A DNA stretch of 64,000 bases, taken from positions 1-64,000 of the IMG/VR virus record IMGVR_UViG_3300024239_000015; one strand, written 5' to 3'. How positions within the stretch are numbered: the stretch's first letter is position 1; every line of letters begins with the position of its first letter. The translations under genes were made by a program, and so were the position numbers. Below the pieces are notes generated by a model. The model worked only from the letters and a program-made list of their open reading frames with translations. It did no database searches and was not told the origin of the DNA. Of this stretch, positions 1-64,000 are shown piece after piece.

Positions 1-200
1 GTCATAAACCGTTGTAACCACGCATCGTCTTCTACAATACTGTTCGTGTGCTGTGACATCAATAACCGTAACGTCAGTAACGTCGACGGATAGTGTTCAC
101 GGTACACTTTCCTCGCTAACAGAAAGTTTTCAAACAGTAATCGATACTGTTTGACGTACTCTGTAAACTCTAGCTGTAACTCATTACTCGTAACAATCAC
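1..200 (-). CDS. Hypothetical protein, partial (runs off the window edge)
   Basis: AAGGAG RBS, then GTG at 200; the frame stays open (VIVTSNELQLEFTEYVKQY...) to position 1. Confidence 0.6.
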   Translation of the reverse strand, partial: MIVTSNELQLEFTEYVKQYRLLFENFLLARKVYREHYPSTLLTLRLLMSQHTNSIVEDDAWLQRFM

Positions 201-222
201 GTCTGTCTCCTTTTCACTAAAC

Positions 223-254
223 GGCACAGTGGGAGAGTTTCCTCCCCCACAGCC
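223..254 (-). terminator. Hairpin downstream of the helicase
   Basis: Imperfect inverted repeat gtgggagag-ttt-cctcccccac just past the helicase stop. Confidence 0.45.
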
Positions 255-257
255 TTG

Positions 258-2357
258 TTACACTTTCATTGGGGTAGGTAACGTCGTGTGTGACAACACC
301 CGATGCTGGAATAACTCCATCTTTTTCTGATGGTAATTCCGATGCGGAGGAACATCCAAACACGTTAAGTAGAAGAACTTCGGTTTCAGCGTAGGCCACA
401 GTTTCAACTGACGTAACCGTCCGATGATCTGTAGGTTCGCTTGACTGCCACTCACCGCTGTGGTTAAAATACACACCGTTAAGTTAGCGATGTCAACCGC
501 CGTACCTGCACTTCCGTACGTAGAGACAGAGATATCCGACGTCATCAAAACCTCGTAGTCTTCATCACTCGTGTACTTCGAAACCGTTAAGTCCCCCACC
601 CGGTCATCAATGTATTTCGCAATTGCGTCACACATCTCCACCTGAGCAGCTAACAACAAACACCGCTGCCCTTCCACGTACTCTGCAATAAAGCCATGTT
701 TCACCACACTCCAGATTAACTCCAAGTACCGCTTGAGTCGCTCTGGTTTGCGCATGATCCATTTCTCATACTCAATGTGACTGTACTGCCCTTTCCCGTT
801 CTTAAAGTTCAGTCCCTTCCGTTCCAGTAACTGATACTCGATGTTTCGAACGTGCGTGTACTTGATATATGCACCGCCATTCTGCCTCAAGTGCAGTGGA
901 TACGCAATCTGATACATCTTGTCAATGAAAGGGTCGTCCGACTCTAGCGTCGCTGACAGATACAACGCTTTCGGGATATGCGTGTACAAGTCAATCTTAA
1001 AGTTCGCATGAAAGTTCTGGTGACACTCGTCCAGTATACGAAACCCTACCTTCAACTCTTTATAGATGTCTTCCGGCGGGACTAGGTACTTTGGCATTCC
1101 CAAGAACTTCGTCTGCTCGTACAGACGGATGTAGTCAGAGATCGTATCCGTTGTCACGAGGATCGCTTGACAGTTGTCTGGAATGGCGTCGTTATCTGCT
1201 TGTTCCAAAATAGAGTGCAACTGTTTCTGTCCACGGACCGTGATTAACTCCTGTGGTTTTAACCCATAGTTTTCAATCAAGTCCCCTTTCCACTTGTCGA
1301 AATACCGACCTAACACCATCACTAACAAACGTGTACCGATACGCTCGTTGGCTTTGAGCGCACACGCTGTGTTGTGAGTGACGACGTGATTTTCAAAGAC
1401 ATATAAGGCGTCTGGATGATCGACTTCGATACACGTAGCTGGTGCCTCGTGTGAATATTCAATCGAAACGATTCGTAGTCCCGGCGCGTCCGGATACACA
1501 CTTCCGGTAACGCTCCACAGCCCATCTTCTTCTTTTAGCGTTGCGACACCACCGGCTTGCCACACGAGTTGTTGGTGTGCGATCGCAGCAGCTTTAGAAG
1601 TACTTACGTAGTTAGCGTTATCGAGATGGTCTTCGCCTAATAAACCTCCCTTATAGAAAGGAATGTAGCAGCGATTGTGTTTTAACCAATCCCCTATAGT
1701 GTTTGTATCGATCACCGCTTCGCTGGAATCGTCCAGTAACACTTTCCAGAGATGCTCCCCACCCGCGTAAATAAAACGTCCGTCTTCGAATAACACGCGG
1801 TGTAATTTAGACACACCGTGCGGGTATACGTTAAGGACTTTCGTGTGGGTTCCATCAGGTGCGATTACGTACTCTCCAACTCGAATGTCACCCAATTGCT
1901 TCCAACCGCCAGGGATTTTGACTAGAGTTCTGTTATCTCCTAGCTTTCCCCTGCCGGTCTGAAGGGTTACAACCTTGGTGTGTCCTTCCTCAACGATGTA
2001 GTCGATGATGGGACCTTGGTCTTCTCGAGCCACCCAACTCTCAGGCATTTTCACTTGTGACGTCGCTAAAGGGTACAGCGGATGTTCGATAATCTCCAGC
2101 TGGTCTAAGGTGTAGCCTCGTTTGGTGAACTCCGCTAAAAGTTTGTCGTACTGGTGTTTATGAAACCGCCACTCTGCTTTGTCTTCAGAGCGCGCAGCAA
2201 ATACCCGTGTGGCAGTCCGTACAAAACGCTGTCGTACTTTCTCCATGGTGTACTGCACCAGACTGTAGGTAAAGTCTTTAAGCACCAAAGCGGCTGGTGC
2301 TTCGACTTTAGTCACCTTCACTCCATGACTGTACACATCTATTCTACAAATCTTCAC
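258..2357 (-). CDS. Superfamily 2 (DEAD/UvsW-like) helicase, phiKZ gp75-like, containing an intein
   Basis: Walker A TGRGK|T is restored after intein removal; ILDECH, LSAT and QIIGRLR motifs; lies directly downstream of nvRNAP beta'-C as in phiKZ. Confidence 0.9.
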   Translation of the reverse strand: MKICRIDVYSHGVKVTKVEAPAALVLKDFTYSLVQYTMEKVRQRFVRTATRVFAARSEDKAEWRFHKHQYDKLLAEFTKRGYTLDQLEIIEHPLYPLATSQVKMPESWVAREDQGPIIDYIVEEGHTKVVTLQTGRGKLGDNRTLVKIPGGWKQLGDIRVGEYVIAPDGTHTKVLNVYPHGVSKLHRVLFEDGRFIYAGGEHLWKVLLDDSSEAVIDTNTIGDWLKHNRCYIPFYKGGLLGEDHLDNANYVSTSKAAAIAHQQLVWQAGGVATLKEEDGLWSVTGSVYPDAPGLRIVSIEYSHEAPATCIEVDHPDALYVFENHVVTHNTACALKANERIGTRLLVMVLGRYFDKWKGDLIENYGLKPQELITVRGQKQLHSILEQADNDAIPDNCQAILVTTDTISDYIRLYEQTKFLGMPKYLVPPEDIYKELKVGFRILDECHQNFHANFKIDLYTHIPKALYLSATLESDDPFIDKMYQIAYPLHLRQNGGAYIKYTHVRNIEYQLLERKGLNFKNGKGQYSHIEYEKWIMRKPERLKRYLELIWSVVKHGFIAEYVEGQRCLLLAAQVEMCDAIAKYIDDRVGDLTVSKYTSDEDYEVLMTSDISVSTYGSAGTAVDIANLTVCILTTAVSGSQANLQIIGRLRQLKLWPTLKPKFFYLTCLDVPPHRNYHQKKMELFQHRVLSHTTLPTPMKV
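1371..1943 (-). mobile_element. 191-aa class-3-type intein in the helicase Walker A motif
   Basis: Block A LGDNRTLVKIPGGWKQLGDIRVGEYV; block B EHLW; block F TCIEV; block G VVTHN followed by extein Thr; W-C-T triad present. Confidence 0.9.
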
Positions 2358-2383
2358 GTGTTGCTCCCACTAAAGACGAAAAG

Positions 2384-2415
2384 CACAGGGGGAGGTTTTG
2401 TCACCTCCCCCTGTG
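2384..2415 (-). terminator. Intrinsic terminator-like hairpin between beta'-C and the helicase
   Basis: Perfect 12-bp stem cacagggggagg/cctccccctgtg, followed by CTTTT on the minus strand. Confidence 0.7.
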
Positions 2416-2426
2416 TGACGGTTGAG

Positions 2427-4406
2427 TTACACAGTCGGGTTGATGATTGGATCAAACGGATGCGGAGTGCGTAATCGTCTCAAGAACGCTGCAGGGTCTG
2501 AGAACACTGCATGCTGCTCTTGGTACGCTGCTTGTGCAGCCAAACTACGCCCACCAATGATTTCGCTGTACCGACCGAATTGTGCTTCCCCTCCTGGTAA
2601 AGGTAAACGGAAGTCTCCTCGGCTTTTCGAACGAATCATCGTTGCTTTGAGAATCACCTCTAACAACGCAATGTTGATCACAAACTTACCGCTGACCAAG
2701 TCATAGAAATCAGCCAACGCAATTGCAAGGCTGTTGTGGTCTGAAAGATCCAAGTGTTCTTTTGCTTGGTTGTCTCCATTGCCTTTGATCAATGACTTGA
2801 CGTCTGCCATAAACTCAATCATACTGGATTGTTTCTTCGGTAGTACAAACAACGGTTGGTTGTGTGTCCAGCCTGCTAAACTCACCTTGATGTACTTCGC
2901 ATCGGTTTCGTACCCTACGCGAGCAATGTGCTCTAAGAACTCTTTGCTGAAACTAGAGAGACGAGACCCCATACAGACTGACACAGGTGTGGTTTCTCCA
3001 AACCCGTCGTCGTCTTCTGTAATAAACTGCACAGAAGAGAGTTGGGAGATTCGAGAGATACTCAAGTCGGAGATATCACACAACGCGATGTCATTTAAGT
3101 TAGGGACTTCTTCTCGTAGCACAGCAATCGTTGTGCGTTTGGGTTTGATCTTCGAGGAAATCGCTATACTGACCCGATCAGGTAACACAGCGATGTAGGG
3201 TTCGTCGTAGGTAGGTACGATAAACTCATCCACGAGCGCACTACCGTTTAAGTGTTTAGTAGACAGTACGTTTTGGGACACTGCAGAGCAGAGCTCAATA
3301 ACCGCCATATGACCTAAACTGGTTTCTTCATCGATACTCAGACCAATGTCCCCTAAGCACGCTAGACACACTCCTTTAGGGGAGATGTGTTTACATTGCA
3401 TAGGAGAGCGTAGAAAGATCGTGGTATTGACTAAGTGCGTTTCGTTCCCTAAGATTCGTTTGATACTACCGTCTGCAAGTACGTGGTTTTTACCTGCAAG
3501 AGAAGGGAGGTGTTTCTCTTTGACTGTCCAAGGAACGTAGTCTGTGGAACCACAGTCGTAATTCACAACGTGGTCGATGATGTTCCCAACCAGCTGTAGT
3601 TCACGGTTGAAATACTCAACATCCGCCAGTGGATCTTTCTGTAAGAACAGAGCAAGTGATGCAGCTCTGGATTCCATCATCGAATCCGCCAGAGTCACTA
3701 AGCCGTGTGCAAACCCATACACGATCGGTTTGTTAAACACGTTGTAACTGATGTCTTGTAGAATCCCCCGTGGACCAAACACCTGCTGGATTTGTCCAAT
3801 CTTTAAAAGAGCAGACTTGATCCCTTCCGCTACACGGTTTCCTCGTAACTCCGTGGGAGAGTTCAGAGTTTTCCCTACCACCTTATACACGTCACGGATA
3901 TGCATGTCCGCTTGTTCGCACAGCTCAGGGTCGTCCCAGTTCATGGATTGAATGCGTTCGTTTGCGGCGTAGATGTCTGGATGCTCTAACACTTCCAGAT
4001 AATCCAACGCACTGACAGACGTTACGTACGCACCCAACAACCCATTGCAGTCGTTCACTAACGTGTTGACTTGTTCGTACGCTTCTTTGCGTAAGTCCAA
4101 TACATGCACACGCCCTTGCGTGTAGTCGTGGATATCAAACATCACTCGCTCAAACAACCGTGGTGTGGTTTGAGCAGTGAGTCGTTCATTCCCAATGTGG
4201 TGACGTTTACAGATGGGTACCTCAGGCGCTCGTTTGAAGAAACTCCAGTGGTACCACGAGTAGATCGTCTCACGGATTGTCGTGGTTAACAACCCATCGT
4301 CAAAGTGGACGACACAGGGTAAGTTCTCCCCATCAATCGCTTGTGGAAGTGCCCAGATCTGCCAGCGTGTGTACTGCAGTAAATCCCGTACGTTGTACTC
4401 TAGCAT
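2427..4406 (-). CDS. Non-virion RNA polymerase beta'-like subunit, C-terminal part (phiKZ gp74-like)
   Basis: KIGQIQQVFGPRG, SRAAS..L, Zn-site RSPMQC..VC..C and SQNVLSTKH (trigger-loop region); synteny. Confidence 0.88.
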   Translation of the reverse strand: MLEYNVRDLLQYTRWQIWALPQAIDGENLPCVVHFDDGLLTTTIRETIYSWYHWSFFKRAPEVPICKRHHIGNERLTAQTTPRLFERVMFDIHDYTQGRVHVLDLRKEAYEQVNTLVNDCNGLLGAYVTSVSALDYLEVLEHPDIYAANERIQSMNWDDPELCEQADMHIRDVYKVVGKTLNSPTELRGNRVAEGIKSALLKIGQIQQVFGPRGILQDISYNVFNKPIVYGFAHGLVTLADSMMESRAASLALFLQKDPLADVEYFNRELQLVGNIIDHVVNYDCGSTDYVPWTVKEKHLPSLAGKNHVLADGSIKRILGNETHLVNTTIFLRSPMQCKHISPKGVCLACLGDIGLSIDEETSLGHMAVIELCSAVSQNVLSTKHLNGSALVDEFIVPTYDEPYIAVLPDRVSIAISSKIKPKRTTIAVLREEVPNLNDIALCDISDLSISRISQLSSVQFITEDDDGFGETTPVSVCMGSRLSSFSKEFLEHIARVGYETDAKYIKVSLAGWTHNQPLFVLPKKQSSMIEFMADVKSLIKGNGDNQAKEHLDLSDHNSLAIALADFYDLVSGKFVINIALLEVILKATMIRSKSRGDFRLPLPGGEAQFGRYSEIIGGRSLAAQAAYQEQHAVFSDPAAFLRRLRTPHPFDPIINPTV

Positions 4407-7000
4407 TTCTGTTTCCTCGCTTCTTGACGTTTACGCGTCGTAAAACGACGACCACTACATTCCATCACGTGATTCACAAACAAGTAACTCCGACCGTTCC
4501 CACGTTTGACTACGTGTTTGTCCCACACGGCTTGGATGTCCATCGGGTTGTCAGCCGTCAGTAGTTTATACGCAATCGCTTTTTGTGCTGCAGGAGAGTT
4601 TTGCATCTCCAAGAAGTCCGCTGTGGCTTGAGGTCCAATCTTTGCAACCAGCAAACGGATTTCTGCTTCACCCAGTATCCGTGTCGGGTTTTCACGCCAC
4701 GGTTTACTGTTACGATCGTTCTGCGTGAGTTTCGCTAAGATCCCATAGTGCTGACGTTTGAAGCTGCTGCCCGCTGCAGCGTCATCGCCAATCTTCTCTA
4801 ACAACATCACGTACATACTACCAATCAACACAGGGTCTTTCGTCGTGTACTCTTTCCCAGCGTAATCCTTATACGTCACAGGACCGATAGGAATAGGAAA
4901 CGACTCTCTGAGCTGTTGGATTTGTGGAGCACCAATGTTAGGACTGTGGGGTGGGAGCAACAACCTCACCACAGGCTGGCTGACCGCAAACTCCGGATGG
5001 CGATGTTGGTGAATCTGCTCATTTAACTCTTTGAGCTTTTCAGCTGGACTGAGTTTGAAGCTTAAGTACTCCTCATATTGCAACGGAGAAGCAACCGAGT
5101 AATACGCCATCAAATACCGCCACGCATCGTCCACACGTCCTCGATCCATAAACTTGATCAAGTTCTGTCGCACCCACCAACTGGTTGCGTTGACGTAATG
5201 TTCGTAAATAATACCCGGATTCATTCGTTTGGTGACCGAGTCGCCACAGAAAACCAGATGTGCTCTACGTCCCCATTGGTCTATAGGCATATCTTCCCAT
5301 TTTCTGATATCTACCAATACCCCTTTCTTTTTGTCCAGTTATGTCGCTACCATAACCCGGTGTGCTAAGACACCCGCCCTTACTTTCATAAGGGAACAGA
5401 CTATATCAATCCCACAGCGGTACGGTTTATGTACCCTGGTTGGGCCTCTCGTTTGGGGCGGCCAATCGCTTGCCGCTCTACAGGGTGGTCCAGTCCCTTA
5501 GTCGTTGAACACATCCCATACCTGTAAATAGGGTTAGGGACTTCGATGCGGATTGCCCCGACGTTACTACAGTAACGCTCTATGTCTCTTTTACCATACC
5601 TGAGTAGTTAGTTCAGCCACCGTGGAGTGATGTAAACATCACTCGATCACTGTTTCCAGCACGGCTTGGTGTACATAGTTTCTAGGGTGTTCCCGTCAGT
5701 TAGATGAGTGGCATCTAAGAATTACTTCCTAGACGAACAAAGCCTTACCGCTCATTGAGCCATAAGTTCCGTTACCAAGTAAGCCTACAGCTTTTGAACC
5801 TACATTCGGTGTGTACTTGTAGGTGTATTTGATCTTTACCCACCAATCATCCAGAGGTGCAGCACGATACGTTCTCGTTACGATCGCTTTGGCATTCTTT
5901 GGATTATTCGGTAGGGCTTCTAGTGCAAGGAAACGTTCCAGTTCAGGTGTGGTTTGCACCCGTTCCGGTTGGTACTTTCCATTTCCTATACGCCGTACGT
6001 AATCTCGATACGTTTGGATGACCTCACTGTAAAACTCATCCTGCGCAGTTTGATACCGCTGTGGTTGAGTTTCCATCCCCACTGGCGTCGGTGGGGTTTG
6101 GTTTGTAAAGTCATGGAGTACTTCGATGTCAGTGACGATCGCACCACCTTTAGCGTACACGCGTTTATCGAACTTGTAGTCGATTTCCCGTAACGCTTTA
6201 AGCGACATTTGACATGGTCCTAAGAGTTCATCGTAAGGTCGCATGACAAACAGTAACCCATCGTCTCTTATTTTCTCCCCTACGTCTGGATACGGTTTGT
6301 AATTCTCATCGTCCCCATAAAGGTTTAACAAGAAGAACTTTTTACCATAACTACAGACAGCCTCTCCAAACGCCGTAGCGCGATTGGCTTTACACCACGT
6401 ATCGGAGGCAACGATACCGTCCTCGATGATCTCTGGGATCGTCATGAACGCAATATCGGTTTCTACCCCGTACATATACTCCCCATCGTCAGTGACGTTG
6501 GGAGAGTCTGCAAACACGTATCCTTTAGGGATAATGTCCCCTGGTTTAAATTTGTTAAAGCTGTTCTGTAACTGATCCGCTCTGTATTTAAACCCGAAGG
6601 TTTGGTGCGCACAGTGGTGTGTACGTAAAAGCACCATCCCTAAGGAATGGATTCCATTTTGTAGTTTCTCCATCTCCTCGTAGATCAGGATCGTCGTGGG
6701 GTTACTGCGAAATGGAAAGCCTCCTAGTTTCTTTGGAAACTTATGGATTACTTTTAACAACCGTCCGGTGGTAGGCATCGTTTGTTTAAAAGTAGTTTGT
6801 GCGTATTCAAACTCGTGTCCTGCGATCAAGTTAGGTCGCGTAGGACAATCCACCACTAAACTTTGTGCCTGATGACCTCCCCGCATGGATAAACGCGGGG
6901 AAGACGCACAGGCGATATAGTTTACTAAATCGGTGGTGTTCCCGAGCAATTGGGGATGCAGCTCGTTTTTAGACCTGTGTACCAAGGGTCTCAAAATCAT
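4400..7000 (-). CDS. Non-virion RNA polymerase beta-like subunit, C-terminal part (phiKZ gp71-73-like), two exons: about 7000-5771 and 5326-4400
   Basis: Exon 1 ends GSKAVGLLG(N); exon 2 starts KGVLVDIRKWEDMPID, rebuilding the beta motif GDK.AGRHGNKGV..I...EDMP; KRMNPG, GSMYVMLLEK and GEAEIR follow. Confidence 0.9.
5327..5773 (-). mobile_element. Group I intron without ORF in nvRNAP beta-C
   Basis: R element GTTCAACGAC (5501-5510), S element GATATAGTC (5399-5407), P3 GCCACTC/GAGAGGC, P2 with GTAA loop, P9 CCCTTAT-GAAA-GTAAGGG; 5' boundary uncertain (5770 or 5773). Confidence 0.88.
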
Positions 7001-7104
7001 GCAGTTCTCTTCCTTTTGTTTTTTTGTATGCTCATGGATCTACCTTCCAGCAACCTAGTATGGAAGGGGTCACACTGACACTTTTGTACTACGTGTCCAG
7101 AATG

Positions 7105-7116
7105 ATAATATAGACT
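7105..7116 (-). promoter_or_regulatory. Variant of the AT-rich promoter motif, upstream of beta-C
   Basis: Minus strand AGTCTATATTAT resembles the recurring AGATATAnATTAT motif. Confidence 0.4.
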
Positions 7117-7142
7117 TCAAATCACGACGAGTAGAAACAACC

Positions 7143-7487
7143 ATGACGTTTACCGTGCAAGGGTATAGACAGCCACTTGGAGACCCGTTGTATTACAGCG
7201 ATGGATTTCTCCTGCTGTTTGAAGACCACATTGACATCCTAAAGAAAAGCCCCAATACACAACAGCTCCCGATTGCTGCAGACTTAGCTGCTCGGTTTCA
7301 GTATAATTTTATGGGACTTTTACACTTTCTCAAACCCACTCCCCCATTTGCATTTCACTTACTCATGAGACTGAATGGTCTGTCGACACCAGACCAATTC
7401 GACGTAGGGTTTGACACGTTACTCGTGCCGAACGAAGACGAGATAGAGCGCTTACGACAAGCGTATCTACGATCGTACGCAGAATAA
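7143..7487 (+). CDS. Hypothetical protein (114 aa)
   Basis: Fills the gap between two minus-strand genes and ends at a convergent hairpin. Confidence 0.7.
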   Translation: MTFTVQGYRQPLGDPLYYSDGFLLLFEDHIDILKKSPNTQQLPIAADLAARFQYNFMGLLHFLKPTPPFAFHLLMRLNGLSTPDQFDVGFDTLLVPNEDEIERLRQAYLRSYAE

Positions 7488-7546
7488 TAAGTGTTGGCTG
7501 TAAAAACCAACATCGCTCTGTAAAAAAGTGAGAAACACAGCACATC

Positions 7547-7575
7547 GCCGGAGGTTTTCACCTCCGGCTTTATGC
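7547..7575. terminator. Hairpin at a convergent junction, followed by TTTATGC
   Basis: gccggagg-ttttca-cctccggc. Confidence 0.7.
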
Positions 7576-7583
7576 GGTCTTAC

Positions 7584-8954
7584 TTACATTGGGCGTTGAT
7601 ACCCTGCTGGAGCTACTGATGCTTGTGGGGCACCGTAGTTATAGGCAGGTTGGTGGTACGCCTGCTGATACCCAGTAGCTACGTTCTGATACCCCGACTG
7701 AACATTCTGGTAACCCGGTTGTTGGTACACGTTCTGCTGGTACCCCGTCTGTGGAGCAGCTCCATAATTTCCATACGTAGCAGGTTGGATATACGCATTG
7801 CGATTCTCTTCCTGACGTTGGATCTCACGCAGTTGCCGTGGGGTCAAAGGTGTTGCTTGCATGGGAGCTTGGTGGTAGCTCGGTGTGTAGACGTTAGGGC
7901 TTTGATACCCTCCAGCAACTGGTGCTTGGTAAGCCGGAGGTTGGCTTACTGCCGAAGCCCAGGTCTTCGGCGCTTCGGTACTCACTGGAGTTGTAACAGG
8001 CGCTACTGACGTCGCTGCCTTATTCAGTGTTCCATTGTTGTTCACCGCCGTGACTTTCGACTCTTCCCCTTCCCCTTTGTTACCTGCCAGTGGAGGAATC
8101 AGACTACCGAGTTCACGAAACTCCGTCAGGTCTTGTTCCAACTGGTCTAAGTGAGGTGTGGTCCACTCCGCTAAGTCTGGACACACGTCAGAGTACAGCT
8201 CGATCACACGGTTGTAGTCTCGCATGACTTTGATATAACTCGTCAGTAGACAGTGGAAGTTCGGAGCTGTTTTATCACGAGAACCAGCGCTGTAGAATCG
8301 CTCTGGGTCTAACGCACCTGGGAGGATAAACTGCAGTAAGTCAAAGAATGCTTTCTTATCCTTCACTCGCATTTTCTTCCCGTAGATGGCGTGTTCTTTC
8401 GTGACTTTTGCTTTGAGAACATCAAAGCTCACTAACGCTGCACGTAACCACTCTGCGCCATCTAGCACTTTGTTTCGACCTACGTACGTGGAGATCAGTT
8501 TCTTATCTCCTGTACCACAGATCACGTCAAAAAGATCCACAAAGGCTTTGACCATCGTCTCGTCTGCTTCTGGCAGTACAGACAGTAACTCCGCTTGGTC
8601 CGGACTGAGTGTTTTGTGACGCTCAGTCTCAGCAGCCAGCTGCGCCAACTCAGTAAACAGAATCGCTGCTACAGAGGTTTGTCGTACGGTAAATGCGCGA
8701 CGTAACCACTTGAGTACGTCCGACTCCACACGGTCTAACGCCTCCCCCAGAGGAGCAAACGCGAGCTCCTCTTTTAAGCCCGCGGTTAAGCGTGCTTGAG
8801 TGGGCAGCACCAGAGGAAGCTTTGCAACCTGTACAGGGATTGCTCCTTTTCCAGATTGCACCAGCACGTCTGCGTTCGTGCCAATCTGTAAGCCACTGGC
8901 TTCAATGACACGACGATAAAACTCAACCACGTCATTGACTGTTTTTAACCCCAT
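7584..8954 (-). CDS. Nucleus-block protein (phiKZ gp70-like position) with a Y/Q/G-rich low-complexity C-terminus
   Basis: Lies between the PicA-like gene and beta-C; long ORF; assignment by gene order only. Confidence 0.6.
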   Translation of the reverse strand: MGLKTVNDVVEFYRRVIEASGLQIGTNADVLVQSGKGAIPVQVAKLPLVLPTQARLTAGLKEELAFAPLGEALDRVESDVLKWLRRAFTVRQTSVAAILFTELAQLAAETERHKTLSPDQAELLSVLPEADETMVKAFVDLFDVICGTGDKKLISTYVGRNKVLDGAEWLRAALVSFDVLKAKVTKEHAIYGKKMRVKDKKAFFDLLQFILPGALDPERFYSAGSRDKTAPNFHCLLTSYIKVMRDYNRVIELYSDVCPDLAEWTTPHLDQLEQDLTEFRELGSLIPPLAGNKGEGEESKVTAVNNNGTLNKAATSVAPVTTPVSTEAPKTWASAVSQPPAYQAPVAGGYQSPNVYTPSYHQAPMQATPLTPRQLREIQRQEENRNAYIQPATYGNYGAAPQTGYQQNVYQQPGYQNVQSGYQNVATGYQQAYHQPAYNYGAPQASVAPAGYQRPM

Positions 8955-10441
8955 CTTGTTCTCCCTGCTTCTGTGTGCGGTGTGTAGTTTTGCATAGGCA
9001 TGTTATCCATCCCTACGTGTGAAAGTAAATTGTCTACGTCAGCAGACAATGAAACCAACGACTGACGGTCGGTACCGATCAGCGGTGTGTACAGACTATT
9101 GGCGAATGTCGGTGCAATAAAACGCACGAACGGTTGACCGTTGATACTGACGTCAATGGTGGTCGTACCCATCAAGTCAGAGAACACATTCAGTGTAACA
9201 ACCAATGCACCCTGACGAGTTAAACCTGGCATCAGCTCCCGTGTAATACACTGACCAAAGTGCGCTACGTATTGAGAGATATCCAAGTTACGTACGTAAG
9301 AACGTGGAGCATCCGAACCACTGGGGTCGTTCGAGATCACGTTAAAACGATACGAACCATCGTGTGTGGCGTTAGTCAAAGTAAAGTTACAGTACCCTAA
9401 CATAAACTTCCACATCATCGATGCCATCACAGACAATACCATACTGGCAGCCACCTGTTCGTTGGAGTTACCTTCCCAATTACAGGAGTGTCCTGGCGTG
9501 TAAGCTGCCATACGCTCTGCTTGACTGAATGGGAAAACTTCTGTCACGTGCGACAAATGCGCACACAGACCTTCCAATTCACACAGCTGAATGTAACCAC
9601 GACTACGCCAGTCGTATGCGTAGGACATCGTATCCAGCACACCGATGTTACTGACTTGGTTCTCAGCAACAATGCCTCGTGCGTGACGATGTAGGTCGCG
9701 TTGTTCTGCGTCCATCACGTCCACGCTGGTAGACGCTGCTGTAAAGCCTTGGAAAACTTTCTCAGCCCAGCGGCTAGGAATCGCGTTATCCGTACGGCTT
9801 AACTGCGCACCCGCTTGGAAGCTGGTACGTCCGTCAAACAGTTGTATCCCCGGCTGGTTGTATTGCGAAGGGATGGCTAGACTGGAGAACACATCCACGG
9901 GACGTAACGCTTGCTCGTTGCGTAAACCTGACTGATACCCACTGGCAGCTAAGCCTTTGAGAATCATGTCAGCATCCAGCAGGGTTGTGATTGTCTGTGG
10001 TCCGTTTGGTCCATTAACGATCTGATCTCGTACCCGAATGACATTGGTGAAATACAAGGCCATCTTCGGATCAAGTGCCGTACTACCTGGAGCGTACCCG
10101 TAGTGGTCCGTGTAGCCCGTCAGGATTGTACGTAACCCCACACCCATCGCGTTCTCTTGTAGTTCCATAATGAAACGAAACCGTGCTTCAGACCAGCCGT
10201 TGATGATCCCTGGCGTACGGAACGTCTCAGCACTTGGCATGATAAACTGACCTGCGACACCAGACAACGTCGTGTGGTCTAAGAACTGACCGTGCTGAGT
10301 CGCTTCTTGAAACGCATTCAGTACCTGCCCCGTTACGTGACTCGTGAGCGGACGCCCCACCATCTCTGCAAATCGGTCGGTTTCAAACAACTGAAACATA
10401 GTCACGTGCAGTTGTTGTGAATTCCCATTGACTTGGCTCAT
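8945..10441 (-). CDS. picA: Probable nuclear import factor PicA/Imp1 (phiKZ gp69-like)
   Basis: 498 aa, directly downstream of the sigma-like nvRNAP subunit, matching the conserved gp67-68-69 order; GWSEARFRFIMEL-type N-terminal motif. Confidence 0.65.
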   Translation of the reverse strand: MSQVNGNSQQLHVTMFQLFETDRFAEMVGRPLTSHVTGQVLNAFQEATQHGQFLDHTTLSGVAGQFIMPSAETFRTPGIINGWSEARFRFIMELQENAMGVGLRTILTGYTDHYGYAPGSTALDPKMALYFTNVIRVRDQIVNGPNGPQTITTLLDADMILKGLAASGYQSGLRNEQALRPVDVFSSLAIPSQYNQPGIQLFDGRTSFQAGAQLSRTDNAIPSRWAEKVFQGFTAASTSVDVMDAEQRDLHRHARGIVAENQVSNIGVLDTMSYAYDWRSRGYIQLCELEGLCAHLSHVTEVFPFSQAERMAAYTPGHSCNWEGNSNEQVAASMVLSVMASMMWKFMLGYCNFTLTNATHDGSYRFNVISNDPSGSDAPRSYVRNLDISQYVAHFGQCITRELMPGLTRQGALVVTLNVFSDLMGTTTIDVSINGQPFVRFIAPTFANSLYTPLIGTDRQSLVSLSADVDNLLSHVGMDNMPMQNYTPHTEAGRTRWG

Positions 10442-10454
10442 ACGACTCCTTTTT

Positions 10455-12002
10455 CTATTGGTTAATACGGATGACTAAACTGGCTAAAAAGACTTTGATA
10501 TCCGCAGGGAATACTTTTCCATGAGGGTTGGTTAACCAATTGGTTTTCTCCAATAACTCTGGAGGACCATTCAGCTCCCACACTAAGTCGTTTCCTAACG
10601 TCACTACCGCGTCAATCCCACGGATAGCTTCATTGTGAACGATCTCTTTCTTTCCTACCCCTTGGATCTGAGCGTGTTTACTCAGAGTTTTCCCTTTGAG
10701 TTGCTGGTAGTAAGGAAACAGCTTACGTAACTGCTCTACCTGCTCATCAGTGATTGGGTTTCGACGACTCCCGTAGATGGTATCTTCCGGAGTTCGTTTC
10801 CAGAACGCGCTAATAAGTGCAGCTAGATCGTAATACTCCCAATGCCACAGGACTGCCTTTACTGCAGCAAACACTTTGATTGTTTCTTCTGCATCCAAGT
10901 GTGGAATGGCATGCGGAGAAAGATCAGCGAGCTTCACCAGCCACTGCACCAGCGTTTGTTGGATAGGGTGAGGTGCGTACCGTGCAGATTCCCACAACAC
11001 CGCCCAGCACCGATCTACGTACGCCTCAGGCACCGTAGAATCGATTCTACGGGCAAATACCAACGCGTTCTGAGTATGGACCTTATACAACTGAGAATCC
11101 AACTCCGTCACGTCTGTGCGGTTTTTGTAGCCTTCGGGTAAAGACGTGTTATCAGGTTCGTTGTCGTTCCCGTCCTGAGGTTTCTTGTTGCGAATTGCAC
11201 CACCGTATTTGTTGTTCAGCCCATCTAAAGTAGACCTTACAAAGTTGTAAAGCGTTGCTACCAGATTCACAGGCTCCGTGTCTTCTCCTTTATAAGGGAG
11301 TTCACAGGTTGTGAGTTTACGAACGATCGCCATCGCAGTCACGTAGTCTGGTAATGTCACTGTCCCTAAGGAGTTTAACACCGCGGCTTCAGAACGGTCT
11401 GCGTTCTCCACGTGGTGTCGGATATACAGAAACATGCGTTCGTACGCTTCTGATGTCACGTAATCCGTGTCCTCCAGAATACTCGCAGCATGATACTCTT
11501 TGAACTGCACGCCGTACGAGTCTTTCACGTTTGCGCAGTACACTGCAAACAAAGGCAGCAGTGGTCGACTACGTAACACTAACGCCAGTAACGCACGGTA
11601 CTCTGATGTCACGTACGTGATCTCTTTTGGGAAACCGTCGTCGTAGTGCTCTTTGATGTCAGGGTGGTATTTGATCTGACATTCGTTTTCTGCCCAGAGT
11701 ATGGTTTCTTCAATCGGGTGGTTGTCCATCAACATTCGAAAGTCTTCAATCAACCGTTCGTGCATCCGGTCGGGGTTTTCAATGTTGTGGAGTTTGTAGT
11801 GCATGTCCTTGTAAGTGTCAAAGATCAACTGTTGGCGGTGCTGTGGTATTTTACTCCAGTAGTGGTTAATGTCCCGTACGACACGGTCGGGTCGGTCTGT
11901 GGCTAAAAACCCAGACACTACCCAACGCAGCTGCTCTCCTTGGTGCTCTAAGACCAATGTCTTGGTGGGAGACATCGGGCAGTAAGCGGTATGAAAATGC
12001 AT
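10455..12002 (-). CDS. Non-virion RNAP fifth (sigma-like) subunit, phiKZ gp68-like
   Basis: 515 aa, helical, positioned between the ChmC-like and PicA-like genes. Confidence 0.7.
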   Translation of the reverse strand: MHFHTAYCPMSPTKTLVLEHQGEQLRWVVSGFLATDRPDRVVRDINHYWSKIPQHRQQLIFDTYKDMHYKLHNIENPDRMHERLIEDFRMLMDNHPIEETILWAENECQIKYHPDIKEHYDDGFPKEITYVTSEYRALLALVLRSRPLLPLFAVYCANVKDSYGVQFKEYHAASILEDTDYVTSEAYERMFLYIRHHVENADRSEAAVLNSLGTVTLPDYVTAMAIVRKLTTCELPYKGEDTEPVNLVATLYNFVRSTLDGLNNKYGGAIRNKKPQDGNDNEPDNTSLPEGYKNRTDVTELDSQLYKVHTQNALVFARRIDSTVPEAYVDRCWAVLWESARYAPHPIQQTLVQWLVKLADLSPHAIPHLDAEETIKVFAAVKAVLWHWEYYDLAALISAFWKRTPEDTIYGSRRNPITDEQVEQLRKLFPYYQQLKGKTLSKHAQIQGVGKKEIVHNEAIRGIDAVVTLGNDLVWELNGPPELLEKTNWLTNPHGKVFPADIKVFLASLVIRINQ

Positions 12003-12060
12003 AGCTTGTACCTTCTTTTATTTATCCAGCCTTCGCGATTGATTGGGGCTAGTCCTAACA

Positions 12061-12073
12061 ATAATGTATATCT
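12061..12073 (-). promoter_or_regulatory. Putative early promoter motif AGATATAnATTAT
   Basis: 23-bp block gtcctaacaataatgtatatctg (12052-12074) is identical to 61472-61494. Confidence 0.6.
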
Positions 12074-12141
12074 GAAAACTTGTCGAGTGCTGAGGAACAT
12101 AGAAGAGGAGAGCGAAATGCTCTCCTCAGTATGTTGTTTAC

Positions 12142-12921
12142 TTAGAACGGTAAACCGTCGTCGGCGTCATCCCAACCGCCGCCTGCTGCAGGTTTGTCAC
12201 CACCGGAGTCTCCTCCTTTGTTGTACCCACCGCCGTTACCGCCTTTGTTGTAGCCACCTTTATTGTAGCCACCACCACCGCCTTTGTTATAACCGCCACC
12301 GCGGTTGGCTTTGTTGGCTTCTTTCGCTGCTTCGATTTCTTCTTTGGTTTGGAAACCATCGTGGTAGTTTTGACGGACTAAGTATTCCATCCGCGCAGCG
12401 TACTCACGCGCCAAATACATCGACACGTCTGCTTCACTTAATGAATTGCCGTCAGCGTCTACCAGAGCAAACCATTCATCGTCCGTAAACGCGAATTGAA
12501 TCATCGGACGGTTTTGGTACTCAGGAGCTACACACGCGATGTATACCACACCGTCTTTGTTTTTCCCTACGTACAGCTTAGAGATCTCTTCAGGTTTCTC
12601 TGAGCGCTTTCCGTTCGGATACGTGAAGTTACGGTTTAATACCGCAATGCGTTTGCCTGCTGGCCACTCTGGTTTAGACGCGTCTTTGATCAACTCAATG
12701 AACGCACCAAAGATAGGCAGTGACATGTTTGCTTCAATCACGCCTTTGTTTTTATCCCCTGCTACACCCGTGTACACTTTCGCTTGCACTTGGTTGTAGC
12801 GAATCGCTACACGAAAGACCGGTTTGATAGGACGATCATCGCGTTGCTCTGCGTTGCGATGGGCTGGCGCTGTCAGTGATAACTTCCATTCGCCTAATGA
12901 GTTTTTTGTCGTTTCGGACAT
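12142..12921 (-). CDS. chmC: Probable ChmC (nucleus-associated single-stranded nucleic acid-binding protein, phiKZ gp67-like)
   Basis: 259 aa directly upstream of the gp68-like gene; beta-rich core plus a Gly-rich tail of GGYNK repeats ending DDADDGLPF. Confidence 0.65.
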   Translation of the reverse strand: MSETTKNSLGEWKLSLTAPAHRNAEQRDDRPIKPVFRVAIRYNQVQAKVYTGVAGDKNKGVIEANMSLPIFGAFIELIKDASKPEWPAGKRIAVLNRNFTYPNGKRSEKPEEISKLYVGKNKDGVVYIACVAPEYQNRPMIQFAFTDDEWFALVDADGNSLSEADVSMYLAREYAARMEYLVRQNYHDGFQTKEEIEAAKEANKANRGGGYNKGGGGGYNKGGYNKGGNGGGYNKGGDSGGDKPAAGGGWDDADDGLPF

Positions 12922-12988
12922 AGAACCTTTCCTTTTATTAAAAGTAGTTTTGATGTGTGTCGTCCTATTATTACACGCTCTGTGTAAA

Positions 12989-13810
12989 TTAAGACGTTAA
13001 GACTTTCAGAAGCATCATTCGTTCCACAGGGTCTTTGTGTTTGTTGATAGAAGCACGTATCCGATCGTCGCTGGACATACTCGTCCAGTGGTCAGCTTTT
13101 GCCATCCCCAGCACCAGCTGTTTGACCTTAAAGGGTTTTTGTTTCAGTAGCGTGTTGTTATCCCCAAAGATCTGCAAGCCAAATCGCCCAAAAGGAATAC
13201 AGTCGAGCTCTTTCCCGTTAGTGTACTTCGTGTGCCACAACGTGTACCCTTTGATTGCTCCTGTGTGAGACTCTAAAAGTTGCAACTGTGGGAAGTAAGG
13301 TTTCGCTAACAAGTCACAAGGACTATGGGTTAGGATCGTCGTCGCTTGCTTGAGTCCGGGATGACGAGTCGCTACGCGTTCCCACGGTTCTGTTTTCTGA
13401 CGCTGTAGATGCGCAAAGACGTGTTGTTCTAACGCCACTTGAAACTTCTGAGCAGGAGTGGTGATTTCCCGAAGCTCAGCGTAAGGAAGTATCCGCTGTA
13501 AGTCGGAGTACGTCGGGTAGTAAAACTGCACTTGCGTGACTTGCCCTGTTAAAGGCGGAAGCTCACGATGGATAAACGCGAGCTCATCCAGTAGCACCGT
13601 CGCTAAGTCTTCCGCCTTTACACGCAACAGGACGTCTTTCTCTACGGATTCCATTAAGTTACGCAGAACCGTCCGCACGTTCACCAAAAGAAAAGGCGTT
13701 TGTGTTTTTTTCTCTTTTACGTAGGCTTCGATGGCCAACGCTGTCCCAATCGACAGCGTGGACATTTCTTCTCCACACGCTCTGCTTTGTAACGCTAAGA
13801 CACCTCGCAT
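12989..13810 (-). CDS. Conserved jumbo-phage protein (gp66-like position)
   Basis: 273-aa ORF between the SbcD-like and ChmC-like genes; likely start at MSTLSIGT. Confidence 0.6.
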   Translation of the reverse strand: MRGVLALQSRACGEEMSTLSIGTALAIEAYVKEKKTQTPFLLVNVRTVLRNLMESVEKDVLLRVKAEDLATVLLDELAFIHRELPPLTGQVTQVQFYYPTYSDLQRILPYAELREITTPAQKFQVALEQHVFAHLQRQKTEPWERVATRHPGLKQATTILTHSPCDLLAKPYFPQLQLLESHTGAIKGYTLWHTKYTNGKELDCIPFGRFGLQIFGDNNTLLKQKPFKVKQLVLGMAKADHWTSMSSDDRIRASINKHKDPVERMMLLKVLTS

Positions 13811-14934
13811 TGCAAGTCCTCCAGTAATTGTACCACACGTAACTGTAGCTCAGCCGTAACACCTGTACGCGTCATACGTTCTTTCACTAAGTGAGGTAAG
13901 TTTGTTGCGGTGAGTGACGTGCCACGAAATACAGGAACGTCTGTAGGGTCTACACGACTCTCTGTTAGCTCTTCTTCACGTACCCCTTTGGTGTCCCAAT
14001 AGAACTGAGGAAACTCTTGTCGTAAAGCTGCTACGCCCCTTAGAATCGAGTCTGTACTACTGGCTTTGACACGTAAGTAACTACGAGCAGGAGTGCTCTG
14101 TGCGATTTCACGTATCTCGTCATACGCCGCTTCTAACGACAGACCGATGCAGTCAATCGTTCGGTACACTTTCGCTTCTGCGTTCTCTACAAACGCCCAC
14201 CCTTTACGAGAGCCTCTCACCCACACTCGTAAGTGTCCTTTCGGTGCTTCTTCGTTATGGGCGAGTCGGTTGTGGGAACCCGCCACGAGGATGTTCCCAC
14301 GGTGTGAGTGTTGGTGGATATGCCCACAGAGTATGTACTGCCTAGCTAACGGCTGCCACTCACTGCTACTGTGCGTAGCGTGTGGTACATGCGGTGGGAG
14401 TTGATACTCAAACGCGCCATGCATGAAAATGAAATCCACTTGCGCTAAGCCGTGAGACTCTAAAAGGCGCACCGCTTGACGGTGTGTATCCGCTGGATCG
14501 ATGCTCCACTCATCCGGTACGTATAAAACCGTCATCCCGTTCGGGAGGGTTTCGATTTCTAACTGCTCTGCGTAATAGAGCTCACAGTCTATTCGCAGTA
14601 GACGGTTTAATGTCACTAAAAGTCTGGACTGTTTCCAATCGTGGCTCGGTGTACCTTCCAGTACCCGTAACCAAATGTCGTGTTCTTTGCAGTAGCGGAG
14701 TAACCATTCAAAAAACTCATGAATGTCAGTCACACAGTGCGCACTTAATTGCAAGTCACGGTCAAACAAGTCCCCTTGAAACGCAATACAACTCACCAGC
14801 TTGGGGTTCTCAGCAAGGATTGCTTTCTTTACCCCAGCGATGATCTCTTCCGTCGGAGTCCGGTGGTGTCCTAAGTGGACGTCGTGAAAACTTAATAACG
14901 TGAATCCCTCACGCCCAATCGTCGTCTGTGTCAT
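13795..14934 (-). CDS. SbcD/Mre11-like metallophosphoesterase nuclease (phiKZ gp65-like)
   Basis: FHDVHLG, GDLFD, GTPSHD, FMHG and GHIH motifs. Confidence 0.88.
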   Translation of the reverse strand: MTQTTIGREGFTLLSFHDVHLGHHRTPTEEIIAGVKKAILAENPKLVSCIAFQGDLFDRDLQLSAHCVTDIHEFFEWLLRYCKEHDIWLRVLEGTPSHDWKQSRLLVTLNRLLRIDCELYYAEQLEIETLPNGMTVLYVPDEWSIDPADTHRQAVRLLESHGLAQVDFIFMHGAFEYQLPPHVPHATHSSSEWQPLARQYILCGHIHQHSHRGNILVAGSHNRLAHNEEAPKGHLRVWVRGSRKGWAFVENAEAKVYRTIDCIGLSLEAAYDEIREIAQSTPARSYLRVKASSTDSILRGVAALRQEFPQFYWDTKGVREEELTESRVDPTDVPVFRGTSLTATNLPHLVKERMTRTGVTAELQLRVVQLLEDLQCEVS

Positions 14935-15469
14935 CGTCAGTCAGCCATGTCTGTGACAACGCCTGTGTGCTCACGCTCGACTCCGTCGTCCCAGTGACGA
15001 TTCCATACCGTTGCAAAATCGCAGCCCACGCTTTGGAGTGGTCTGGAGTTTGCTCTCTACGGGTGGTGTAAAGCCCCTGTAAGGTTTTAGGAAGGGCGAT
15101 ATCCATCGAAAGGTTAAACGCTCTGGCTTTACTTTGGAGTTGGTCTACGACCGTAGAGATGCTTTGTCTCTCGTCGTATTTCGTGTAGGTAGTAGGCGTT
15201 GCAAATAAAGGAGGTACAGTAAATAAGAGCTGCCCGTTTTTTACAACGTGTACAGGTTTGAATTGTCCTCCTTGGAACCCTCCTCCTGCTAACTCTACCC
15301 AAGGCGTTAAGTCGACTTTCTGAGTCGCTGTGAGTAAAGGTAAGTACTTACTGACAAACACATGCTCTTCTACACTTACGATTCGACTTCGGTTTTCATT
15401 AATGAGCGTATCCATCGCTTCATTCATTTCTATCAACCCTAAGTCTTCTAAACTACGTGCGTTAGCCAT
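14909..15469 (-). CDS. Hypothetical conserved protein (186 aa, acidic C-terminus)
   Basis: Coupled overlaps with both neighbours. Confidence 0.7.
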   Translation of the reverse strand: MANARSLEDLGLIEMNEAMDTLINENRSRIVSVEEHVFVSKYLPLLTATQKVDLTPWVELAGGGFQGGQFKPVHVVKNGQLLFTVPPLFATPTTYTKYDERQSISTVVDQLQSKARAFNLSMDIALPKTLQGLYTTRREQTPDHSKAWAAILQRYGIVTGTTESSVSTQALSQTWLTDDDTDDDWA

Positions 15470-15875
15470 TGATCACCTCAATCAAGTCCTGTAGTTTCCC
15501 ATTACTGAGTTCTAACACTTTTGATAAGTCATACACGATCCCGTCTCGTTGAACTTGGATCGACAAGTTGATGTTATACCGTGCTGCTTCTATGTTATTA
15601 GGATACGTCACCGCTGTGCTCACACTGACTGTTGTAAACCAACGTGACAAATACGACGTCAGTACAGAGTCCAGTTGCGTACTAAACGCTTCTGGGTCTT
15701 GTCCATACTCACCCACTAAATACGCCATACTACTGATACTTCCAGCATACAGCTCAGACTTCGAATACTTTGCGGTAAGAAAGTCAGCCATGCACTGATC
15801 CAACGTTTCAATCGTTCCTGTCAACCACCCTTTTCCACCTAGGTTTATACCTACTGCTACCATACCTTCCTCCAC
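15462..15875 (-). CDS. Hypothetical conserved protein (137 aa)
   Basis: ORF with stop/start overlap to the downstream gene. Confidence 0.7.
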   Translation of the reverse strand: MEEGMVAVGINLGGKGWLTGTIETLDQCMADFLTAKYSKSELYAGSISSMAYLVGEYGQDPEAFSTQLDSVLTSYLSRWFTTVSVSTAVTYPNNIEAARYNINLSIQVQRDGIVYDLSKVLELSNGKLQDLIEVING

Positions 15876-15886
15876 GTCATTCCACC

Positions 15887-15925
15887 AAAAAAAAAAGAAA
15901 GAGCCCGAAGGCTCTTTGCTTTTTT
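15887..15925 (-). terminator. Intrinsic terminator (A- and T-runs on both sides)
   Basis: aaaaaaaaaagaaagagc-ccgaag-gctctttgctttttt. Confidence 0.75.
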
Positions 15926-15931
15926 ATTCAT

Positions 15932-16540
15932 TTACCCCAATGCCCCATTGAGCTCATCGGTGGTGTCAATCCCTTCTGCAAATCCAGCTACCATAACATC
16001 GATACTGTACCGAATGTCTAGTTTCTGTTGCGTACTTAAAGGAATCTCGTCGTCGTCCCCTACGACACAAACCCGTACTAAAGGTCCTTCGTCGTCAAAG
16101 TTGACTTGTCCACTGTAAACACGACAGTAGTCATCGTGGTCCCAACGAGACACACCCGGCTGTAGGTCGACATACCGCTCTCCAAACCCATGACAGCGTT
16201 GGTCGTGGTACACGTCCCGGATCTCAGGAGCCACCATCAACCACCGTACCATTTCTTGTGGAGCGTTCTGTACCTCTTCATACGTTGACAACCGATGGAT
16301 ACTGTTGACTTGTGTGAAGCTTTCCGTCCGAGCACGTAACGCGTCTGCAATCACTAACGCGTGTGAGTCAACCAAAGTTGACGCGTGTGCAATCGCTTGG
16401 TCGTACTGAGCCCGTCCAAGCTCAGTTAACCCACTGACGTAATCGTGTCGTTGTGTCTCTACGTACTGGAGTACGTTTTGATGTGGACGTCCGTAAGCCG
16501 CAGCATGTTGCAGCGCACGGCCTCCTTCTACCACTCGCAT
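15932..16540 (-). CDS. Conserved nucleus-block protein directly downstream of beta'-N
   Basis: ATG abuts the TAA of the reconstructed beta'-N exon 3 (GGAGG RBS inside that exon). Confidence 0.7.
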   Translation of the reverse strand: MRVVEGGRALQHAAAYGRPHQNVLQYVETQRHDYVSGLTELGRAQYDQAIAHASTLVDSHALVIADALRARTESFTQVNSIHRLSTYEEVQNAPQEMVRWLMVAPEIRDVYHDQRCHGFGERYVDLQPGVSRWDHDDYCRVYSGQVNFDDEGPLVRVCVVGDDDEIPLSTQQKLDIRYSIDVMVAGFAEGIDTTDELNGALG

Positions 16541-16804
16541 TTATACCTCCAGGTTTTTAAATTGCGCCAGTTGGTGGTCTGGGTCATACCGTTCTATAGG
16601 CAACTCAAACCGTTTTGCTGACGCTTCATCTCGATACAGCCAGTTAGCTATCGTAGCAATAGTTGCACTGTGTAGTGCAATTACACGACTGACTTTACGA
16701 GGCGTACCGTGGTCTAATACCCCTTTGTGAGGCGCTAGTTTCCTAAGCGCTTCAAATTGCTCCCTGTCTAATGCGACAAGGGCATTTAATGCATCACCGT
16801 CAAA
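16541..16804 (-). CDS. beta'-N exon 3 (87 aa, not in the ORF track)
   Basis: TTT GAC GGT GAT GCA = FDGDA... open to TAA at 16541; preceded by the intron terminal G at 16805. Confidence 0.9.
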   Translation of the reverse strand, partial: FDGDALNALVALDREQFEALRKLAPHKGVLDHGTPRKVSRVIALHSATIATIANWLYRDEASAKRFELPIERYDPDHQLAQFKNLEV

Positions 16805-19800
16805 CCATGTATGTTCGGAGAGTTCGCAAGGCTCTCCCGCGTCTCACGCTTCACAGCGTGGGTACGCAGCTGTAGGCTTTCCCTACAGTGCAGACTATAC
16901 CATCTACTCTCCTTTATAGAAGAGCAGCACCACATTTCGAAGTACCTTGAGTTTTCACTCTAGCTTGTACCCCTACTCCCCGCTACGGGACAGTCGTTGA
17001 ACACACTCCGTAATCTGTGTAAACAAACCCTTAGGAGCTTCGCTGCTGATTGACCATTTTACCTTTCGGTTTCTTTTTCATCCCCTTAGCGCCGTTTCCG
17101 GTTTCTTTTCAGCATAGGGCATCTCTACGATTGTTTCTGGGTTTCCCCACCTGACGTTCAGAAGACTCGCGCCGTCCTAGTGATCTCCGTGTACCGCACT
17201 TGCTGCCAAGTACTGTAGTTTACTGTTTCCAGCACGGTGTTGGTTGCAGAGCTTTAGGCTTTTCCAGCGTTTAGTGGTGTACGCATCCACCCTCGCGGAT
17301 AGATGGGACTTTAACATACTAACTAACGTTAACGTATTCGATTTGATATATTGACCATCTACCCCCGTTGATGGACATTCCCCTTTGTACCGTATTTCTT
17401 CGAGCTCCCACTTCCGCACAAAAGTCCAGAGTCGACGCGTAGTGCTTAACTTCGCCGGTCAACTTATTGGTTACTTTTATCGGAAAGGCCGGACGTCGCG
17501 AGTTAGGTGACATTTTCTTAGGCTTTCTCTTAACGACAGTTCCCACAGAACCTTCCTTCTCGTCAAGATGTTTTGCTAGGAATAAACCCCTGACTCTAGT
17601 CCCCCTATTTATCGACTGCCATATCGAACTCGTAGACACATTGAAGTATCTGGCAGCTTCCCCGTAGCTCTCGAAGATATAAACTTCTTTTCCATCCTTA
17701 GAAGTCAATACAACTTCGCGCGGGGCACCATTTGGTTTCTCGCCGACATTACTGGAATCGATTTGTTTCCAACTCGAGTCCGCGTAACGCACGTTGTATT
17801 TTTTCAAGAACGGAGTTTGCTGTGTGGAGTTCAGATAAACGTGTAACCTACTCTGGGACGCTTTCAGCCACGCGGCTGCTTTGTTTAAACCCAAGAACGA
17901 ATTAACTTCCTGCGTGGTTAAGTCTAAGACCTCTACAGGACGATTATCTTTCTTCAGCCCTAACTCGTAAGCGTGCCATAAGTTTCTTTTCCTATCGACC
18001 CATTCTAGGTTACTGGCTCTGTTGTTAAATTTATCGCCATCGATGTGATTCGTGACGTAGTGGTCGTGTTCTTTGTGATGGAACGTTTCGGCGACAAGAC
18101 GATGGTGTGTCATCGTGCCTTTACCGCGTATGTTCATCACGTTATACCCGAAATGTGAGTTGAAGTACGCTAAGGGACAATAATCTAACAAAACATCAAT
18201 TACTATCCCTTCTTCGGAAATCACAATCCGAGGAATCTGGGGGTGGTGGTAATACTTAGGGTATCTTTTCGATTCTATCAAACCTTCGCGCATCTTTCAT
18301 TTCCTTCTCATGCTAGTCGCATAAGATAGATGCATGTTAAGTTAATTAATGTTATTTCATCGCAGTTCATGCCGGTTATACAGTGAGTGGATACACTGAC
18401 TGAGTTTATAGCCGGGTCTTTCTTTATCCTGCTGATAAAGAATTGCTGCATGGATAGTTCATGCAGTGTGGGCTTTGCTTTCACGTAGGGCGCGACACCT
18501 ACGCAGTTCTTAAAAGAACGTCCCCAGAATTACCTGGGATAAAAGACTATATCTTCATCCGTTATAAGTAGGGATAACGGAGCTCCTCGTTTCGCATAGT
18601 TTTAAACTACTTAGCGCTAGGCTAACCACCTGACCTTTCGATCGCTTGCGGGCTACTCTACTCCCTTCTCTTTCTTATTGCAAGAAAGCGGTTTCGATAG
18701 TCGTTGAACACATTCCGTAATGTATACTGCTGATACACCCTTAGGAACTTCGCTGCTGATAGACCCAGACTCTTTGTTTTCAAACCGTCACGTAGACCGT
18801 TTCCAGTTGCGTTGTGGTAAAGAGTTTTAGATAGATCGTCCCAGCAGTTAGAGGAGTTTGGCGTTACTGTTACCAGTAAAGGAAACCTAAGTCAATTTCG
18901 ATGGAAAATACACGGGATACCACGGATCTCTCGATGTTCGTGGGGTTGTGTACCGATGGGGTTATAAACACCAACGACGTAAGGGGAGTCGCTGATTAAC
19001 TCATCAAAGAGTGCATCCAGCTCTGGGTTGTAAGTGTGAGCGTTTTCAGACAGGAATTTCTCAATCTGATTCGGACCCCACCCACGTTTCAAAAGCTTAT
19101 TGGTGAGCTGTGCTTGCAATACAGCAATCGCAGTCGTCCACGGAATCTCCAGCTCTGAGTATAAGTGCCATCCTGTCAAGGAGTTCACGACGTTACGGAA
19201 GCTGTAGTTTGCACGTGTACCGAAGATGTGTTTACGGAACCATCCCTTCTTCCCACCTAGAATGTTCTTGTACAGGTTGTTGTAGTACGCACTGAGTTGT
19301 ACCACACACACCGTTGCACGACTCTCTGCTTTCTTTAACCGTACGTTCTGGTACGCTTCCCCTAAGTCGAGAATGGTGTAGGCTGCATCAATCGCGTCTA
19401 CCATTCCGAAGTCGGCGTAGGTACCCACCGCTGTTTTCTCTGTAATAAACGCAATCTTGTTTGGGATTGGTAGATATGGAGTAAACACCAAGTCACGGTT
19501 CTCACGCACCAGCTCCATGACGTTGTCTTTGCGATCGGGTGAGCCTGAGTACAATCGGTTATCCACGAGGATACTTAAGTACAGGTCAAAGTGATCAAAG
19601 AAGTTATTCAACCCCCGTTGAAACCCATACGCTTCCAGTTGTTCTCCAAACGCACTATGACCACTCGGGATACGGTAGTAGGGGTCACATAACCACCGCA
19701 TGATACTGATCCCGTTCTTCTTAAACAGTTGGTCTAAGATGTACCAGATTGTTGGGTTAATCAACGCTTTCACGCCCCGTGGTGCGCGTATCCATAACGT

Positions 19801-20097
19801 AGACTCGATTGGACGCTCGAGAATACTCATGGGAACGGTACCACACAGCTCACAGCGCAGTTTAATGCTTGCTGCATACTGCCCTGTGGTATGCCCACAC
19901 CCACACGACGGGAGGACGCTGACTTGGTCTCCATCGTACTCTGTCCGTATTAAATTGGACAGAAATTGTTTTGCTTGCACGGTACGTGCGTCGATGTCAT
20001 TGATACACACCGGTGGCACGGACTGTGCGCCGTACATTTCCACGTAATCGACGAGTTCTAGATAGACGCCATCGTCGTTTTCGTTTGTTTCTACCAC
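16541..20097 (-). CDS. Non-virion RNA polymerase beta'-like subunit, N-terminal part (phiKZ gp55-like), three exons: 20097-18895, 18472-18359, 16804-16541; 526 aa when spliced
   Basis: Zn finger C.CG..C..C; KKGWFRKHIFGTR; spliced junctions read IFHRN|PTLH and GMNCD|FDGDALN, restoring the NADFDGD-type active-site motif. Confidence 0.92.
16805..18358 (-). mobile_element. Group I intron 2 of beta'-N, carrying an HNH endonuclease in the P1 loop
   Basis: 5' site GAT| (U) pairs with IGS GTCCCA; P4 GCTG/CAGC; P3 CACCAC/GTGGTG; R GTTCAACGAC (16993-17002); S GTATAGTC (16893-16900); ends in G. Confidence 0.9.
17319..18293 (-). CDS. Intron-encoded HNH homing endonuclease with NUMOD1-type DNA-binding repeats (I-HmuI-like)
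   Basis: HRLVAETF..VTNHIDGDKFNNRASNLEWV; C-terminal repeats such as FESYGEAARYFNVSTSSI; AAGGA RBS. Confidence 0.92.
   Translation of the reverse strand: MREGLIESKRYPKYYHHPQIPRIVISEEGIVIDVLLDYCPLAYFNSHFGYNVMNIRGKGTMTHHRLVAETFHHKEHDHYVTNHIDGDKFNNRASNLEWVDRKRNLWHAYELGLKKDNRPVEVLDLTTQEVNSFLGLNKAAAWLKASQSRLHVYLNSTQQTPFLKKYNVRYADSSWKQIDSSNVGEKPNGAPREVVLTSKDGKEVYIFESYGEAARYFNVSTSSIWQSINRGTRVRGLFLAKHLDEKEGSVGTVVKRKPKKMSPNSRRPAFPIKVTNKLTGEVKHYASTLDFCAEVGARRNTVQRGMSINGGRWSIYQIEYVNVS
18359..18472 (-). CDS. beta'-N exon 2 (114 nt, 38 aa, not in the ORF track)
   Basis: Translates PTLHELSMQQFFISRIKKDPAINSVSVSTHCITGMNCD, matching the beta' segment (R.)PTLH...N.D. Confidence 0.9.
18473..18894 (-). mobile_element. 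Group I intron 1 of beta'-N (422 nt, no ORF)
   Basis: 5' site GAAAT| pairs with GTTTC including the U-G wobble; R GTTCAACGAC (18700-18709); S AAGATATAGTC (18545-18555); ends AAAG before CCC ACA CTG. Confidence 0.9.
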
Positions 20098-20157
20098 AGT
20101 GACTCCCTGAGTGAATTGAAACGAATTTTAAAGAAAAGAAAAGGAAAAGCGGCAAAG

Positions 20158-20186
20158 AAAACAGGGAGCGGAGTGCTCCCTGTTTC
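20158..20186 (-). terminator. Terminator after chmA
   Basis: aaacagggagc-ggagt-gctccctgttt, with a T-rich tract downstream on the minus strand. Confidence 0.75.
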
Positions 20187-20206
20187 TTCGTCACGAGGAG
20201 TAAAGC

Positions 20207-22003
20207 TTACCAGCGAGACTGGAAGCTTTGACCGTTGTTAAACGTCGGTGCGTTGTAGCCAGTGCTGAATGCATTTGCAGACAGACCGCCAGACAACACG
20301 TCTACGTTTGCACGAGGTACGACGCGAGTTTCGTTTTGTGTGTACTCTGGAGTCAGAGCCGCACCTACTTCACCCAACGCAGTCACCAGGGCTAACAGAA
20401 CGCGATCGTTTAACATCACTTCAGTAGCGTAGTCAGTGATCACCACGTCACCTAAGTATTTCTTCTGCAGCTGACACAGTACAGTCAGACGTTCTTCGGT
20501 AGAGGCACGACGTGGATCGTAACACTCATCGAAACGGTAGACTTGGGTTAAGTCTTTGTCACCTTCCATAGCAGAGATTGCCATGTGGTCGAAGTCACGG
20601 ATGTCGGACTTCACAGAGTGGCCATTGGTGTAGTAACCTAACGGAACCCGTGTAGGGACGACTTTACCGATAGGACCAGAACCTAAGCGCTGGAACACTT
20701 CAGAGAACTTACCAGAGGTCAGGTTATCACACGCTTGTGTGAAACGCTTCACTGCCGTGTCAGAACCCGCACAGGCGTCACGTAACAGACTCAGTAACCA
20801 GGTGTCTTCACCTGTTTCTGGGATGTGTACTACGACCGCTACTTCTGGGTGAACGAATTCAGCGAAGAAGCGGTTTACGTCGAACGTAGGTTCGTTAGCA
20901 CCCACACGAGTACCTGCTGGCAGTAAACCTTCAGCGGCCATTTCAGCAGACAGCACGTCTAAGCTACGCTCAGCGCCATGGCGGTGGAACGTGTTGATGT
21001 ACTGACGGCTACGGATTGGTTCAGCAGCTAACGCTAATGCCAACACCATGTGCTCAGGCGTGGTCACACCGGCGTTCAGTGACAGATCGGTGACAACCAT
21101 ACGCGCTTGGAAGTGCTGAGTAGTAGCACGAGCTGGCTGGTATGGCGTTTCGATCATGCGTGGGCCTACGTAGACTAAGTCTAAGAAGGCAGACAGCTGA
21201 GCCATGTTACGAGATTGACCCGCTAACAAACCACCATTGGTGTTGGTGTTCACCAACGCAACAGAAGCAGTGATGTCACGACGTACGGGTAAACCACCTG
21301 CTGTTTTAGCAGGAGCTGACGCTAACTCTACACGGCTACGTAATTGGAAGCCTGCTTGGTTTGCACCTTTCATAGAAACGATGTACTGACCTGCTTCCTG
21401 TAACGCTGCTTTTAAGTTGTACTGTAAAGCAGACATTGCACGGACTAACACGTCGCGTACGGCTTTGGCATCGCCTGGAGCAGTTTCACGGGGTACTACA
21501 CTGAAGCCTACGAATGACGCCGTTGGCGGTAAACCTGCTAACGCTTTAGACACCAGTGGTTGGAACTGAGGATCACGTGTTAAGTCACCTACGGTTTGTG
21601 GGTACAGTAACTCACGTTGACCTAAGTTGATGCTGTCGTTGCGTTTGGCTAACATCGGCAGTTCTTCTGCAGTACCTGCTAATAACATCAGGTACACCGC
21701 AACTTGCTTTTTGTACTCACCCACGATCGCTACAGCTGACACTGGGATCAGAGTCGTTTGTTGATCCAGTTCCAGCATGGTGAACTTGAAGTTGTCACGG
21801 TTGGCAGAGTCTACCATTGGCTTCAGAGTTTCTAAGTAGCCAGACAGCACTTGACTGTGTGGGCTTAACGGCATCACACCGCTGGTTTGTGCTGCAAACA
21901 TAGCAGCTAAGTTTTGAGCGACTGGTTGTTCACCAGTGAACGTTTGTTGTTGTTCTGCTTGTGCCTGAGTCGACTTCTGGCTGGCAGTGTTCAGTTCTTT
22001 CAT
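20207..22003 (-). CDS. chmA: Chimallin, major nuclear shell protein (phiKZ gp54-like)
   Basis: 598 aa directly upstream of beta'-N; Q-rich flexible N-terminus; RVPLGYY..DIRDFDHMAI-type motifs; strong high-expression codon bias. Confidence 0.82.
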   Translation of the reverse strand: MKELNTASQKSTQAQAEQQQTFTGEQPVAQNLAAMFAAQTSGVMPLSPHSQVLSGYLETLKPMVDSANRDNFKFTMLELDQQTTLIPVSAVAIVGEYKKQVAVYLMLLAGTAEELPMLAKRNDSINLGQRELLYPQTVGDLTRDPQFQPLVSKALAGLPPTASFVGFSVVPRETAPGDAKAVRDVLVRAMSALQYNLKAALQEAGQYIVSMKGANQAGFQLRSRVELASAPAKTAGGLPVRRDITASVALVNTNTNGGLLAGQSRNMAQLSAFLDLVYVGPRMIETPYQPARATTQHFQARMVVTDLSLNAGVTTPEHMVLALALAAEPIRSRQYINTFHRHGAERSLDVLSAEMAAEGLLPAGTRVGANEPTFDVNRFFAEFVHPEVAVVVHIPETGEDTWLLSLLRDACAGSDTAVKRFTQACDNLTSGKFSEVFQRLGSGPIGKVVPTRVPLGYYTNGHSVKSDIRDFDHMAISAMEGDKDLTQVYRFDECYDPRRASTEERLTVLCQLQKKYLGDVVITDYATEVMLNDRVLLALVTALGEVGAALTPEYTQNETRVVPRANVDVLSGGLSANAFSTGYNAPTFNNGQSFQSRW

Positions 22004-22074
22004 GTATTTCTTCCTTTTGTTTTACGTACATTTCGATTGCAATCGAGCTAGGTTTTATCCTAGTGCTCAACTCT

Positions 22075-22087
22075 ATAATCTATATCT
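22075..22087 (-). promoter_or_regulatory. Putative early promoter motif upstream of chmA
   Basis: ctcaactctataatctatatctgtaaa is nearly identical to 53097-53123. Confidence 0.6.
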
Positions 22088-22221
22088 GTAAATTTTTCGA
22101 GTCGTCTACGGATATAGGAATTTGGGGGTTTAGCCGCATAGAGAGTGGCTGTGCAGGCACTTTTTACAAAGCCTGCTGTGTTTTCTACATAGTATAACTA
22201 CAGCAGTAAAAATAAACACTG

Positions 22222-23397
22222 ATGGTATGTGCGAAAACGTCTTCAAGACTCATGTTTACCAAGGAGCAGATTGTGCTGACTTTATTTTTGTCTCCGAGTG
22301 TAAAGGCTTACGGAGGCGTCCGTCTCGGACAGTATCCGTATATAGAAAGACGATTCAGTGAAAACTTTCGAACGGTAAGGGACCATTACCGGACGAGAAA
22401 CCTAGCGGTGAAGAACACACACTTCCTCGTGACTGCATTAGACTCTTTACCGATTGCAGATACAGGTTCACCACATCGCTTTGCAGACGTAGCTGCATCC
22501 TTAGCTCCCAACTTACTGAATCGGTTTGGAGTAGGAAGTGACCGTTACGTAGGAAAGTTTCAAGCCACCCAACGGTTCTTTGGAAGTAACGTCTACGAGT
22601 ACCTGTACTTAACACAAAGTTACTACGACGAGTTTACACTCAAACCGAGCGAGTGGATGTACTTACGTCCTATCCAAGTGCTGAGCCATCCTCGTACAGA
22701 TTTTGATTACTCTATCCTCGCAGGACAGATTACCACCGAAGAATCAGGGCACGCGTTTATTACCATTGACTTTGGTTTACTGGCATTCCAGTACCACTGT
22801 TGGCGTAAAGAACACTTGAGGAAAAACGGTGGAGTCTTTTTGGGGTCAGTACGACAGTTTCTAGTGCAATACCCATTAGCGAACTTAATCCCAAGTTACA
22901 ACAACATCGCATGGTACAACACGGTGTTTCGTAGTGCCATAGGGTACACGCCTGCGTTATCAGTCAATCGTCCGCCTCTCGCGATTCCTGACTCGTACAC
23001 CTACGTGAGGGAAACTGCAGCACAGTTTCACGCAAACTTAACGCGTACAGGACGAGCTTTGCAAGCAGAAGCGTTACTCCAGTGGATACCGAGTGTGGAC
23101 ATGTATGCAAGTAATGCAGCTGAGGACACCTACTGTTACCCTACAAGAGTGCACTCCACTCCCGCAGAAGTCGCGCGATGGTTTTGTCAACTCGATTGGT
23201 GTGAAACGGTTTTTGGAATTCTGTTTCAAAACGAAGCGATCAAGAACAACCGTGCGTTAGTGAACGAGTACTTAAAAGACTACCGTCGGTTAGTGAATAC
23301 AAAACTGTTACAGGACGTTGCGATGCCGTTAGATGCACGCGACTACTTAAACAGAAAGTTAGACACGATACTCGCGTACATAACGGAGGGAGCGTAG
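22222..23397 (+). CDS. Conserved jumbo-phage protein (phiKZ gp52-like position)
   Basis: 391-aa ORF divergent from chmA, as in phiKZ-like genomes. Confidence 0.6.
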   Translation: MVCAKTSSRLMFTKEQIVLTLFLSPSVKAYGGVRLGQYPYIERRFSENFRTVRDHYRTRNLAVKNTHFLVTALDSLPIADTGSPHRFADVAASLAPNLLNRFGVGSDRYVGKFQATQRFFGSNVYEYLYLTQSYYDEFTLKPSEWMYLRPIQVLSHPRTDFDYSILAGQITTEESGHAFITIDFGLLAFQYHCWRKEHLRKNGGVFLGSVRQFLVQYPLANLIPSYNNIAWYNTVFRSAIGYTPALSVNRPPLAIPDSYTYVRETAAQFHANLTRTGRALQAEALLQWIPSVDMYASNAAEDTYCYPTRVHSTPAEVARWFCQLDWCETVFGILFQNEAIKNNRALVNEYLKDYRRLVNTKLLQDVAMPLDARDYLNRKLDTILAYITEGA

Positions 23398-23459
23398 TGC
23401 TCCCTCCTTATGCTTGTCATTTTATGGACTGTTTAGAATTTAACCAAAAGGGTGTGTGT

Positions 23460-24692
23460 ATGTCAAAAAAATTAAACCGATTTTTAGCGCTGGAAAGTGC
23501 TGAGGTCGTAGAACAACGTTTGGTCGGTTCGGAAGAGCCTACGGTCGATGTAGAGACTGCAGCCGCAGAATTAGGTGAAGTAGAAGAAGCATTAGACGAA
23601 TCGTTAGACGTCCATGACGAACTGTCGGCTTTAGCAAACCAAGTACAGACTGACGCAGACAACGGTAAACTGTCTCAGGAAGCGTTAAGCTACGCGAACG
23701 CGTTGGCGCGTGTACATCTGAACCGCGTAGGTTTAGGCGGATTGCGCACCGGTATGGAGAGCACTTACTCTCCAGAGTCGATCGGTAAACGCGTGAAAGA
23801 CGTGTGGGAGATGGTGAAGAAGTTCTTCGCAGAGATGCTCAAGAAGTTGAAAGCTTTCTTCAGTAGTTCTAGCAAAAAGTCGGAAGAACTAAAAGAAGAG
23901 ATAAAGCAACAAAAAGTAAAACTTCAGGAACTAGATAAAGAGATCAAAGCCGCAAAAAGCGACAAGGCTGAATCCAAACAGATCCCTGTAAAGTTTACAA
24001 CAAAGAGCCGTGAGGTTCTCTTTCTGGTCGACTCTGATGGTAAACTACCTGATTTAAACAAAGCCATGTTGAGTTTAGATGAAGCTCTCGGTATCGTCAT
24101 GGATTCCTACTCGGAACGCTTAGACCAGTTCACGCGAGTGAGTAAAGACATCCAAGCGGCGACACAAGGAACGGCTGTTCCAGAATACACCAGCGCCGAT
24201 TTCAAGTTATCCTTAAAAGGTATGACCGTAGTGAAAGATGCTGTGAGTGGATACCCCACTCACAGATTAGATTTGGAGTACGGTAATGTAGCTTTGGGGT
24301 GTTATGAACCACTCGGTGATATCAGACCTTCGAACTTCGTAGAGAGGAGTCAATTCGCTCTGCTTCACGCGGAATCGGGCCTGGCGCACCAAGAGTGTAC
24401 TGTACCAATCCCCTCCATTTCTGAACTCGACTCCCTCTTAAATTCCGCCGAAAGACTATTGGCTGTATCTGAAACACTCGACCAGGCTATGGTAGGCTTC
24501 GCGCGAACTCTGGAGAATAAAGAATTTCCAGATGAAGTATGGGATGCCGCAGAAGATGCTGTTATGTTAGCGACTAAACTATCCAGTTCGGCTGCGTCCT
24601 ACGCTGTCTTTATACAAAAACAGAAAATCAGACTCTGTCGAGCGATTATCACTTACGTCGAGTTGGCTAAGGCTGAATTAGCTAAGTCGTAA
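23460..24692 (+). CDS. Probable internal head protein with prohead-protease-type propeptide
   Basis: Start MSKKLNRFLALES; acidic N-terminal region with A/S/G-x-E sites (ALE, SQE, GME), typical of phiKZ-type processed head proteins. Confidence 0.6.
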   Translation: MSKKLNRFLALESAEVVEQRLVGSEEPTVDVETAAAELGEVEEALDESLDVHDELSALANQVQTDADNGKLSQEALSYANALARVHLNRVGLGGLRTGMESTYSPESIGKRVKDVWEMVKKFFAEMLKKLKAFFSSSSKKSEELKEEIKQQKVKLQELDKEIKAAKSDKAESKQIPVKFTTKSREVLFLVDSDGKLPDLNKAMLSLDEALGIVMDSYSERLDQFTRVSKDIQAATQGTAVPEYTSADFKLSLKGMTVVKDAVSGYPTHRLDLEYGNVALGCYEPLGDIRPSNFVERSQFALLHAESGLAHQECTVPIPSISELDSLLNSAERLLAVSETLDQAMVGFARTLENKEFPDEVWDAAEDAVMLATKLSSSAASYAVFIQKQKIRLCRAIITYVELAKAELAKS

Positions 24693-24706
24693 GTAAACTC
24701 ACCAAA

Positions 24707-24739
24707 CATACGAGGGAGGCGTAAAGCCTCCCTCTATGC
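24707..24739. terminator. Convergent-junction hairpin flanked by CATA/TATGC
   Basis: cata-c-gagggaggc-gtaaa-gcctccctc-tatgc. Confidence 0.65.
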
Positions 24740-24744
24740 TGCTC

Positions 24745-27054
24745 CTACTCTTCGCTGTTCCAAACCACCATCGGAGTCATGTCACGTGACTCCCAACCTT
24801 CTATTACAGGAGGTGTGCCGTCTACCCCCCACGAAGGAGGGAAGTAGTCTGATACCATTTTCGTTAGATGTTTCTCGTGGGTGTAATACCCCAAGGACTC
24901 TAAGATCAAATAGTAACTGGTCATTAACCCATAGATCAATTTCCGGTAGTTCATCATCTCCAGTAACTCTTCTGGGATTCCGTGGACTTCAGCATAACTG
25001 ATGGGTAGGTAGATAGTCGTTAAATACTTTTTGTTGTATTTACGCATCCACTGACGGAATCGTTCGGCTAAGTCTTGGTCGGGCAGGGAATCCAACCACG
25101 TGTTGACTTTGTTCGGTGTATTAGTCAACATCGACATCTTAATCGCACGGTACGGAGGTTCGGTGATGACTCCGTATTTCGGTGCAAAGACCTCCTGCCA
25201 TAACGTGTAGTTCAAATACGGAGAGTTTTCGTTTTTGTACCCCTTCGCAGGTTTGATGGTTGCTGTGGAGAAAAACAACGAATCGCCGTTTCCAATCCCG
25301 TGTTTAATACGGTGTTCTTCGTCTGCGACTTGCTGCAGTATTGCGCGCAGCTCTATTTTCTTCCCACTGGAAATCGTCGTCAGTATCGTTTCAATGAGTT
25401 CATCCGACTTGTCCATTAAGTACGTAGGGGCTTTGGAGTTCCGTAACGTCGCTCCTTTGATCTCCAGTTCGTGTTTCTTAAAGACAATCCCTTCTTTTAC
25501 GGCTTGGCTTGCAAAGTAGTGTTTTGCCATACTGGTTAAAAAGAACACAGGGAAACTGTATTCATTTTTCATTGCCAGCATGTGGATTTTCTCTGTCACC
25601 ACACCCATGTTCGCTGACATCAACGCCAGTAGGTGTACGGTCAACTGAGAACACAAATAAGTGACCGCAGCACTCACGTTTGCGCTACGTTCACCAAACT
25701 CCAACTCCCCGACATACCACTCTGTCCAGTACTGGGTAGAGAAGATACTGGAGTCAGTATCTGACGCCACCACACACCTACGTATCGATTCAGGAAAGTG
25801 AGCCATACTCGCTGGCATGTTGGGTGTACGCCAAAACGCACGGATGAAGTCTGCGTAGTCCTGTACGGTTTCGTACAACTGCTTCGCTAACGCACCAATC
25901 CAACCGTAATGTGGTCCGTTCACAACGTCATCGTCCTTGAGTTTTTTCCCGTCGAGCTCGCGGTGTGCGATGATCACTAGCAGGATCTGAGCGTCTTCGT
26001 CTAACTTTTTAATCCACCCAGCCGTTTCTTCCGCTGGGATGTGTTGTGTAGGTTTCTCAGATAAACCACCAAGTAGACGTCGTACAAACTCAGGATGTAA
26101 CTCCGCTAAGCTGTACATACACCCCGTATAGACATACGCGGCTCTTTCGATGTCCGATAACGCTTCTACCAACAACCGCAGCTTCTCTTCGAGTTCTGGA
26201 CTTCTCCAGTACAACCGCGTGGAACGTAACACGTGTTCAAACGTGTACTCTACACTTGGATACCCAAGTTTATATTTTTGCATCGCAGCGCGTATAGCGT
26301 CGTAGTCGGAGTGGTTGACAATACTGACGATATTCTGCTGTGCGATTTCATAGCTCCAGTAGTGACGGTTTCCTAACAGAAAACGCTCTACGTTCGCGTT
26401 TGTATTGGAAGACGCGCTACGACACGTACTGGTGAGTGTACTGTGAGCTGAGACCAAACACAATACAGACGACTTCGTACCATGCGCACCTGAGACTGAG
26501 TTACACTTGATCTTGTTTCGGTTCTGTCGGTTGTTGTAGATGTTCTGCATCAGTGTGTTCCCCGCACGTTTCGCGTCAAACATCAACCCTTTGTTTTTGT
26601 TTCGGTTAGCAAGCTCGCCTACTAAGTAACGTCCGGTTAGAGACTCTTTGACTTTTGGGTTCGCGTACACCGTTAAGTTAGGAGCAATCGCAGACCCTAA
26701 ACGTACTGCTTTTTTGAGAATCTCTGTTAAAGGGACTAATTTCTGTTCACGATCCCCGTCAACCTCACGTTCCAGTATCTTTACCTTCGGGTCTACAAAA
26801 GGAAACTTTCCTGTATTCCCAGGTTTGGTGTTCGCTACTACCCATTTTAAAACTTCTTCGAAGGGTTTCCCTGTACGCAAGCTGATGTACTTCGCAACGT
26901 CACGTGCGTACGTTTTATAAAAATCTAACGAGCGCTTATACTCTTCAGGCGCTAGAACAAATGGATTGGACATCGTAAACGTCTCTTGTAATTTCAGTGC
27001 ACTAAACGATAGACCGTAAAGGTCAAAAAAGACAGACGGCATAAAAGGAAGCAT
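24745..27054 (-). CDS. Family B DNA polymerase, polymerase domain (phiKZ gp50-like)
   Basis: KIKCNSVSG (KxxxNS.YG-like) and VASDTDSS (DTDS) motifs; likely true start MSNPFV at 26973. Confidence 0.9.
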   Translation of the reverse strand: MLPFMPSVFFDLYGLSFSALKLQETFTMSNPFVLAPEEYKRSLDFYKTYARDVAKYISLRTGKPFEEVLKWVVANTKPGNTGKFPFVDPKVKILEREVDGDREQKLVPLTEILKKAVRLGSAIAPNLTVYANPKVKESLTGRYLVGELANRNKNKGLMFDAKRAGNTLMQNIYNNRQNRNKIKCNSVSGAHGTKSSVLCLVSAHSTLTSTCRSASSNTNANVERFLLGNRHYWSYEIAQQNIVSIVNHSDYDAIRAAMQKYKLGYPSVEYTFEHVLRSTRLYWRSPELEEKLRLLVEALSDIERAAYVYTGCMYSLAELHPEFVRRLLGGLSEKPTQHIPAEETAGWIKKLDEDAQILLVIIAHRELDGKKLKDDDVVNGPHYGWIGALAKQLYETVQDYADFIRAFWRTPNMPASMAHFPESIRRCVVASDTDSSIFSTQYWTEWYVGELEFGERSANVSAAVTYLCSQLTVHLLALMSANMGVVTEKIHMLAMKNEYSFPVFFLTSMAKHYFASQAVKEGIVFKKHELEIKGATLRNSKAPTYLMDKSDELIETILTTISSGKKIELRAILQQVADEEHRIKHGIGNGDSLFFSTATIKPAKGYKNENSPYLNYTLWQEVFAPKYGVITEPPYRAIKMSMLTNTPNKVNTWLDSLPDQDLAERFRQWMRKYNKKYLTTIYLPISYAEVHGIPEELLEMMNYRKLIYGLMTSYYLILESLGYYTHEKHLTKMVSDYFPPSWGVDGTPPVIEGWESRDMTPMVVWNSEE

Positions 27055-27069
27055 CCGCTTCCCTAGTCT

Positions 27070-27100
27070 AAAAAAAAGAGGGGGTCAGCAAACCCCCTTT
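27070..27100 (-). terminator. Intrinsic terminator
   Basis: Stem agggggt/accccct, followed by T8 on the minus strand. Confidence 0.7.
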
Positions 27101-27219
27101 GTCTCTAAGGCATTGGGGAAAGCCAAAGACGAGGTTCAGGTACATGTCGTATTCCACCGCCGAAAGGACACCCAGCGTGGTCTACATACCATAGTCGTCA
27201 ATGTCAAAAAAAAAACGTG

Positions 27220-27248
27220 AAAAAAGAGAGGAGCGTATAGCTCCTCTC
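27220..27248 (-). terminator. Intrinsic terminator
   Basis: gagaggagc-gtata-gctcctctc, followed by T6 on the minus strand. Confidence 0.75.
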
Positions 27249-27417
27249 GTGGTGGTTTATCAAACCCAATTTTCATGAAGGAAGAATTGCGTAAAACTAA
27301 ACAACGAGCTGTAGACTCCCCAGGAGGCGAGGATGACCTCCGAAGTGGAACCGGTTTAGAGACTACACGAAAAGTACGGACTCTAAAACTTCTCACCTCA
27401 GAGGTAACTACATAGTA

Positions 27418-27843
27418 TTACGACTGTATTTTAAAAGACGTAATGGTAAACCCATTACTCTGTAACGCTTCTTCTACCAATGGACGTTTCAGTGGATCGA
27501 CGCCATCGAGTTCAATCACAAACTTTGTTGTCGTGTGGACTTCGATACTCGATTCCACCAGCCACGGTAAGCCAATGAATCGTGTACTGCCATCCATCGT
27601 TTTGATCTTCAACCACTCGTAGTCATACGGACTGTTTGGTTTTGGATCTGGTAAGAAAGGTAGGATGTTCGCATGCAGTGCAGCAACGTCCGTTCCTGCC
27701 TGTGCGGCTGTTTCGGTATCGGCAATCGACAATGCTTTTGCTCGAATAATCGGTGGGATTACACTCGGCGCGCACGTCGTCGCTGAGATGGTATTACGCA
27801 GTTGGAAATAGTCTTGCCAAGCCATACAGGGCTCCTCTTTCAA
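27418..27843 (-). CDS. Conserved hypothetical protein upstream of DNA polymerase (gp49-like position)
   Basis: 141-aa ORF; DYEWLKIKTMDGSTRFIGLPWL beta-rich core. Confidence 0.7.
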   Translation of the reverse strand: MKEEPCMAWQDYFQLRNTISATTCAPSVIPPIIRAKALSIADTETAAQAGTDVAALHANILPFLPDPKPNSPYDYEWLKIKTMDGSTRFIGLPWLVESSIEVHTTTKFVIELDGVDPLKRPLVEEALQSNGFTITSFKIQS

Positions 27844-28145
27844 AATTCAATAGCGACGGTGTCGTCTTCCCATAACATCACCCGATACGGCGGATTGCCT
27901 AACCGATACACCCGCAGTACTTTCTCTAATAAACACTTCCCAGTCAAGTACACGTCTCTGAGTATACCGTAGGGATCAGTGAACACCCCTAAAGCAATCT
28001 CCGTTAAGAGTTGTGAAAACGACAGGTTTAATGCAACGTGTGAGCGTGGGTCATCGACGTACTCCGAGTACGTGAGCATGGCCGCACAAAGAAAGTCATT
28101 GTACTCAGACTCCACCTCACGTAGATCGACTATAAGCACACCCAT
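27840..28145 (-). CDS. Small protein, paralog-array member
   Basis: 101 aa; VLIVDL ... EDDTVAIEF; 4-nt overlap with the next gene. Confidence 0.7.
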   Translation of the reverse strand: MGVLIVDLREVESEYNDFLCAAMLTYSEYVDDPRSHVALNLSFSQLLTEIALGVFTDPYGILRDVYLTGKCLLEKVLRVYRLGNPPYRVMLWEDDTVAIEF

Positions 28146-28524
28146 GGTATTCCCTTTTGATCATTTCGCCAAACAACACAAAATCAGACACGCCGTCTAA
28201 ACGGATGTCCCGCCACTGCACTCCCGCATCGAAGATTCCATACCGAGCAAAGAGATCTCCTACGCGACGGACACAGTCTCGCATGACCTCTGCTTTTAAC
28301 GGGTCCATCCCCACGTGTTCTTTGATCCAATAGCCTCGATGTGCATTGACCGCACACAACGCTGCTTCCACCAGTACGTCTTCGACTCTTACGTCAAACC
28401 ACCCCAACGAGAGGAGGTCGTCGTAAAGTCGTTCGTACTCGCCCTCCACGGGGATATACGTCACAGTCGCGTTGGTGTACGCTTTGACCGTTTCCCCGAC
28501 TTCATTGGTTTTGTACAGACTCAT
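28117..28524 (-). CDS. Small protein, paralog-array member
   Basis: 135 aa; VTYIPV ... DGVSDFVLFG. Confidence 0.7.
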   Translation of the reverse strand: MSLYKTNEVGETVKAYTNATVTYIPVEGEYERLYDDLLSLGWFDVRVEDVLVEAALCAVNAHRGYWIKEHVGMDPLKAEVMRDCVRRVGDLFARYGIFDAGVQWRDIRLDGVSDFVLFGEMIKREYHGCAYSRST

Positions 28525-28530
28525 GGTTGA

Positions 28531-28932
28531 CTATGCCTCATTCACTGGATAAAACACCACATAAAGATCACCTGCGACTTCATGAACCTCTGCTGGAGTG
28601 TAGTCGTACATATCTACGACGTTCATACTAAAGAAGTGCCTCAGTTCCGGCTCTAGTATCTGAGCCATTTGCATGATCTTGTTCCAAATTTCACTTTGTA
28701 CTTTCTCCATTTCTACACCTGGATGGTCCCGACAGTAGAGTTCCGTCTGTTGGTAGATGTGCTCCCACAGCTGATCGCGAGTCCCCATGTGCACCGCGTG
28801 ATGGTTATCCGGGTGCATGTAGTACTGGATCACCAAGAACAACATATCACTGTCGTTAAACACAGGGTTTCTTCCTAGTTGCAGTACGTGCTCTAAAAGA
28901 TGAGACGTACCGAATATAAACATCTTTTTCAT
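28531..28932 (-). CDS. Small protein, paralog-array member
   Basis: 133 aa; MFIFGT ... AGDLYVVFYP. Confidence 0.7.
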   Translation of the reverse strand: MKKMFIFGTSHLLEHVLQLGRNPVFNDSDMLFLVIQYYMHPDNHHAVHMGTRDQLWEHIYQQTELYCRDHPGVEMEKVQSEIWNKIMQMAQILEPELRHFFSMNVVDMYDYTPAEVHEVAGDLYVVFYPVNEA

Positions 28933-28989
28933 AGCGGGTGGGATTCCTTTTTTCTAAACCAAAGCAAGAGGAGCATAGCGTCGGAGTAC

Positions 28990-29391
28990 TTAGACTCCGA
29001 CGGGTTGGTGTGTACCAAACGTCACGTAAAGCTCACTGGTGGGTTTTCCATATGAGCTTCCTACGTGTTCTACGCCCCAAGGTTTTTGTAAGTAGGGTTT
29101 TAAGTAAAGAGAGAAGATCGGATCTTTACGGAGGATCTCGATCTCTATAGCGATTGCTGTTTCTTCACTTAACCGATAAAGACTTTCTTGGTCGAGGGTG
29201 TGCTGTTGACTCAAGTAATGATCCAACACACTGCTGTATAACTCTCCTGGTACTTCGTAGGGAGCTTCGACAAAAAGCTCCCATCCACGAACCACCATGT
29301 CCCAATACAGCCCTGTTCCTAAGTACCGTCCAAACGGTGCGCGTAAGTCTTCAAAAGGAACCACCACTACGTATTTCTCCGTGGGGGTCAT
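28990..29391 (-). CDS. Small protein, paralog-array member
   Basis: 133 aa; YVVVVPF ... SELYVTFG. Confidence 0.7.
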   Translation of the reverse strand: MTPTEKYVVVVPFEDLRAPFGRYLGTGLYWDMVVRGWELFVEAPYEVPGELYSSVLDHYLSQQHTLDQESLYRLSEETAIAIEIEILRKDPIFSLYLKPYLQKPWGVEHVGSSYGKPTSELYVTFGTHQPVGV

Positions 29392-29834
29392 AAGTCCTCC
29401 GGTAAGACTGGGGTTTCAGTATCCACAGTAACGGTTGTACAGGAGTACTCCAGTTCACGAAACCCTACCGCTAACCACTCGTCGTTGAGTAAACGGTAGT
29501 CGTGCAGTAGATAGTTGGGTGTGTACTGGATGTGATCGGCAATTAAACAGATCAACGTGTTGATCGCTTGGTTGTGATACTCTTGCAGCAACTGCCACTC
29601 TTTAAAGTTTGCAGCACAACGGTGATACACTCGTGCAAGCTCTACGTCAATGTAGTCTTGTTTGGAGCGTTGAGCAAACACCACTTCCAGTAGACTGCGT
29701 AAGACGTCTTCTCTGTCTTTGATCCAGAACGGTTCTCCGCCTAGAAGAGTTTTAACGTTCTGTGCTAGTGTGGTGTGTACTCCCGCAACGTAAAGCACGT
29801 GACCACTGTACTCAGGGGACACGGGATGCATCAC
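29388..29834 (-). CDS. Small protein, paralog-array member
   Basis: 148 aa; HVLYVAG ... NDEWLAVGF. Confidence 0.7.
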   Translation of the reverse strand: MMHPVSPEYSGHVLYVAGVHTTLAQNVKTLLGGEPFWIKDREDVLRSLLEVVFAQRSKQDYIDVELARVYHRCAANFKEWQLLQEYHNQAINTLICLIADHIQYTPNYLLHDYRLLNDEWLAVGFRELEYSCTTVTVDTETPVLPEDL

Positions 29835-30679
29835 GCCACCCCAAGGACACGTTTAAGGACCGCGGAGAGTTCTTCCAGCGCGTAGGTGGTTTCTACTGCT
29901 TGAGAGATCAGTTTTGCTTGTGCTCCGCCTACGTACGTAAAGAGCACGGTGTCGTTGACCAATACGTCAAACTTAGCCTCGTTCTCACCTTGAGCCAACT
30001 GAACTTTAAATGACTCTTTTCCTTCGGTGGGTTCTGCTAGGAAACCACTGTAACTACTGTGTGCCACGTAAAACGATTCATTGCTCTGCAGTAAGTCCAT
30101 GACTTGTCTTACGGACAGAATACGTTCTTTCGGAGCAATTGGTTTGAGTACTGTCTCTACCTCATGTTTGAAAAGCCGTAGTTGTAAATCGGTCGTAACC
30201 TGCTCTTTCGTTCGTTTGGCTTGCTGTAATTCCCACTCGATGATTCGTGCGTCTCCTAAGTACTGAATGTACAGACTAGAACCATCGCAGTGCACCGACC
30301 ACACGGAGTGAGGAGCGACTTTAAGCGCACGAGAGAGTTCATCCAGTAACTGGTCTTTCAAAGGAACCAGTAGACGATCGTACACACGTGTCGAGTACTC
30401 GTGGTTATCGATCCCATCGAAGATAAACGCAGGGTGTAAGTCATGGACTGCTAACAACCACGCTTCTTCTAACCGTACGTAATCCCCCACGCAACTCGCA
30501 TCGTCCAGTATAAACCGTACGGTGTGTTCTACGATACGATCTGCAACGTCCCCTGTAGGTGTGGCGTCCCAACGAAACTCTGGAAAGAGCGCCTGGTGGA
30601 TCACTTGGATGTGTGACCACACGTCAAACATATACGTTTTTTTCTGTGCAGATTTATCGGGTATGCTTAACTGATTCAT
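29831..30679 (-). CDS. Two-domain protein, paralog-array member with a C-terminal extension
   Basis: 282 aa; TYMFDVW ... DGSSLYIQY, then about 130 extra residues. Confidence 0.7.
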   Translation of the reverse strand: MNQLSIPDKSAQKKTYMFDVWSHIQVIHQALFPEFRWDATPTGDVADRIVEHTVRFILDDASCVGDYVRLEEAWLLAVHDLHPAFIFDGIDNHEYSTRVYDRLLVPLKDQLLDELSRALKVAPHSVWSVHCDGSSLYIQYLGDARIIEWELQQAKRTKEQVTTDLQLRLFKHEVETVLKPIAPKERILSVRQVMDLLQSNESFYVAHSSYSGFLAEPTEGKESFKVQLAQGENEAKFDVLVNDTVLFTYVGGAQAKLISQAVETTYALEELSAVLKRVLGVA

Positions 30680-30697
30680 GTCTAGTGGGTTTCCTTT

Positions 30698-31162
30698 TTA
30701 GTCTTCTAACCGATACCATACGACGGTACGAGATTCAAACGACATCTCGTCATAGATCTCAACCACTAACATCCCATCGGGGCTAGTGATGAGCGACGCG
30801 ATGCTTTCGAAGTAATCCTGATACTCTTGCGCTCTTGGATAGATCGCATCAAGGATATCGGAGATCACTGCATTAAACGCTTCGTCGTCTTCTATTTGTC
30901 CTTCCAACGACCTGTACAGGGAATTATGCAATAAACTGTACCACGTTCCTCGCTTGTGTTCCACGAACGATTCCACCAACACGCTATACACCATGTAGTG
31001 ACTTGCATCCAAGCGTTCTAACAACTCCTCAGTACGTGGTCCTAAGAAATTCTCTGGAATCTCTTCTATATAAGCAGGATGTCCATCCTTTAGAATGGTG
31101 GCTAGTTCTTCTTTTGTTTTAAACATTTCATTTCCTCCAGCATACAGCAACGTTCCCGTCAA
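30698..31162 (-). CDS. Small acidic protein, probable paralog-array member
   Basis: Likely start MFKTKEE after a GGAGG RBS; ends SRTVVWYRLED. Confidence 0.65.
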   Translation of the reverse strand: MTGTLLYAGGNEMFKTKEELATILKDGHPAYIEEIPENFLGPRTEELLERLDASHYMVYSVLVESFVEHKRGTWYSLLHNSLYRSLEGQIEDDEAFNAVISDILDAIYPRAQEYQDYFESIASLITSPDGMLVVEIYDEMSFESRTVVWYRLED

Positions 31163-31538
31163 AGGTATCGTAGAAACTCACGTCAGGTACGTGGTGGTGT
31201 TCATACGCCATGGTTGAGACAGGGTGTAACTCACGGTACACGTCAACGAACACCAGCTCCAAAAGTTCCATCCGTAAAGTAGAGCACTGTACGAGTTCGT
31301 GGTATACGTGACGTTCTCCTGCGAGAGAACGGATGTGTAAGTACTCATCTGCAATCTGGTCGATTGCGCCTAGCCAAATCCCACGCACGATAGCCTCTAG
31401 TCCTCGAAAGAAAGGATGTTCTAACCAGATGGGGTGTTGTCCTTGCTGTGTGTGTACAATCTGTTGGATGCGGTGGTGCATCCGAGTGTACGCTGGAAGT
31501 AAGTCTACTATAAAGGTAGCACGCAAACGTTCGTCCAC
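31128..31538 (-). CDS. Small protein, first gene of the paralog array
   Basis: 136 aa; TFIVDLL ... DGNVAVCWRK; promoter motif at 31584-31596. Confidence 0.7.
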   Translation of the reverse strand: MDERLRATFIVDLLPAYTRMHHRIQQIVHTQQGQHPIWLEHPFFRGLEAIVRGIWLGAIDQIADEYLHIRSLAGERHVYHELVQCSTLRMELLELVFVDVYRELHPVSTMAYEHHHVPDVSFYDTFDGNVAVCWRK

Positions 31539-31583
31539 TGAGACCTCTTCTATTTATTACGAAAGATGGTTAATGTCATTGAA

Positions 31584-31596
31584 ATAATATATATCT
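31584..31596 (-). promoter_or_regulatory. Putative early promoter motif upstream of the paralog array
   Basis: ataatatatatct equals AGATATATATTAT on the minus strand. Confidence 0.55.
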
Positions 31597-31651
31597 CAAC
31601 GACGTTCCACATGTGATATGCGTTTATCGTAAATATAAACGCTTTAGAGCG

Positions 31652-31681
31652 GCATACTAGGGTAGGTCTACCCTACCCTAG
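31652..31681 (-). terminator. Hairpin after phuZ, followed by TATGC
   Basis: ctagggtagg..cctaccctag, then TATGC on the minus strand. Confidence 0.6.
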
Positions 31682-31689
31682 CTGGTCGA

Positions 31690-32709
31690 CTACAAAATCA
31701 AACCTGAGCCCGTAGAATCGCTCTCACCACCTAAGGCGGACGTCTCTGGCAGACTGGCTTGTTGTTGTTGGATGGCAGTTAAACGCTCTTTAGCGATGGA
31801 GTACAGTTTCTCCACACCTACAGTCGTGATCACTAACTGTAGTTGTTTCAGGTCGTCGTCGTTTCCTGCTGGAGCTAATAACCCATCGCAGATGTACCCA
31901 GCAGCGACCGGTGGGTAGTAGTCTGGGTTACTGGACAAACTGAATAAACTGATTGGGAACTCCACGTCTTTGAGTTCGTCGTCGTTTAGACAGTAGTCAA
32001 TTAAAGCCAGTTGAGGTTTGACCTGAGTCACACGGTTGTAGAACACCCAGTTGATCACGTCCGAACTATCTACACGAGAGTTCTCACCAGAGACCGCACG
32101 AGAAATATACGACACTAAACGTCGTGCTTCTGAGTCGGCTTCTGTTGCAGTATAACCATCATTCAGTGGATCAGTCAGCACATAGAACATCGACATCGGT
32201 ACGTTACGTCCCCGTGCCATTTTGTCTAACGACTCGATGACCTTGACGTTGTTCTGTGCGCTCAGCGCAGATTCTGCTGAACCGATAAAGATCGCCACCA
32301 CAGGGATACCTAACTCTAACAAACGAGCCTGCAGTAACGATGCAGCGACGTTTCCACTTCCGCCTGTCGTAGAGGCCAGTACGATATTAAAATCGCCCGG
32401 TGCGTGTTTCTGAAGGATTTGTGGGATGTGCTTCTCAATATCAGAAGCCAACTGACCACGGACTTTACCTGCACCATCTTTCTTATCACCCAGTGGAACG
32501 ATATACACCGACTCCGTAGGAATAGCGTCGGTTAAGTTCGCTTTGGAGGTGTCGATATACGCGATTTCTAATTCCGCGTGTCCTGGGACTTGCTGCTCTA
32601 CCGCACTTTGAAAGTACGCTGCGTTGTTGATCCCCGCGCCACCACAGCCATAAATACGTAATGTTTTCTTCATTCTAGTTTCCTTCTTCAGTGTAAACCT
32701 ATGAGCCAA
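31690..32709 (-). CDS. phuZ: Phage tubulin PhuZ
   Basis: GCGGAGIN, IDTS, DGAGKVR, TTGGSG and DSSDVIN tubulin/FtsZ motifs; likely start MKKTLRIYG. Confidence 0.93.
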   Translation of the reverse strand: MAHRFTLKKETRMKKTLRIYGCGGAGINNAAYFQSAVEQQVPGHAELEIAYIDTSKANLTDAIPTESVYIVPLGDKKDGAGKVRGQLASDIEKHIPQILQKHAPGDFNIVLASTTGGSGNVAASLLQARLLELGIPVVAIFIGSAESALSAQNNVKVIESLDKMARGRNVPMSMFYVLTDPLNDGYTATEADSEARRLVSYISRAVSGENSRVDSSDVINWVFYNRVTQVKPQLALIDYCLNDDELKDVEFPISLFSLSSNPDYYPPVAAGYICDGLLAPAGNDDDLKQLQLVITTVGVEKLYSIAKERLTAIQQQQASLPETSALGGESDSTGSGLIL

Positions 32710-32757
32710 AAGACGAGCTGTCTACATAAGACTAGAGCCGTCGTTAGTTTTTAACCG

Positions 32758-33639
32758 ATGGAGTTCCTGATGAACGCAATTCAGTATTTACTCAACCGAA
32801 TCAAACAGGAGATTCCTCCTCAGATTATCGAACGGGTGTTCGCTCCACAAGTGATCCGTTCTGTACGTCAAGCTGCGCCTGCTTATGGATTCCAATTTGC
32901 AAATAGCATCGATGCGCAATTAATAGACAAGGTCATCGAAGGGCGTTTGCGTCCTGACTTAGACTACGCAGGCGGTACGTCTGTGGATATCTCCTTAGAC
33001 GGTTTAGCTCACCAAGAGCTGGATTCTCCATTTGCATACGAAGGACGCTTTAACGTCATCTATCAAATTCCAAAGAGTAGAACCAATGGTTTAGAGATCA
33101 CCGCTGTGCATGCGTTTATCTACGGGATTAACTCACAGGTAGGGAGCACGTCGTACTCGGGTGGGCAATGGCCTTACACCACAGCGAACTCCACGATCAT
33201 CCAGCAAGGGATGCAAGGGATGCTGAACGCAGTGTCGCCTATTCCTATCTCTCAGTCTGCTAACACTACGATCATTGGTCCAAACACCATTCTGATCACC
33301 GACTGGACTCCTTTAGTCAGAAATGGATACATGTCTGTGCTTTTAGGGTACGACAGTCAATTTGCGACTATTCCTTCGAAGTACTACCACGCGCTTTCTA
33401 AGTTAGCGATCCTCGCCACCAAAGCGTGGATCTACAACAACTACTTATTAGAGATGGGCGAGCAAGAGTTGTTCTACGGGATGACGTTAGATCGTTTCAC
33501 CAGTATCATCGAACGGTACGAAGACGCGAATGACCTGTACGCAGAGTACTTAGCAACACAGTGGAAAGCGATGGCGCTCTTAGCCGATCCAAAGTCGGCA
33601 ATGAAACACTACCGGATGTTAATCGCCGGTGGACAATAA
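32758..33639 (+). CDS. Conserved probable virion structural protein
   Basis: 293-aa ORF divergent from phuZ; MNAIQYLLNRIKQEIP..I start typical of phiKZ-like structural genes. Confidence 0.55.
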   Translation: MEFLMNAIQYLLNRIKQEIPPQIIERVFAPQVIRSVRQAAPAYGFQFANSIDAQLIDKVIEGRLRPDLDYAGGTSVDISLDGLAHQELDSPFAYEGRFNVIYQIPKSRTNGLEITAVHAFIYGINSQVGSTSYSGGQWPYTTANSTIIQQGMQGMLNAVSPIPISQSANTTIIGPNTILITDWTPLVRNGYMSVLLGYDSQFATIPSKYYHALSKLAILATKAWIYNNYLLEMGEQELFYGMTLDRFTSIIERYEDANDLYAEYLATQWKAMALLADPKSAMKHYRMLIAGGQ

Positions 33640-33644
33640 GACAA

Positions 33645-33677
33645 CATAAAGAGGGAGGCTCGAGCCTCCCTCTATGC
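33645..33677. terminator. Convergent-junction hairpin flanked by CATA/TATGC
   Basis: cataaa-gagggaggc-tcga-gcctccctc-tatgc. Confidence 0.65.
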
Positions 33678-33681
33678 TGGT

Positions 33682-34770
33682 TTAAACCACTACTATAGTG
33701 ATCTGTAAAAAAAGGTCATTCACAACAAAGGTATCAAGGGCTTCAGCTGTTAGTGTAAACTGATAGGTCCCCGTAGGGATGGCTCCATTCAAAGGAGGAG
33801 TGACCCCTAAGAAAGGCACCACTAACCGTCCGTACAGTACCGTCTGCACCACGGTAGTCTCTGGGGTAGTTGTAGACAACGCAGGAATGTTAGAGACATC
33901 CCCCACCCACGCGTATTCACCGGCTTCTTCGTTCAGTACCCACGCGCGGCTTCCTACGATAACCTCGTCCTCTAAGTACGACACGGTGAGAGTCGTGTGG
34001 TACTGGTCTTTTAGACTCACAATACGTTCTTTGGTTAACAAAGAAATCGTGACTGGTACGAACCAACCCAACGGGTCTTCACTACTAACGTAATAGGTAG
34101 AAGTAATGAAGTAAGGTAGAACACCCGAACGATCGCTGCGTGCACACATGGCGAGCTCACATTCTAAATTCGTGACTGCGACGTGTCCCCCTGCGAGTAT
34201 TCCAATTCCGTGTTCTAGCTCTGGTGGGTCTGTAGGCACAACACCCAGTGAAGGTTGGACCTCACTGCTGTAGTTGATTGGAATGGGGTACTCAAATCCC
34301 GGAAACGCAACCGTCCCTGTAGGCTCCACACCGTGATCCAAAACACGAATGTCTAGACCTGTACGGTAAGCTAAAGACTGCTCAGGCGTTAACGTCAGCT
34401 CCAGTGGATACGTCCCTTCGGTGTAACGCTGGTTATAAAACTCATTGAGCTCCAATACGGTGTCAAACCGACCATTGATGTAGTCTAGTATCCCTACCGT
34501 GTCTAAACGCGACAGTGCGTGACGTGGAATCTGGAGTACAGGAGTGTCTACACCCACACGAAAGAGTTCAGGGAATAAAAAACGATCATACGTGAATACT
34601 ACCACGTCTTCTCGTTTCCCTTGGATAAACCCAGCGATCACCGACGTGTTAGGCGTACCTTCTAAAACCTGAGGGATTCCAAAACGCAGTTGCTCTACAG
34701 CAAACTCTTTGCCGTTGGCTTGGTTGATCGCAGCAGTCACTAAACCCGCTGAGCTGGTTGATCGTTGCAT
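33682..34770 (-). CDS. Probable virion (tail fibre/baseplate-type) protein
   Basis: N-terminal INQANG..QLRFGIP..NTSV..FTYDR module recalled from phiKZ-like structural proteins; beta-rich C-terminus. Confidence 0.5.
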   Translation of the reverse strand: MQRSTSSAGLVTAAINQANGKEFAVEQLRFGIPQVLEGTPNTSVIAGFIQGKREDVVVFTYDRFLFPELFRVGVDTPVLQIPRHALSRLDTVGILDYINGRFDTVLELNEFYNQRYTEGTYPLELTLTPEQSLAYRTGLDIRVLDHGVEPTGTVAFPGFEYPIPINYSSEVQPSLGVVPTDPPELEHGIGILAGGHVAVTNLECELAMCARSDRSGVLPYFITSTYYVSSEDPLGWFVPVTISLLTKERIVSLKDQYHTTLTVSYLEDEVIVGSRAWVLNEEAGEYAWVGDVSNIPALSTTTPETTVVQTVLYGRLVVPFLGVTPPLNGAIPTGTYQFTLTAEALDTFVVNDLFLQITIVVV

Positions 34771-35348
34771 GTTCTACCCTCTGTCTGTTTTTTGTGTTCT
34801 AAATACGCGACATTAGCGTACGCTTTACAAAGTAGTTGTTCCAAGTACCCTTCGTGCTCACGGGGGGTGTTCTCCAAAAGTACACTGACGTAATACCGAT
34901 CGGTCGGTTTACCGTCAGGATGAGCTTGCATGTCGTACGCAGTCCCTCCAGCACTATACATTGGACTGATACATCCCAGTACGTGTTGGTCAATCAAAAA
35001 GAGACTCGTAGTCCCTTTGAACAGGTTTCGGATGGTGCCGATGTAGTACCGGTCCAGCGGTTGGTGGTTTACTTGTAGAAACCACTGAGAGAACTTATAC
35101 AGCACGCTGTGGATACGGGCGGTATCGTCTACGGTGAGTAACGCATACACCGTAGGTTTCTTGCCGTACAGGTATACAGAAGGATACCCTAAGAGTATCC
35201 CTAAACCAACTTGCGCAACCAACGTCTCACCGACAAAAACATCCACTACCGTCGTGTGGGTTGGGTCCTTCTTAGGAATAAAAACGTATTCGGGAGTGTT
35301 CATACTCTGTCCTTTTCTAACGGTCAGATCTCCTCTGACGCATAGCAT
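34740..35348 (-). CDS. Hypothetical protein (202 aa)
   Basis: Long ORF overlapping the downstream start; likely start MNTPEY. Confidence 0.6.
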   Translation of the reverse strand: MLCVRGDLTVRKGQSMNTPEYVFIPKKDPTHTTVVDVFVGETLVAQVGLGILLGYPSVYLYGKKPTVYALLTVDDTARIHSVLYKFSQWFLQVNHQPLDRYYIGTIRNLFKGTTSLFLIDQHVLGCISPMYSAGGTAYDMQAHPDGKPTDRYYVSVLLENTPREHEGYLEQLLCKAYANVAYLEHKKQTEGRTCNDQPAQRV

Positions 35349-35375
35349 TAATTCGGGTGCACGATCCTGTGTGTC

Positions 35376-37427
35376 GTGGGGTTATACGTTAATCTCATGT
35401 GGTTAATTTATATAAAAAGGAAGGGGTTCATTGTGCTTAGCTCCGTATTAAAACGTTTTGTCGGGTATGTCACTGTAGAAGAAATCGGAGATCAAATTCA
35501 CGTAGAGGGCCTCAACAACCAACGTCTTTCTCAGCTGATCTACAAAACGTGGAAGACCTCGAAAATTGAATCAGGGATCTTTCGCGAACACAACAAGTTT
35601 GGCTTTAAACTCCACAAGTTCTTTGCGGTAGAGCTTTTGTATATCGTAGAGAAACTCTTTCTCCAGTACAAAGGTACACAAGGCTTTGCTAAAACCCTCC
35701 TCAGTATCAAAGCGGGCTTATTGGAACACACGTGGCTTAAGAACACCCTCGTAGAACCAGAGTCTCCTTTATTAGACCGTAGTCAGTTTAAACTCCTGAA
35801 GAAGAAACCGTATCCGCATCAGGAAGCGTTCTTTAAAGAGTACGAGCGTAACGCACAGCAGTACGGTCTACGTGGTTATATGTTAGCCTCCCCACCGGGT
35901 TCTGGGAAAACCCTAATGTCCGCGTGGTTGTCGTATGGGTTAAAAACCGACCACACCATCGTCGTGTGTCCGAAGAACGCGTTAACTGATCCATGGGCGA
36001 GTACGTTGGATAAAGAGTTTGTGTCACCTCCCACGTATTGGACTTCTGCGGTAGGTACACCACCACCTCCTAACAAACGGTTTTATATCCTCCACTACGA
36101 GTACTTAGTCAAGTTCTTAGAGGAAGCAAAGTTCTTAAAAGGGAAAAGAGTCAACCTCGTCCTAGACGAGTGCCACAACTTTAATGACCCTGACTCTATC
36201 CGTACAGATGCCTTTGTGACGTTAGCAAAACTACTCAACCCAGTCTCTACGCTCTGGATGTCGGGAACGCCGATCAAAGCGTTAGGAAAAGAAGTCATTC
36301 CTTTCTTACGGACGATCGACCCACTCTTTACTCAAGAAACAGAGACTGCGTTTCGAACGATCTATGGTCTAGACTCTGCACGAGCTCTGGATATCTTAGC
36401 CAATCGTATCGGTAAGACCACCTACCGAATCGACAAAAGCCAGATCATCGAACGTGCTCCGATCGTTAAAGAGATTCGCGTAAAGATTCCCAAAGCAGAA
36501 CGGTACACCTTAGATGTGATTCGTGTAGCAATGACCGAGTATATCACAGAACGGTTAAAGTACTACCAGAAAGACTTTGACCACTACGTAAAACTCTTTG
36601 AGGAGTGTATCCGGTACCACAAAGACCGAATTGCGCTCAAGTCACAGTCTCAACAACACGAGTTCTCCAAGTACTTAACTTTACTGAGAATCATCCGTAA
36701 GAGTACCGACTACCGTCACTTAGGACCAGAGATCAAGTTTTGTAACCTTTACGAGAAACACGAATTGATTCCTTCTTTACCAGATGCCCTAGCGCGTCAG
36801 TTTAAGGAAGTGAAAAGTATCGTGAAGTACTTACCTTTGAAAGTACGTGGAGAGTGTTTAGGAAACCTCCTCAATCGTAAACGCGTGGAGTGCGCGATCG
36901 AGGTGATGGAAAATCTAGACTTAAAAGACTTAGTGGATTCGTCCATTAAGAAAACTTTACTCTTTACGTCCTACGTAGATGTTGTCAAAGCAACAGACAC
37001 ACGACTTAAAGGGTTAGGGTACAAACCTCTCACGGTCTTTGCAGAAACCAACAAAGACTTAGACGGTATCTTAGAACGTTACAAGAAAGGTAGTGAGAAC
37101 CCTCTGGTAGCGACCTTAGACAGTTTATCCACCGCAGTCCCTATCCTTGCTGCGAACACCGTTGTGTTTCTGAACTCCCCGTTTAGACCCCACGAACGAG
37201 AGCAAGCGATTGCTCGAGCGGATCGGATCGGACAAGACCAGCAGGTCTACGTGTTTGATGTGTTCTTAGATACTGGGAACGTCCCTAACATTTCTACTCG
37301 TTCTAAAGAGATCCTCGAGTGGGCACAAGGACAGATCGACCAGTTGATGGGGACCACAGGAACGGTCTCTACCGAAGACTACGGTTTAGACACTGGGGTG
37401 AGAATGCCAGTTAGTTTTTACTGGTAG
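35376..37427 (+). CDS. SNF2-like superfamily 2 helicase
   Basis: SPPGSGKT, VLDECH, MSGTP and QAIARADRIGQ motifs. Confidence 0.88.
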   Translation: MGLYVNLMWLIYIKRKGFIVLSSVLKRFVGYVTVEEIGDQIHVEGLNNQRLSQLIYKTWKTSKIESGIFREHNKFGFKLHKFFAVELLYIVEKLFLQYKGTQGFAKTLLSIKAGLLEHTWLKNTLVEPESPLLDRSQFKLLKKKPYPHQEAFFKEYERNAQQYGLRGYMLASPPGSGKTLMSAWLSYGLKTDHTIVVCPKNALTDPWASTLDKEFVSPPTYWTSAVGTPPPPNKRFYILHYEYLVKFLEEAKFLKGKRVNLVLDECHNFNDPDSIRTDAFVTLAKLLNPVSTLWMSGTPIKALGKEVIPFLRTIDPLFTQETETAFRTIYGLDSARALDILANRIGKTTYRIDKSQIIERAPIVKEIRVKIPKAERYTLDVIRVAMTEYITERLKYYQKDFDHYVKLFEECIRYHKDRIALKSQSQQHEFSKYLTLLRIIRKSTDYRHLGPEIKFCNLYEKHELIPSLPDALARQFKEVKSIVKYLPLKVRGECLGNLLNRKRVECAIEVMENLDLKDLVDSSIKKTLLFTSYVDVVKATDTRLKGLGYKPLTVFAETNKDLDGILERYKKGSENPLVATLDSLSTAVPILAANTVVFLNSPFRPHEREQAIARADRIGQDQQVYVFDVFLDTGNVPNISTRSKEILEWAQGQIDQLMGTTGTVSTEDYGLDTGVRMPVSFYW

Positions 37428-37600
37428 GGTAATGGTATGGTGCGATTACGTACGTTTCTCAAAAACGCCCGTGAATGGTTCCCGTCCTACTCGTAGTTTT
37501 ACTCCTTTTTAGCTACGTAGTCCCTCTGTTGCAGGATGGTGGTGAGGGCGTTGGTTGGTGGTTACCAAAGCCCACTGTACCTAAAGCGCACCGTTTAGCT

Positions 37601-37632
37601 GGTGGAGGGGGTTGAGGCCCCCTCCACTATGC
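37601..37632 (+). terminator. Hairpin followed by TATGC
   Basis: gtggaggggg..ccccctccac-tatgc. Confidence 0.55.
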
Positions 37633-37670
37633 TGCATTTTATGTAGACGTTCTAACAGGAGTGTAAGCCC

Positions 37671-38966
37671 ATGTCGGCTCAATTAAAAGAACTATTCGAT
37701 CGTGTATGCAGTCACTTGAAATACGATCGTCGGATGGCTGGGTCTTTACAGCACACCGTACAAGCGTTTAAAACAAAGAACGAAGATCACTTGATGTTTT
37801 TTGGGACAGGTCTTTTAGGCGTGTACCCAGTCAAGTTCACTGGGGAAGACCGAGACTGGTTGTTTGATGAAGTCTTTCGGATTGACGAGTACGCACTGCG
37901 ACAAGACTTATTGAAACTCAAAAGCCCTAAAGATCCCTCAGAGCCGTTGATTCCCGAAGAGTACAATGTTCTGTCTGATCCACTGAACCACTTGCTGCTG
38001 TATACCGTGTATCGGTTTAAAGACTCCGACTTAAGTCAAAGCGTCTCCTTACAAGCCCAGCAAGACTGTGTGCGTTTATTGCACTACAAGTTTAGCTCTT
38101 CGTTACTCTCAGAGTACTTCCACTACCCAGCTGACCCTGCGGTTGCTAAAGTCGCTTTTGAAAACTTTGACTCTGTAGTAGCGCGTTTACTGAAAGACCA
38201 TCCCACGGAACTTTCAGAAGAGTCGTTGAGTCAACGGTTTGACATCAAACGCTTAGGGACGTGGTCGGCGCTCTTTGACTCCAGAGCAGAGCACTTTGTC
38301 TCTCGTGAAGGTTTACACGTACAAACCTTACTGAAGTACGGACCAGACGAAGCGTGTTTGTATATGGTATCAGACATGCAGACACGGATACGCAACGTAA
38401 TCAAAGACTACACCAAAGTCTTCTACGACGTCCGTAGCTCCAATAGTCGTGTGGTCACGACAAGCTCTGTGATTGAGTCTTCAGAAGGGACGTTTATCCG
38501 TGACGTCTCACGTGTGTACCATGACTTGATGCGTTACTTACAACAGGTAGCATTAGAGCCAAAGAACTTTGTACGACAAGAGCTGATCGACGTGGTGGCA
38601 GTAGCAATTCCTTCTATAGACAAAAAAGTCTTTGAAGCAGCGCTTTACTACCTAAGTGAAAACCTCACGAATCCAAAGAAAGCGTACCTACAAGAACTCC
38701 TAACAGAAACCTTACTCTACACCATCGAGTTTATGGCTTCACGGAGAATCAAAACGTCCGACTTAGCGTTTTTGATTGAACGACTCAAAGCCATGTACAT
38801 GGGTTCACGTATCAACGACAAGAATGTCATGCACTTACGGAAGCTTGGGGATCGTTTAGTCCAAGACTTGAAACTCAGGAAGTCGACCGTCCCTACCGCC
38901 CCAGAGCGGAGTGGCGTGATGCTCTACATTGCACTCAGAGCCCTCACGAAACACTACTTTAAGTAA
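37671..38966 (+). CDS. Conserved virion head-associated protein (phiKZ gp32-like)
   Basis: 431 aa; NEDHLMFFGTGLLGV motif; AGGAG RBS; preceded by TATGTAG. Confidence 0.6.
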   Translation: MSAQLKELFDRVCSHLKYDRRMAGSLQHTVQAFKTKNEDHLMFFGTGLLGVYPVKFTGEDRDWLFDEVFRIDEYALRQDLLKLKSPKDPSEPLIPEEYNVLSDPLNHLLLYTVYRFKDSDLSQSVSLQAQQDCVRLLHYKFSSSLLSEYFHYPADPAVAKVAFENFDSVVARLLKDHPTELSEESLSQRFDIKRLGTWSALFDSRAEHFVSREGLHVQTLLKYGPDEACLYMVSDMQTRIRNVIKDYTKVFYDVRSSNSRVVTTSSVIESSEGTFIRDVSRVYHDLMRYLQQVALEPKNFVRQELIDVVAVAIPSIDKKVFEAALYYLSENLTNPKKAYLQELLTETLLYTIEFMASRRIKTSDLAFLIERLKAMYMGSRINDKNVMHLRKLGDRLVQDLKLRKSTVPTAPERSGVMLYIALRALTKHYFK

Positions 38967-38970
38967 ACCA

Positions 38971-39004
38971 GCATAGAGGGAGGCGCTTGCCTCCCTCTTT
39001 ATGC
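38971..39004. terminator. Convergent-junction hairpin flanked by GCATA/TATGC
   Basis: gcata-gagggaggc-gctt-gcctccctc-tttatgc. Confidence 0.65.
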
Positions 39005-39721
39005 GTCTTCGGTATCTAAGTCGAGCTGTAACTCATCGATGGCTTGTTCGTAGTTGTGTATCCATGGCGTAATCCCTGTACACACAAACCGACGTTTAAA
39101 GTCACACGGGAGTTCTCCTTTACGGTAGATCCCAGTAAAGAGGGCTTTGAAGAAAGAAACAGTAAACCCAGCTGGGTAGTCAAACACTAACTCAATTCCA
39201 CCGTAAGGTAAAGTTGTGCAGGTGTCTAAATCCAACTGGTGTTTCAGTAACGTCCCTCGATGTCCGCCTATGAAAGTTTTTGTACTGAACCAGTCGCTAA
39301 CACGCAACACCAGTGTGTCACCGTAAGCGTGTTCTTGTACGTGGACTCGCTCTGGTGTGACTAACCCCAGTAACTCGTCGGCTAATTTTAAACCCCCTAA
39401 CCAGATCTCTGGTGCGGGGTACACAAACCGATGAAAGAATCGCCCTACTGCAAGTACTCGTATTTCACGCCCCGACTCTTCTTTTGCTCGGTTAAAGAAG
39501 TACTCCACGTTCGCCTTGGTGTAGGAAGAAATGTCGTGAAACACTAGCCCCAGTAGACGCTGTACGCCAGCGTCTTCAATCCACACGTACGCTTGACAAT
39601 CACACAACCGAGTGTGATGTAAGTCAAACGTCCGTAACCAGATACACTCGGTCTCTGGGTCTCTTAAGGTAAAGGTCGGTTGCGTACTTAAAAGGTACGT
39701 CTCCAATGCTTTTTGTCCCAC
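38999..39721 (-). CDS. Hypothetical protein (240 aa)
   Basis: ORF directly downstream of terminase. Confidence 0.65.
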   Translation of the reverse strand: MGQKALETYLLSTQPTFTLRDPETECIWLRTFDLHHTRLCDCQAYVWIEDAGVQRLLGLVFHDISSYTKANVEYFFNRAKEESGREIRVLAVGRFFHRFVYPAPEIWLGGLKLADELLGLVTPERVHVQEHAYGDTLVLRVSDWFSTKTFIGGHRGTLLKHQLDLDTCTTLPYGGIELVFDYPAGFTVSFFKALFTGIYRKGELPCDFKRRFVCTGITPWIHNYEQAIDELQLDLDTEDA

Positions 39722-39737
39722 GTCCCAGTCCTCCCGT

Positions 39738-41906
39738 TTAGTGGACGTACACCCCTTGGTAATACCCAGGAGCGGTTGTGCGTTGGAAAGGATTCCGATA
39801 CAGCGAATCTTTCTGTTGACGTTCGCGATCTTTCAGCTCACGGTCTAACCCGGCCATGGTTTTCACCTCTCCTCCATTGGCGGTCAATTGCTGCCGCACT
39901 TGGTTCAAACGATGTGTTGTGAGGATTTTCTGGTGTGGGTCTTTAGCTTGTTTCAACGTCTCTGTGAGTGTATCGAATTCATCCTGCAAAGTTTCAATCA
40001 ACGCTTGACGTTTACGTTGTTCGTCTTCAAAACGCACGTCTTCGTCAAACACTTTTGACATCACTCTCCTAGGATCGATTCCGTACTGTTCTAAATTACG
40101 TCCAAACATCAGTAACCACTGGCCTAGTAACCACGCAACAACTAAGTCATCATGTCCGCCGAGTTGGTGGTCAATCCTTCCATTACGCATTTCCAGCTTA
40201 CGAATCTGACCCGAGAGTTTCCGGTCTTTGATTTGTGTGGCTGTACGTTTGGCTGCGGTTTTCAGTACACGACCATAGAGGATCTCACGGCTTGCGCCTG
40301 TGGTGATGAAACCAAACATCTTCCGGTGTTCGTTCACAAGCTCTGCGTTGGCGGGACGTTTCATAATCAAAGCAAACAGGTCTTTGTGGTTATCCCGGTC
40401 ATCCACGACTTTGTTAAAGATTCTCTGGAATGGGCACATCCCTGCACTCAGTAACTCGAGGATCGCTAAGTCGATAAACGTCTGAGCTGAACTCTTCCGC
40501 TCAGGGATAAACGTCACGGTGGGGTACTTCACCAGAATGTTTGCTACAAACGTCGCTGCTGGAATCAGGTTCGATTTGTTGATGGTCGCAGAGGCTACTG
40601 GAGCGCCTGTTTCTACGTCGACAAGCACCAGAGCACAGTCATCGTTTCCGATGGCGTCTGACGTATCAAGCCCCAAGATAAACCGACCTTCCTGCATCCT
40701 GCGTTGTTTCTCCGACTCAGGGATATACCACTTGAGTACAAAGCGAGTCCGTTCGTCGATGTCGTACCACTCTGGATCAACTTCTGATTTTAAGATCTTC
40801 TCGAGGATGGCTGTAGGCAGTGGGTTTGATAAACCACCGGTTGTCCATCTATTAAAGTAGTCACGATCTGCGTCCTCACCAGTAGAAGCCGTCTCGATGA
40901 TCTTCCCGTACAGCCATTCATCCGTGTATCCCAACTGACGGTGATTCCATACACCAAGGATCATCAGCTTCTTACCGCGTGACGTCCCTTCAATCACCTG
41001 CACTAATTCCGTACGGTCTTTTAAGTCTAATAAACGCTCTGTCCAGTCAGCAGAGTTGTTCATAAACTCGTACATGTACTTCCCTTCAGGTGTGTCGAGT
41101 TTCCCTGCGGTGGTTGTAAAGATAGCACCATTGGGGTAGCCGTGTAAACGCGCTTCGTCGCGCACGGCGTTCATCGCAGTCATCGCTGCAGGTAGTGTCT
41201 TGTGGATGTACTTCGTAAACGGACCCTCGTCTCCATGCAGGTAGCCTACTGACGCACCCCGTCCTGTTTTGTTGGCGTCGTCTTCAGAGTTCTGTCCTAC
41301 CGCAGTTAAGTACCGGTTCTTGTTCGTGTTGTACGTCAGCATCGTCTGGTTGTTGGCGTCATTCGGATCTTTCACCACCAACCACTCCGGTAAGTACGAG
41401 CGCATCTTCTGTAACCGGTTCACGTTCTCTACACGGATCGTGTTGTCTTTGGTGATCAGTAAGGATCTCGAGTTACGTAACCAGAATAAATACATCCCTT
41501 GGGACAAGCAGTCAGTAGAGACCGATTTACCCGTCTGACGAGGTTGCACTAAGAAATAGTCGATGTTGTTGAAGAACGTCCAGAATAAAGAAATGTTCGC
41601 ACGGTTCGCTTTAAACGGAATCGGGTCATCTGACGCGTTCGGTGGTATCCTTACGACTTCACGTAAGTAGTACCACGGGTTCCATCTGACCTCCATCTGG
41701 ATGTCAAGTTTGATCTCACGAGACAGGTGTTCAGAATAAACATTCACCCCAGACAGGTGAGGTTGGTGTAACGCTAAACAGAAGTCACTGTTTTTGACAC
41801 CCATCAGTACGAGTAAACGAGCGTACTCTAAAAAGCTTTTGTTATTCGTTTTATAGTCGCGAATAGCGGTTGGGTATTTGTCCCAATCTTCGGCATAAAG
41901 TATCAT
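39738..41906 (-). CDS. terL: Terminase large subunit
   Basis: Walker A PRQTGKS, Walker B LHGDEG, TTTAG coupling motif, nuclease LGLDTSD..GNDD and HDDLVVA. Confidence 0.93.
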   Translation of the reverse strand: MILYAEDWDKYPTAIRDYKTNNKSFLEYARLLVLMGVKNSDFCLALHQPHLSGVNVYSEHLSREIKLDIQMEVRWNPWYYLREVVRIPPNASDDPIPFKANRANISLFWTFFNNIDYFLVQPRQTGKSVSTDCLSQGMYLFWLRNSRSLLITKDNTIRVENVNRLQKMRSYLPEWLVVKDPNDANNQTMLTYNTNKNRYLTAVGQNSEDDANKTGRGASVGYLHGDEGPFTKYIHKTLPAAMTAMNAVRDEARLHGYPNGAIFTTTAGKLDTPEGKYMYEFMNNSADWTERLLDLKDRTELVQVIEGTSRGKKLMILGVWNHRQLGYTDEWLYGKIIETASTGEDADRDYFNRWTTGGLSNPLPTAILEKILKSEVDPEWYDIDERTRFVLKWYIPESEKQRRMQEGRFILGLDTSDAIGNDDCALVLVDVETGAPVASATINKSNLIPAATFVANILVKYPTVTFIPERKSSAQTFIDLAILELLSAGMCPFQRIFNKVVDDRDNHKDLFALIMKRPANAELVNEHRKMFGFITTGASREILYGRVLKTAAKRTATQIKDRKLSGQIRKLEMRNGRIDHQLGGHDDLVVAWLLGQWLLMFGRNLEQYGIDPRRVMSKVFDEDVRFEDEQRKRQALIETLQDEFDTLTETLKQAKDPHQKILTTHRLNQVRQQLTANGGEVKTMAGLDRELKDRERQQKDSLYRNPFQRTTAPGYYQGVYVH

Positions 41907-41994
41907 AAATCCATCCTACACACTTTCATGAAAAGAAAGTGAGTTGCTGTATAACGGTCATAAGGATGAGGGCGCAACCCCTCATCCTTACTCC

Positions 41995-43638
41995 TTAGTT
42001 TACATGCACGATGACAAACGGACTGGCAGCAAGCTGCAGTACCGTCGTACCAATCCGACGTTCGAAGTGGACCACGGCTGCAGCGCCCACGACTCCAGGA
42101 GACGTGATCTGCAAGTCTTGGTTCCACTGGTCGATCGGGAACGTGTACTGTAAACCATCCAAGGTCAACACGAAGTGAGTCGGCGCTGGTGGACGGTTTG
42201 GTTCGTTGAACGGGTCTCTGAGTGGAATCGTTGGGTAGTACACTTTCTCTAACCACTCTGCAAGTGTGCCAGAACCAGTCGCTTCCAAACGAACCGTAGA
42301 GTCACCAATCGCAATGCGTGTGACACGTGCGGATAAGCCTCCACCGTATTGTGGATCTTGTCCTTCCATATACCGGATGTACCACGGAGTACGGTCTTGG
42401 ATGCCGTCTCCCACTAACGTAATCCGTACGTTTTGTACGTGATAGAAGTCTGTGTAGTCCCCTGGGATATCCGCGAGGTTTAACACGTACGTCACGGATT
42501 GTTCTACGCCATACGTCAGTGGTTGGAAGGCTGCTGAGCCTACCGCTAACTGCACGTGCGGTGTTACGTATTGATACGCTGTCCGCTCTAAGTTGTAGAG
42601 GTACCAGTCTAAACGCCAGCCTGTCAACGCACCTGTCCAGTACGGCACCACAAACAGTTTCGTGTTGTACGCACCTTGCACCGGTAAGACTTCGACTTCA
42701 TACGCTACCGCGATCTTATTCAGATTCGGACCCGTCGCTAATGAAGACGTTTCGTCAGAACCTAAGGTGTACTGAAGCACCAAGTCTTGACGTTGTCCTG
42801 CGTTGGTCCCTACGTACTCGTTCATGCCGATCAGTTCCATCCGCCCAGAGTCTAACGCCACCCGTACGGGGTTGCCTACACTGTACGTGACGATCCCCAT
42901 CAGTGGAACAGAGCTCAAAGGGACGTTCACTGGAATCTGCAACAGCTTATCGTCCGATAACGACAAGTACGGAGACTCTAACGCAATACCGGTAACGTAT
43001 CGCTCTGGGGTGTCTGCTGCTTTAACAAATGCAGAGTCTTCTACACGTAAACGACACAGACTGAGTACGACTCCTGCATCGTCGTAGACGACTGCAGTGA
43101 CGATCTCACCGGTAGGTAACGGCATGGTACTCCATCCATTTGCGGGGACTTTCACAGAGACATTATTCGCATCGGGTAATACCGCAGTAACCAGAGGAAT
43201 CAAGTCTCCTGTAGGAACCCCACTGGAGTTGTACATAATGGAGATTACTTCACCGTCATTGCTGATGTCGTACCCTTTAAAGACACGAATCGACGACGCA
43301 CTGGACGTTGCGTACACTTTCAGCTGGGAGTCAAACGACATCCGGTACGGCTGGCGTAACGTATCGATAAAGATCCGATAGCTTTGTTGGGTAAAGTCAT
43401 CCGACACGCCCAGTAAAAGGTTTTCTGTGGTAATGCCAGTTTCTTGAGGTTTCGTCCAAGGGACTGATTGGTAGATCAGGTCGACGACACCACTGACTCG
43501 CTCAAACCCTACGTCGTAGTCAATGATCAAGTCATTGACGTTTGGAACGAACCGTCCCGTGCCTGTAGGGCCTGTGTACAGCTGTGGTTTCAACCAGACG
43601 TTAAATCGATCGTCTTGGGGTAATATAGGTTGTGCCAT
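41995..43638 (-). CDS. Virion structural protein (phiKZ gp26-like, baseplate region)
   Basis: 547-aa beta-rich ORF; terminase-gp26-gp27-gp28/sheath-tube synteny. Confidence 0.65.
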   Translation of the reverse strand: MAQPILPQDDRFNVWLKPQLYTGPTGTGRFVPNVNDLIIDYDVGFERVSGVVDLIYQSVPWTKPQETGITTENLLLGVSDDFTQQSYRIFIDTLRQPYRMSFDSQLKVYATSSASSIRVFKGYDISNDGEVISIMYNSSGVPTGDLIPLVTAVLPDANNVSVKVPANGWSTMPLPTGEIVTAVVYDDAGVVLSLCRLRVEDSAFVKAADTPERYVTGIALESPYLSLSDDKLLQIPVNVPLSSVPLMGIVTYSVGNPVRVALDSGRMELIGMNEYVGTNAGQRQDLVLQYTLGSDETSSLATGPNLNKIAVAYEVEVLPVQGAYNTKLFVVPYWTGALTGWRLDWYLYNLERTAYQYVTPHVQLAVGSAAFQPLTYGVEQSVTYVLNLADIPGDYTDFYHVQNVRITLVGDGIQDRTPWYIRYMEGQDPQYGGGLSARVTRIAIGDSTVRLEATGSGTLAEWLEKVYYPTIPLRDPFNEPNRPPAPTHFVLTLDGLQYTFPIDQWNQDLQITSPGVVGAAAVVHFERRIGTTVLQLAASPFVIVHVN

Positions 43639-43669
43639 CAGGCGACTCCTTTTAAAACGTGTGTCGTGA

Positions 43670-46183
43670 TCACACGATCACCACGGAAGGTGTGAGGTCT
43701 AACACCCCACGTAAGTACGTGGTGTTTAACCGTTCTAAAAACGCGTATTCTACCGCTGAGACTTCCATCAGTGTTAACCGTGGATGCGGTACAGGGAGGA
43801 CGTACTCCTCGTTGTATCCTTCCACACACGGATCAAAGTCCAGTAGGTATTTATACGGCGTCACCAACTGTTCGATTTCTTGTCCTGTTGCAGAGCTTGC
43901 AGGAGCGGTCAGTAAACCCCGTTCTAACAAAGAAAGAATCTTCGCCATAAACGGACTGACGACTTTATACAGTCCTGTAATAGGAGACGGACCTTCCCAC
44001 TCTGGAGGAGGTATCTTCGCGGTTAAGTAATCACTCACCCGTTGGTCTAAGTCTAAAGACTCTGGACGGAAAGGGTAGGTGTTATACGGGGTAAGTCCAC
44101 GTAAAGGGACCAGTACTGCATCAATACAGTACGGCTGACCGTTTTGTAGACCAGGAACCGTAACTTCCCGCATGTTCTCAGCAAACGACAACTGATCCGG
44201 CGTATAGAACCGACCACCTACAACACAACGGATAGCGCGATCGTTCCGTAGGTTGTACGTACTTCCCACAGAGATCGTTTCGTGTTCTACAAACCCAAGC
44301 TCACTAGGAGTCTCACGCGTCATGTCGTCTTTACAGAATCCTGTTCCACGCACCACCAGCTGTTGTGACAACGTCTGGGACAAGTAATCACGATTCACGA
44401 CAACGACTTTCTTGCCACGAACAAAAAAATCCACCGTCTCTACTAAGGGATGTCCGTTTAACCAGATGTCGAGTTTCGCAGGTAAAACCGTAAGCTCATT
44501 CCCAGGCGCAGTGTCCAGTAAAGTAAATTCCCACACGAGTTCGGTGTTGTTCAGTGACAACGAGTAACACGTGAACTTCGAGTCTCCTTTGACTAAGCCT
44601 CGTTTGTACACCGGGTTGAACAACCAGTTCACACGACCGTCTGTTCCGATGGTGTACACCGACGTATCGCCCGTAACGTCCACCCATGCATTGGTAGGCT
44701 CTCCGTTTTGTAAGTCACAGATGTAGAACCGATACCCTACGTTCGGGTTTAAGAACTTCTCTGTGGTAGAATACGTCAGGTCTAACGCTAACCCACCTTC
44801 TCCATCAAAGACTTCAATGTACTCACAGGCTGGGAATAAAGGAACGTAGTTCTCTACCCCTACCACCGTCCGGTAGCCTAACAATAACCCACTGGCGTTG
44901 TACTCAAACACCGTAGACGTGCCTGTGTATAAAGAAGCTAATTGGAAGTACCCATCCGTTTTAGTCCCGTAGGGTTTACCGAGGATCTTCGTCATGGCGT
45001 TGTACCCAAAGAGTGCAGGCGTTTGACTTCGGTAGGTCTCTGGGTGTACAGCCGACATCAATGCGCAGTACGTGCTGTTTTCTAAGTTCGCTGCTCTCCA
45101 CTCGACGATCGTAGAGTCAATACCAATCAACGCGGCCTGGATTTGACTGTCTGTCATCTCGTACAAGTCTTGGATACGCTGGTGTTCGTCTACCAAAGGA
45201 CGGTTGTTGAGCGTATGACGGATCAGTAACCGTACAGTAACGTCTGGCTCTGAGTTCCACCCATTGGCAATTTTGATATTGTCGATGTGGGAGACTGGAA
45301 TGCTGTAGTCGTTGTGTGTGACCATACGCATCGAGCGATCGATGTTACGGTGATAATACACGCCGGTTTCTACCGAGCCTGCCGTGTTGAGCAAAAAAAT
45401 CTCTACGTCGTCTTTGTACTGGATGTAATCGTTTTCTTTCTTTGGTGGGTGGAGTAAGTACTTCGCTTGACTATCCACTGTAGAGATAAACGACTGTAAA
45501 GACTCCAACGGGAAGTCTATCACTTCCGCTACTGTCGGGTCATACACCCACTCAATCACGTCACCGTTGACGTAGGAGCCAGGAATGAAGTCAGACACCA
45601 CCCGGCCGTTCTTGTACGCAGTCACGTACCCTACCCGCTCGCGTGCTAAGTGATACTGTTGCTGCAAGGTTAAGCCCTGAGCCGATGAAAGGATTGTTCC
45701 ACCTTTGACTTCAATCGGAGGTAAGTCAGTAGGTTTGTTACTGGATTGGAAATACGCGCTGCTGTAAAACCGCATGTACAAAAGCTGTGTATCGAGATTA
45801 CCAATCTTTGGCTGTATCCGCACAGCGAGTAAATACGTTTTGTCTGGCGTGCGTAAAAGGAATGATTCCGTCTTTGGAAACATCAACCCATTTTCTAAGT
45901 ACAGGTCAATCACTAAATTCCGTGCTTCCATAACCTGAGCGCAGCTCACCCAGCTGCGTTGTGTGGCAGCTAGATTCAAACGGTTGGGTGCAGTCTGCCC
46001 TAACGAGTAGATGTGGTAGGAGTGGGTAGAATCCGGTAAATAGTACTGCTGACGGCCATACTCAAAATAAGAGCGACGCCCTCCTACAGGCGTCGCTCTA
46101 CGGAGTTGGATGATCGCCTGCAGATCCTGATAAGGACTACACCAAATGTTAGAGATGGCGTAATCGGTCAGTTGATCAAGCAT
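43670..46183 (-). CDS. Virion structural protein (phiKZ gp27-like)
   Basis: 837 aa; YAISNIWCSPYQD.Q start motif; synteny. Confidence 0.7.
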   Translation of the reverse strand: MLDQLTDYAISNIWCSPYQDLQAIIQLRRATPVGGRRSYFEYGRQQYYLPDSTHSYHIYSLGQTAPNRLNLAATQRSWVSCAQVMEARNLVIDLYLENGLMFPKTESFLLRTPDKTYLLAVRIQPKIGNLDTQLLYMRFYSSAYFQSSNKPTDLPPIEVKGGTILSSAQGLTLQQQYHLARERVGYVTAYKNGRVVSDFIPGSYVNGDVIEWVYDPTVAEVIDFPLESLQSFISTVDSQAKYLLHPPKKENDYIQYKDDVEIFLLNTAGSVETGVYYHRNIDRSMRMVTHNDYSIPVSHIDNIKIANGWNSEPDVTVRLLIRHTLNNRPLVDEHQRIQDLYEMTDSQIQAALIGIDSTIVEWRAANLENSTYCALMSAVHPETYRSQTPALFGYNAMTKILGKPYGTKTDGYFQLASLYTGTSTVFEYNASGLLLGYRTVVGVENYVPLFPACEYIEVFDGEGGLALDLTYSTTEKFLNPNVGYRFYICDLQNGEPTNAWVDVTGDTSVYTIGTDGRVNWLFNPVYKRGLVKGDSKFTCYSLSLNNTELVWEFTLLDTAPGNELTVLPAKLDIWLNGHPLVETVDFFVRGKKVVVVNRDYLSQTLSQQLVVRGTGFCKDDMTRETPSELGFVEHETISVGSTYNLRNDRAIRCVVGGRFYTPDQLSFAENMREVTVPGLQNGQPYCIDAVLVPLRGLTPYNTYPFRPESLDLDQRVSDYLTAKIPPPEWEGPSPITGLYKVVSPFMAKILSLLERGLLTAPASSATGQEIEQLVTPYKYLLDFDPCVEGYNEEYVLPVPHPRLTLMEVSAVEYAFLERLNTTYLRGVLDLTPSVVIV

Positions 46184-46187
46184 GGTG

Positions 46188-47096
46188 TTAGTTCCCTAAT
46201 TGACGAACCAGACTGACGAAAGAACGGTCAAACTGTTCTAACGCTTCACGTTTCAAGAAACGCTGAGTGGATAAAAAGATTGGAGTTTTGTTGTACACAC
46301 GTTCGTTCACTACCGTGTGGAGTAAAGCAATCCACGTTGGTGGGTGCTCTAATGCCACAGAGACCGACTCTTTTGCGGTGGGAGTACCAAACCAGCTAGA
46401 CGCCATGATCGAGTAGAACACGCCATTCGTGAAGTGCTCTAGTTTCAAACTCCCTAAACGCTGCACGGCGTTACTGAACGCGTCGGTGTCAGCTAAGTAC
46501 CCTAAGGCTACGGCTTCACGGCACTCTTCAATACCTTGATCACTCACACGACTTAAACGTACGGCTAACGCGTCTTGGTCAGACTCTAGCTCGTTTTCGT
46601 TAAAATGTAGGCAGAGGTAAAACCACGCTGCTAATGCAGTCAGTTTCATTTGAGCGGTGTAATCCAACGCTAAACGACGCGTGACTAACTCGCCGATCCA
46701 GTTGGCGTAGCCTTTTATAGGTAAGCTACTGAACAACCAAAGACTCTGACGATCAGCGCGGTCTTCCGTCCACGCAGTCTGGAGAATAGCTTGTTTGATT
46801 AAAAACGCAGCAGCACCTTCTTTCGGTGCTTTGTATTGACCAGAAGTTAACACTTGACTGTTGTAGCTACGTAAGTCAACGTACGTGTACTCACCGTCTA
46901 CCACAGGGTGACCGAAGGCTGGGATACGATCTAACGCAACACCACGTCCTGCAACAGCGAAGATCTTTGGAAAACGTTCATCGGCTTGCACTAGCGCACC
47001 TTCAGTCCGTGCGTAGTTCAATTCTGATACCACTTTACGTTCGATCACTCCAGCAGAGTGTGCCGCTATTGTGGTGTTATAAGGCGTTAAAAACAT
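46188..47096 (-). CDS. Virion structural protein (phiKZ gp28-like)
   Basis: 302 aa; MFLTPYNTT start and FGHPVV..Y.D.R motif; divergent from the sheath gene. Confidence 0.65.
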   Translation of the reverse strand: MFLTPYNTTIAAHSAGVIERKVVSELNYARTEGALVQADERFPKIFAVAGRGVALDRIPAFGHPVVDGEYTYVDLRSYNSQVLTSGQYKAPKEGAAAFLIKQAILQTAWTEDRADRQSLWLFSSLPIKGYANWIGELVTRRLALDYTAQMKLTALAAWFYLCLHFNENELESDQDALAVRLSRVSDQGIEECREAVALGYLADTDAFSNAVQRLGSLKLEHFTNGVFYSIMASSWFGTPTAKESVSVALEHPPTWIALLHTVVNERVYNKTPIFLSTQRFLKREALEQFDRSFVSLVRQLGN

Positions 47097-47245
47097 AAAA
47101 AGGTATCCTTAATAAAGAAAGTTAATCATGTGCGTCTTTTTCGTCTTCGCTCGGTAGTACGTAAAAACCGAATTCTATGAAGTCGTACGCAGTATGGCCA
47201 TACGATACAAAAGCTTCACCCGTTAACGGAATCAGGAGTACACCC

Positions 47246-49309
47246 ATGACAATTAACTCAGCCAATCCGGCGTTCCGGTACCAAGGCGCGGACGATCAGT
47301 CCACAGCCACAGTGCCGGTCGAGGCGAGACCGTCCCCGGTCTTTTTGGCTTATAGCCCTTTATTCACCCAGCGTGGTCCCACTGATCCGAACTACGGTCC
47401 GATCATTGTGGATAAGGCTGACTTTGACAAAATATTCGGTGCTGAATCTTTACAGTATCGCAGTAAGTACATGACCCACCAAGCGGTTCTGACACGTGCT
47501 TTGTTAGAAGCCGGTGGTTTAGTTGCAGTAGAACGTATTGCACCCAACGACTTAACCGACTTGCCAAAAACTGCAATGATCAACTTAGCGGTTGACGTGC
47601 TGGCGATGAACATCCCTCAGTACGAACGCAACACCGACGGTTCGTTTAAGTACGACGAAGACGGTCTGAAGATTCCTTTGGGTACGACCAAACCTGGTTA
47701 CAAATACAAGTTTGTGTTGGCTCCTTTAGTAGGTGCTGTAGGCGCTGAAGTAGAACGTGTAGGTAGCATGACCGAAGGTGCCACACAGTCTACGATCAAA
47801 CCGTTGATGGATATACCAGCTGCGTACTTTGGTATCGACGGCAACAATATCGGTTTCTCTTTGTTTGCCCCTACGGATGCGTCGTCTGAACCCGTAGACC
47901 GTGACCGTATCGAACGTGTTGGTAGTTACATCAACCGCTTCGCTGCGATCCGTCGTGCGTCTACTACAAGCTTAGGTACCGTAGCACCGACAATCAACGG
48001 TGAGCGTTTCGTGGAGTTCTCTTTAGACCCAGACGCGTTCGATCCACTGACTGAAAGTGAATTAGCGTTCGATCGCGTCATTGCGGATAACTACCGTAAC
48101 CTGATGCCAAACGATGGTAGTGCTCCAGTGTTTGGTCCATACGGCGACATTTACGTCTACCGTGACAAACTGGACGGTTTACTGGAAGACTTACACAGCG
48201 CAGAAGCGGGTGAGCCTACGTTAGCTTCCGATACTGGTATCTACGCGTTCAACTTGTTTGGTGCTGCGTCTCCTTCAGGTGAGCCGTACTACACTGCACA
48301 GATCGTTGGTGTGTTGGATGGTGGCGTGGAATTCACTGAAACGTCTAACTTCTATTTAGAAGGTGGTAAAGACGGTTTGATGACGGCTGCTCATTACGAA
48401 GCACGCGTTGGTGAGATCTTCGACAATATGTCGACTGGTTTTGTTCGCTACGAAGACATGGGTCGTTACCCGTTCACCTGTGTGGTCGACTCTGGTTTTA
48501 CGTTACCGACGAAGAACAAACTACCACAGATCATGTCTGTGCGTCGTGACGTGGTCGTCTTAGAAGCCACACAAGACGTAGCACAACCTCAGAACACCAT
48601 TTCTGAAGAGTCGTCTATCGCTGCTGCACTGCGTAGTGCGCTGCGCTTACATCCTGAATCCACTTACTACGGTACACCAACGTGCCGTGGTGCGATTATT
48701 GGTCAGTCCAGCTACCTGCTGAACTCCACGTATCGTAAACTGGTTCCAGGTACGTTTGAAGTGGCGTTGAAGTTACAACGGTACATGGGTGGGGATCGCT
48801 TCCAGAACTCTGCAAGCCTGAACTTACCACAGAACCGTAACTTACAGTTCTTAGCACCGCAGTACATGAACTGCACCAGCAAACCAAACACCACGTTAAC
48901 CGCGGATTGGTCGTTAGGTTTAGTGTCTGCTCGTTTCAAAGACGACAACACGTTGTTCTACCCTGCATTCAAAACCGTGTACGATGACGACACCAGTGTG
49001 CTGAACAGCATCCTGATTGCGTTCATCTTAGGTGACGTGGTGCGTGGTTGTTACTACGTGTGGACACAGCTGACCGGTCGTGAAGACTTGTCAGAAGAGC
49101 AGCTGGCTCAGGAATCAGACCGTTTGATTCTGCTGTGGGTACAGAACAAGTACGACAATCTGGTGGAAATCACTCCACGGACTAACTTCACTACGGCAGA
49201 CCGTGCTCGTGGTTACAGCTGGTCTACGGAAGTGACGATTCGTGGTCGCGGTCAGAAGAACGTGAACACGACGACAATCATCGCACGCCGTATCGAGGAG
49301 GAGGTGTAA
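47246..49309 (+). CDS. Contractile tail sheath protein (phiKZ gp29-like)
   Basis: AGGAG RBS before ATG 47246; GADDQS start; LEGGKDG and YPFTCVVDSGF sheath motifs; directly upstream of the tube gene. Confidence 0.88.
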   Translation: MTINSANPAFRYQGADDQSTATVPVEARPSPVFLAYSPLFTQRGPTDPNYGPIIVDKADFDKIFGAESLQYRSKYMTHQAVLTRALLEAGGLVAVERIAPNDLTDLPKTAMINLAVDVLAMNIPQYERNTDGSFKYDEDGLKIPLGTTKPGYKYKFVLAPLVGAVGAEVERVGSMTEGATQSTIKPLMDIPAAYFGIDGNNIGFSLFAPTDASSEPVDRDRIERVGSYINRFAAIRRASTTSLGTVAPTINGERFVEFSLDPDAFDPLTESELAFDRVIADNYRNLMPNDGSAPVFGPYGDIYVYRDKLDGLLEDLHSAEAGEPTLASDTGIYAFNLFGAASPSGEPYYTAQIVGVLDGGVEFTETSNFYLEGGKDGLMTAAHYEARVGEIFDNMSTGFVRYEDMGRYPFTCVVDSGFTLPTKNKLPQIMSVRRDVVVLEATQDVAQPQNTISEESSIAAALRSALRLHPESTYYGTPTCRGAIIGQSSYLLNSTYRKLVPGTFEVALKLQRYMGGDRFQNSASLNLPQNRNLQFLAPQYMNCTSKPNTTLTADWSLGLVSARFKDDNTLFYPAFKTVYDDDTSVLNSILIAFILGDVVRGCYYVWTQLTGREDLSEEQLAQESDRLILLWVQNKYDNLVEITPRTNFTTADRARGYSWSTEVTIRGRGQKNVNTTTIIARRIEEEV

Positions 49310-49310
49310 T

Positions 49311-50174
49311 ATGTCTCGTTTAACTAATGCTATTTTAGCAGAAGGTACGGCGTACTTAGGTGACTTTGGTAGCAACACCACACTGAACCCAGAACTTGGG
49401 AACAGCCATGGTTTTATACCGTCGTACAAAGCGTACGTCAGTACTGCTCACCACATTCGCAAGAACCTCATTGCCGTGGTCATTAACTCCCCTCGTGGTT
49501 TTAATGACCTACCAGAACCACAACGCTGGCATGCTGCGTTTAAAGCAATCATTGAAGAAGGTTCTATCCGCATCAGCGGTCTGAACGCGACTCTGACTGT
49601 GGATAACGCAGAAACCGCGTACGGTAGCAATGAGATGTTCCAGGACCCTACAAAAGTGAACCGTCAGCGTAGTACGCCAACGCACACACACGTAGAGAAA
49701 TACGGCAAGCCATACAACCGTTTCTACACGGGCTGGATTACGTATTTGATTGGTCATCCAGACACAGGTGTTCCTGCGATCTCTCAGATTGCGGGTACTC
49801 AACCTGCGGATCTGTTACCTGACTACATCGGTGCCACGGTACTGTATTTCGAACCAGACGCAACCCACACGAAAGTGGTGGAAGCGTGGCTGTGTACGAA
49901 CATGCGTCCGAACACTGCTGGTCCTGTGGAAGGTTCTCGTGACTTACAAGCTCCAGGTCAGACCATCGAGTTTGACGTCGAGTTCACTGCACTAACTCAG
50001 CACGGCTTAGGTGTGAAACAGTTCGCTCAGCAGATCTTCGACGAGATCCTGCAGACTGGTCTGAACCCGAACCGCATCGAAGCGTTCACCAACGCGATCG
50101 ACGCTGACGTGAAACGTGGTGAGTATGGTTACGCTGAAGGCGTGAAACGCGCTCAAGCTGAAACCATCGCGTAA
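49311..50174 (+). CDS. Tail tube protein (phiKZ gp30-like)
   Basis: 287 aa directly after the sheath; strong codon bias; EAWLCTNM.P motif. Confidence 0.8.
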   Translation: MSRLTNAILAEGTAYLGDFGSNTTLNPELGNSHGFIPSYKAYVSTAHHIRKNLIAVVINSPRGFNDLPEPQRWHAAFKAIIEEGSIRISGLNATLTVDNAETAYGSNEMFQDPTKVNRQRSTPTHTHVEKYGKPYNRFYTGWITYLIGHPDTGVPAISQIAGTQPADLLPDYIGATVLYFEPDATHTKVVEAWLCTNMRPNTAGPVEGSRDLQAPGQTIEFDVEFTALTQHGLGVKQFAQQIFDEILQTGLNPNRIEAFTNAIDADVKRGEYGYAEGVKRAQAETIA

Positions 50175-50198
50175 GCCAAAAAAAGTAAGGCGTAGAAA

Positions 50199-50232
50199 CA
50201 TACAGGGAGAGCTTCGCGCTCTCCCTGTATGC
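50199..50232. terminator. Convergent-junction hairpin flanked by CATA/TATGC
   Basis: cata-cagggagagc-ttcgc-gctctccctg-tatgc. Confidence 0.7.
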
Positions 50233-50235
50233 CGT

Positions 50236-50688
50236 CTAACACGTTCCCCGTAACACACCCCACGCGAATTTTAAACGTTGTTTAAATGTGGTTGGTTTAC
50301 CTAACACACCATTCAACCCGTAGGAGTCCATTCGAGGCGATGTCCAAAAACAAATCAACCCTTTGGTCGTTTTGATGTAACGCGCCACAACAACCTTGTC
50401 GGTTTGATCAACTAAAGTCACGACCTCATACCCGTACTGTTTAAACGCATTACACGCCGAAGGAACAAGCGAAGCGTCTATGGTCAATAAAAGCGCGGGT
50501 GCTTTGATCAACACGTCGATTAAGACCATACGGATGTCAGAGGAGTACTTACACGGGCAGTAGTATTTCTCTAACTGGGGTAAATCTCGTGGTGACGCTA
50601 AAACACCCCCATCGGGCACGAAGTTGTGTTGGCTTAAGTAATCCAACTCTTTGATCAGAAATTCAATCGTGTTTTTATTCACTGACAT
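50236..50688 (-). CDS. Hypothetical protein (150 aa)
   Basis: ORF overlapping the upstream stop. Confidence 0.65.
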   Translation of the reverse strand: MSVNKNTIEFLIKELDYLSQHNFVPDGGVLASPRDLPQLEKYYCPCKYSSDIRMVLIDVLIKAPALLLTIDASLVPSACNAFKQYGYEVVTLVDQTDKVVVARYIKTTKGLICFWTSPRMDSYGLNGVLGKPTTFKQRLKFAWGVLRGTC

Positions 50689-51064
50689 TGAAGGTCTCCT
50701 TGGTTAGTTCTCCACGGTCTACAAATGGGAGGTTATTAGAAAGGCAGCATTTCTCAAAGTACGTTTTGAGTAAGTGACGATGACAGAACGTACCGGGAGG
50801 ACAGTAACACGCAATCGCTACTTTCGGAGTAGCACAGACGGCTAACCAGCGTTCTTTACTACGCTGGTAGCTTTGCTGCATGAGTTGCCGGTAGACATTC
50901 GTGTATTGGGTTTCTGTAAGCTTTCCTGACTTCACTCCAAGGACGATGTCCCACGTCGGTGAGAACACACGCTCTCCTGACTTCACGGTGGTGTCAAGAA
51001 GCAGTATGCCGCTCTCTGGCGTCACGAGGCGGTGTTGTGACAGTTGAATGGTGTAACACTCCAC
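50675..51064 (-). CDS. DUF488-like protein
   Basis: VAIACYC..GTFCHRHLL resembles the L.C.E....CHR motif of DUF488. Confidence 0.5.
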   Translation of the reverse strand: MECYTIQLSQHRLVTPESGILLLDTTVKSGERVFSPTWDIVLGVKSGKLTETQYTNVYRQLMQQSYQRSKERWLAVCATPKVAIACYCPPGTFCHRHLLKTYFEKCCLSNNLPFVDRGELTKETFNVSE

Positions 51065-51202
51065 GTAACCTCCTTAAACCTCGTACGGTGAGTTCTAGAG
51101 CGGTTGCAAGGACCACGCTGATAACTGCGATGAATTTCCCTAACTCTAGTAAAAGAGGGAAGAGGAATTTTAATTCTACCAACGACATCTGGTCTGCTGC
51201 TC

Positions 51203-51643
51203 TTAGTAAATTAACGAATGAAGTTTCTGTAACACCAACCCGCGTTGTTCATCTGGAATCAGTTGGATCAGACGGGCAATACGTTCTGCTTTACGTTGGC
51301 ACAAACCGTCTTCGTCTTCAGCGACAGCGTTGTTGTAAAGTCTCGGATCTAACTCCGGCAGATCTCCCACTTTGAGTTCTTCAAAGTAGGTAAACACACC
51401 ACTGGGTTGTAACACGGCGTGGTGTTCGTGAATCACGACTTCCATCTCAGCAAACATACTCGGAGGAATCTCTGGAACACACCCCAACGGGTTTACAGCT
51501 TCCGGAGCGTGAGATTGACTACGGATGATGTTTAGGTCGTTCACGCCAGTAGCGACTAATGTTTCTTGGATCAGATCAGCGATTGCTGTTTTACCAGATC
51601 CGGCAGCTGCGTGTACTTTGATAACAATTTGCTTTTTGCGCAT
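51203..51643 (-). CDS. Hypothetical protein with an N-terminal P-loop
   Basis: IVIKVHAAAGSGKTAIA. Confidence 0.6.
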   Translation of the reverse strand: MRKKQIVIKVHAAAGSGKTAIADLIQETLVATGVNDLNIIRSQSHAPEAVNPLGCVPEIPPSMFAEMEVVIHEHHAVLQPSGVFTYFEELKVGDLPELDPRLYNNAVAEDEDGLCQRKAERIARLIQLIPDEQRGLVLQKLHSLIY

Positions 51644-51683
51644 AGCTTACCCTTTCAAAAAAGAATCAAACAGAAATAGCAGA

Positions 51684-51711
51684 CAGAAGGGAGGGTTTCC
51701 CCTCCCTTCTG
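51684..51711 (-). terminator. Terminator hairpin
   Basis: cagaagggaggg-tttc-ccctcccttctg. Confidence 0.7.
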
Positions 51712-51725
51712 CTGTACACCAGGAC

Positions 51726-52208
51726 TTATTCGCCAGACAGGATTGCAGCAGCGTATTGATGCACAATCGTCTTCGCTTTCTTCAGTTCACCACGAGAAGC
51801 ACCAGCAGCACTCACGTCGTAGTTGACTTTCAGTTGACCAGGGATTTCTTTCTTCTCACCAGTGCCAGGACCAGCGTTTACTAAACCTGAACGTAAGTTT
51901 TTCACAGTCAGTTCGTTGTCGCCCATTTGTACTGTGGTGGTTGCAGAGTCTAACGACTTGTCGCCTGACATCGCACCGACGTTCGCCATGCCGCCAGCTA
52001 AAGTAGCAGCAGCGATGAAGCTACGTTCCCAGTTTTGGTAAGAAGGGATGTGTGGACGTAAGTCTTCAGGAGCCAGGTCTACGAATGGATTGCCTTCGGC
52101 TTTAGCCACGCCAGCTTCGTGTGTAGCAATTACGATCTGTTCGGCTAAGCTTACGTCAGCTTTGTTTTCGGCAGCAATGTCTTTTACTTGTTGATTAATG
52201 GTTGTCAT
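51726..52208 (-). CDS. Hypothetical Ala/Gly-rich protein (160 aa), probably abundant
   Basis: AAGGA RBS, own terminator, codon bias similar to chmA and tube. Confidence 0.75.
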   Translation of the reverse strand: MTTINQQVKDIAAENKADVSLAEQIVIATHEAGVAKAEGNPFVDLAPEDLRPHIPSYQNWERSFIAAATLAGGMANVGAMSGDKSLDSATTTVQMGDNELTVKNLRSGLVNAGPGTGEKKEIPGQLKVNYDVSAAGASRGELKKAKTIVHQYAAAILSGE

Positions 52209-52295
52209 GATTGACGGTTTCCTTTTTTAGGTTTAGAGAAAAGTTGTGGTTTACGAGGACCACGCAACAGATGTGCGGTGTCCGGTATTTATTTA

Positions 52296-52382
52296 CTACG
52301 ATTGGATGTTCTGTTTCAGCGCTTGTAGGCGTGTACGTACCCGGTCGAGCAATTCAGCCGTCGGGTGGTGGGGTTGGTTCAT
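52296..52382 (-). CDS. Small ORF (28 aa), not in the ORF track
   Basis: AAGGA RBS; MNQPHHPTAELLDRVRTRLQALKQNIQS. Confidence 0.4.
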   Translation of the reverse strand: MNQPHHPTAELLDRVRTRLQALKQNIQS

Positions 52383-52401
52383 GGTGGTTTCCTTTTTACA
52401 G

Positions 52402-53073
52402 TTAAGCGTTTACAAACACCACAGGTTTGACATACCCTGTAAGGTGTTGTGGTTTTTTGCTGAGTAACACCGATTCGTGGTGCTGTCGGTTGTGGTTTAG
52501 AAAGTGCCGTAGCAGCACACAGACAACAGTCAGGTGTCGTTGTAAGAACGTACGTATTTCCCGTTCGTTGTACTTCGTGGTGAATCGATCTACTCCGTCC
52601 AGTGTGGCGAGTAACACAATCAGTGTACCGACGACCACGTCAGCCCGAAGCCACACGCTTTGTTTACCACCGACTGACCACTCGATGTAGTTTGGATGTG
52701 GATGAGGGATTGCAAGATCGGTATGTAAAGGAGGGGTGATTCCTTTACTGGGCCACAGCAGGTACGTGGTGATGTAGTCTAAAAGGTCCGCAGGAGCTCT
52801 TACGTGAGACTCAGTGAAGTTTTGTAGACCTGTGAGTACCAACGTATTACTACAGCCTAACAACTCGTTGTAACAGATCTTGGTGGTTTGTACGCGGTCT
52901 ATCGGTAACACCACCGTTTGATTCCCACGACCGTTCGTGTGGATCTTATCCCGTAACGACTGAGGCCAGTCGAGCTCTAAAGGTTTTACACCAAGTACCG
53001 AGACGGTATCAAGGTCAAACCCAAGTGGCGGTAACGCCTGTAGTTCTTCTTCTTTTAAAACGCGCATTAGCAC
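52402..53073 (-). CDS. Hypothetical protein (223 aa)
   Basis: AGGAG RBS; promoter motif upstream. Confidence 0.7.
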   Translation of the reverse strand: MLMRVLKEEELQALPPLGFDLDTVSVLGVKPLELDWPQSLRDKIHTNGRGNQTVVLPIDRVQTTKICYNELLGCSNTLVLTGLQNFTESHVRAPADLLDYITTYLLWPSKGITPPLHTDLAIPHPHPNYIEWSVGGKQSVWLRADVVVGTLIVLLATLDGVDRFTTKYNEREIRTFLQRHLTVVCVLLRHFLNHNRQHHESVLLSKKPQHLTGYVKPVVFVNA

Positions 53074-53105
53074 TCCTTTGAATTGCGGGGCAAATTCTCA
53101 ACTCT

Positions 53106-53118
53106 ATAATTTATATCT
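53106..53118 (-). promoter_or_regulatory. Putative early promoter motif
   Basis: Near-identical copy of the chmA upstream block. Confidence 0.6.
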
Positions 53119-53138
53119 ATAAAACTTTCGAGACGGCA

Positions 53139-53162
53139 CAGGGAGAGCCGAAGCCCTCCCTG
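53139..53162 (-). terminator. Hairpin after the Tad1-like gene
   Basis: cagggagagc-cgaa-gccctccctg. Confidence 0.5.
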
Positions 53163-53166
53163 ATAT

Positions 53167-53790
53167 TTATTCAACCGCTTTCTCAAACTCTTCTGTCGTA
53201 TGCAGAAGCGCCAAGTCCTTTAAAAGCTGTGGGTCGGTGACGTGATCAAACAGCCGTTGGATGAGCTCGTAGCCAGCGTCATCCTTCACCCACCGTTTGT
53301 GTTCTTCTGTGGCACCGTCGGTGTAGACAGACACAAACCAGAACATCCCGTCGTCATAGTCGTCTGAGCAGAACCGTATCAGACGTTTCTCTGTAGAGTC
53401 TACCTGTGTCGTGCCTTCCGTACCGGCTGCCGTACGGCGCTCTGTACGCGCTCTTAAAGCGTGTTGTGCGCTACGTAACCCACGGATAGCGGTGGTGTTC
53501 TCAGGGCACGCAAACGCGGTTTGCTGATAGCACTGTAAGCGATGTTCGGCGATCGCTAATAAGTCTTCTACAAACACTCCATTAGCGCCTACTTCCTTTA
53601 GAGGACCTGTTTGAAACTTCACAGACCCTAAACTACCGTTTACTGTTTCGGGGTCTACTACGATATACTCGTCATACAGCGGCGCTCTTTCCGTCGTCCC
53701 GGTCCCAACGATTTTATTTGGAGACTGCGGTAACGGTGGTATTACAGCGCTTGCATTTTCTAAACTTAAGAGTTTTTCTCTGAGTGACAT
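53167..53790 (-). CDS. tad1: Tad1-like anti-defence nucleotide-signal sponge with a C-terminal extension of about 77 aa
   Basis: Y.EY.V..VKFQTGPLKEVGANGVFVEDLLAIAEHRLQCYQQTAFACPEN..A..L..RTERR..GTEGT matches the Tad1 pattern as recalled (IKFQKG..GV..SDLLEIVRDRL..FQ.GPF..REN..RR..DR..R.V.GT). Confidence 0.8.
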   Translation of the reverse strand: MSLREKLLSLENASAVIPPLPQSPNKIVGTGTTERAPLYDEYIVVDPETVNGSLGSVKFQTGPLKEVGANGVFVEDLLAIAEHRLQCYQQTAFACPENTTAIRGLRSAQHALRARTERRTAAGTEGTTQVDSTEKRLIRFCSDDYDDGMFWFVSVYTDGATEEHKRWVKDDAGYELIQRLFDHVTDPQLLKDLALLHTTEEFEKAVE

Positions 53791-53885
53791 TCTTCTTCCT
53801 CCACGAACAAGACCTTTAACAAAGCATGCCCTCCCATTGCAATGAGTGACATCGCTGCAATGAAGACCAACACCCCTTCTATCAT
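53766..53885 (-). CDS. Small single-pass membrane protein (39 aa), not in the ORF track
   Basis: MIEGVLVFIAAMSLIAMGGHALLKVLFVEEEE; coupled to both neighbours. Confidence 0.5.
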   Translation of the reverse strand: MIEGVLVFIAAMSLIAMGGHALLKVLFVEEEECHSEKNS

Positions 53886-53886
53886 T

Positions 53887-54225
53887 TTACTCCCCTCTCC
53901 ATACTCGATACCCATTCCCAGGCTCTTCGTAATACCGCATGGCTACACTCCAACGGATTAAAAAGTGTTCTGGGTAGTGCTGTAAAAAACGATCCCGTAC
54001 ACGGATATACTCCTCTGTGTGCTCCTCGCTAGGAAGCACACAAGGTCCTACTAAACATACAGTCACTAGCTGGTCGTGTTCTTTGACTCGCGTTAGTGTG
54101 GCGTAGTACAGTGTTTGTCTGGCTTTGTGATACCAGTACACTGTACTGCCTCCGATGACGTACGCGATCCCTGCTGTCAGTAGTAACTCCCACCCCATCT
54201 CTGTACCTCCCAGCCTCCGGTGCAC
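53887..54225 (-). CDS. Membrane-anchored hypothetical protein
   Basis: Likely start MGWELLL after a GGAGG RBS; N-terminal hydrophobic helix. Confidence 0.6.
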   Translation of the reverse strand: MHRRLGGTEMGWELLLTAGIAYVIGGSTVYWYHKARQTLYYATLTRVKEHDQLVTVCLVGPCVLPSEEHTEEYIRVRDRFLQHYPEHFLIRWSVAMRYYEEPGNGYRVWRGE

Positions 54226-54237
54226 AGAATTGGAGCG

Positions 54238-54753
54238 TTACGAGAATACAGCAGCGTCTGTATGAGGAGTAATCGCCTCGATGATCCAGGTGTGGTGTGG
54301 AGCAGACTCAGCAAGGATCAAAAACGCGGGAATGGACTTTGCCGGAACGTCCTGCAGATAGAAACACTGAGGTTCCAGTTTCAACACGTGGTTGTTCAAT
54401 CGAATCCCTAGTTCGATCATTCCTGTTTCTGTGGTAAGTCCTGCGCCGCCTGTAGGTGTCATCAAACGGATACGGTCTATTTGTTCCGCTGTGAGGAAAC
54501 TATTGAACGCTTTTAGGGTGTCGTTCACGACGACTTTATCGTGACCTGCGACGTGAACTTGCGACTCGGCAGAGTGGTGCTCTGCGATGAATTGTAAAAT
54601 CAGCGCTTTGGCTTTGAGGGTTTTACCTGTTTGACGTTTACCAACGATGACGTTTACAGTGTTATGCATGGTACTCTCCTTTTTTTGGTTAAAGTGCCGG
54701 GTTTTTGAGCACCCGATAATCGATAAGGTTGATGGCTTTCCAAACACCTTCAC
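54238..54753 (-). CDS. Hypothetical protein with a P-loop
   Basis: VNVIVGKRQTGKT; likely start MHNTV after an AAGGAG RBS. Confidence 0.6.
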   Translation of the reverse strand: MKVFGKPSTLSIIGCSKTRHFNQKKESTMHNTVNVIVGKRQTGKTLKAKALILQFIAEHHSAESQVHVAGHDKVVVNDTLKAFNSFLTAEQIDRIRLMTPTGGAGLTTETGMIELGIRLNNHVLKLEPQCFYLQDVPAKSIPAFLILAESAPHHTWIIEAITPHTDAAVFS

Positions 54754-55105
54754 GTTTTTGTAACACGATGGGTTGGTAGAACGCTTGGTATAAAGAAGGG
54801 TTGTTGATCAACTCGTGGGAATCATCAATCACAGTAAACCCATATAGCGCAAGCTCATCCGAATGCGCGCAGTGCGCGTTAACGTTGATGTGTATGTAAT
54901 TGTGGTTAGTGGATCGAGCACGGATAATCACTACGCAGCTAGGGTCTTCCGCGACACGTCGACTGGCAGTTTCAGCTTTCTCCCCAAACCACGCGTACGT
55001 ACCCTTAGGGTTTTCAAATTTCGGTGGTTGTGTGGTGCGTGGTTCACCGCACCCTAAGAACAACACCGCCAACATGAGTAAAGCGCCCGTTAGAAACGAT
55101 TTCAT
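54689..55105 (-). CDS. Predicted lipoprotein (paralog 1)
   Basis: Signal MKSFLTGALLMLAVLFLG-C. Confidence 0.7.
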   Translation of the reverse strand: MKSFLTGALLMLAVLFLGCGEPRTTQPPKFENPKGTYAWFGEKAETASRRVAEDPSCVVIIRARSTNHNYIHINVNAHCAHSDELALYGFTVIDDSHELINNPSLYQAFYQPIVLQKREGVWKAINLIDYRVLKNPAL

Positions 55106-55107
55106 TA

Positions 55108-55509
55108 TCAGACTCCTTTCGTCTGTTCTATCTCAGGAATGTTAGTGATCACCCAATGGGTTCCGTTATGTTTCAGTACCAGTGGTCGGTAAAATACATA
55201 CCTCATTCCCAGATCGTCAGATCTCGAAACTGTCGGTTTAGTGACGTTAAATCCGAAGATTTTTTGTGTGGTGGTTGTTAGTCCGTCGTAACATTTTTTG
55301 TGTACGACGAAATTTGTATGCGGCCAACCACCAACGTCAGTATAACTGATCACCACACTACACTGGGATGGTTTCTGTACCAGTTGTTTGTCGTGTAATT
55401 CAACAACCCGCATTATTTCGTAGACAGAAAATTCCCTGAGTTCATTTGGGTCATCCGAACACCCAGTTAAAGTTAGTACCCCTATCAGGGCTAACAAAAA
55501 CACCTTCAT
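55108..55509 (-). CDS. Predicted lipoprotein (paralog 2)
   Basis: Signal MKVFLLALIGVLTLTG-C (LTGC lipobox). Confidence 0.75.
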   Translation of the reverse strand: MKVFLLALIGVLTLTGCSDDPNELREFSVYEIMRVVELHDKQLVQKPSQCSVVISYTDVGGWPHTNFVVHKKCYDGLTTTTQKIFGFNVTKPTVSRSDDLGMRYVFYRPLVLKHNGTHWVITNIPEIEQTKGV

Positions 55510-55569
55510 AGTTCACACCCCAATGTAACGTCGTTTGGTTATAACAATAAACGCGAGTACTAACCCCAT

Positions 55570-55743
55570 TTATTCCCACTCCGCCGACTTCGGTTTTTGT
55601 TTAGGTTGAAACTTCCCAGCGGCTTTATCAGCCGCTACGAATTCTTTTGCAACCTCCCGAGGAATCTCTGTTTTCTCAGAGAGTTCCTTGTCGTGCGCAA
55701 CCGCTTGCATTAAGTCGTGCTGCTGTTTACTTTTAGACGGCAT
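55570..55743 (-). CDS. Small conserved phage protein (57 aa)
   Basis: MPSKSKQQHDLMQAVAH..IPREVAKEFVAAD, a pattern recalled from many phage genomes. Confidence 0.65.
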   Translation of the reverse strand: MPSKSKQQHDLMQAVAHDKELSEKTEIPREVAKEFVAADKAAGKFQPKQKPKSAEWE

Positions 55744-55753
55744 GCGTAACCCC

Positions 55754-56272
55754 CTATAAACCAAATTGTCGTAACACAGGGGTAAAGTCACACCCGATGA
55801 GTTCTTGGTCTCCCACTGGAGCGCCAGCACACGCGACGACTGTACGTTGGTCCGATGCTAGATCGATAACCAAACATTCACTATCCGAGTGCTTGAGTGC
55901 CGCAAGTGTGTAAGTGCACGTAGCTGCTTTGGCTTGTAACACGCCATTTCGAATGCGTCGCGGCGCATCGGTCAAAGTCCCTTCATCGAACAATAACACA
56001 TCGTTCTCCTCTTCGTCTCCTTTTAAGAAAACGTCAATGACCGCAAAGTCACTTTTTTGCCCCGGTACCGTTGCGTGGATGTACGGTACTCCCGGATTCC
56101 GAGGCACCTGTGCGATGTACAGTAAGTTCGTAAAACGAATCAACGCGTATTCAAACCCTTCTGCTAAAGGGTGCACAGTGTGGTCGTTAAACATCGCCAG
56201 TGGAACACCGTCGTAATTCCGAATGGTTGCGTTGCCGCCCTCAACTAAATAGATCTTTAATACGTCGGACAT
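55754..56272 (-). CDS. Hypothetical protein (172 aa)
   Basis: GGAGGA RBS; beta-rich. Confidence 0.65.
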   Translation of the reverse strand: MSDVLKIYLVEGGNATIRNYDGVPLAMFNDHTVHPLAEGFEYALIRFTNLLYIAQVPRNPGVPYIHATVPGQKSDFAVIDVFLKGDEEENDVLLFDEGTLTDAPRRIRNGVLQAKAATCTYTLAALKHSDSECLVIDLASDQRTVVACAGAPVGDQELIGCDFTPVLRQFGL

Positions 56273-56451
56273 TTCAATCCTCCAGACACTAAGTAAAGTA
56301 ATACGAACAGTTGCCCTACTGCGAATAAGAACAACGCGATAAACAGAAACCCGCGAGGACTGATGTTCTCGTTGATAATCCGTTTCGGTGGTGGCTCTGG
56401 GGGTGCCACCACCCCCAGGTTAGGTCGCGTTTCAGAAGCGTTCCGCGCCAT
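56257..56451 (-). CDS. Small membrane protein (64 aa)
   Basis: C-terminal hydrophobic helix FLFIALFLFAVGQLFVLLYLV; AGGAG RBS. Confidence 0.6.
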   Translation of the reverse strand: MARNASETRPNLGVVAPPEPPPKRIINENISPRGFLFIALFLFAVGQLFVLLYLVSGGLKCPTY

Positions 56452-57586
56452 CTTCGGGCTCCTCTAAATCGTCCAACGTAGACTTTAAGGTTTGTTTCAG
56501 GTGGTTGACTTTCCCTGAGAGTTTCTTACGTTCCTCTTCACGGATCTGCTCAGCAAAGTCCTGACGACACTTCAGTGTGGTTAAGTACTTGTGCACACGT
56601 TGGTTGATCAGGATGTAGTCTGGTACACTGTGATCAATCAGTGTTTGCCAGAATACTCGAGCCAGCGGTAGTAACTCAGGATCGGTAGGAGTCAGGTCGA
56701 TACGTAACTGTTTCTGTAACGTCTCCAGTAACAGCCCTACTCGTTGTTGATACAACCCTGCCCCAAAGAACTGGATGATATCTGCTGCATTTCCTGCCCG
56801 TACCTGCTCGTAGAAAAAGTCAGGAGACTTGGAATCCATCGCGTCTCTTGCCCACTGAGGAATCTCGCGTGTGGGGTCTTTGATCACCACCCGACGATGC
56901 ACCCACTTCAACCAAAACGCTTCGTTGATGTAGTCCCAGTGAGGTAAGGTTTTTAACACCTCACGATACGTTTGGAAGTTGGTAGAAAGTTCCATTGGAG
57001 CGCCGTAGGCCATCGCTAGGATAGAGCCGATAAAGATAGGCTCACCAGCGTCGGCTCCCCAGACTGCGTCTTTGACGACACCGATTTGTTTATCGAAACT
57101 ACGGACGTAGACCTCAAACGTACGAATGTCCATCGACTCATCCAGTATGAAACGTAGAGTATTCGCGCCTTTGCGGTCAAACAAGAGTTCTGCTAACTGG
57201 GTTTTACTACACACGTTACGAACCAGCTCCGCGTTCTCTGGTAGCCGTACGTCCCGCGAGAACGCTTGGAGTAACTCATACGCGTACTCGTCGCTGTACG
57301 CAGCGTTGTATAACGATTGGTACAGCTCAGGCCAACGACTATCAGGTTTGATTTTCGTTAATTCTAAAGCTTCAATGGCTTTGAGGAATGCGATCTCGCA
57401 TTCCGTTCCTGTAAAGGTGTTGAGTTGCGATAAAGCGTCTTTAAAACTTTGTGGTTGTAGGAACAGCTCACGTCGTACGAGGCGGCTGCTATGGGTTGGA
57501 TAGAAACTATCGTCTTGTTCTGGTTGTGCTATGAGTTCTTTTGCGAACTCTACGAACAGTTTTAGTAATGTTTGAAAATCTTGCAT
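56432..57586 (-). CDS. Hypothetical helical protein (384 aa)
   Basis: Long ORF with an AGGAG RBS. Confidence 0.75.
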   Translation of the reverse strand: MQDFQTLLKLFVEFAKELIAQPEQDDSFYPTHSSRLVRRELFLQPQSFKDALSQLNTFTGTECEIAFLKAIEALELTKIKPDSRWPELYQSLYNAAYSDEYAYELLQAFSRDVRLPENAELVRNVCSKTQLAELLFDRKGANTLRFILDESMDIRTFEVYVRSFDKQIGVVKDAVWGADAGEPIFIGSILAMAYGAPMELSTNFQTYREVLKTLPHWDYINEAFWLKWVHRRVVIKDPTREIPQWARDAMDSKSPDFFYEQVRAGNAADIIQFFGAGLYQQRVGLLLETLQKQLRIDLTPTDPELLPLARVFWQTLIDHSVPDYILINQRVHKYLTTLKCRQDFAEQIREEERKKLSGKVNHLKQTLKSTLDDLEEPEDGAERF

Positions 57587-57589
57587 TGG

Positions 57590-58534
57590 TTAGTTCTCCT
57601 TTAGGACAAAGTAGTTCGGTAGGGTCTCAACGAAAGTAAGTCCTTCCGTTGTAAACTCTCTTCGTTTTTTGGTCGTTCTCTGATCCGCAAGCCGCGACAC
57701 GACACCCAATGTTAATCCCACGTTAGTGTCGTAACCCACCTTTGTTTTCAGTAGGTGCTGTAAAACGTCACGTACGAAGGTAGGTCCGCCCACCCATGTC
57801 GTATTTGGAGTCAAAATGGTTATATCTCCAAGTGTGGGGTGGTTGTAGGTCGAGTACATCAGCTCTTCGATCTGCTTGTTTCTACAGGACAGAAGCCATC
57901 TGCGTGCCTGCAGGAGTGTTTCCTCAGGCACGGAAAGATCGACTTGTTTTCTTAAGTACGTGAGATCGCAAACTTCGATGTTCTCTCTTTCTCTGTCGTA
58001 ATCTCTAGGAGATACGTTATGGAGATGTTTAAAGAAATATCCGCGATTTGCACAGAGGTCTACCGCAAGTGAATCGAGACTCTCTATCCCTAACGTTGTA
58101 TCGATTCCTTGGATTGTTCTGAATGCCACGTCGCCGCTGTAAAGTAGTTCGACAGCTTCTCTTGGGAACGTGCGTAAGCGGTTGAGTTCGTAGTCTTTAC
58201 GTACAGCACCGATCACCACAGAACGAGAAGGTACTACAGCAACATCGTAAGGCCAACCACGTCCTGCGTAGGTTGTTCCAGTCGCCACTAAGAACACCCC
58301 ATATTCTTCGTTTTCCTGAAGTTCCACTTTACGATCAAACCGGATGCGGATATACGGACCATTGAAGTTGATCAGATCTCCCTGAGCATTAACACGTATC
58401 TGAAATTCATCGTCTTCAGTGTAAACGTACTGTAGTTCAAATACAGGTTGTTTTAAAGGTCGTAATTCATCGACTTCTGACACTGCTATTACTCCTTTAA
58501 TTTCGTTCAGTACGGTAATACACAAGTACGTCAC
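57590..58534 (-). CDS. Hypothetical protein (314 aa)
   Basis: Long ORF in the same operon. Confidence 0.75.
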   Translation of the reverse strand: MTYLCITVLNEIKGVIAVSEVDELRPLKQPVFELQYVYTEDDEFQIRVNAQGDLINFNGPYIRIRFDRKVELQENEEYGVFLVATGTTYAGRGWPYDVAVVPSRSVVIGAVRKDYELNRLRTFPREAVELLYSGDVAFRTIQGIDTTLGIESLDSLAVDLCANRGYFFKHLHNVSPRDYDRERENIEVCDLTYLRKQVDLSVPEETLLQARRWLLSCRNKQIEELMYSTYNHPTLGDITILTPNTTWVGGPTFVRDVLQHLLKTKVGYDTNVGLTLGVVSRLADQRTTKKRREFTTEGLTFVETLPNYFVLKEN

Positions 58535-58805
58535 TCGTGGTACGCACTAACCCTTCTTTATCAATCCACTCATCCTGCTGGTCTTCAGGTAGGTGTGGGT
58601 TGTTGTATGCCGTGAAGTCCACAGTGCGAGGGCGTAAGTACCCACCAATGATCGACTGGGCTGTGACTAACAGTAAAGAGTCTACAGAGACGCCGTCGTC
58701 CAGAAATACATCCAGCAGCATTCTACAGCGTTTTAAAGACCCTTTGAATGCTAAAGGGCGATGTACATCAGACGCGATATTTACAACGTGTGTTAAGTTC
58801 GACAT
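58497..58805 (-). CDS. Hypothetical protein (102 aa)
   Basis: AGGAGG RBS before MSNLTH at 58805. Confidence 0.55.
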   Translation of the reverse strand: MSNLTHVVNIASDVHRPLAFKGSLKRCRMLLDVFLDDGVSVDSLLLVTAQSIIGGYLRPRTVDFTAYNNPHLPEDQQDEWIDKEGLVRTTSDVLVYYRTERN

Positions 58806-59113
58806 AAAACCTCCTGAGTTTTCTTGACCCACGCACGCACGTCGTACATTAATGACGTCACGCGCTGATCGTGGGTTAGTCCAGCTGACTGTTGTTTGAC
58901 GTATTCGCCCCACTGTGCTTCTGGTGCCTTTGCGAAAAGTTCCCAATACCGATTCAACAACGTAACCGATCGTTGGTAGAAATCGATTTTAGGAAACCGC
59001 AGCGCGTACCCTAAAGACACCAATGCTTGAGTTGTGAAGTTGTATTCAAACACTTTACCTCCTAGTACCGTTTCTCTGGTACGTTCAGTAAACCATTGTT
59101 TTGTGAATGGCAA
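58793..59113 (-). CDS. Hypothetical protein
   Basis: Probable start at the VFEYNF codon after AGGAGG. Confidence 0.5.
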   Translation of the reverse strand: MPFTKQWFTERTRETVLGGKVFEYNFTTQALVSLGYALRFPKIDFYQRSVTLLNRYWELFAKAPEAQWGEYVKQQSAGLTHDQRVTSLMYDVRAWVKKTQEVLCRT

Positions 59114-59625
59114 GGTTGAAAGATTGGGTTTTGGTCAGCTAATGCAATAGCCTCGTCCAACGAGTAAATACGTTGCTGTGTATCCCACCCGACGTCTAAC
59201 GACTTCCCGTGATGTTTGTACCGACCGTGACAATGTCCGAATAGGTGGATTGCGCCGTGGTGTCCTTGGTTCCATTCCGTCATCGGCATGTGGGACAACA
59301 CCACCTTTCGTTTGAAGTGTTTAATTTCAATAATAGGTGATGTCTGCCCGTATACAGCGAAGACGTCACTTAACCGATGGTCGTGGTTTCCGGGAGTAAA
59401 CACTAACTTCAGAGTCAACTTAAAACGTTTCAATAAACGATGTAAGTTTTCTGGTCGGTGTTGTACGACGAAGTCACCAAGGATATACAGTGTGGCATTG
59501 TCTGGTAATGCATTGGCCTGCTCGAAGAAATAGTCCTCGAACTCAGCGAGAGTTGAGAAAGGACGGTTGTTGAGCGTTAGTGCTTTCTCGTGGTCGAGAT
59601 GCGTATCAGAAGTAACGTACTGCAT
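59062..59625 (-). CDS. Calcineurin-like metallophosphoesterase
   Basis: SDTHLDH, LGDF, GNHD, LSHMP and GHCH motifs. Confidence 0.88.
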   Translation of the reverse strand: MQYVTSDTHLDHEKALTLNNRPFSTLAEFEDYFFEQANALPDNATLYILGDFVVQHRPENLHRLLKRFKLTLKLVFTPGNHDHRLSDVFAVYGQTSPIIEIKHFKRKVVLSHMPMTEWNQGHHGAIHLFGHCHGRYKHHGKSLDVGWDTQQRIYSLDEAIALADQNPIFQPCHSQNNGLLNVPEKRY

Positions 59626-59626
59626 C

Positions 59627-60070
59627 TTACTCTACACCCAATCGCATTAACTTTGCAACTAGTCTTTTCCTTAAACTGAAGAACACGGAAAACAACACAG
59701 CGTTCAACACCACGATTAAGTAGATAGCGGAGTAATGTACGTTATTCCCTTCACCGTACGGGTCCGGACACCTCACTCTTCCGTAATCACTACTTTTCTC
59801 ACACACAAAAGTAACCCGACTCCCCACTACCGCGTTCATGTACGTAACGCGATCGACATAAAACTCTTCTCCTTTTGTACCAATTAAGTAATACTCAGGA
59901 CCAGTGCGAGTTTCTTCCTGCACTTTGTGTTTTACGGTAATAGTTACATTACCAGCGGCCATCACCGCGTCGAATTTCTTTGTGGTGTTTTCTTTCTCTA
60001 AAACTAAAGTCCACCACGCAAATGTAAGTAACGCTACTAACAGCACTACGTTAATCAACTTCTCTTTCAT
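59627..60070 (-). CDS. Two-TM membrane protein
   Basis: N- and C-terminal hydrophobic helices flanking a beta-rich loop. Confidence 0.7.
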   Translation of the reverse strand: MKEKLINVVLLVALLTFAWWTLVLEKENTTKKFDAVMAAGNVTITVKHKVQEETRTGPEYYLIGTKGEEFYVDRVTYMNAVVGSRVTFVCEKSSDYGRVRCPDPYGEGNNVHYSAIYLIVVLNAVLFSVFFSLRKRLVAKLMRLGVE

Positions 60071-60402
60071 TACTCTTCTCCATTTTCACGTGAGTGTGCC
60101 TCAGGCCATTTCATGAACTGGTGTTTGCATTCAAAGAACAGAGGACGATTTGTTTTACCCGCACCTTTAGGTAGTTCCAGAACTCTACTATCCGTAGGTC
60201 CAAAACGATTTAAGAACATGTCATAATCTAATACCCACACCGTACCCGCTGGACTGTCGTCTGTAGGTTTTAGATTCGTATACACCACCATCGGACGACT
60301 GCAGTCTTGTGCGTGTCTGGCTATACTCTTCACCAACACTAACGTCTTTGTACGTTTCGACACATAACTACGTCCTTCCTCCACCTCGTAAATTTCATTC
60401 AT
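60070..60402 (-). CDS. DUF1653-like small beta-barrel protein
   Basis: Y...V..IARH......MVVY..L....VWV....MF..RF pattern. Confidence 0.65.
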   Translation of the reverse strand: MNEIYEVEEGRSYVSKRTKTLVLVKSIARHAQDCSRPMVVYTNLKPTDDSPAGTVWVLDYDMFLNRFGPTDSRVLELPKGAGKTNRPLFFECKHQFMKWPEAHSRENGEE

Positions 60403-60959
60403 TGTACGTTTCCTTCTTTAGAGACAACCCAAATGACTGGACTTGCTTTTGTTACCAATTCGAACAGTAAACGATGTCCTAAACGACACTTAAACCACGC
60501 TTCCGTGTCAAGCGGCATAAAAGCGCGTATGGCATTCATCTTCGATAACCCATACCTCGCACCTAAGACGTACTTATCTACACCACTGTTTTCGTACAGA
60601 GTACGGAGGTGTCGGTGTAACACCTCTCGTCCGTTATTCGGTGTGCTGGTGTACCGTGGTGTGTTCTCTTCTATTACCCCTAGATGTAATTCAAACGGCT
60701 CCACACGACTAGCTAAACGGATCAGTTTCAATATACCAAATTGATCTAAGTACTCTTTGATTTTGGTTTCTGAAGCTAAAGCTCTTAACACAGAACACTC
60801 TTTGGTGGTTAATCTCAAGTGTCTGCTTAAAGACTCGTTCTCCAGTTGCGTGCTGATGATCAACTTCGCTAAGTCTTGTTTCAGTCGGGCGATGTTCAGA
60901 AATTTGATCACTCGCATTTTAAAGGCTCCGTGCTTGTGATAACAAACCGCGTAGGACAC
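60399..60959 (-). CDS. Putative tandem-HTH protein (paralog 1)
   Basis: Likely start MRVIKF at 60917; LKQDLA and LYENSGVDKYVLGARYGL. Confidence 0.65.
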   Translation of the reverse strand: MSYAVCYHKHGAFKMRVIKFLNIARLKQDLAKLIISTQLENESLSRHLRLTTKECSVLRALASETKIKEYLDQFGILKLIRLASRVEPFELHLGVIEENTPRYTSTPNNGREVLHRHLRTLYENSGVDKYVLGARYGLSKMNAIRAFMPLDTEAWFKCRLGHRLLFELVTKASPVIWVVSKEGNVQ

Positions 60960-61438
60960 TGAGCCGCCACAACTGTCAATAGTGTCGTCAACCCCACGTG
61001 GTCTTTTTTAGTGATCTTTTCGTCACGCGCGGCCACTACCCGGCGTATTGCTGAAACGGTTAACCCCCACCGATACGCTAACTGCGGAGCCGTCTTTCCC
61101 GTCTTTTTGTAACACTCGCGTAACAACACAAAGAGTGAATGTTTGAATCGCGCATCGGTTGTCTGATAAGCAACTGTCGGTTCTTTTCCCACCGTGATCT
61201 CCACTGAAGTGAGACGCAAAAGGCTATTTAAGATACGATCGGTTTTGATCGCTTTTGTTTGTTCGCGATCTTTCCTCTGACTGAGATAGTGTATTCCGGC
61301 AATAGCTCTGTTGTCTATCCCTAGTTCTGTGTACACTCTTTTCACCATTCTCGTGCGCCGACGGACTTCAACCGAGAGCGCTCTCGCTAAGTCTTGTTTG
61401 AATTGTACTGGGTTTTCAAATACGATTTCTACCGACAT
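60908..61438 (-). CDS. Putative tandem-HTH protein (paralog 2)
   Basis: MSVEIVFE..FKQDLA and CYKKTGKTAPQLAYRWGL. Confidence 0.7.
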   Translation of the reverse strand: MSVEIVFENPVQFKQDLARALSVEVRRRTRMVKRVYTELGIDNRAIAGIHYLSQRKDREQTKAIKTDRILNSLLRLTSVEITVGKEPTVAYQTTDARFKHSLFVLLRECYKKTGKTAPQLAYRWGLTVSAIRRVVAARDEKITKKDHVGLTTLLTVVAAQCPTRFVITSTEPLKCE

Positions 61439-61480
61439 TCTTTCACGTGTCCTTATTGTTGGTGTGGTTAGGTCCTAACA

Positions 61481-61493
61481 ATAATGTATATCT
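61481..61493 (-). promoter_or_regulatory. Putative early promoter motif
   Basis: Within a 23-bp block identical to 12052-12074. Confidence 0.6.
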
Positions 61494-61518
61494 GTTTTAA
61501 ATTCCATTTCTATAAGGC

Positions 61519-61552
61519 AAAAAAAGAGGAGACCGAAGTCTCCTCTTTATGC
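61519..61552 (-). terminator. Terminator hairpin
   Basis: aaagaggagac-cgaa-gtctcctcttt; T-tract on the minus side, TATGC on the plus side. Confidence 0.75.
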
Positions 61553-61935
61553 TACTTCAAAAGCTCTAATTTCAGATGGTGTTCGACCTCGATTGAGTCC
61601 CAATTAAACTTCAGGGATAAAAGCCACGAGTCACCCTCTAGAGGTCTCCACTTTAATTCCAACCAATAGTCGCCGGTACATTGTTGTTCCATCGCGTGTA
61701 TTCGTTTAATCGAGTAGAGATAAAAGAGAATCTGGCGTAACCTCCGGGTCAACGCATCTGAGAACACATCTGGGTGTCGTTGAGTTATGGTCCACAGATG
61801 TGCATCCGCCCAACTAGAATAGTCGCCTTCGTTGGCGTAGGCGTCGTGTACTTCCGGTAATCCAAACACTACGTCTAGGCCGACTGGCATTAGAGTGAAG
61901 TTTTGCTCGACTAAACCACGTCGCCTTTTCGTCAA
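61552..61935 (-). CDS. Hypothetical protein
   Basis: ORF ends at the terminator; start uncertain (TTG 61935 or ATG 61890). Confidence 0.55.
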   Translation of the reverse strand: MTKRRRGLVEQNFTLMPVGLDVVFGLPEVHDAYANEGDYSSWADAHLWTITQRHPDVFSDALTRRLRQILFYLYSIKRIHAMEQQCTGDYWLELKWRPLEGDSWLLSLKFNWDSIEVEHHLKLELLK

Positions 61936-62112
61936 AAAGTGCGGCGATGTTGTCTATGTGTATTTTGACTTCATCGAGAAGAGGGCGTAGATGACTGACG
62001 TTCGTTTTCTAACTGATTTAAGATTAAAGCGGTTTGTACTAAACGCACAAACGCTTTGTGGTCTTGATTTCTTTGTTCTTTCGTCATAGTACTCTTCCTT
62101 CTTTCTTATCGT

Positions 62113-62619
62113 TTAACGAATTTCAATCACCACCGGAAGATGGTCTCTTAAGAAATCCAACAGAACAGGTAAAGACGCACGATTGTCCTGCCAATTTGGA
62201 TTGCTTGGTTTGATTAACAGTTTCTTCACAAACTCTAAAGGAACTCCCCATTGCAGCGCTAAGTCACTATACCGCAGTCTCGACTCTTTGTAGTACCTAC
62301 GGATAAATAGGTAAAGATCCAGGTGGAGATTCAGATTGGTAGTCTTGATTTCCCCTGGAGTTTCACTTTCACCCACGAGTACACGAAACGGAGCTAACGT
62401 CGCTGAGAAGTCTACGAGCGTTTGAATACAATACCGTGTTTGGTAATACACGCTACGGTCTAACGCTAAACCACGGAGGTTCGTGATCTCTTTCTCTTCA
62501 GTGTCGAGTTTCCTTGCTCGCTCTGCGTTGTCTTTACATGTCATTAGGTGTGACATCACAAAGATGGCGAGCCTACGCCTGAACTGAGGTTTCGTCTCGT
62601 ACTCAATTTCTACTAACAT
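62113..62619 (-). CDS. Putative tandem-HTH protein (paralog 3)
   Basis: Start MLVEIEYE..FRRRLA; YYKESRLRYSDLALQWGV. Confidence 0.65.
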   Translation of the reverse strand: MLVEIEYETKPQFRRRLAIFVMSHLMTCKDNAERARKLDTEEKEITNLRGLALDRSVYYQTRYCIQTLVDFSATLAPFRVLVGESETPGEIKTTNLNLHLDLYLFIRRYYKESRLRYSDLALQWGVPLEFVKKLLIKPSNPNWQDNRASLPVLLDFLRDHLPVVIEIR

Positions 62620-62621
62620 AC

Positions 62622-63002
62622 TTAATCCATTAACTTGATTACTAACACAGCCGCTCTGTGGGGGTTTGTCCAATGCCCGTCTTCGAACACTTCTAAGAAG
62701 CACAATAGAAAACGACGACCATCTTTATACCGCACTTCTATTCTATCTTCTACTGGTATTTGAGTCGGGTAGTGGATGTTCAGCAGCACACGGCTAGAAG
62801 AACTAACACAAAGAAGTCCTAAATAAGGTTCTTCGCCGTACGTACGTGTGATTTCAACTGAAGGAAACGCGATGGAGTCGCTGGTCAGTGAGGGTATCTG
62901 ATCCAGTAACCAACTCGATACCTGGGACGGAATCCCGTGTTTTGTAACCACCGAAACTTCAAAGTTATCCGTCGAGAATACCTGATTTACAAAGTCTGTC
63001 AT
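62622..63002 (-). CDS. Hypothetical protein (126 aa)
   Basis: GGGAG RBS; 4-nt overlap with the upstream gene. Confidence 0.65.
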   Translation of the reverse strand: MTDFVNQVFSTDNFEVSVVTKHGIPSQVSSWLLDQIPSLTSDSIAFPSVEITRTYGEEPYLGLLCVSSSSRVLLNIHYPTQIPVEDRIEVRYKDGRRFLLCFLEVFEDGHWTNPHRAAVLVIKLMD

Positions 63003-63190
63003 GTTTTGTCTCCCAATGGAAGTGAGTTCCCTCTATTAGCTAACTTCCTGTACGTCTCTACCGCTAACGTCAGGTGTTTGTTTAACGCGTCGAACTTACG
63101 GTTTTTCCAGAGTTCATGTGCTTCAGAACCCGGAGCGATACACAGTTCCCCGTGTTGAGGGTGTTGGTAAGTGATAGTTGCTTTATTCAT
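62999..63190 (-). CDS. Hypothetical protein (63 aa)
   Basis: Coupled to both neighbours; RBS-like GGAG upstream. Confidence 0.6.
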   Translation of the reverse strand: MNKATITYQHPQHGELCIAPGSEAHELWKNRKFDALNKHLTLAVETYRKLANRGNSLPLGDKT

Positions 63191-63192
63191 CG

Positions 63193-63933
63193 CTACTCCG
63201 CTGGGATTAAGTCGATTGTGATTAACTTAAAGCTACCGTCTGCTGTTTGGATTCCACGTAAACCCATTTTCACCTCCCCTTTCTGTATACCTTCATACGC
63301 CGTCTGGGTGATTGGTTGTACGTGAGCTACATACGTGTGTGGATGTACGCGAGTAAGTTCTACTGTAGCCCCAACACGCTCAGGTTTAACTTCAAACGCA
63401 CGACGCTCCCATTCCTCGTCTGACATCTCAGGCGTGCGGATAGGGCGTCCGTATTCGGCGTGAAACGTTTTCTCTAAAGGAAATTCGTATTTCTCCAACT
63501 CCCGTGTAACGACATCTATCGGAATCCCCTTTGCTACAGCAAATCCGTTCAGATCACCTAACATTATCGTCGTGTACCCTTTTGGTAAGTAAGGGTCTAT
63601 CGCGACCGGTGTATCAAACATTTTGCTGCATTCCCATAACGCACGAGTGGCTTCTTTTACACCGTGTGTGTTTGCTAGGAATAGCAAAGTTGCTTCAGCG
63701 CCACCAGCGCGGATCGTAGTATCGGGGATAACCACACAGTAACCAATACCGTGATAGCATGCTCTGAGTATCGCGATAGGGTCGTGTTCTACAACAACGT
63801 CGATATGAAACCATTTCTGTGGTTTATGCCCTTCAGCGGTGGTTAAACACGCCCCTTTACGTAAGTTCGTCTGGGCGTACGTCGTGTCCGGCGGCGATTG
63901 AAATTTCCCGTACCACTTTAGTAAATGAAACAA
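63193..63933 (-). CDS. Protein with a C-terminal, apparently inactive prohead-protease-like domain
   Basis: GYTTIMLGDLN..AEYGRP..PEMSDEEWERR..V..V..GLRG..LITIDL resembles phiKZ gp175/T4 gp21-type proteases; start uncertain. Confidence 0.5.
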   Translation of the reverse strand: MFHLLKWYGKFQSPPDTTYAQTNLRKGACLTTAEGHKPQKWFHIDVVVEHDPIAILRACYHGIGYCVVIPDTTIRAGGAEATLLFLANTHGVKEATRALWECSKMFDTPVAIDPYLPKGYTTIMLGDLNGFAVAKGIPIDVVTRELEKYEFPLEKTFHAEYGRPIRTPEMSDEEWERRAFEVKPERVGATVELTRVHPHTYVAHVQPITQTAYEGIQKGEVKMGLRGIQTADGSFKLITIDLIPAE

Positions 63934-64000
63934 ACCCGCAGTGGTTTCGAATGGAACGTGAAATTTCTGCTTTCCCTTGAACGCATCGATGACAAGGTAG

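What the first reader, a model, noticed from the sequence alone, without database searches (positions are those of the whole stretch)
17300..18358. HNH homing endonuclease looped out of P1, with its stop codon in the P1 extension
Seen in sequence: the intron's first nucleotides (TAACAT-TAATTAAC) pair with GTTAGTTAG-T-ATGTTA, which contains the HNH TAG stop. The IGS GTCCCA follows and pairs with exon TGCGAT. The ~1-kb ORF therefore sits in L1. A TATG motif (18320-18323) and hairpin precede its RBS. Established: intron HNH nucleases in jumbo-phage RNAP genes can cut intron-less alleles, and PhiPA3 gp210 has been described as mediating interference against phiKZ. Inference: it targets the intron-less NxD/FDGD site of co-infecting phages, and translation may be coupled to splicing.
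Basis: partly seen in the sequence, partly recalled or inferred. Interest (0 to 1): 0.65.

Follow-up and report, generated by a model that had tools for sequence, protein, structure and literature searches.

The report
HNH endonuclease gene inside intron P1 loop
A self-splicing group I intron splits the catalytic DFDGD motif of a jumbo phage's RNA polymerase gene and carries an HNH homing-endonuclease gene in its first stem-loop; this is real, but phiKZ and its relatives have the same layout, so it is a new member of a known kind.

Summary
On the minus strand, a 1554-nt group I intron (18358-16805) splits the non-virion RNA polymerase beta'-N gene between NCD and FDGD. The phage is an uncultured, chimallin-encoding jumbo phage of 233 kb.

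- **ORF position:** A 324-aa HNH_3 + NUMOD1 ORF (18293-17319) lies in the loop closed by a long-range P1 extension.
- **Stop codon:** The UAG (17321-17319) sits in the 3' strand of this helix, 9 nt before the guide sequence.
- **Correction to P1:** By comparison with relatives, the exon-guide pairing is only GAU x GUC.
- **Promoter idea:** The TATG is present but shows no sign of being a promoter.
- **Relatives:** ORF-less paralogues in the same genome have a short P1-extension hairpin at the same place. A 37%-identical HNH sits in the same loop at the same site in another viral contig. phiKZ-like, EL-like and SPN3US-like phages carry homologous HNH genes in introns of the same gene.
- **Unproven:** Homing or interference against intron-less alleles is plausible but untested. 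Coupling of translation to splicing is not supported; mutual exclusion is the likelier reading.

The parts
18359..18472 (-). Exon 2 of the nvRNAP beta'-N gene (38 aa, PTLHEL...GMNCD). It is shorter than the open frame suggests, because intron 1 ends at G18473.
   Evidence: The three exons map to phrog_2987 positions 2-380, 374-418 and 419-477. Intron-less homologues read ...RNP(S/T)L....
16805..18358 (-). Group I intron 2 (1554 nt). The 5' splice site is U18359|G18358 and the 3' splice site is G16805|U16804.
   Evidence: RF00028 match at 17221-16870: 29.3 bits, E = 6.6e-5. The core is shared with five other introns of the genome. Intron-less homologues read NCD directly followed by FDGD.
17307..17309 (-). 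Guide sequence GUC, pairing with exon GAU 18361-18359 (P1 proper, with a U.G pair at the splice site). It is part of the conserved GUCC at 17309-17306.
   Evidence: fold. GUCC is conserved in 11 relatives, whose 5' exons end in GAU or GACU.
18336..18354 (-). P1 extension, 5' strand. It follows the 4-nt GAAA internal loop.
17312..17333 (-). P1 extension, 3' strand. It encodes the last codons V-N-V-S and the UAG stop (17321-17319). G17319/U17318 and C17328 are bulged.
17319..18293 (-). HNH homing-endonuclease ORF, 324 aa plus stop, filling loop L1. An AAGGA ribosome-binding site lies at 18306-18302.
   Evidence: Pfam HNH_3 (27.4 bits, cut-off 24.8) and NUMOD1 (42.1 bits, cut-off 22.8). phrog_59, E = 3e-27. 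I-HmuI (1U3E), E = 1.7e-5, with His83, Asn95 and Asn104 aligned to His75, Asn87 and Asn96. 37% identical to the ORF at the same site in L021.
18320..18323 (-). TATG motif 27 nt upstream of the ATG. It is a possible but unsupported phiKZ-type start motif.
   Evidence: No upstream GC-rich hairpin, unlike the genome's recurrent hairpin-TATG cassettes.
17284..17305 (-). P2: a 9-bp stem with a GCGA tetraloop, immediately after GUCC.
   Evidence: Ten of 11 relatives show a 6-9-bp hairpin here with different sequences, GNRA-capped in 9.
17310..17315 (-). Candidate P10 strand GUUAAA, complementary to the first six exon-3 bases UUUGAC (16804-16799). It overlaps the proximal P1-extension helix.
   Evidence: 6 bp, -3.3 kcal/mol. 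It is not clearly conserved in relatives, so it is tentative.
16805..17283 (-). Ribozyme core P3-P9, with a large P5 extension and P9.x hairpins.
   Evidence: The 21-nt P7-region pattern is shared with 15 viral-contig loci.
16541..16804 (-). Exon 3 (87 aa, FDGDALNAL..., plus stop).
18473..18894 (-). Intron 1 of the same gene (ORF-less group I intron, 422 nt).
   Evidence: RF00028 47.2 bits over 18903-18523. The 3' end is extended to 18473 by homologue alignment.
18895..20097 (-). Exon 1 of the nvRNAP beta'-N gene, directly downstream of the chimallin gene (20207-22003).
   Evidence: phrog_2987 E = 2e-109, and Pfam Chimallin_Phikzvirus for the neighbouring gene.

Best explanation
This is a mobile group I intron of the phage IA-like type. 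It is inserted between the codons for D and F of the catalytic N(A/C)DFDGD motif, in the non-virion RNA polymerase beta'-N gene of a chimallin-encoding jumbo phage.

**Structure.** The ribozyme recognises its 5' splice site through a minimal P1, exon GAU paired with guide GUC. A small A-rich internal loop follows. P1 then continues as a 19-bp extension formed between intron nucleotides 5-23 and the 22 nt that end 2 nt before the guide sequence. The whole HNH gene (I-HmuI-like: HNH_3 plus NUMOD1 DNA-binding modules) is the roughly 1-kb terminal loop of that helix. Its last five codons and the UAG form the 3' strand. P2 and the catalytic core follow directly.

**Inferred function.**
- The helix brings the splice site, guide sequence and core together despite the 1-kb insert.
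- The enzyme nicks or cuts intron-less alleles near the D|F junction, which promotes homing and possibly harms competing phages.
- A ribosome finishing the ORF would unwind the P1 extension and cover the guide sequence, so translation and splicing of one RNA molecule are mutually exclusive.
- In a nucleus-forming phage, splicing can finish inside the ribosome-free phage nucleus before export.
For: **Shown here**
- Exon pieces map to contiguous positions of one RNAP profile, 418|419 at this junction. Four intron-less contigs read LNCD directly followed by FDGDAL.
- Splice-site rules are met: U before the intron and G at its end.
- RF00028 matches the core. Five further introns in the genome share that core.
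- The fold gives P1, the P1 extension and P2, with a shuffle fraction of 0.008.
- ORF-less paralogues have a P1-extension hairpin at the same place with unrelated sequence. For the DNA polymerase intron z = -3.3, and for the vRNAP beta' intron z = -5.7.
- The phiKZ-like gp55/gp56 intron has a long-range helix enclosing its 1021-nt L1, z = -5.0.
- In nine further ORF-bearing relatives examined, the ORF ends between about 15 nt before the guide sequence and just after P2.
- HNH domains and catalytic residues are present. An intact orthologue, 37% identical, sits at the same site.

**From the literature**
- PhiPA3 gp210 nicks the intron-less allele and reduces phiKZ fitness (PMC11620839).
- The phage nucleus separates transcription from translation (PMC12908238).
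Against: - The Rfam score for this intron is below the gathering threshold (29.3 against 50).
- The P1 extension is AT-rich. A site inside the ORF pairs with the intron's 5' end almost as well (-15.3 against -15.7 kcal/mol).
- The closest ORF-bearing homologue at the same site (L021), and also L023 and the EL-like intron, show no significant P1 extension. The helix is therefore not universal.
- P1 proper has only 3 bp.
- P10 is not conserved in relatives.
- No RNA data exist: only DNA runs from one subsurface-metagenome study hold the sequence. Splicing, expression and nuclease activity are all untested.
- ONT-cappable-seq did not detect splicing of the predicted phiKZ introns under the conditions used (bioRxiv 10.1101/2023.10.13.562163).
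Confidence: 0.8

Rival explanations
1. The long-range pairing is chance complementarity in AT-rich sequence. The ORF lies between the splice site and the guide sequence, but no stable P1 extension forms. P1 would then be held together by protein or by tertiary contacts only.
For: An alternative partner inside the ORF is nearly as good in energy. L021, L023 and the EL-like intron show no significant helix.
Against: The helix is in the exact register expected for a coaxial P1 extension, and only 0.8% of register-free shuffles match it. Equivalent helices with different sequences occur in two paralogues, and L019 and L011 show weaker ones (shuffle fractions 0.054 and 0.088). The phiKZ-like intron has a strong one.
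Confidence: 0.12
2. The intron no longer splices, or the HNH ORF is a free-standing or domesticated gene. On this view the beta'-N protein is made as separate polypeptides, with the catalytic motif split between them.
For: Splicing of the predicted phiKZ introns was not seen by ONT-cappable-seq (bioRxiv 10.1101/2023.10.13.562163). Jumbo-phage RNAP genes are naturally split into several polypeptides (PMC7598289).
Against: Exon 2 has no start codon or ribosome-binding site of its own, and exon 3 begins exactly at FDGD. The splice-site U and G are kept. The ribozyme core, P2 and P9 are conserved among six introns of the genome. Purified phiKZ gp55 runs at 56 kDa (PMC4666361), which by my own estimate fits the two exons joined better than the 423-aa first exon alone in the phiKZ-like record.
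Confidence: 0.05
3. The HNH is expressed from its own intron-internal late promoter (TATG at 18323-18320) as an independent transcript. Its expression would then be timed independently of the host gene.
For: A TATG(C) lies 27 nt upstream of the ATG, which is a sensible leader length. TATG is the phiKZ late start motif (PMC4666361). TATG is about 2-fold enriched upstream of genes here.
Against: TATG is necessary but not sufficient in phiKZ, and it is frequent (PMC4666361). Its enrichment here equals that of other AT-rich 4-mers. The genome's distinctive TATG sites follow a GC-rich hairpin (70 of 872 sites against 13 of 872 random controls), and the intron site has none.
Confidence: 0.2

Closest known systems
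phiKZ gp55/gp56 intron (seen here in Phikzvirus PA02, locus L029) and its counterparts in EL-like (L030) and SPN3US-like SaP7 (L028) phages
   Same: The host gene is the same (nvRNAP beta'-N, next to chimallin) and the same catalytic motif is interrupted. Each has an RF00028 intron (75.6, 53.8 and 51.9 bits). The HNH ORFs are homologous at 25-30% identity. Each ORF starts soon after the 5' splice site and ends at the guide sequence or P2. PA02 has a long-range P1 extension enclosing a 1021-nt L1. These introns were predicted in the literature (PMC11512511, citing Mesyanzhinov 2002 and Ceyssens 2014).
   Different: The insertion point differs by 3-6 nt: N|ADFDGD in PA02 and NA|DFDGD in the EL-like phage, against NCD|FDGD here. 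The guide sequences differ. In PA02 the stop codon lies in the P2 tetraloop, and in the EL-like phage it abuts the guide sequence; here it is inside the P1 extension. The host phage is only about 42% identical in beta'-N to any sequenced phage.
IMG/VR contig 3300027776_000011 (locus L021)
   Same: The insertion site is identical (NAD|FDGD). The ribozyme lineage is the same, with a 30-nt identical P7 segment. An orthologous 334-aa HNH (37% identity over the full length) sits in the same loop, 67 nt after the splice site.
   Different: There is no significant P1 extension and no P2 hairpin. The stop codon lies 13 nt before the guide sequence.
PhiPA3 gp210 intron (PMC11620839)
   Same: It is an HNH, I-HmuI-like nicking endonuclease in a group I intron of a chimallivirus RNA polymerase gene, at conserved catalytic-region aspartates. 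It has been shown to nick the intron-less allele and to give a competitive advantage.
   Different: It lies in the virion RNAP beta-subunit gene (gp211/209, the homologue of phiKZ gp178), not in the nvRNAP beta' gene at DFDGD. No activity data exist for the present enzyme.
I-HmuI (SPO1 DNA polymerase intron; PDB 1U3E)
   Same: The HNH_3 catalytic core aligns at E = 1.7e-5 with the general-base His and both Asn conserved. It also has NUMOD-type DNA-binding modules and is encoded in a phage intron.
   Different: I-HmuI has 174 aa against 324 aa here. Asp74 of I-HmuI is Asn82 here. The host gene is different.
Nuclear S1389 group I introns with endonuclease genes in P1 (PMC8395846)
   Same: The endonuclease gene is inserted as an extension of P1.
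   Different: Those are eukaryotic rDNA introns carrying His-Cys box enzymes. The ribozymes are unrelated.

Membership tests
Group I intron (Rfam RF00028) | Conserved catalytic core (P3-P9) recognised by the covariance model | tested here: inconclusive
   29.3 bits, E = 6.6e-5, below the 50-bit gathering score. The model misplaces the 5' half because of the large P5 extension. The core aligns to five other introns of the genome, one above the threshold and two at 47 bits.
Group I intron (Rfam RF00028) | 5' exon ends in U paired with G of a guide sequence, and the intron ends in G | tested here: met
   U18359.G17309 and omega-G16805. The same GUCC element occurs in 11 relatives.
Group I intron (Rfam RF00028) | Removal restores a continuous, conserved reading frame | tested here: met
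   phrog_2987 positions 418|419. Intron-less homologues read NCD directly followed by FDGD.
Group I intron (Rfam RF00028) | Self-splicing with guanosine | not testable with these tools
   No RNA run holds the sequence.
HNH_3 / I-HmuI-type intron endonuclease | HNH_3 domain above the Pfam cut-off, with catalytic His and Asn residues | tested here: met
   27.4 bits against a cut-off of 24.8. His83, Asn95 and Asn104 align to His75, Asn87 and Asn96 of 1U3E.
HNH_3 / I-HmuI-type intron endonuclease | NUMOD-type DNA-binding module(s) C-terminal to the nuclease | tested here: met
   NUMOD1, 42.1 bits against a cut-off of 22.8, residues 193-226.
HNH_3 / I-HmuI-type intron endonuclease | Site-specific nicking or cleavage of the intron-less allele | not testable with these tools
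   Candidate substrates exist. L025 and L027 match 22 of the 23 bases around the junction.
Endonuclease gene in L1 enclosed by a P1 extension | ORF lies between the 5' splice site and the guide sequence, closed by a helix coaxial with P1 | tested here: met
   The same is found in ORF-less paralogues and in the phiKZ-like intron.
phiKZ-type late promoter | TATG with G as the start, plus further undefined determinants | tested here: inconclusive
   TATG is present, but it is not specific and lacks the hairpin that accompanies this genome's recurrent TATG sites.

The most novel reading that the evidence does not exclude
This ribozyme lineage carries an almost invariant minimal guide sequence (GUCC, pairing only with GAU or GACU). 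It is found after Asp codons in four different polymerase genes: nvRNAP beta', vRNAP beta', an RNAP beta-like gene and DNA polymerase. The ORF, when present, always fills L1 and ends at or within the guide sequence or P2.

The novel reading has two parts. First, the 3-nt guide sequence lets the intron colonise new catalytic Asp codons by reverse splicing. Second, the overlap between the ORF's end and P1/P2 is a conserved switch that makes translation and splicing mutually exclusive, and nucleus-forming phages resolve that conflict by compartmentation.
Probability: 0.2. Interest if true: 0.55.

Novelty: new member of a known kind. Interest (0 to 1): 0.3.

Why it matters
The finding adds a divergent, uncultured subsurface jumbo phage to the chimalliviruses whose RNA polymerase active-site codons are occupied by endonuclease-bearing introns.

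It also gives an explicit structural model, which may apply to phiKZ gp56 as well, for how a 1-kb gene is tolerated inside P1. That model predicts that translation and splicing are mutually exclusive. This can be tested and is relevant to how nucleus-forming phages express intron-encoded weapons such as PhiPA3 gp210.

It does not reveal a new kind of element.

Tried and rejected
- **Megablast against phage records:** no match.
- **The search for related loci with the HNH:** returned only an identical contig, with 0 differences over 8972 nt, so there was no covariation to use.
- **Metagenome scan with a 30-nt P7 pattern:** returned only the window's own contig and the L021 contig.
- **Sequencing runs:** only 4 DNA runs from one subsurface-metagenome study, and no RNA. 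Splicing and transcript starts could not be observed.
- **Rfam placement of P1:** the model puts its 'P1' at 17221. I rejected this. The region belongs to the P5 extension, and the true P4 5' strand is the conserved UGCUGG-type element just after P2/P3.
rejected in favour of GUC(C) followed by P2.
- **P10 (GUUAAA x UUUGAC):** present here but not clearly conserved in relatives, so kept as tentative.
- **Start-codon sequestering hairpin around 18333-18285:** predicted, but z = -1.7, so not relied on.
- **TATG as a promoter:** no specific support.
- **P1 extension in L021, L023 and the EL-like intron:** not significant.
- **Joined sequences:** Exons were always handled separately by reference.
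Full report
**Context**

The window is the first 64 kb of a 233,377-bp viral record with direct terminal repeats, rated 100% complete. The sequence is held by DNA runs of one subsurface-metagenome study.

ORF 20207-22003 (minus strand) is a chimallin, the phage-nucleus shell protein (Pfam PF25677, phrog_4795). The gene directly downstream matches phrog_2987 ('RNA polymerase beta subunit') in three pieces that cover profile positions 2-380, 374-418 and 419-477. By its position next to chimallin and its DFDGD motif, it is the counterpart of phiKZ gp55. That protein is the N-terminal beta'-like subunit of the non-virion RNA polymerase and contains the catalytic double-psi beta-barrel (PMC4666361). 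The best hit to any sequenced phage is only about 42% identical, and megablast finds nothing.

**Gene structure**

All features are on the minus strand.

| Feature | Coordinates | Note |
|---|---|---|
| Exon 1 | to 18895 | |
| Intron 1 | 18894-18473 | no ORF; RF00028 47.2 bits |
| Exon 2 | 18472-18359 | 38 aa, ending ...GMNCD |
| Intron 2 | 18358-16805 | 1554 nt |
| Exon 3 | 16804-16541 | begins FDGDALNAL... |

The open frame makes exon 2 look 55 aa long. However, intron-less homologues read ...(G/N)R(N/P)P(S/T)L..., and the profile numbering places the junction at N|P. The 50 nt after the end of the Rfam match are therefore further P9-type hairpins of intron 1.

Four jumbo-phage contigs without the intron (L024-L027) read LNCD directly followed by FDGDAL. 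L025 and L027 match this phage's two exon ends at 22 of the 23 bases around the junction. I compared the exons separately by reference. I did not build or search a joined spliced sequence.

**The observation**

- Intron nucleotides 5-18 (UAACAU, then UAAUUAAC) pair with GUUAGUUA, a GU bulge, and AUGUUA at 17327-17312.
- A two-strand fold adds five more pairs, 18340-18336 with 17333-17329, after a one-base bulge. That gives 19 bp.
- The same fold gives P1 as GAU (18361-18359) paired with GUC (17309-17307), an internal loop of GAAA against AA, and a 9-bp P2 with a GCGA loop (17305-17284).
- The ORF stop UAG is 17321-17319. U and A are paired, and G is in the bulge. Codons V-N-V-S and the stop form the 3' strand.
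- The distance from the stop codon to the guide G is 9 nt.

Against mononucleotide shuffles of the two 35-nt segments, the duplex has z = -3.1, and 0.8% of shuffles reach it. As a caution, when the whole intron is scanned, a segment inside the ORF pairs with the 5' end nearly as well (-15.3 against -15.7 kcal/mol). Energy alone is therefore not decisive.

**Comparative support**

The genome holds six RF00028 matches. They lie in an RNAP beta-like gene (5377-5767), the nvRNAP beta'-N gene (two introns), DnaB, DNA polymerase and the vRNAP beta'-N gene. Only intron 2 carries an ORF.

The DNA polymerase and vRNAP beta' introns share three elements with intron 2: the GUCCC element, a GNRA-capped P2 and the P4 strand. 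At the position of the 1-kb insert they have hairpins instead:
- DNA polymerase intron: a 6-bp hairpin with a hexaloop, z = -3.3.
- vRNAP beta' intron: a 6+7-bp helix enclosing 41 nt, z = -5.7.

The sequences of these helices are unrelated, so the helix is conserved rather than its sequence.

A 21-nt P7 pattern retrieved 15 loci from IMG/VR.
- L019 has an ORF-less intron at the same NAD|FDGD site, with a 9-bp P1 extension and a 120-nt L1.
- L021 has an intron at the same site with a 334-aa HNH that is 37% identical over its full length. It starts 67 nt after the splice site; here the distance is 65 nt.
- In L011, L012 and L013 the ORF runs through the guide sequence into P2.

All 5' exons end in GAU or GACU.

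L021, L023 and the EL-like intron show no significant P1 extension, so this helix is common but not obligatory.

**Cultured relatives**

The best tblastn hits of the HNH (25-30% identity) are ORFs in SPN3US-like, EL-like and phiKZ-like phages. In all three groups the ORF lies between a roughly 420-480-aa RNAP fragment that follows chimallin and a 59-72-aa fragment. An RF00028 match directly follows the ORF, at 51.9, 53.8 and 75.6 bits.

The downstream fragments begin at or just before DFDGD. The junctions are N|ADFDGD in phiKZ-like PA02 and NA|DFDGD in the EL-like phage.

In PA02, a long-range helix encloses a 1021-nt L1 (z = -5.0; 0 of 500 shuffles reach it). The ORF there crosses the guide sequence and stops in the P2 GUAA tetraloop.

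The phiKZ introns around gp55/gp56, gp72 and gp179 have been predicted since the genome paper (PMC11512511; bioRxiv 10.1101/2023.10.13.562163). The latter study did not see them spliced under its conditions.

**The enzyme**
- Pfam HNH_3 (residues 64-104) and NUMOD1 (193-226) both pass their cut-offs.
- phrog_59 'HNH endonuclease' matches at E = 3e-27.
- I-HmuI (1U3E) aligns at E = 1.7e-5. His83, Asn95 and Asn104 sit at the positions of His75, Asn87 and Asn96. Asn82 replaces Asp74.
- The genome contains no second copy.

Relatives of this type that have been characterised are nicking enzymes (I-HmuI; PhiPA3 gp210, PMC11620839). That this protein nicks the intron-less D|F region is inference.

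**Expression**

TATG (18323-18320) lies 27 nt before the ATG, and an AAGGA ribosome-binding site is at 18306-18302. [quoted passage not shown]

In this genome, TATG is 2.0-fold enriched at -60 to -15 of 241 crudely called genes. AT-rich 4-mers in general show the same enrichment.

A distinct class does exist. It consists of palindromic cassettes of CATA, a GC-rich hairpin, then TATG(C). Of 872 TATG sites, 70 have a strong upstream hairpin, against 13 of 872 random positions. The intron's TATG has no such hairpin, so a promoter there is possible but unsupported.

The predicted local structure that would pair the AUG with an upstream GCAUCU is not significant (z = -1.7).

**Mechanism**

Shown or directly read from the sequence: the ORF is the terminal loop of P1, its 3' end is one strand of the P1 extension, and the guide sequence and P2 follow within 9 nt.

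Inferred:
1. The helix keeps the splice site next to the guide sequence and the core.
2. A terminating ribosome, whose footprint reaches about 12-15 nt downstream (general knowledge), would open the helix and cover the guide sequence. One RNA molecule can therefore be spliced or translated at a given time, but not both.
3. Because chimalliviruses transcribe inside a ribosome-free nucleus (PMC12908238), splicing can precede export. The HNH would then be translated from the exported excised intron, from unspliced RNA, or from a transcript of its own.
4. The enzyme must re-enter a phage nucleus to act, as discussed for gp210 (PMC11620839).

**Population data**

Only contigs of DNA runs were available, and they are probably the source samples. 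The breaks in the contigs that carry the stretch within 16832-17002 are repeats shared with the paralogous introns.

Two minor contigs remain unexplained:
- One has 88% identity over 17217-17310 and joins 17310 directly to 18433.
- The other leaves the reference at 16795, 9 nt inside exon 3.

They may reflect related strains with other intron states. They could not be read, so they prove nothing.

**Verdict**

The core observation is confirmed, with a corrected guide sequence and P2 and a longer helix.
- Novelty: new member of a known kind.
- Interest: modest. The useful products are an explicit P1-loop model shared with phiKZ gp56, and the note that one ribozyme lineage with a GAU-specific minimal guide sequence occupies Asp codons of four polymerase genes.

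Noticed in passing
Genome-wide; in the window e.g. 12101-12130, 23382-23409, 24710-24735, 33648-33673, 37628, 38975-39000, 50202-50228: There are palindromic cassettes of CATA, a GC-rich hairpin (often GAGGGAGG.../...CCTCCCTC) and TATG(C), readable on both strands between genes. Of 872 TATG sites, 70 have a strong upstream hairpin, against 13 of 872 random positions. They look like terminator hairpins fused to a phiKZ-type TATG start motif.
   Followed up: partly
window 18473-18894 (minus strand): Intron 1 of the same gene extends 50 nt beyond the Rfam match, to G18473. Exon 2 is therefore only 114 nt (38 aa), not the 55 aa that the open frame suggests.
   Followed up: yes
window 5377-5767 (minus strand); genome 86051-86357, 174242-174571, 204017-204368: Four more ORF-less group I introns interrupt an RNAP beta-like gene (phrog_3295), the vRNAP beta'-N gene (GAD|NDGD), DnaB and DNA polymerase. 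That makes six introns in replication and transcription genes of one phage.
   Followed up: partly
window 17306-17309; loci L009-L023; genome introns at 204017 and 86051: One ribozyme lineage keeps the guide element GUCC and sits after GAU (or GACU) Asp codons in four different genes: nvRNAP beta', vRNAP beta', an RNAP beta-like gene (GD|KGVF) and DNA polymerase (D|LDV). The fourth guide base never pairs with the exon. This suggests spread to new Asp codons with a 3-nt P1.
   Followed up: partly
window 17217-17310 joined to 18433; window 16766-16795: Two minor contigs appear in the DNA runs. One is an 88%-identical piece that joins the base before the guide sequence directly to a point inside exon 2, at depth 77 against about 2060. 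The other leaves the reference 9 nt inside exon 3, at depth 4.6 against 31. They may be related strains with other intron states, but this is unresolved.
   Followed up: partly
L019 (oriented), within the 120-nt L1 of the ORF-less intron at NAD|FDGD: L1 contains GAGGAG followed 9 nt later by an AUG and a very short frame. This may be a remnant of a lost endonuclease gene's ribosome-binding site and start codon.
   Followed up: no
window 15932-16543 (minus strand): The next gene (202 aa, phrog_3254, function unknown) starts at an ATG that shares its A with the last base of the TAA stop of exon 3 (TAAATG). An equivalent gene of about 190-215 aa follows the short exon in SaP7 and in the EL-like phage; the order in PA02 is less clear.
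   Followed up: no

What the first reader, a model, noticed from the sequence alone, without database searches (positions are those of the whole stretch)
27220..27414. Candidate small RNA 1 upstream of DNA polymerase (about 190 nt)
Seen in sequence: on the minus strand, TATGTAG (27414) is followed by ~190 nt with internal stems (e.g. TTTAGAG..CTCTAAA) and closed by a strong hairpin plus T6. The only ORF (27136-27396) lacks an RBS, starts at GTG and runs through the terminator. Inference: a stand-alone non-coding transcript, part of a possible tandem sRNA locus at a core position.
Basis: inference. Interest (0 to 1): 0.6.

Follow-up and report, generated by a model that had tools for sequence, protein, structure and literature searches.

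The report
Structured small RNA before jumbo-phage polymerase
Between the DNA polymerase gene and its partner gene, an uncultivated nucleus-forming jumbo phage carries a conserved promoter-like motif, about 190 bases of strongly folded non-coding sequence and a terminator; this looks like a new example of the short non-coding RNAs already seen in phiKZ-type phages, but no RNA data exist to show it is made.

Summary
On the minus strand, TATGTAG (27414-27408) is followed by about 192 nt. These fold far better than shuffles (z -5.0) and end in a 9-bp GC hairpin plus T6.

The window belongs to a 233-kb chimallin-encoding jumbo phage from a subsurface metagenome. The element lies in a 444-nt gap between an SH3DP gene and the divergent family B DNA polymerase.

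Two distinct relatives (polymerase 69% and 66% identical) keep the same layout:
- an invariant 15-nt motif containing TATG, which marks phiKZ late promoters, with G as +1;
- about 200 nt folding at z -5.2 and -5.7;
- a 5' hairpin kept by compensatory changes;
- a hairpin terminator.

No ORF is conserved, and the 86-codon ORF is junk. There is no Rfam match, paralogue or conserved antiterminator.

My best reading is a stand-alone structured non-coding RNA of the "promoter then early terminator" kind described in phiKZ and 201phi2-1. A second, shorter unit and the polymerase's own promoter follow it.

Expression could not be tested, because only DNA runs exist. Function is unknown. I rate it a new member of a known kind, of moderate interest.

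The parts
27418..27825 (-). Upstream gene: SH3DP protein (SH3-fold domain associated with phage DNA polymerases), 135 aa
   Evidence: Pfam PF20287, E 3e-22; PHROG 3235. It occupies the same position in relatives L005, L006 and L007-L010.
27425..27435 (-). T/A-rich element ending in TAC (TTTTAAAATAC), 15 nt upstream of the predicted +1, inside the end of the SH3DP coding sequence
   Evidence: Read from the sequence. Comparable T-rich ...TAC elements precede the other ATACTATGTAG sites. The link to the phiKZ middle-promoter motif AAanTTACc centred at about -24 (PMC4666361) is by analogy only.
27407..27421 (-). Promoter-like motif P1, GTAATACTATGTAGT; contains the SH3DP stop codon (27420-27418) and TATG (27414-27411); predicted +1 is G27411
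   Evidence: Invariant in all three distinct relatives, while the rest of the gap averages 68-69% column identity. ATACTATGTAG occurs twice in the window against 0.01 expected. It occurs three times in the genome, always outside the long ORFs; one copy lies in front of chimallin. In phiKZ late promoters TATG carries the +1 at G (PMC4666361, PMC7598289).
27220..27411 (-). Candidate small RNA 1, about 192 nt from the predicted +1 to the end of the T6 run
   Evidence: z -4.97. Homologous units of 210 nt (L005) and 208 nt (L006) fold at z -5.20 and -5.68. No conserved ORF. No Rfam family.
27336..27405 (-). 5' domain: long irregular hairpin, with outer 12-bp helix 27405-27394 / 27347-27336 and inner helix 27389-27381 / 27361-27354
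   Evidence: MFE and centroid structures. The outer helix is kept in L005 and L006 with different sequence. On the model-based alignment, 8 of 19 pairs change on both sides against 3.9 +/- 1.3 in shuffles (0 of 500 reach it), and 82.5% of cells are paired against 33-46% when partners are slid.
27206..27248 (-). Terminator T1: stem-loop 27248-27226, T6 27225-27220, CACG, T10 27215-27206
   Evidence: Terminator scan; inverted repeat I4, 9 nt, 100% complementary; hairpin alone -17.1 kcal/mol. A hairpin plus T-run sits at the same place in L005 and L006. There the hairpin is directly followed by TATGC or TTTATGCGT, the phiKZ-type terminator layout (PMC10914365).
27136..27396 (-). 86-codon GTG ORF, judged not to be a gene
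   Evidence: Arg/Ser/Phe-rich translation that runs through T1, T10 and P2. No SD. No Pfam or PHROG hit. Codon score -0.066, below the 5th percentile (0.098) of in-frame pieces of real genes. Not conserved: the longest sense ORF in L006 is 29 aa. No similarity to the 95-aa ORF at this position in L010.
27182..27215 (-). Promoter-like module P2: T-run, GACATTGACG, CTATGG, TATGTAG (27188-27182); predicted +1 is G27185
   Evidence: Read from the sequence. Its upstream part is a direct repeat of the module in front of the polymerase (families D1 and D3). Related ATACTGT(G/A) motifs sit at the same place in L005 and L006.
27068..27185 (-). Second short unit (candidate small RNA 2, about 115 nt), ending in terminator T2 (stem-loop 27098-27079, T8 27077-27070)
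   Evidence: Terminator scan. Its fold is only weakly better than shuffles (z -1.68). A hairpin plus T-run is conserved in position in L005 and L006.
27032..27062 (-). Hairpin (27062-27047) followed by TTTTATGCCGTCTGT: phiKZ-type terminator / late-promoter motif
   Evidence: Nearly invariant in the window, L005 and L006. The same layout lies upstream of the polymerase in L007-L010 and in phiKZ. It matches the published phiKZ terminator motif ending ...YTTATKYYGT (PMC10914365) and contains TATG.
26999..27030 (-). Promoter-like module P3 in front of the polymerase (TTTTTTGACC ... TTTAGTG)
   Evidence: Direct repeat of the P2 module. It corresponds to TTTGAC ... TAATACTTTAGT in L005 and L006. A T-run ending in TAC is present in most of the relatives (L007, L009, L010) and in phiKZ.
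24745..26973 (-). Divergent family B DNA polymerase, 742 aa (start at ATG 26973, not 27054)
   Evidence: Pfam PF20286, E 3e-230; PHROG 2927. Homologues are 717-731 aa long and the conserved non-coding motifs lie upstream of 26973.

Best explanation
This is a self-contained short transcription unit of a chimallin-encoding, phiKZ-like jumbo phage.

Proposed mechanism:
1. A phage RNA polymerase starts at the G of the TATG inside the conserved motif GTAATACTATGTAGT (predicted +1 at 27411).
2. It transcribes about 190 nt that fold into a long 5' hairpin plus smaller hairpins.
3. It stops at a strong hairpin plus U-run (27248-27220).
4. The product is a highly structured non-coding RNA that does not need the downstream gene.
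5. A second, shorter unit of the same design follows, and then the polymerase's own promoter.

Shown here: the motif, the fold, the terminator, the absence of a gene, and conservation of all of these in two distinct relatives, with compensatory changes in the 5' hairpin.

Inferred: that the motif is a promoter, by analogy with phiKZ TATG promoters and because the same motif stands in front of chimallin. Also inferred: that the RNA accumulates.

The RNA's target is unknown. I favour a protein-binding or otherwise trans-acting role rather than a riboswitch-type leader, because no alternative antiterminator pairing exists. T1 probably also ends the upstream operon's transcripts and shields the polymerase gene from read-through.
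For: Phage type:
- Chimallin, PhuZ-like tubulin, divergent DNA polymerase and SH3DP are present.
- The record is 233 kb with terminal repeats.
- Syntenic relatives carry chimallin, tubulin and an RNAP Rpb1 piece.

Promoter:
- The 15-nt motif is invariant across relatives whose polymerase is only 66-69% identical.
- ATACTATGTAG is about 200-fold over chance in the window.
- All three genomic copies lie outside the long ORFs and face ORF-free stretches of at least 189 nt.
- The same TATGTA(G/C) motif plus a 5' hairpin precedes chimallin in all three phages.
- 6 of the 12 TATGTAG heptamers lie outside the long ORFs, which cover 93% of the genome.
- In phiKZ late promoters the +1 is the G of TATG (PMC4666361).

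RNA-level selection:
- z is -4.97, -5.20 and -5.68 for the three homologues.
- Unit length is kept at 192, 210 and 208 nt.
- The 5' helix is kept with changes on both sides in 8 of 19 pairs (0 of 500 shuffles reach this; slid controls give 0-2 pairs).

Non-coding.

Constitutive terminator:
- Hairpins are -17 to -21 kcal/mol.
- The best competing pairing is only -8 to -12 kcal/mol and sits at different places in the three sequences.
- Blocking the terminator costs 11-17 kcal/mol.

Precedent:
- phiKZ has 17 short 5'UTR-derived ncRNA candidates and 201phi2-1 has 11, all defined by a terminator soon after a start site; some are confirmed by northern blot (PMC10914365, PMC11512511).
- phiKZ also has a roughly 180-nt structured 5'UTR RNA (PMC8545117).
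Against: - No expression data exist. The only runs holding this phage are four DNA runs from one subsurface-metagenome study, and they show no variants in the gap.
- There are only three distinct homologues, so the covariation test is weak and the sequences are related.
- Folding does not identify the strand. The reverse complement folds about as well in L005 and L006 (z -5.26 and -5.57) and less well in the window (z -2.68).
- More distant relatives lack the unit. L007 and L009 have gaps of only 105-122 nt, and L008 and L010 carry a small ORF instead. The element is therefore not core to the family.
- There is no strong terminator between the SH3DP stop codon and P1, so the same RNA body could be made as a 3'UTR.
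- The promoter assignment rests on analogy with a different phage genus.
Confidence: 0.55

Rival explanations
1. It is a cis-acting untranslated region rather than a free RNA. The structured 190 nt would be the 3'UTR and terminator of the SH3DP operon, or the first part of a long multi-terminator leader of the DNA polymerase mRNA. Phage factors (antitermination, or a switch between virion and non-virion RNA polymerase) would decide when read-through reaches the polymerase gene.
For: - No strong terminator separates the SH3DP stop codon from the unit; only a weak 7-bp hairpin lies inside the gene end.
- Three terminators and three promoter-like modules are stacked before a replication gene.
- The phiKZ literature describes the same short RNAs as products of conditional premature termination, with full-length read-through forms also seen (PMC10914365).
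- Antitermination has been proposed for 201phi2-1 (PMC11512511).
Against: - P3, directly before the polymerase, makes a long leader unnecessary.
- There is no conserved alternative (antiterminator) pairing.
- Other hairpin terminators in this genome lie within a few tens of nucleotides of the nearest long ORF. A conserved, covarying 190-nt body is therefore more than a terminator needs.
- There is no significant pairing between the RNA and the polymerase translation start.
Confidence: 0.28
2. It is neutral or purely DNA-level spacer: promoters and terminators duplicated during evolution of the gap, or a DNA element such as a replication origin or protein-binding palindrome. The fold would then be a by-product.
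For: - P2 and P3 modules are direct repeats.
- The reverse complement folds about as well in two of the three phages.
- The unit is absent from more distant relatives.
Against: - Compensatory changes keep the 5' helix while its sequence diverges.
- G-U pairs occur in that helix in the sense orientation.
- All three homologues fold at z about -5.
- Cumulative GC skew shows no turning point here.
Confidence: 0.1
3. It encodes a small protein: the 86-codon GTG ORF or a shorter one.
For: - An 86-codon ORF exists.
- L005 has a 113-codon GTG ORF on the same strand.
- L010 and L008 carry a real-looking small gene of about 95 aa at this position.
Against: - There is no SD.
- The ORF crosses two T-runs, a terminator and a promoter motif.
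- Its codon score is below the 5th percentile of genuine coding pieces.
- It has no family hit.
- The ORF is broken in L006, where the longest is 29 aa.
- It has no similarity to the L010 protein (E 0.76).
Confidence: 0.03

Closest known systems
phiKZ short 5'UTR-derived / intergenic ncRNA candidates (e.g. the 71-nt RNA before PHIKZ221, the 141-nt RNA before PHIKZ302, the roughly 180-nt 5'UTR RNA of p40) - PMC10914365, PMC8545117
   Same: - Host is the same kind of phage: nucleus-forming, with its own multisubunit RNA polymerases.
- The design is the same: a phage promoter, a structured body under 250 nt, and a hairpin terminator before the next gene.
- There is no SD-preceded ORF.
- Function is unknown.
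   Different: - There is no sequence or covariance-model similarity to the phiKZ gp49-gp50 gap.
- This RNA has not been observed.
- Here two units sit in tandem and the downstream gene has its own promoter module, so the RNA is intergenic rather than strictly 5'UTR-derived.
201phi2-1 sRNA005, conserved upstream of the tail protein gene in 201phi2-1, phiKZ, EL and PA3 - PMC11512511
   Same: It is a positionally conserved short structured RNA upstream of a core gene in related jumbo phages. It was recognised by a terminator soon after a start site and by a conserved predicted fold.
   Different: - The neighbouring gene differs (tail protein against DNA polymerase).
- The sequences are unrelated.
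- That RNA was seen in ONT-cappable-seq reads.
- Its conservation spans several genera, whereas this one is confined to three known genomes.
phiKZ late promoter (TATG, +1 at G), middle promoter (AAanTTACc near -24) and the phiKZ terminator motif (hairpin followed by TTATKYYGT) - PMC4666361, PMC7598289, PMC10914365
   Same: - TATG lies at the predicted start.
- A T/A-rich ...TAC element lies 15-21 nt upstream.
- In this genome, dozens of GC hairpins are followed directly by CTATGC.
- A hairpin plus TTTTATGCCGT lies in front of the polymerase.
   Different: - The conserved motif here is longer (ATACTATGTAG) and rare (3 exact copies).
- Its temporal class is unknown.
- Recognition by this phage's polymerases is untested.
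PAK_P3 short RNA upstream of the DNA primase/helicase gene - PMC10914365
   Same: It is a short terminated RNA placed just before a replication gene and conserved among close relatives.
   Different: It comes from an unrelated phage group that depends on the host RNA polymerase, and there is no sequence relation.

Membership tests
Short terminated ncRNAs of phiKZ-like phages (operational class of PMC10914365 / PMC11512511) | A phage transcription start site at the 5' end | tested here: inconclusive
   Only a motif match is available. TATG lies inside a 15-nt invariant block, and the same motif precedes chimallin. No 5'-end data exist.
Short terminated ncRNAs of phiKZ-like phages (operational class of PMC10914365 / PMC11512511) | A terminator less than 250 nt downstream of the start and before the next gene | tested here: met
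   The hairpin plus T6 ends 192 nt after the predicted +1. The same arrangement holds in L005 (210 nt) and L006 (208 nt).
Short terminated ncRNAs of phiKZ-like phages (operational class of PMC10914365 / PMC11512511) | [quoted passage not shown] | tested here: met
   The only SD-like case is a 14-codon TTG ORF with GGGAG 11 nt upstream. It is not conserved in L005 or L006.
Short terminated ncRNAs of phiKZ-like phages (operational class of PMC10914365 / PMC11512511) | An abundant short RNA species seen in RNA-seq or northern blot | not testable with these tools
   No RNA run holds the phage.
Any Rfam family (release 15) | A score at or above the family's gathering threshold | tested here: not met
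   There is no hit in the gap at gathering thresholds. The best E-value hits are 12-19 bits against thresholds of 40-80, and they differ among the three homologues. There is no tRNA or tmRNA.
Riboswitch / attenuator leader | A conserved alternative pairing that competes with the terminator | tested here: not met
   The best competitor is -8 to -12 kcal/mol against -17 to -21 for the terminator, and it lies at non-homologous positions.
Base-pairing sRNA acting on the neighbouring gene | Significant, conserved complementarity to the polymerase translation start | tested here: not met
   Duplex energies are no better than for shuffled targets: 91%, 7% and 30% of shuffles do as well. Genome-wide top hits are stem-to-stem or CCUCC-to-SD pairings that are not conserved in L005 or L006.
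Small protein gene | An RBS, coding-type codon usage, and an ORF conserved in relatives | tested here: not met
Intrinsic terminator | A GC-rich stem-loop followed by a U-run | tested here: met
   9 bp with 6 GC, a 5-nt loop and T6; -17.1 kcal/mol. Whether the phage polymerases stop there is untested.

The most novel reading that the evidence does not exclude
The RNA is an early-made, structure-conserved RNA dedicated to replication in nucleus-forming phages. It would bind or regulate the DNA polymerase/SH3DP pair whose genes flank it, or it would serve as a transcript that primes or marks a replication start, as promoter-driven origins do in T4. It would then be more than one more anonymous short RNA.
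Probability: 0.1. Interest if true: 0.7.

Novelty: new member of a known kind. Interest (0 to 1): 0.42.

Why it matters
Short terminated RNAs have been catalogued in phiKZ and 201phi2-1, but none has a known function, and very few have comparative support. This locus offers a candidate with a conserved start motif, a covarying 5' hairpin and a fixed place between two replication genes. It could serve as a test case for what such RNAs do in nucleus-forming phages.

It also gives a first view of promoter and terminator signals in an uncultivated member of the group. The TATG-based starts and the hairpin-plus-TATG terminators appear to extend well beyond Pseudomonas phages.

Tried and rejected
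- **Rfam and tRNA:** Rfam at gathering and at permissive thresholds on the window and on both homologous gaps gave nothing consistent. ARAGORN found no tRNA or tmRNA.
- **Phage DNA search:** blastn of the gap against 50,697 phage records gave no match.
- **More homologues:**
  - The IMG/VR protein-based scan gave only an identical contig and a 40% relative.
  - IMG/VR pattern scans gave only the identical contig, or unrelated hits.
  - The metagenome pattern scan gave the source contig and one unrelated AT-rich hit, L027.
  - Cluster members gave L023, identical to L005 in the unit, and two contigs without the gap.
- **Covariance model:** a model of the 5' domain found only its three training sequences. 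It was run against the own genome, the distant relatives, the phiKZ region and all other loci.
- **Expression:** only four DNA runs from one study hold the phage. Laying their contigs showed no variants in the gap.
- **Coding potential:** rejected.
- **Pairing with the polymerase start region:** not better than shuffled targets.
- **Genome-wide target scan:** only trivial stem or anti-SD pairings, not conserved.
- **Antiterminator search:** none conserved.
- **Replication-origin idea:** cumulative GC skew follows gene orientation and has no turning point near 27 kb.
- **Strand call from folding energy:** not decisive.
- **Sigma-70 promoter scan:** no site in the gap, as expected for a phage that uses its own polymerases.
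- **Published coordinates:** supplementary tables of the phiKZ and 201phi2-1 transcriptome papers are not held, so I could not look up whether a start or stop site is mapped in the phiKZ gp49-gp50 gap.

Full report
**What the window is.** The window is the first 64 kb of a 233,377-bp virus record with direct terminal repeats. Near the finding it encodes a chimallin-family protein (20207-22003), a PhuZ-like tubulin (31690-32709), a divergent family B DNA polymerase (24745-26973) and, just upstream of the polymerase, an SH3DP protein (27418-27825). All are on the minus strand. The polymerase is about 40% identical to those of cultured jumbo phages of Xanthomonas, Erwinia and Ralstonia. This is therefore an uncultivated nucleus-forming, phiKZ-like jumbo phage. 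The only runs that hold it are DNA runs of a subsurface metagenome.

**The observation.**
- The SH3DP stop codon (27420-27418) is followed at once by TATGTAG (27414-27408).
- About 190 nt with internal stems come next.
- A 9-bp GC-rich hairpin (27248-27226) with T6 follows, then CACG and T10.
- The stretch folds at -66.3 kcal/mol against -46.5 +/- 4.0 for shuffles (z -4.97).
- The TTTAGAG/CTCTAAA stem is the inner part of a roughly 70-nt 5' hairpin whose outer 12-bp helix pairs 27405-27394 with 27347-27336.
- A second TATGTAG (27188) starts a shorter unit that ends in a hairpin plus T8 (27098-27070). This unit folds only slightly better than shuffles (z -1.68).
- Then come a hairpin followed by TTTTATGCCGTCTGT (27062-27032), a T-run/GAC module, and the polymerase start at 26973.

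**It is not a gene.**
- The 86-codon GTG ORF translates to an Arg/Ser/Phe-rich string and crosses T1, the T10 run and the second promoter motif.
- It has no SD and no Pfam or PHROG hit.
- Its codon score lies below the 5th percentile of genuine in-frame pieces.
- The closest relatives do not keep it: L006 has no sense ORF longer than 29 codons.
- More distant relatives (L008, L010) do carry a small gene of about 95 aa in this gap, but it is unrelated to the window's ORF.

**Relatives.** A protein search with the polymerase found two near relatives on long contigs, at 69% and 66% identity. The rest of the family is at 52% or less. Their loci (L005, with L023 identical in the unit, and L006) are syntenic: tubulin, about ten small genes, SH3DP, a gap of 424-442 nt, polymerase, a reverse gene, chimallin, and an RNA polymerase piece. 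Aligning the gaps shows three things.
- First, GTAATACTATGTAGT is invariant and overlaps the SH3DP stop codon in all three. The rest of the gap averages 68-69% column identity.
- Second, each phage has about 200 nt after it, ending in a hairpin and a T-run. In L005 and L006 the hairpin is followed directly by TATGC or TTTATGCGT.
- Third, the hairpin plus TTTTATGCCG block before the polymerase is almost invariant.

**Evidence for selection on RNA structure.**
- The three homologous units are 192, 210 and 208 nt long. All fold far better than shuffles (z -4.97, -5.20, -5.68).
- The outer helix of the 5' hairpin sits at the same place in each but has a different sequence. In L005 and L006 it is a perfect 10-bp helix, and the two differ at four consecutive pairs, each compensated. 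The window has a 12-bp helix with two G-U pairs.
- I built a covariance model of this domain and counted pairs on the model-based alignment. Of the cells, 82.5% pair, against 33-46% when partners are slid by 1-3 columns. Eight of 19 pairs change on both sides, against 3.9 +/- 1.3 in shuffles, and none of 500 shuffles reaches that number.
- With three related sequences this is suggestive, not conclusive. In that alignment the window's helix is also partly out of register, which lowers the count.
- Folding does not tell the strand. The reverse complement folds about as well in L005 and L006, and worse in the window. The strand assignment rests on the orientation of the motif, of the T-runs and of all neighbouring genes.

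**Is TATGTAG a start signal?**
- In phiKZ, late promoters are defined by TATG with the G as +1. All four bases are required in vitro by the non-virion RNA polymerase. Middle promoters carry AAanTTACc near -24 and can also have TATG at the start (PMC4666361, PMC7598289).
- ATACTATGTAG occurs twice in the window against 0.01 expected and three times in the genome.
- All three copies lie outside the long ORFs, are preceded by a T/A-rich ...TAC element 15-21 nt before the G, and face at least 189 nt without a long ORF.
- One copy is the first signal in front of chimallin. There TATGTA(G/C), a following 5' hairpin and a downstream AAAAA(T)TTAC element are conserved in L005 and L006 too. In phiKZ the chimallin gene has an early and a middle promoter (PMC8244752).
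- Half of the 12 TATGTAG heptamers lie outside the long ORFs, which cover 93% of the genome.
- The upstream parts of P2 and P3 are direct repeats of each other. The three modules in the gap therefore look like one promoter type used three times, the last time for the polymerase itself.
- I conclude that P1 is very likely a phage promoter. Its temporal class and exact +1 are inferred.

**Terminators.**
- This genome is full of GC hairpins followed immediately by CTATGC. That is the layout of the conserved phiKZ terminator motif, a stem-loop followed by TTATKYYGT (PMC10914365).
- T1 of the window is instead a classical hairpin plus U-run.
- In all three phages the terminator hairpin is strong (-17 to -21 kcal/mol). 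No upstream segment competes with it at a conserved place (best -8 to -12 kcal/mol), and blocking it costs 11-17 kcal/mol.
- That argues against a riboswitch-type leader and for constitutive termination, unless a protein factor intervenes.

**What it most likely is.** The anatomy matches the class of short RNAs found by ONT-cappable-seq and Grad-seq in phiKZ (17 candidates, several confirmed by northern blot) and in 201phi2-1 (11 candidates, one positionally conserved across genera). In that class a start site is followed within 250 nt by a terminator, the body is structured, there is no SD-preceded ORF, and function is unknown (PMC10914365, PMC11512511, PMC8545117). I place the finding there as a new, sequence-unrelated member.
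- There is no Rfam family.
- There is no paralogue in the genome, and no model hit in more distant relatives or in the phiKZ gp49-gp50 gap.
- The unit is confined to a small subclade. Relatives with about 50% polymerase identity have either a gap of only 105-122 nt or a small gene at this place.
- The phiKZ gap itself has a hairpin plus TTTATG, a TTTTTAC element, and a second hairpin with a T-rich tail about 110 nt further on. That might be a miniature counterpart, but I could not check published start and stop sites.

**Function.** I found no support for antisense action on the polymerase start region. A genome-wide scan gave no conserved target, and GC skew gave no hint of an origin. A free, protein-binding or otherwise trans-acting RNA is my preferred reading (0.55). 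A cis role, as a 3'UTR or as an insulating, factor-controlled leader, is the main rival (0.28). The two are not exclusive: T1 almost certainly also ends upstream transcripts.

**Limits.** There are no RNA data and only three distinct homologues. The promoter was assigned by analogy, and the population in the source samples is clonal, with no variants in the gap.

**Verdict.** It is a new member of a known kind, of moderate interest.

Noticed in passing
window 5377-5767 (-): Rfam group I intron (RF00028), 53.8 bits, above the gathering score. I did not examine which gene it interrupts.
   Followed up: no
window 16541-18891 (-): An HNH_3 + NUMOD1 endonuclease ORF (17319-18293) is flanked by two long ORF-free stretches (16541-17318 and 18294-18891). 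It sits next to the ORF that follows chimallin. This looks like a homing-endonuclease or intron insertion, as at phiKZ gp55-gp56. Rfam did not call an intron there.
   Followed up: no
whole genome G000, e.g. window 24700-24740, 33640-33680, 38940-38980: Dozens of GC-rich hairpins (GAGGGAGG...CCTCCCT) lying outside the long ORFs are followed immediately by CTATGC(T/G)G; some are bidirectional. This is the same layout as the phiKZ terminator motif, and it overlaps the late-promoter TATG.
   Followed up: partly
G000 129587-130043 (-) = L004 1087-1543: A third ATACTATGTAG is followed by about 450 nt with no ORF longer than about 48 codons and a chain of at least six perfect or near-perfect hairpins. 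The stretch ends in a hairpin plus CTATGC before the next gene. It is another, larger non-coding RNA candidate.
   Followed up: partly
window 22004-22221 (-): The region upstream of chimallin carries the same TATGTAG motif, a conserved 5' hairpin, a TATGCGG motif and an AAAAATTTAC element. All are conserved in L005 and L006, which suggests stacked promoters of different classes, as reported for phiKZ gp54.
   Followed up: partly
Its 5' hairpin covaries between L005 and L006 around a conserved CGCTAA loop, but the window's copy folds only weakly better than shuffles (z -1.68).
   Followed up: partly
window 27220-27273: In run X3 a low-depth contig (depth about 6) matches only the terminator T1 segment, with 4 differences, and then continues into unlike sequence. 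The main contigs of that run break at the same place. A related phage or a variant junction may exist in that sample.
   Followed up: no
L011 12378-12578 (phiKZ 40377-40577): The phiKZ gp49-gp50 gap has a hairpin plus TTTATG, then TTTTTAC, then AATGTAAG, then a GGGTACCC hairpin with a T-rich tail, and then the polymerase. It is a possible short counterpart of the unit studied here.
   Followed up: partly
window 31539-31689 (-): A 151-nt ORF-free gap lies downstream of the PhuZ-like tubulin gene. A similar gap of about 150-160 nt follows the tubulin gene in L005 and L006.
   Followed up: no
L008 2358-3000 and L010 2392-3000: Relatives with about 50% polymerase identity carry a small gene in the SH3DP-polymerase gap: a called 95-aa ORF in L010 and an uncalled counterpart in L008. 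It is followed by its own long hairpins and a terminator. This gap therefore seems to be a hotspot for inserted short units.
   Followed up: partly

What the first reader, a model, noticed from the sequence alone, without database searches (positions are those of the whole stretch)
27840..31538. Array of eight highly diverged small paralogs between phuZ and DNA polymerase
Seen in sequence: eight consecutive, mostly overlapping genes of 101-154 aa (one has an extra domain) share a layout. Each has an N-terminal hydrophobic strand (VLIVDL, VTYIPV, MFIFGT, YVVVVPF, HVLYVA, TYMFDV, TFIVDL), a helical middle and a terminal hairpin (DDTVAIEF, SDFVLFG, GDLYVVF, SELYVTF, DEWLAVGF, SSLYIQY, RTVVWY, GNVAVCW). 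One early-type promoter drives the array. As I recall, phiKZ genes at this position (gp47/gp48) were identified as nuclear import factors. Inference: an expanded family of adaptors, each licensing different cargo for import through PicA, or a diversified set of host-protein binders.
Basis: partly seen in the sequence, partly recalled or inferred. Interest (0 to 1): 0.78.

Follow-up and report, generated by a model that had tools for sequence, protein, structure and literature searches.

The report
Conserved early operon of small nucleus-phage proteins
Between the tubulin and DNA polymerase genes of a new nucleus-forming jumbo phage lies a conserved, early-transcribed operon of eight small fast-evolving genes, at least two (probably three) of which have one fold known only from these phages, in the genome position where phage phiKZ keeps two of its nuclear-import adaptors.

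Summary
The eight genes are real. Each has a one-to-one positional orthologue in the two nearest relatives, and g3 and the C-terminal part of g2, checked against a close relative, are under purifying selection. A conserved early-type promoter precedes them and terminators follow the next gene, a phiKZ gp49 homologue.

"Eight paralogs" is only partly borne out. BLASTP, phmmer and hhalign find no similarity among them, except a moderate end-to-end match between g5 and g6 (56% probability). AlphaFold2 could be run on two only. Both models match almost only small proteins of phiKZ-like jumbo phages, several per phage, lying in the same array. Nothing convincing turned up in PDB or AlphaFold DB.

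g3 is the orthologue of phiKZ gp43. No gene is a sequence homologue of Imp2 (gp47) or Imp4 (gp48). Imp2 homologues appear only as weak structural hits to g5.

The window also encodes homologues of Imp1/PicA, Imp3 and Imp6.

The import-adaptor reading is plausible and testable, but rests on position and weak fold similarity. g1, g2, g4, g7 and g8 remain unmodelled.

The parts
31657..31681 (-). Strong hairpin (11-bp stem) just after the PhuZ stop, followed by a conserved GTATGCCGCTC block. Possibly a terminator or RNA-end element.
   Evidence: RNA fold -29.6 kcal/mol, z -4.4. Nearly invariant in W, L006 and L007.
31583..31596 (-). Early-type promoter-like motif AGATATATATTATT, 45 bp upstream of g1.
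   Evidence: Conserved in L006 and L007. Five copies in the window against 0.74 expected, all 32-71 bp upstream of minus-strand genes, including chimallin. Matches the KATATTATY / TACATTATY early-promoter consensus tabulated for OBP, N1M2, EL, 201phi2-1 and phiKZ in PMC7058600.
31128..31538 (-). g1, 136 aa, GTG start with AGAGG ribosome-binding site. Found only in this clade.
   Evidence: Orthologues L006_1 and L007_1 (phmmer 5e-6 and 2e-3; jackhmmer). No Pfam or PHROG hit.
30698..31126 (-). g2, probably 142 aa from ATG 31126 (the ORF extends to TTG 31162). Very acidic, pI 4.4.
   Evidence: Orthologues at 4e-21 and 4e-18. C-terminal 104 aa identical with 10 synonymous changes in L005. Start and ribosome-binding site; pI.
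29831..30679 (-). g3, 282 aa, orthologue of phiKZ gp43 / PhiPA3 gp039 / Eowyn gp075. N-domain 1-177 (strand, helices, hairpin, long helix; family signature GD[YA]RIxEW) plus a clade-specific C-domain at about 224-278.
   Evidence: jackhmmer found 48 hits across phiKZ-like jumbo-phage loci. hhalign against the gp43 family gives 96.7%. AlphaFold2 pLDDT 69, N-domain blocks mostly 73-91. BFVD top hit is PhiPA3 gp039. dN/dS 0.16.
29388..29831 (-). g4, 147 aa. Clade-specific, with a possible distant counterpart at position 4 of L008, L009 and L011.
   Evidence: Orthologues at 7e-13 and 2e-10. hhalign F030-F044 73% over 60 columns. ESM Atlas model poor.
28990..29391 (-). g5, 133 aa. Confidently modelled beta-alpha3-beta-beta fold.
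   Evidence: 19 family representatives found among 1.84e9 proteins. AlphaFold2 pLDDT 90, pTM 0.84. BFVD hits are nearly all small proteins of phiKZ-like jumbo phages. No convincing PDB, AlphaFold DB or Atlas match.
28531..28932 (-). g6, 133 aa. Probable tandem paralogue of g5.
   Evidence: hhalign of the deep g5 profile against the deep g6 profile gives 56.5%, E 1e-4, 123 columns end to end; reversed control 0.1%. Transitive phmmer link.
28117..28524 (-). g7, 135 aa, clade-specific.
   Evidence: Orthologues at 3e-29 and 2e-24. ESM Atlas model poor, pLDDT 0.39.
27840..28145 (-). g8, 101 aa, clade-specific, the smallest member.
   Evidence: Orthologues at 2e-14 and 5e-12. ESM Atlas model pLDDT 0.74; the one match with TM about 0.5 on both sides is a 99-aa, mostly viral cluster (TM 0.50/0.51).
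27418..27843 (-). g9, phiKZ gp49 homologue (SH3DP domain). Last gene of the operon; it does not belong with the eight.
   Evidence: Pfam PF20287 3.6e-22. phmmer against phiKZ gp49 1.5e-10. Present in 67 fetched loci.
27226..27248 (-). Intrinsic-terminator-like hairpin with a T run downstream of g9. A second one lies at 27079-27098.

Best explanation
The region is one early operon: promoter-like motif at 31583-31596, then g1 to g8, then the gp49 homologue, then terminators near 27240 and 27090. It is the counterpart, in a new nucleus-forming jumbo phage, of phiKZ genes gp43 to gp49.

The eight products are small, acidic, soluble proteins. Each is kept as a separate gene in fixed order, but their sequences diverge about twice as fast as neighbouring core genes.

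At least the g3 N-domain and g5, and probably g6, adopt one fold: an N-terminal strand that presumably pairs with a C-terminal hairpin (strand pairing was not examined), with a helical bundle between them. This fold is otherwise seen only in small proteins of phiKZ-like jumbo phages, from the same array wherever the gene could be identified (PhiPA3, Psa21, 201phi2-1, Eowyn).

Inferred, not shown: these are protein-binding adaptor or accessory factors of the phage-nucleus system. The most likely role is cargo-specific licensing factors working with the Imp1/PicA homologue (8945-10441), as Imp2 and Imp4 do in phiKZ. In that reading, rapid sequence change reflects co-evolution with cargo and Imp1 surfaces.
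For: Genes are real and ordered: 1:1 orthologues in L006 and L007 and purifying selection on g3 and the C-terminal part of g2.

Fast evolution: 22-32% identity, against 50% for the gp49 homologue and 66-69% for the DNA polymerase.

Early promoter: conserved motif shared with the chimallin gene. Terminators follow g9.

Shared layout of the two AlphaFold2 models.

BFVD hits to both models come almost only from phiKZ-like jumbo phages. Several come from the same phage. Their names or lengths match array genes: PhiPA3 039 and 044; Psa21 129, 305, 165 and 183 aa; 201phi2-1 153 and 276 aa; Eowyn 123, 147 and 153 aa (against 9, 78, 79, 80).

Imp2 homologues (PhiPA3 gp044, Psa21 gp042, 201phi2-1 gp79) are among the g5 hits.

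Same genome position as imp2/imp4.

Core import genes are present in the window.

In phiKZ Tn-seq, orf43, orf47, orf48 and orf49 have no filtered insertions (PMC12676376).

All eight are acidic, like Imp2 and Imp4.
Against: No sequence or profile similarity to Imp2 or Imp4.

The Imp2 structural hits have low TM-scores (0.27-0.38) and probabilities of 0.14-0.80.

Only two of the eight were modelled, and there was no direct model-to-model superposition.

The g3 N-domain has one more helix than g5, and only five BFVD targets appear in both hit lists, mostly weakly.

Function of the gp43 family is unknown.

Position is weak evidence, because the interval holds 4-15 unrelated-looking small genes in different clades.

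phiKZ gp44 to gp46 in the same array tolerate insertions.

Acidic small proteins are common in phages.
Confidence: 0.4

Rival explanations
1. A hotspot of unrelated, lineage-specific early accessory genes (host takeover or counter-defence). These would be small acidic proteins that happen to be alpha/beta, without common origin and with no role in import.
For: No detectable similarity among seven of the eight families. Families are clade-specific, and gene number varies from 4 to 15 between clades. Divergence is fast. The promoter is early-type. phiKZ gp44 to gp46 are dispensable in the laboratory.
Against: Strict 1:1 order conservation across W, L006 and L007 despite 22-32% identity. The two modelled members share a topology. 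Both models hit proteins of the same arrays in other phages. phiKZ gp43, gp47 and gp48 lack insertions, and Imp2 and Imp4 are import factors.
Confidence: 0.3
2. Replication-compartment or replisome accessory factors that work with the gp49-like SH3DP protein and the divergent DNA polymerase encoded just downstream.
For: Same operon as the SH3DP gene, whose Pfam family is defined by association with phage DNA polymerases. The PhuZ-array-gp49-polymerase synteny holds in 48 loci. The gp43 family is conserved throughout the family and has no filtered insertions in phiKZ.
Against: Two terminator-like hairpins (27226-27248 and 27079-27098) lie in the 363-bp gap between g9 and the polymerase gene, which has no copy of the early motif. 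Most members are far less conserved than replication proteins. No nucleic-acid-binding or enzymatic fold was found.
Confidence: 0.2
3. Some of the ORFs are not genes, and the shared 'layout' is a reading artefact.
For: No database family hits. The crude propensity predictor was noisy.
Against: Every ORF has orthologues of similar length in two relatives. Purifying selection. Ribosome-binding sites. Confident AlphaFold2 model for g5.
Confidence: 0.02

Closest known systems
phiKZ gp43 family (PhiPA3 gp039, 201phi2-1 gp75, Eowyn gp075); function unknown
   Same: g3 is a member. Profile-profile probability is 96.7% and jackhmmer finds 48 hits. It has the GD[YA]RIxEW signature after the hairpin. 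It sits in the same position, and the top structural hit is PhiPA3 gp039.
   Different: The C-terminal part differs between clades: 282 aa here, 357 aa in phiKZ, and only 128-135 aa (N-domain alone) in L008 and L009.
phiKZ Imp2 (gp47) and Imp4 (gp48), cargo-specific nuclear import adaptors (bioRxiv 10.1101/2024.03.27.586873)
   Same: Same array between PhuZ and gp49. Small acidic proteins. Restricted to one clade by sequence. Imp2 homologues show up as weak structural matches to the g5 model. The partner Imp1/PicA is present in the window.
   Different: No sequence or profile homology to any of g1 to g8. An Imp4 homologue occurs in L009 and L011 directly after PhuZ but is absent here. Function was not tested.
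PhuZ to DNA-polymerase small-gene arrays of other phiKZ-like jumbo phages (Eowyn gp074-084, Psa21 gp037-047, PhiPA3 gp038-045)
   Same: Same synteny and gene sizes. Several members per array match the g3 or g5 models.
   Different: Gene families are almost entirely different at sequence level, and gene number ranges from 4 to 15.

Membership tests
phiKZ gp43 family (for g3) | Significant sequence or profile similarity to gp43 homologues | tested here: met
   hhalign of the gp43 family against the g3 N-domain family: 96.7%, E 3.8e-10, 139 columns. jackhmmer recovers phiKZ gp43 at 2e-13.
phiKZ gp43 family (for g3) | Conserved motif GDYRIxEW after the beta-hairpin, and a position inside the PhuZ-gp49 array | tested here: met
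   g3 has GDARIIEW. D143 and R145 are invariant in 29 sequences. Position.
Imp2 (phiKZ gp47) family | Sequence or profile similarity to gp47 and its homologues | tested here: not met
   phmmer found nothing. hhalign of a 4-member Imp2 profile against G1 to G8: all below 3%.
Imp2 (phiKZ gp47) family | Shared three-dimensional fold | tested here: inconclusive
   The g5 model hits PhiPA3 gp044 (probability 0.80, TM 0.33/0.27), Psa21 gp042 (0.44) and 201phi2-1 gp79 (0.14).
Imp2 (phiKZ gp47) family | Required for import of a specific cargo and itself imported via Imp1 | not testable with these tools
   Needs genetics and microscopy in a cultivable phage.
Imp4 (phiKZ gp48) family | Sequence similarity to gp48 | tested here: not met
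   gp48 links to L011_1 (6e-4), which in turn links to L009_1; these are the genes directly after PhuZ in those relatives. There is no counterpart in the window.
One paralogous family comprising all eight genes | Detectable sequence or profile similarity between members | tested here: not met
   Best BLASTP E-value 0.17. hhalign 2% or less among the eight shallow profiles. The deep g3 N-domain, g5 and g6 profiles against the other families give 5% or less. The only exception is g5/g6 at 56.5%, E 1e-4.
One paralogous family comprising all eight genes | Common predicted fold | tested here: inconclusive
   Same strand-helices-hairpin topology in the g3 N-domain and g5, with partly overlapping BFVD hits. 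g1, g2, g4, g6, g7 and g8 were not modelled with AlphaFold2. ESM Atlas models of g4 and g7 were too poor to use.
Early operon of phiKZ-like jumbo phages | Early-promoter consensus upstream, recurrent before other early genes | tested here: met
   AGATATAYATTATY: 5 copies against 0.74 expected, one upstream of chimallin. Conserved in L006 and L007. Consensus taken from PMC7058600.
SH3DP (Pfam PF20287; flanking gene g9) | Pfam score above the gathering threshold | tested here: met
   78.7 bits against a cutoff of 25.

The most novel reading that the evidence does not exclude
A single ancient fold specific to nucleus-forming jumbo phages (N-terminal strand, helical bundle, C-terminal hairpin), shared by gp43, Imp2 and many other small proteins, has radiated to fill the PhuZ-to-polymerase array of these phages. 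In this reading it supplies the clade-specific cargo adaptors of the Imp1/PicA import system, a phage analogue of a karyopherin-adaptor family, and g1 to g8 are this phage's set.
Probability: 0.2. Interest if true: 0.8.

Novelty: new variant of a known kind. Interest (0 to 1): 0.55.

Why it matters
[quoted passage not shown] There the cargo-specific adaptors (Imp2, Imp4, Imp5, Imp7) have no recognisable homologues outside Pseudomonas phages, so how other nucleus-forming phages license cargo is open.

If the small proteins of the PhuZ-polymerase array share one fold with Imp2 and gp43, adaptor candidates could be named in any such phage from structure and position alone. The evolution of import specificity would then become testable.

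Even without that, the work has three concrete results:
- It defines a conserved early operon.
- It assigns g3 to the gp43 family, which has no filtered transposon insertions in phiKZ Tn-seq.
- It yields a confident model of a fold with no solved relative.

Tried and rejected
- Near-identity DNA search against phage records: no match.
- Pfam and PHROGs on g1 to g8: nothing significant.
- The search for homologous proteins on g3: only itself and one 88%-identical fragment.
- PhuZ as a single-protein query in IMG/VR: only the window's own contigs.
- IMG/VR loci fetched with a polymerase profile: all at or below 44% polymerase identity. Useful for the gp43 family, not for the clade-specific genes.
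- hhalign all-against-all of 54 array families from 48 loci: very few cross-family links. The first attempts timed out.
- ESM Atlas look-ups of g7, g8 and g4: feature scores in the noise range, and two poor models.
- A home-made Chou-Fasman profile: too noisy, since it missed the g5 hairpin, so it was not used as evidence.
- TATATTTAC as a promoter candidate: not enriched. The motif after the hairpin: not enriched.
- Literature searches for phiKZ gp43 to gp46 functions: nothing beyond the Tn-seq tables.
- Rfam scan of 16000-33000: no hits.
Full report
**Source and setting.** The window is part of an IMG/VR contig of 233 kb. It comes from an undescribed nucleus-forming jumbo phage. Its PhuZ tubulin (31690-32709, minus strand) is at most 36% identical to any PhuZ in GenBank phage records. 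It encodes chimallin, plus homologues of phiKZ gp42, gp52, Imp3 (gp59), gp66, Imp6 (gp67), gp68, Imp1/PicA (gp69) and gp70. On the minus strand the order is PhuZ, eight ORFs (g1 to g8, 31538 down to 27840), a gp49 homologue carrying the Pfam SH3DP domain (27418-27843), then the divergent family-B DNA polymerase (24745-27054). This matches the synteny of phiKZ gp39 to gp50 and Eowyn gp073 to gp086.

**Are the eight ORFs genes?** Yes. Contigs carrying polymerases 69% and 66% identical to ours (L006, L007) have exactly eight genes of similar size in the same interval. Each window protein finds its positional counterpart there and no other (phmmer E from 5e-6 to 3e-29).

- Against a closer relative (L005, 88% identical in g3), g3 has dN/dS 0.16.
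- The C-terminal 104 residues of g2 are unchanged there, despite 10 synonymous differences.
- Start-codon context and the orthologues indicate that g2 begins at ATG 31126 (142 aa) and g4 at ATG 29831.
- All eight are acidic, with pI 4.4-6.0.
- They evolve fast: 22-32% identity to the L006 and L007 orthologues, against 50% for the gp49 homologue and 66-69% for the polymerase.
- The order is nevertheless fixed. These are old, individually maintained genes, not a recent expansion.

**Transcription.** The 151-bp spacer between PhuZ and g1 is far better conserved among the three phages than the proteins are, at 74% column identity. It contains three elements.

- A strong hairpin at 31657-31681 (z -4.4).
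- A conserved GTATGCCGCTC block.
- The block AGATATA(T/C)ATTAT.

The last block fits the early-promoter consensus tabulated for OBP, N1M2, EL, 201phi2-1 and phiKZ (KATATTATY, TACATTATY, TATATTAC; PMC7058600). With up to two mismatches the motif occurs five times in the window against 0.74 expected. All copies are on the minus strand, 32-71 bp upstream of a gene start, and one precedes chimallin. Terminator-like hairpins lie only downstream of the gp49 homologue (27226-27248 and 27079-27098). So g1 to g8 and the gp49 homologue look like one early operon. It is not supported by expression data.

**Are they paralogues?** Sequence methods say no for most.

- All-against-all BLASTP gives a best E-value of 0.17.
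- phmmer on 100 array proteins from nine phages finds no within-genome link.
- hhalign among the eight orthologue profiles gives 2% or less.
- A 29-sequence profile of the g3 N-domain finds none of the others.
- I extracted the PhuZ-to-gp49 interval from 48 loci of phiKZ-like jumbo phages. It holds 4-15 small ORFs everywhere. Clustering gave 191 families, and I compared the 54 with at least three members by hhalign. Cross-family links are rare.

The one relevant exception is g5 against g6. After deepening both profiles, they align end to end over 123 columns, strand to strand and hairpin to hairpin, at 56.5% probability and E 1e-4. A reversed control gives 0.1%. I read this as a probable tandem duplication.

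**Structure.** Only two AlphaFold2 jobs were allowed.

- g3, with 29 homologues: pLDDT 69 overall, with N-domain blocks mostly 73-91. Elements are strand 15-19, helices 21-31, 43-62, 68-90 and 93-118, hairpin 125-132/135-143, and a long helix 144-177. A poorly defined linker follows, then a small C-domain at 224-278.
- g5, with 23 homologues: pLDDT 90, pTM 0.84. Elements are strand 7-13, helices 21-42, 44-61 and 68-96, and hairpin 105-114/119-127.

The two share the order strand, helical bundle, hairpin, though g3 has one more helix. I could not superpose the two models directly.

**What the models match.** Foldseek against BFVD gave, for both models, hit lists made almost wholly of small proteins from phiKZ-like jumbo phages.

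- For g3: PhiPA3 gp039, Psa21 (305 and 129 aa), PhiEaH1, Goslar, Eowyn (123 and 153 aa), Noxifer and SL2.
- For g5: PhiEaH1 W8CZW1 (TM 0.63/0.60, E 1e-4), Aphrodite1, Desertfox, PhiPA3 gp044, Aeromonas D3, Special G, pEt-SU, Psa21 (165 and 183 aa), Eowyn (147 aa), RAY, Noxifer and 201phi2-1 (153 and 276 aa).

Where I could check, the names or lengths match genes inside the PhuZ-polymerase array of those phages: PhiPA3 039 and 044; Psa21 gp038, gp039, gp040 and gp042; 201phi2-1 gp78 and gp79; Eowyn gp076, gp081 and gp084. The length matches are suggestive, not proof. Five targets occur in both lists.

**Relation to known proteins.** g3 is the orthologue of phiKZ gp43, PhiPA3 gp039, 201phi2-1 gp75 and Eowyn gp075. 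Support is hhalign 96.7%, 48 jackhmmer hits, and the signature GD[YA]RIxEW right after the hairpin.

None of g1 to g8 is a sequence homologue of Imp2 or Imp4. An Imp4 homologue sits directly after PhuZ in relatives L009 and L011 but is absent here.

Three Imp2 homologues, confirmed by tblastn, appear among the g5 structural hits. They do so with low TM-scores and mixed probabilities: PhiPA3 gp044 at 0.80 (TM 0.33/0.27), Psa21 gp042 at 0.44, and 201phi2-1 gp79 at 0.14. This is a lead, not a membership.

In the phiKZ transposon screen, orf43, orf47, orf48 and orf49 have no filtered insertions. orf44, orf45 and orf46 tolerate them (Table S2 of PMC12676376). The phiKZ array is therefore a mix of important and dispensable genes.

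**Interpretation.**

- Shown: a conserved early-type operon of eight real, fast-evolving small genes; g3 is a gp43 orthologue; the g3 N-domain and g5 share a topology; that fold recurs in the same array of other phiKZ-like jumbo phages; g5 and g6 are probably related; the core import genes are present.
- Inferred: that these proteins are protein-binding adaptors of the nuclear import system. The grounds are position, the weak fold link to Imp2, rapid divergence with fixed order, and the fact that known cargo adaptors are clade-restricted, so this phage must have its own if it needs any.
- Rivals: unrelated early accessory or counter-defence genes, or replication accessory factors tied to the gp49-like protein and the polymerase. 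Neither is excluded.
- My estimate is about 0.4 for the adaptor reading. I put about 0.2 on the stronger claim that one fold family fills the array and supplies the adaptors across all nucleus-forming jumbo phages.

**Verdict.** The word "paralogs" is not established for most members. The functional interpretation is plausible but untested. To my knowledge, and within the searched library, the recurrence of this fold in the array has not been described. It deserves a full structure-prediction survey.

Noticed in passing
window 16544-20088 (minus strand): The RNA polymerase beta'-like gene next to chimallin is in three pieces. The uninterrupted 525-aa L007 protein aligns to 20088-18895 (aa 2-399), 18520-18359 (aa 384-437) and 16828-16544 (aa 430-525). 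The 1.5-kb gap carries an HNH + NUMOD1 endonuclease ORF (17319-18293). It looks like two intervening sequences, one holding a homing endonuclease, as reported for RNA polymerase genes of phiKZ and PhiPA3. Rfam found no intron model at gathering score.
   Followed up: partly
window 12060-12073, 22074-22087, 31583-31596, 53105-53118, 61480-61493 (all minus strand): Recurrent motif AGATATAYATTATY, with 5 copies against 0.74 expected. Each lies 32-71 bp upstream of a minus-strand gene, including chimallin and the gp68 homologue. Probably this phage's early promoter.
   Followed up: partly
window 31539-31689; L006 5176-5335; L007 5145-5296: The PhuZ-g1 spacer is much more conserved (74% column identity) than the flanking array proteins (22-32% aa identity). 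It holds an 11-bp-stem hairpin followed by GTATGCCGCTC. Hairpins followed by a TATGC-like block also sit in the g5-g6 gap of all three phages. This could be a terminator plus a middle or late (TATG-type) promoter; not tested.
   Followed up: partly
window 8945-10441, 12142-12921, 15932-16540 (minus strand): Homologues of phiKZ Imp1/PicA (E 5e-40), Imp6 (4e-25) and Imp3 (6e-10). The core nuclear import set is encoded about 12-20 kb from the array.
   Followed up: yes
L009 5583-6002; L011 4905-5342: In two relatives the gene directly after PhuZ is a homologue of phiKZ Imp4 (gp48; direct phmmer link via L011_1, 6e-4) and carries a weak Pfam hit to nucleoside 2-deoxyribosyltransferase-like (PF15891). 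The window has no such gene.
   Followed up: no
L010 6207-6977 and 6980-7393; L064/L065 positions 3 and 4: Elsewhere in these phages, adjacent array genes are detectably related. L010_5 resembles the gp43-like L010_4 family (hhalign 42%; phmmer 2e-4 to g3). L064.3 and L064.4 families align at 81%. Tandem duplication does therefore occur in this array.
   Followed up: partly
window 27055-27417: The 363-bp gap between the gp49 homologue and the DNA polymerase holds two terminator-like hairpins and only an implausible 86-aa ORF. No early-promoter motif precedes the polymerase gene.
   Followed up: no
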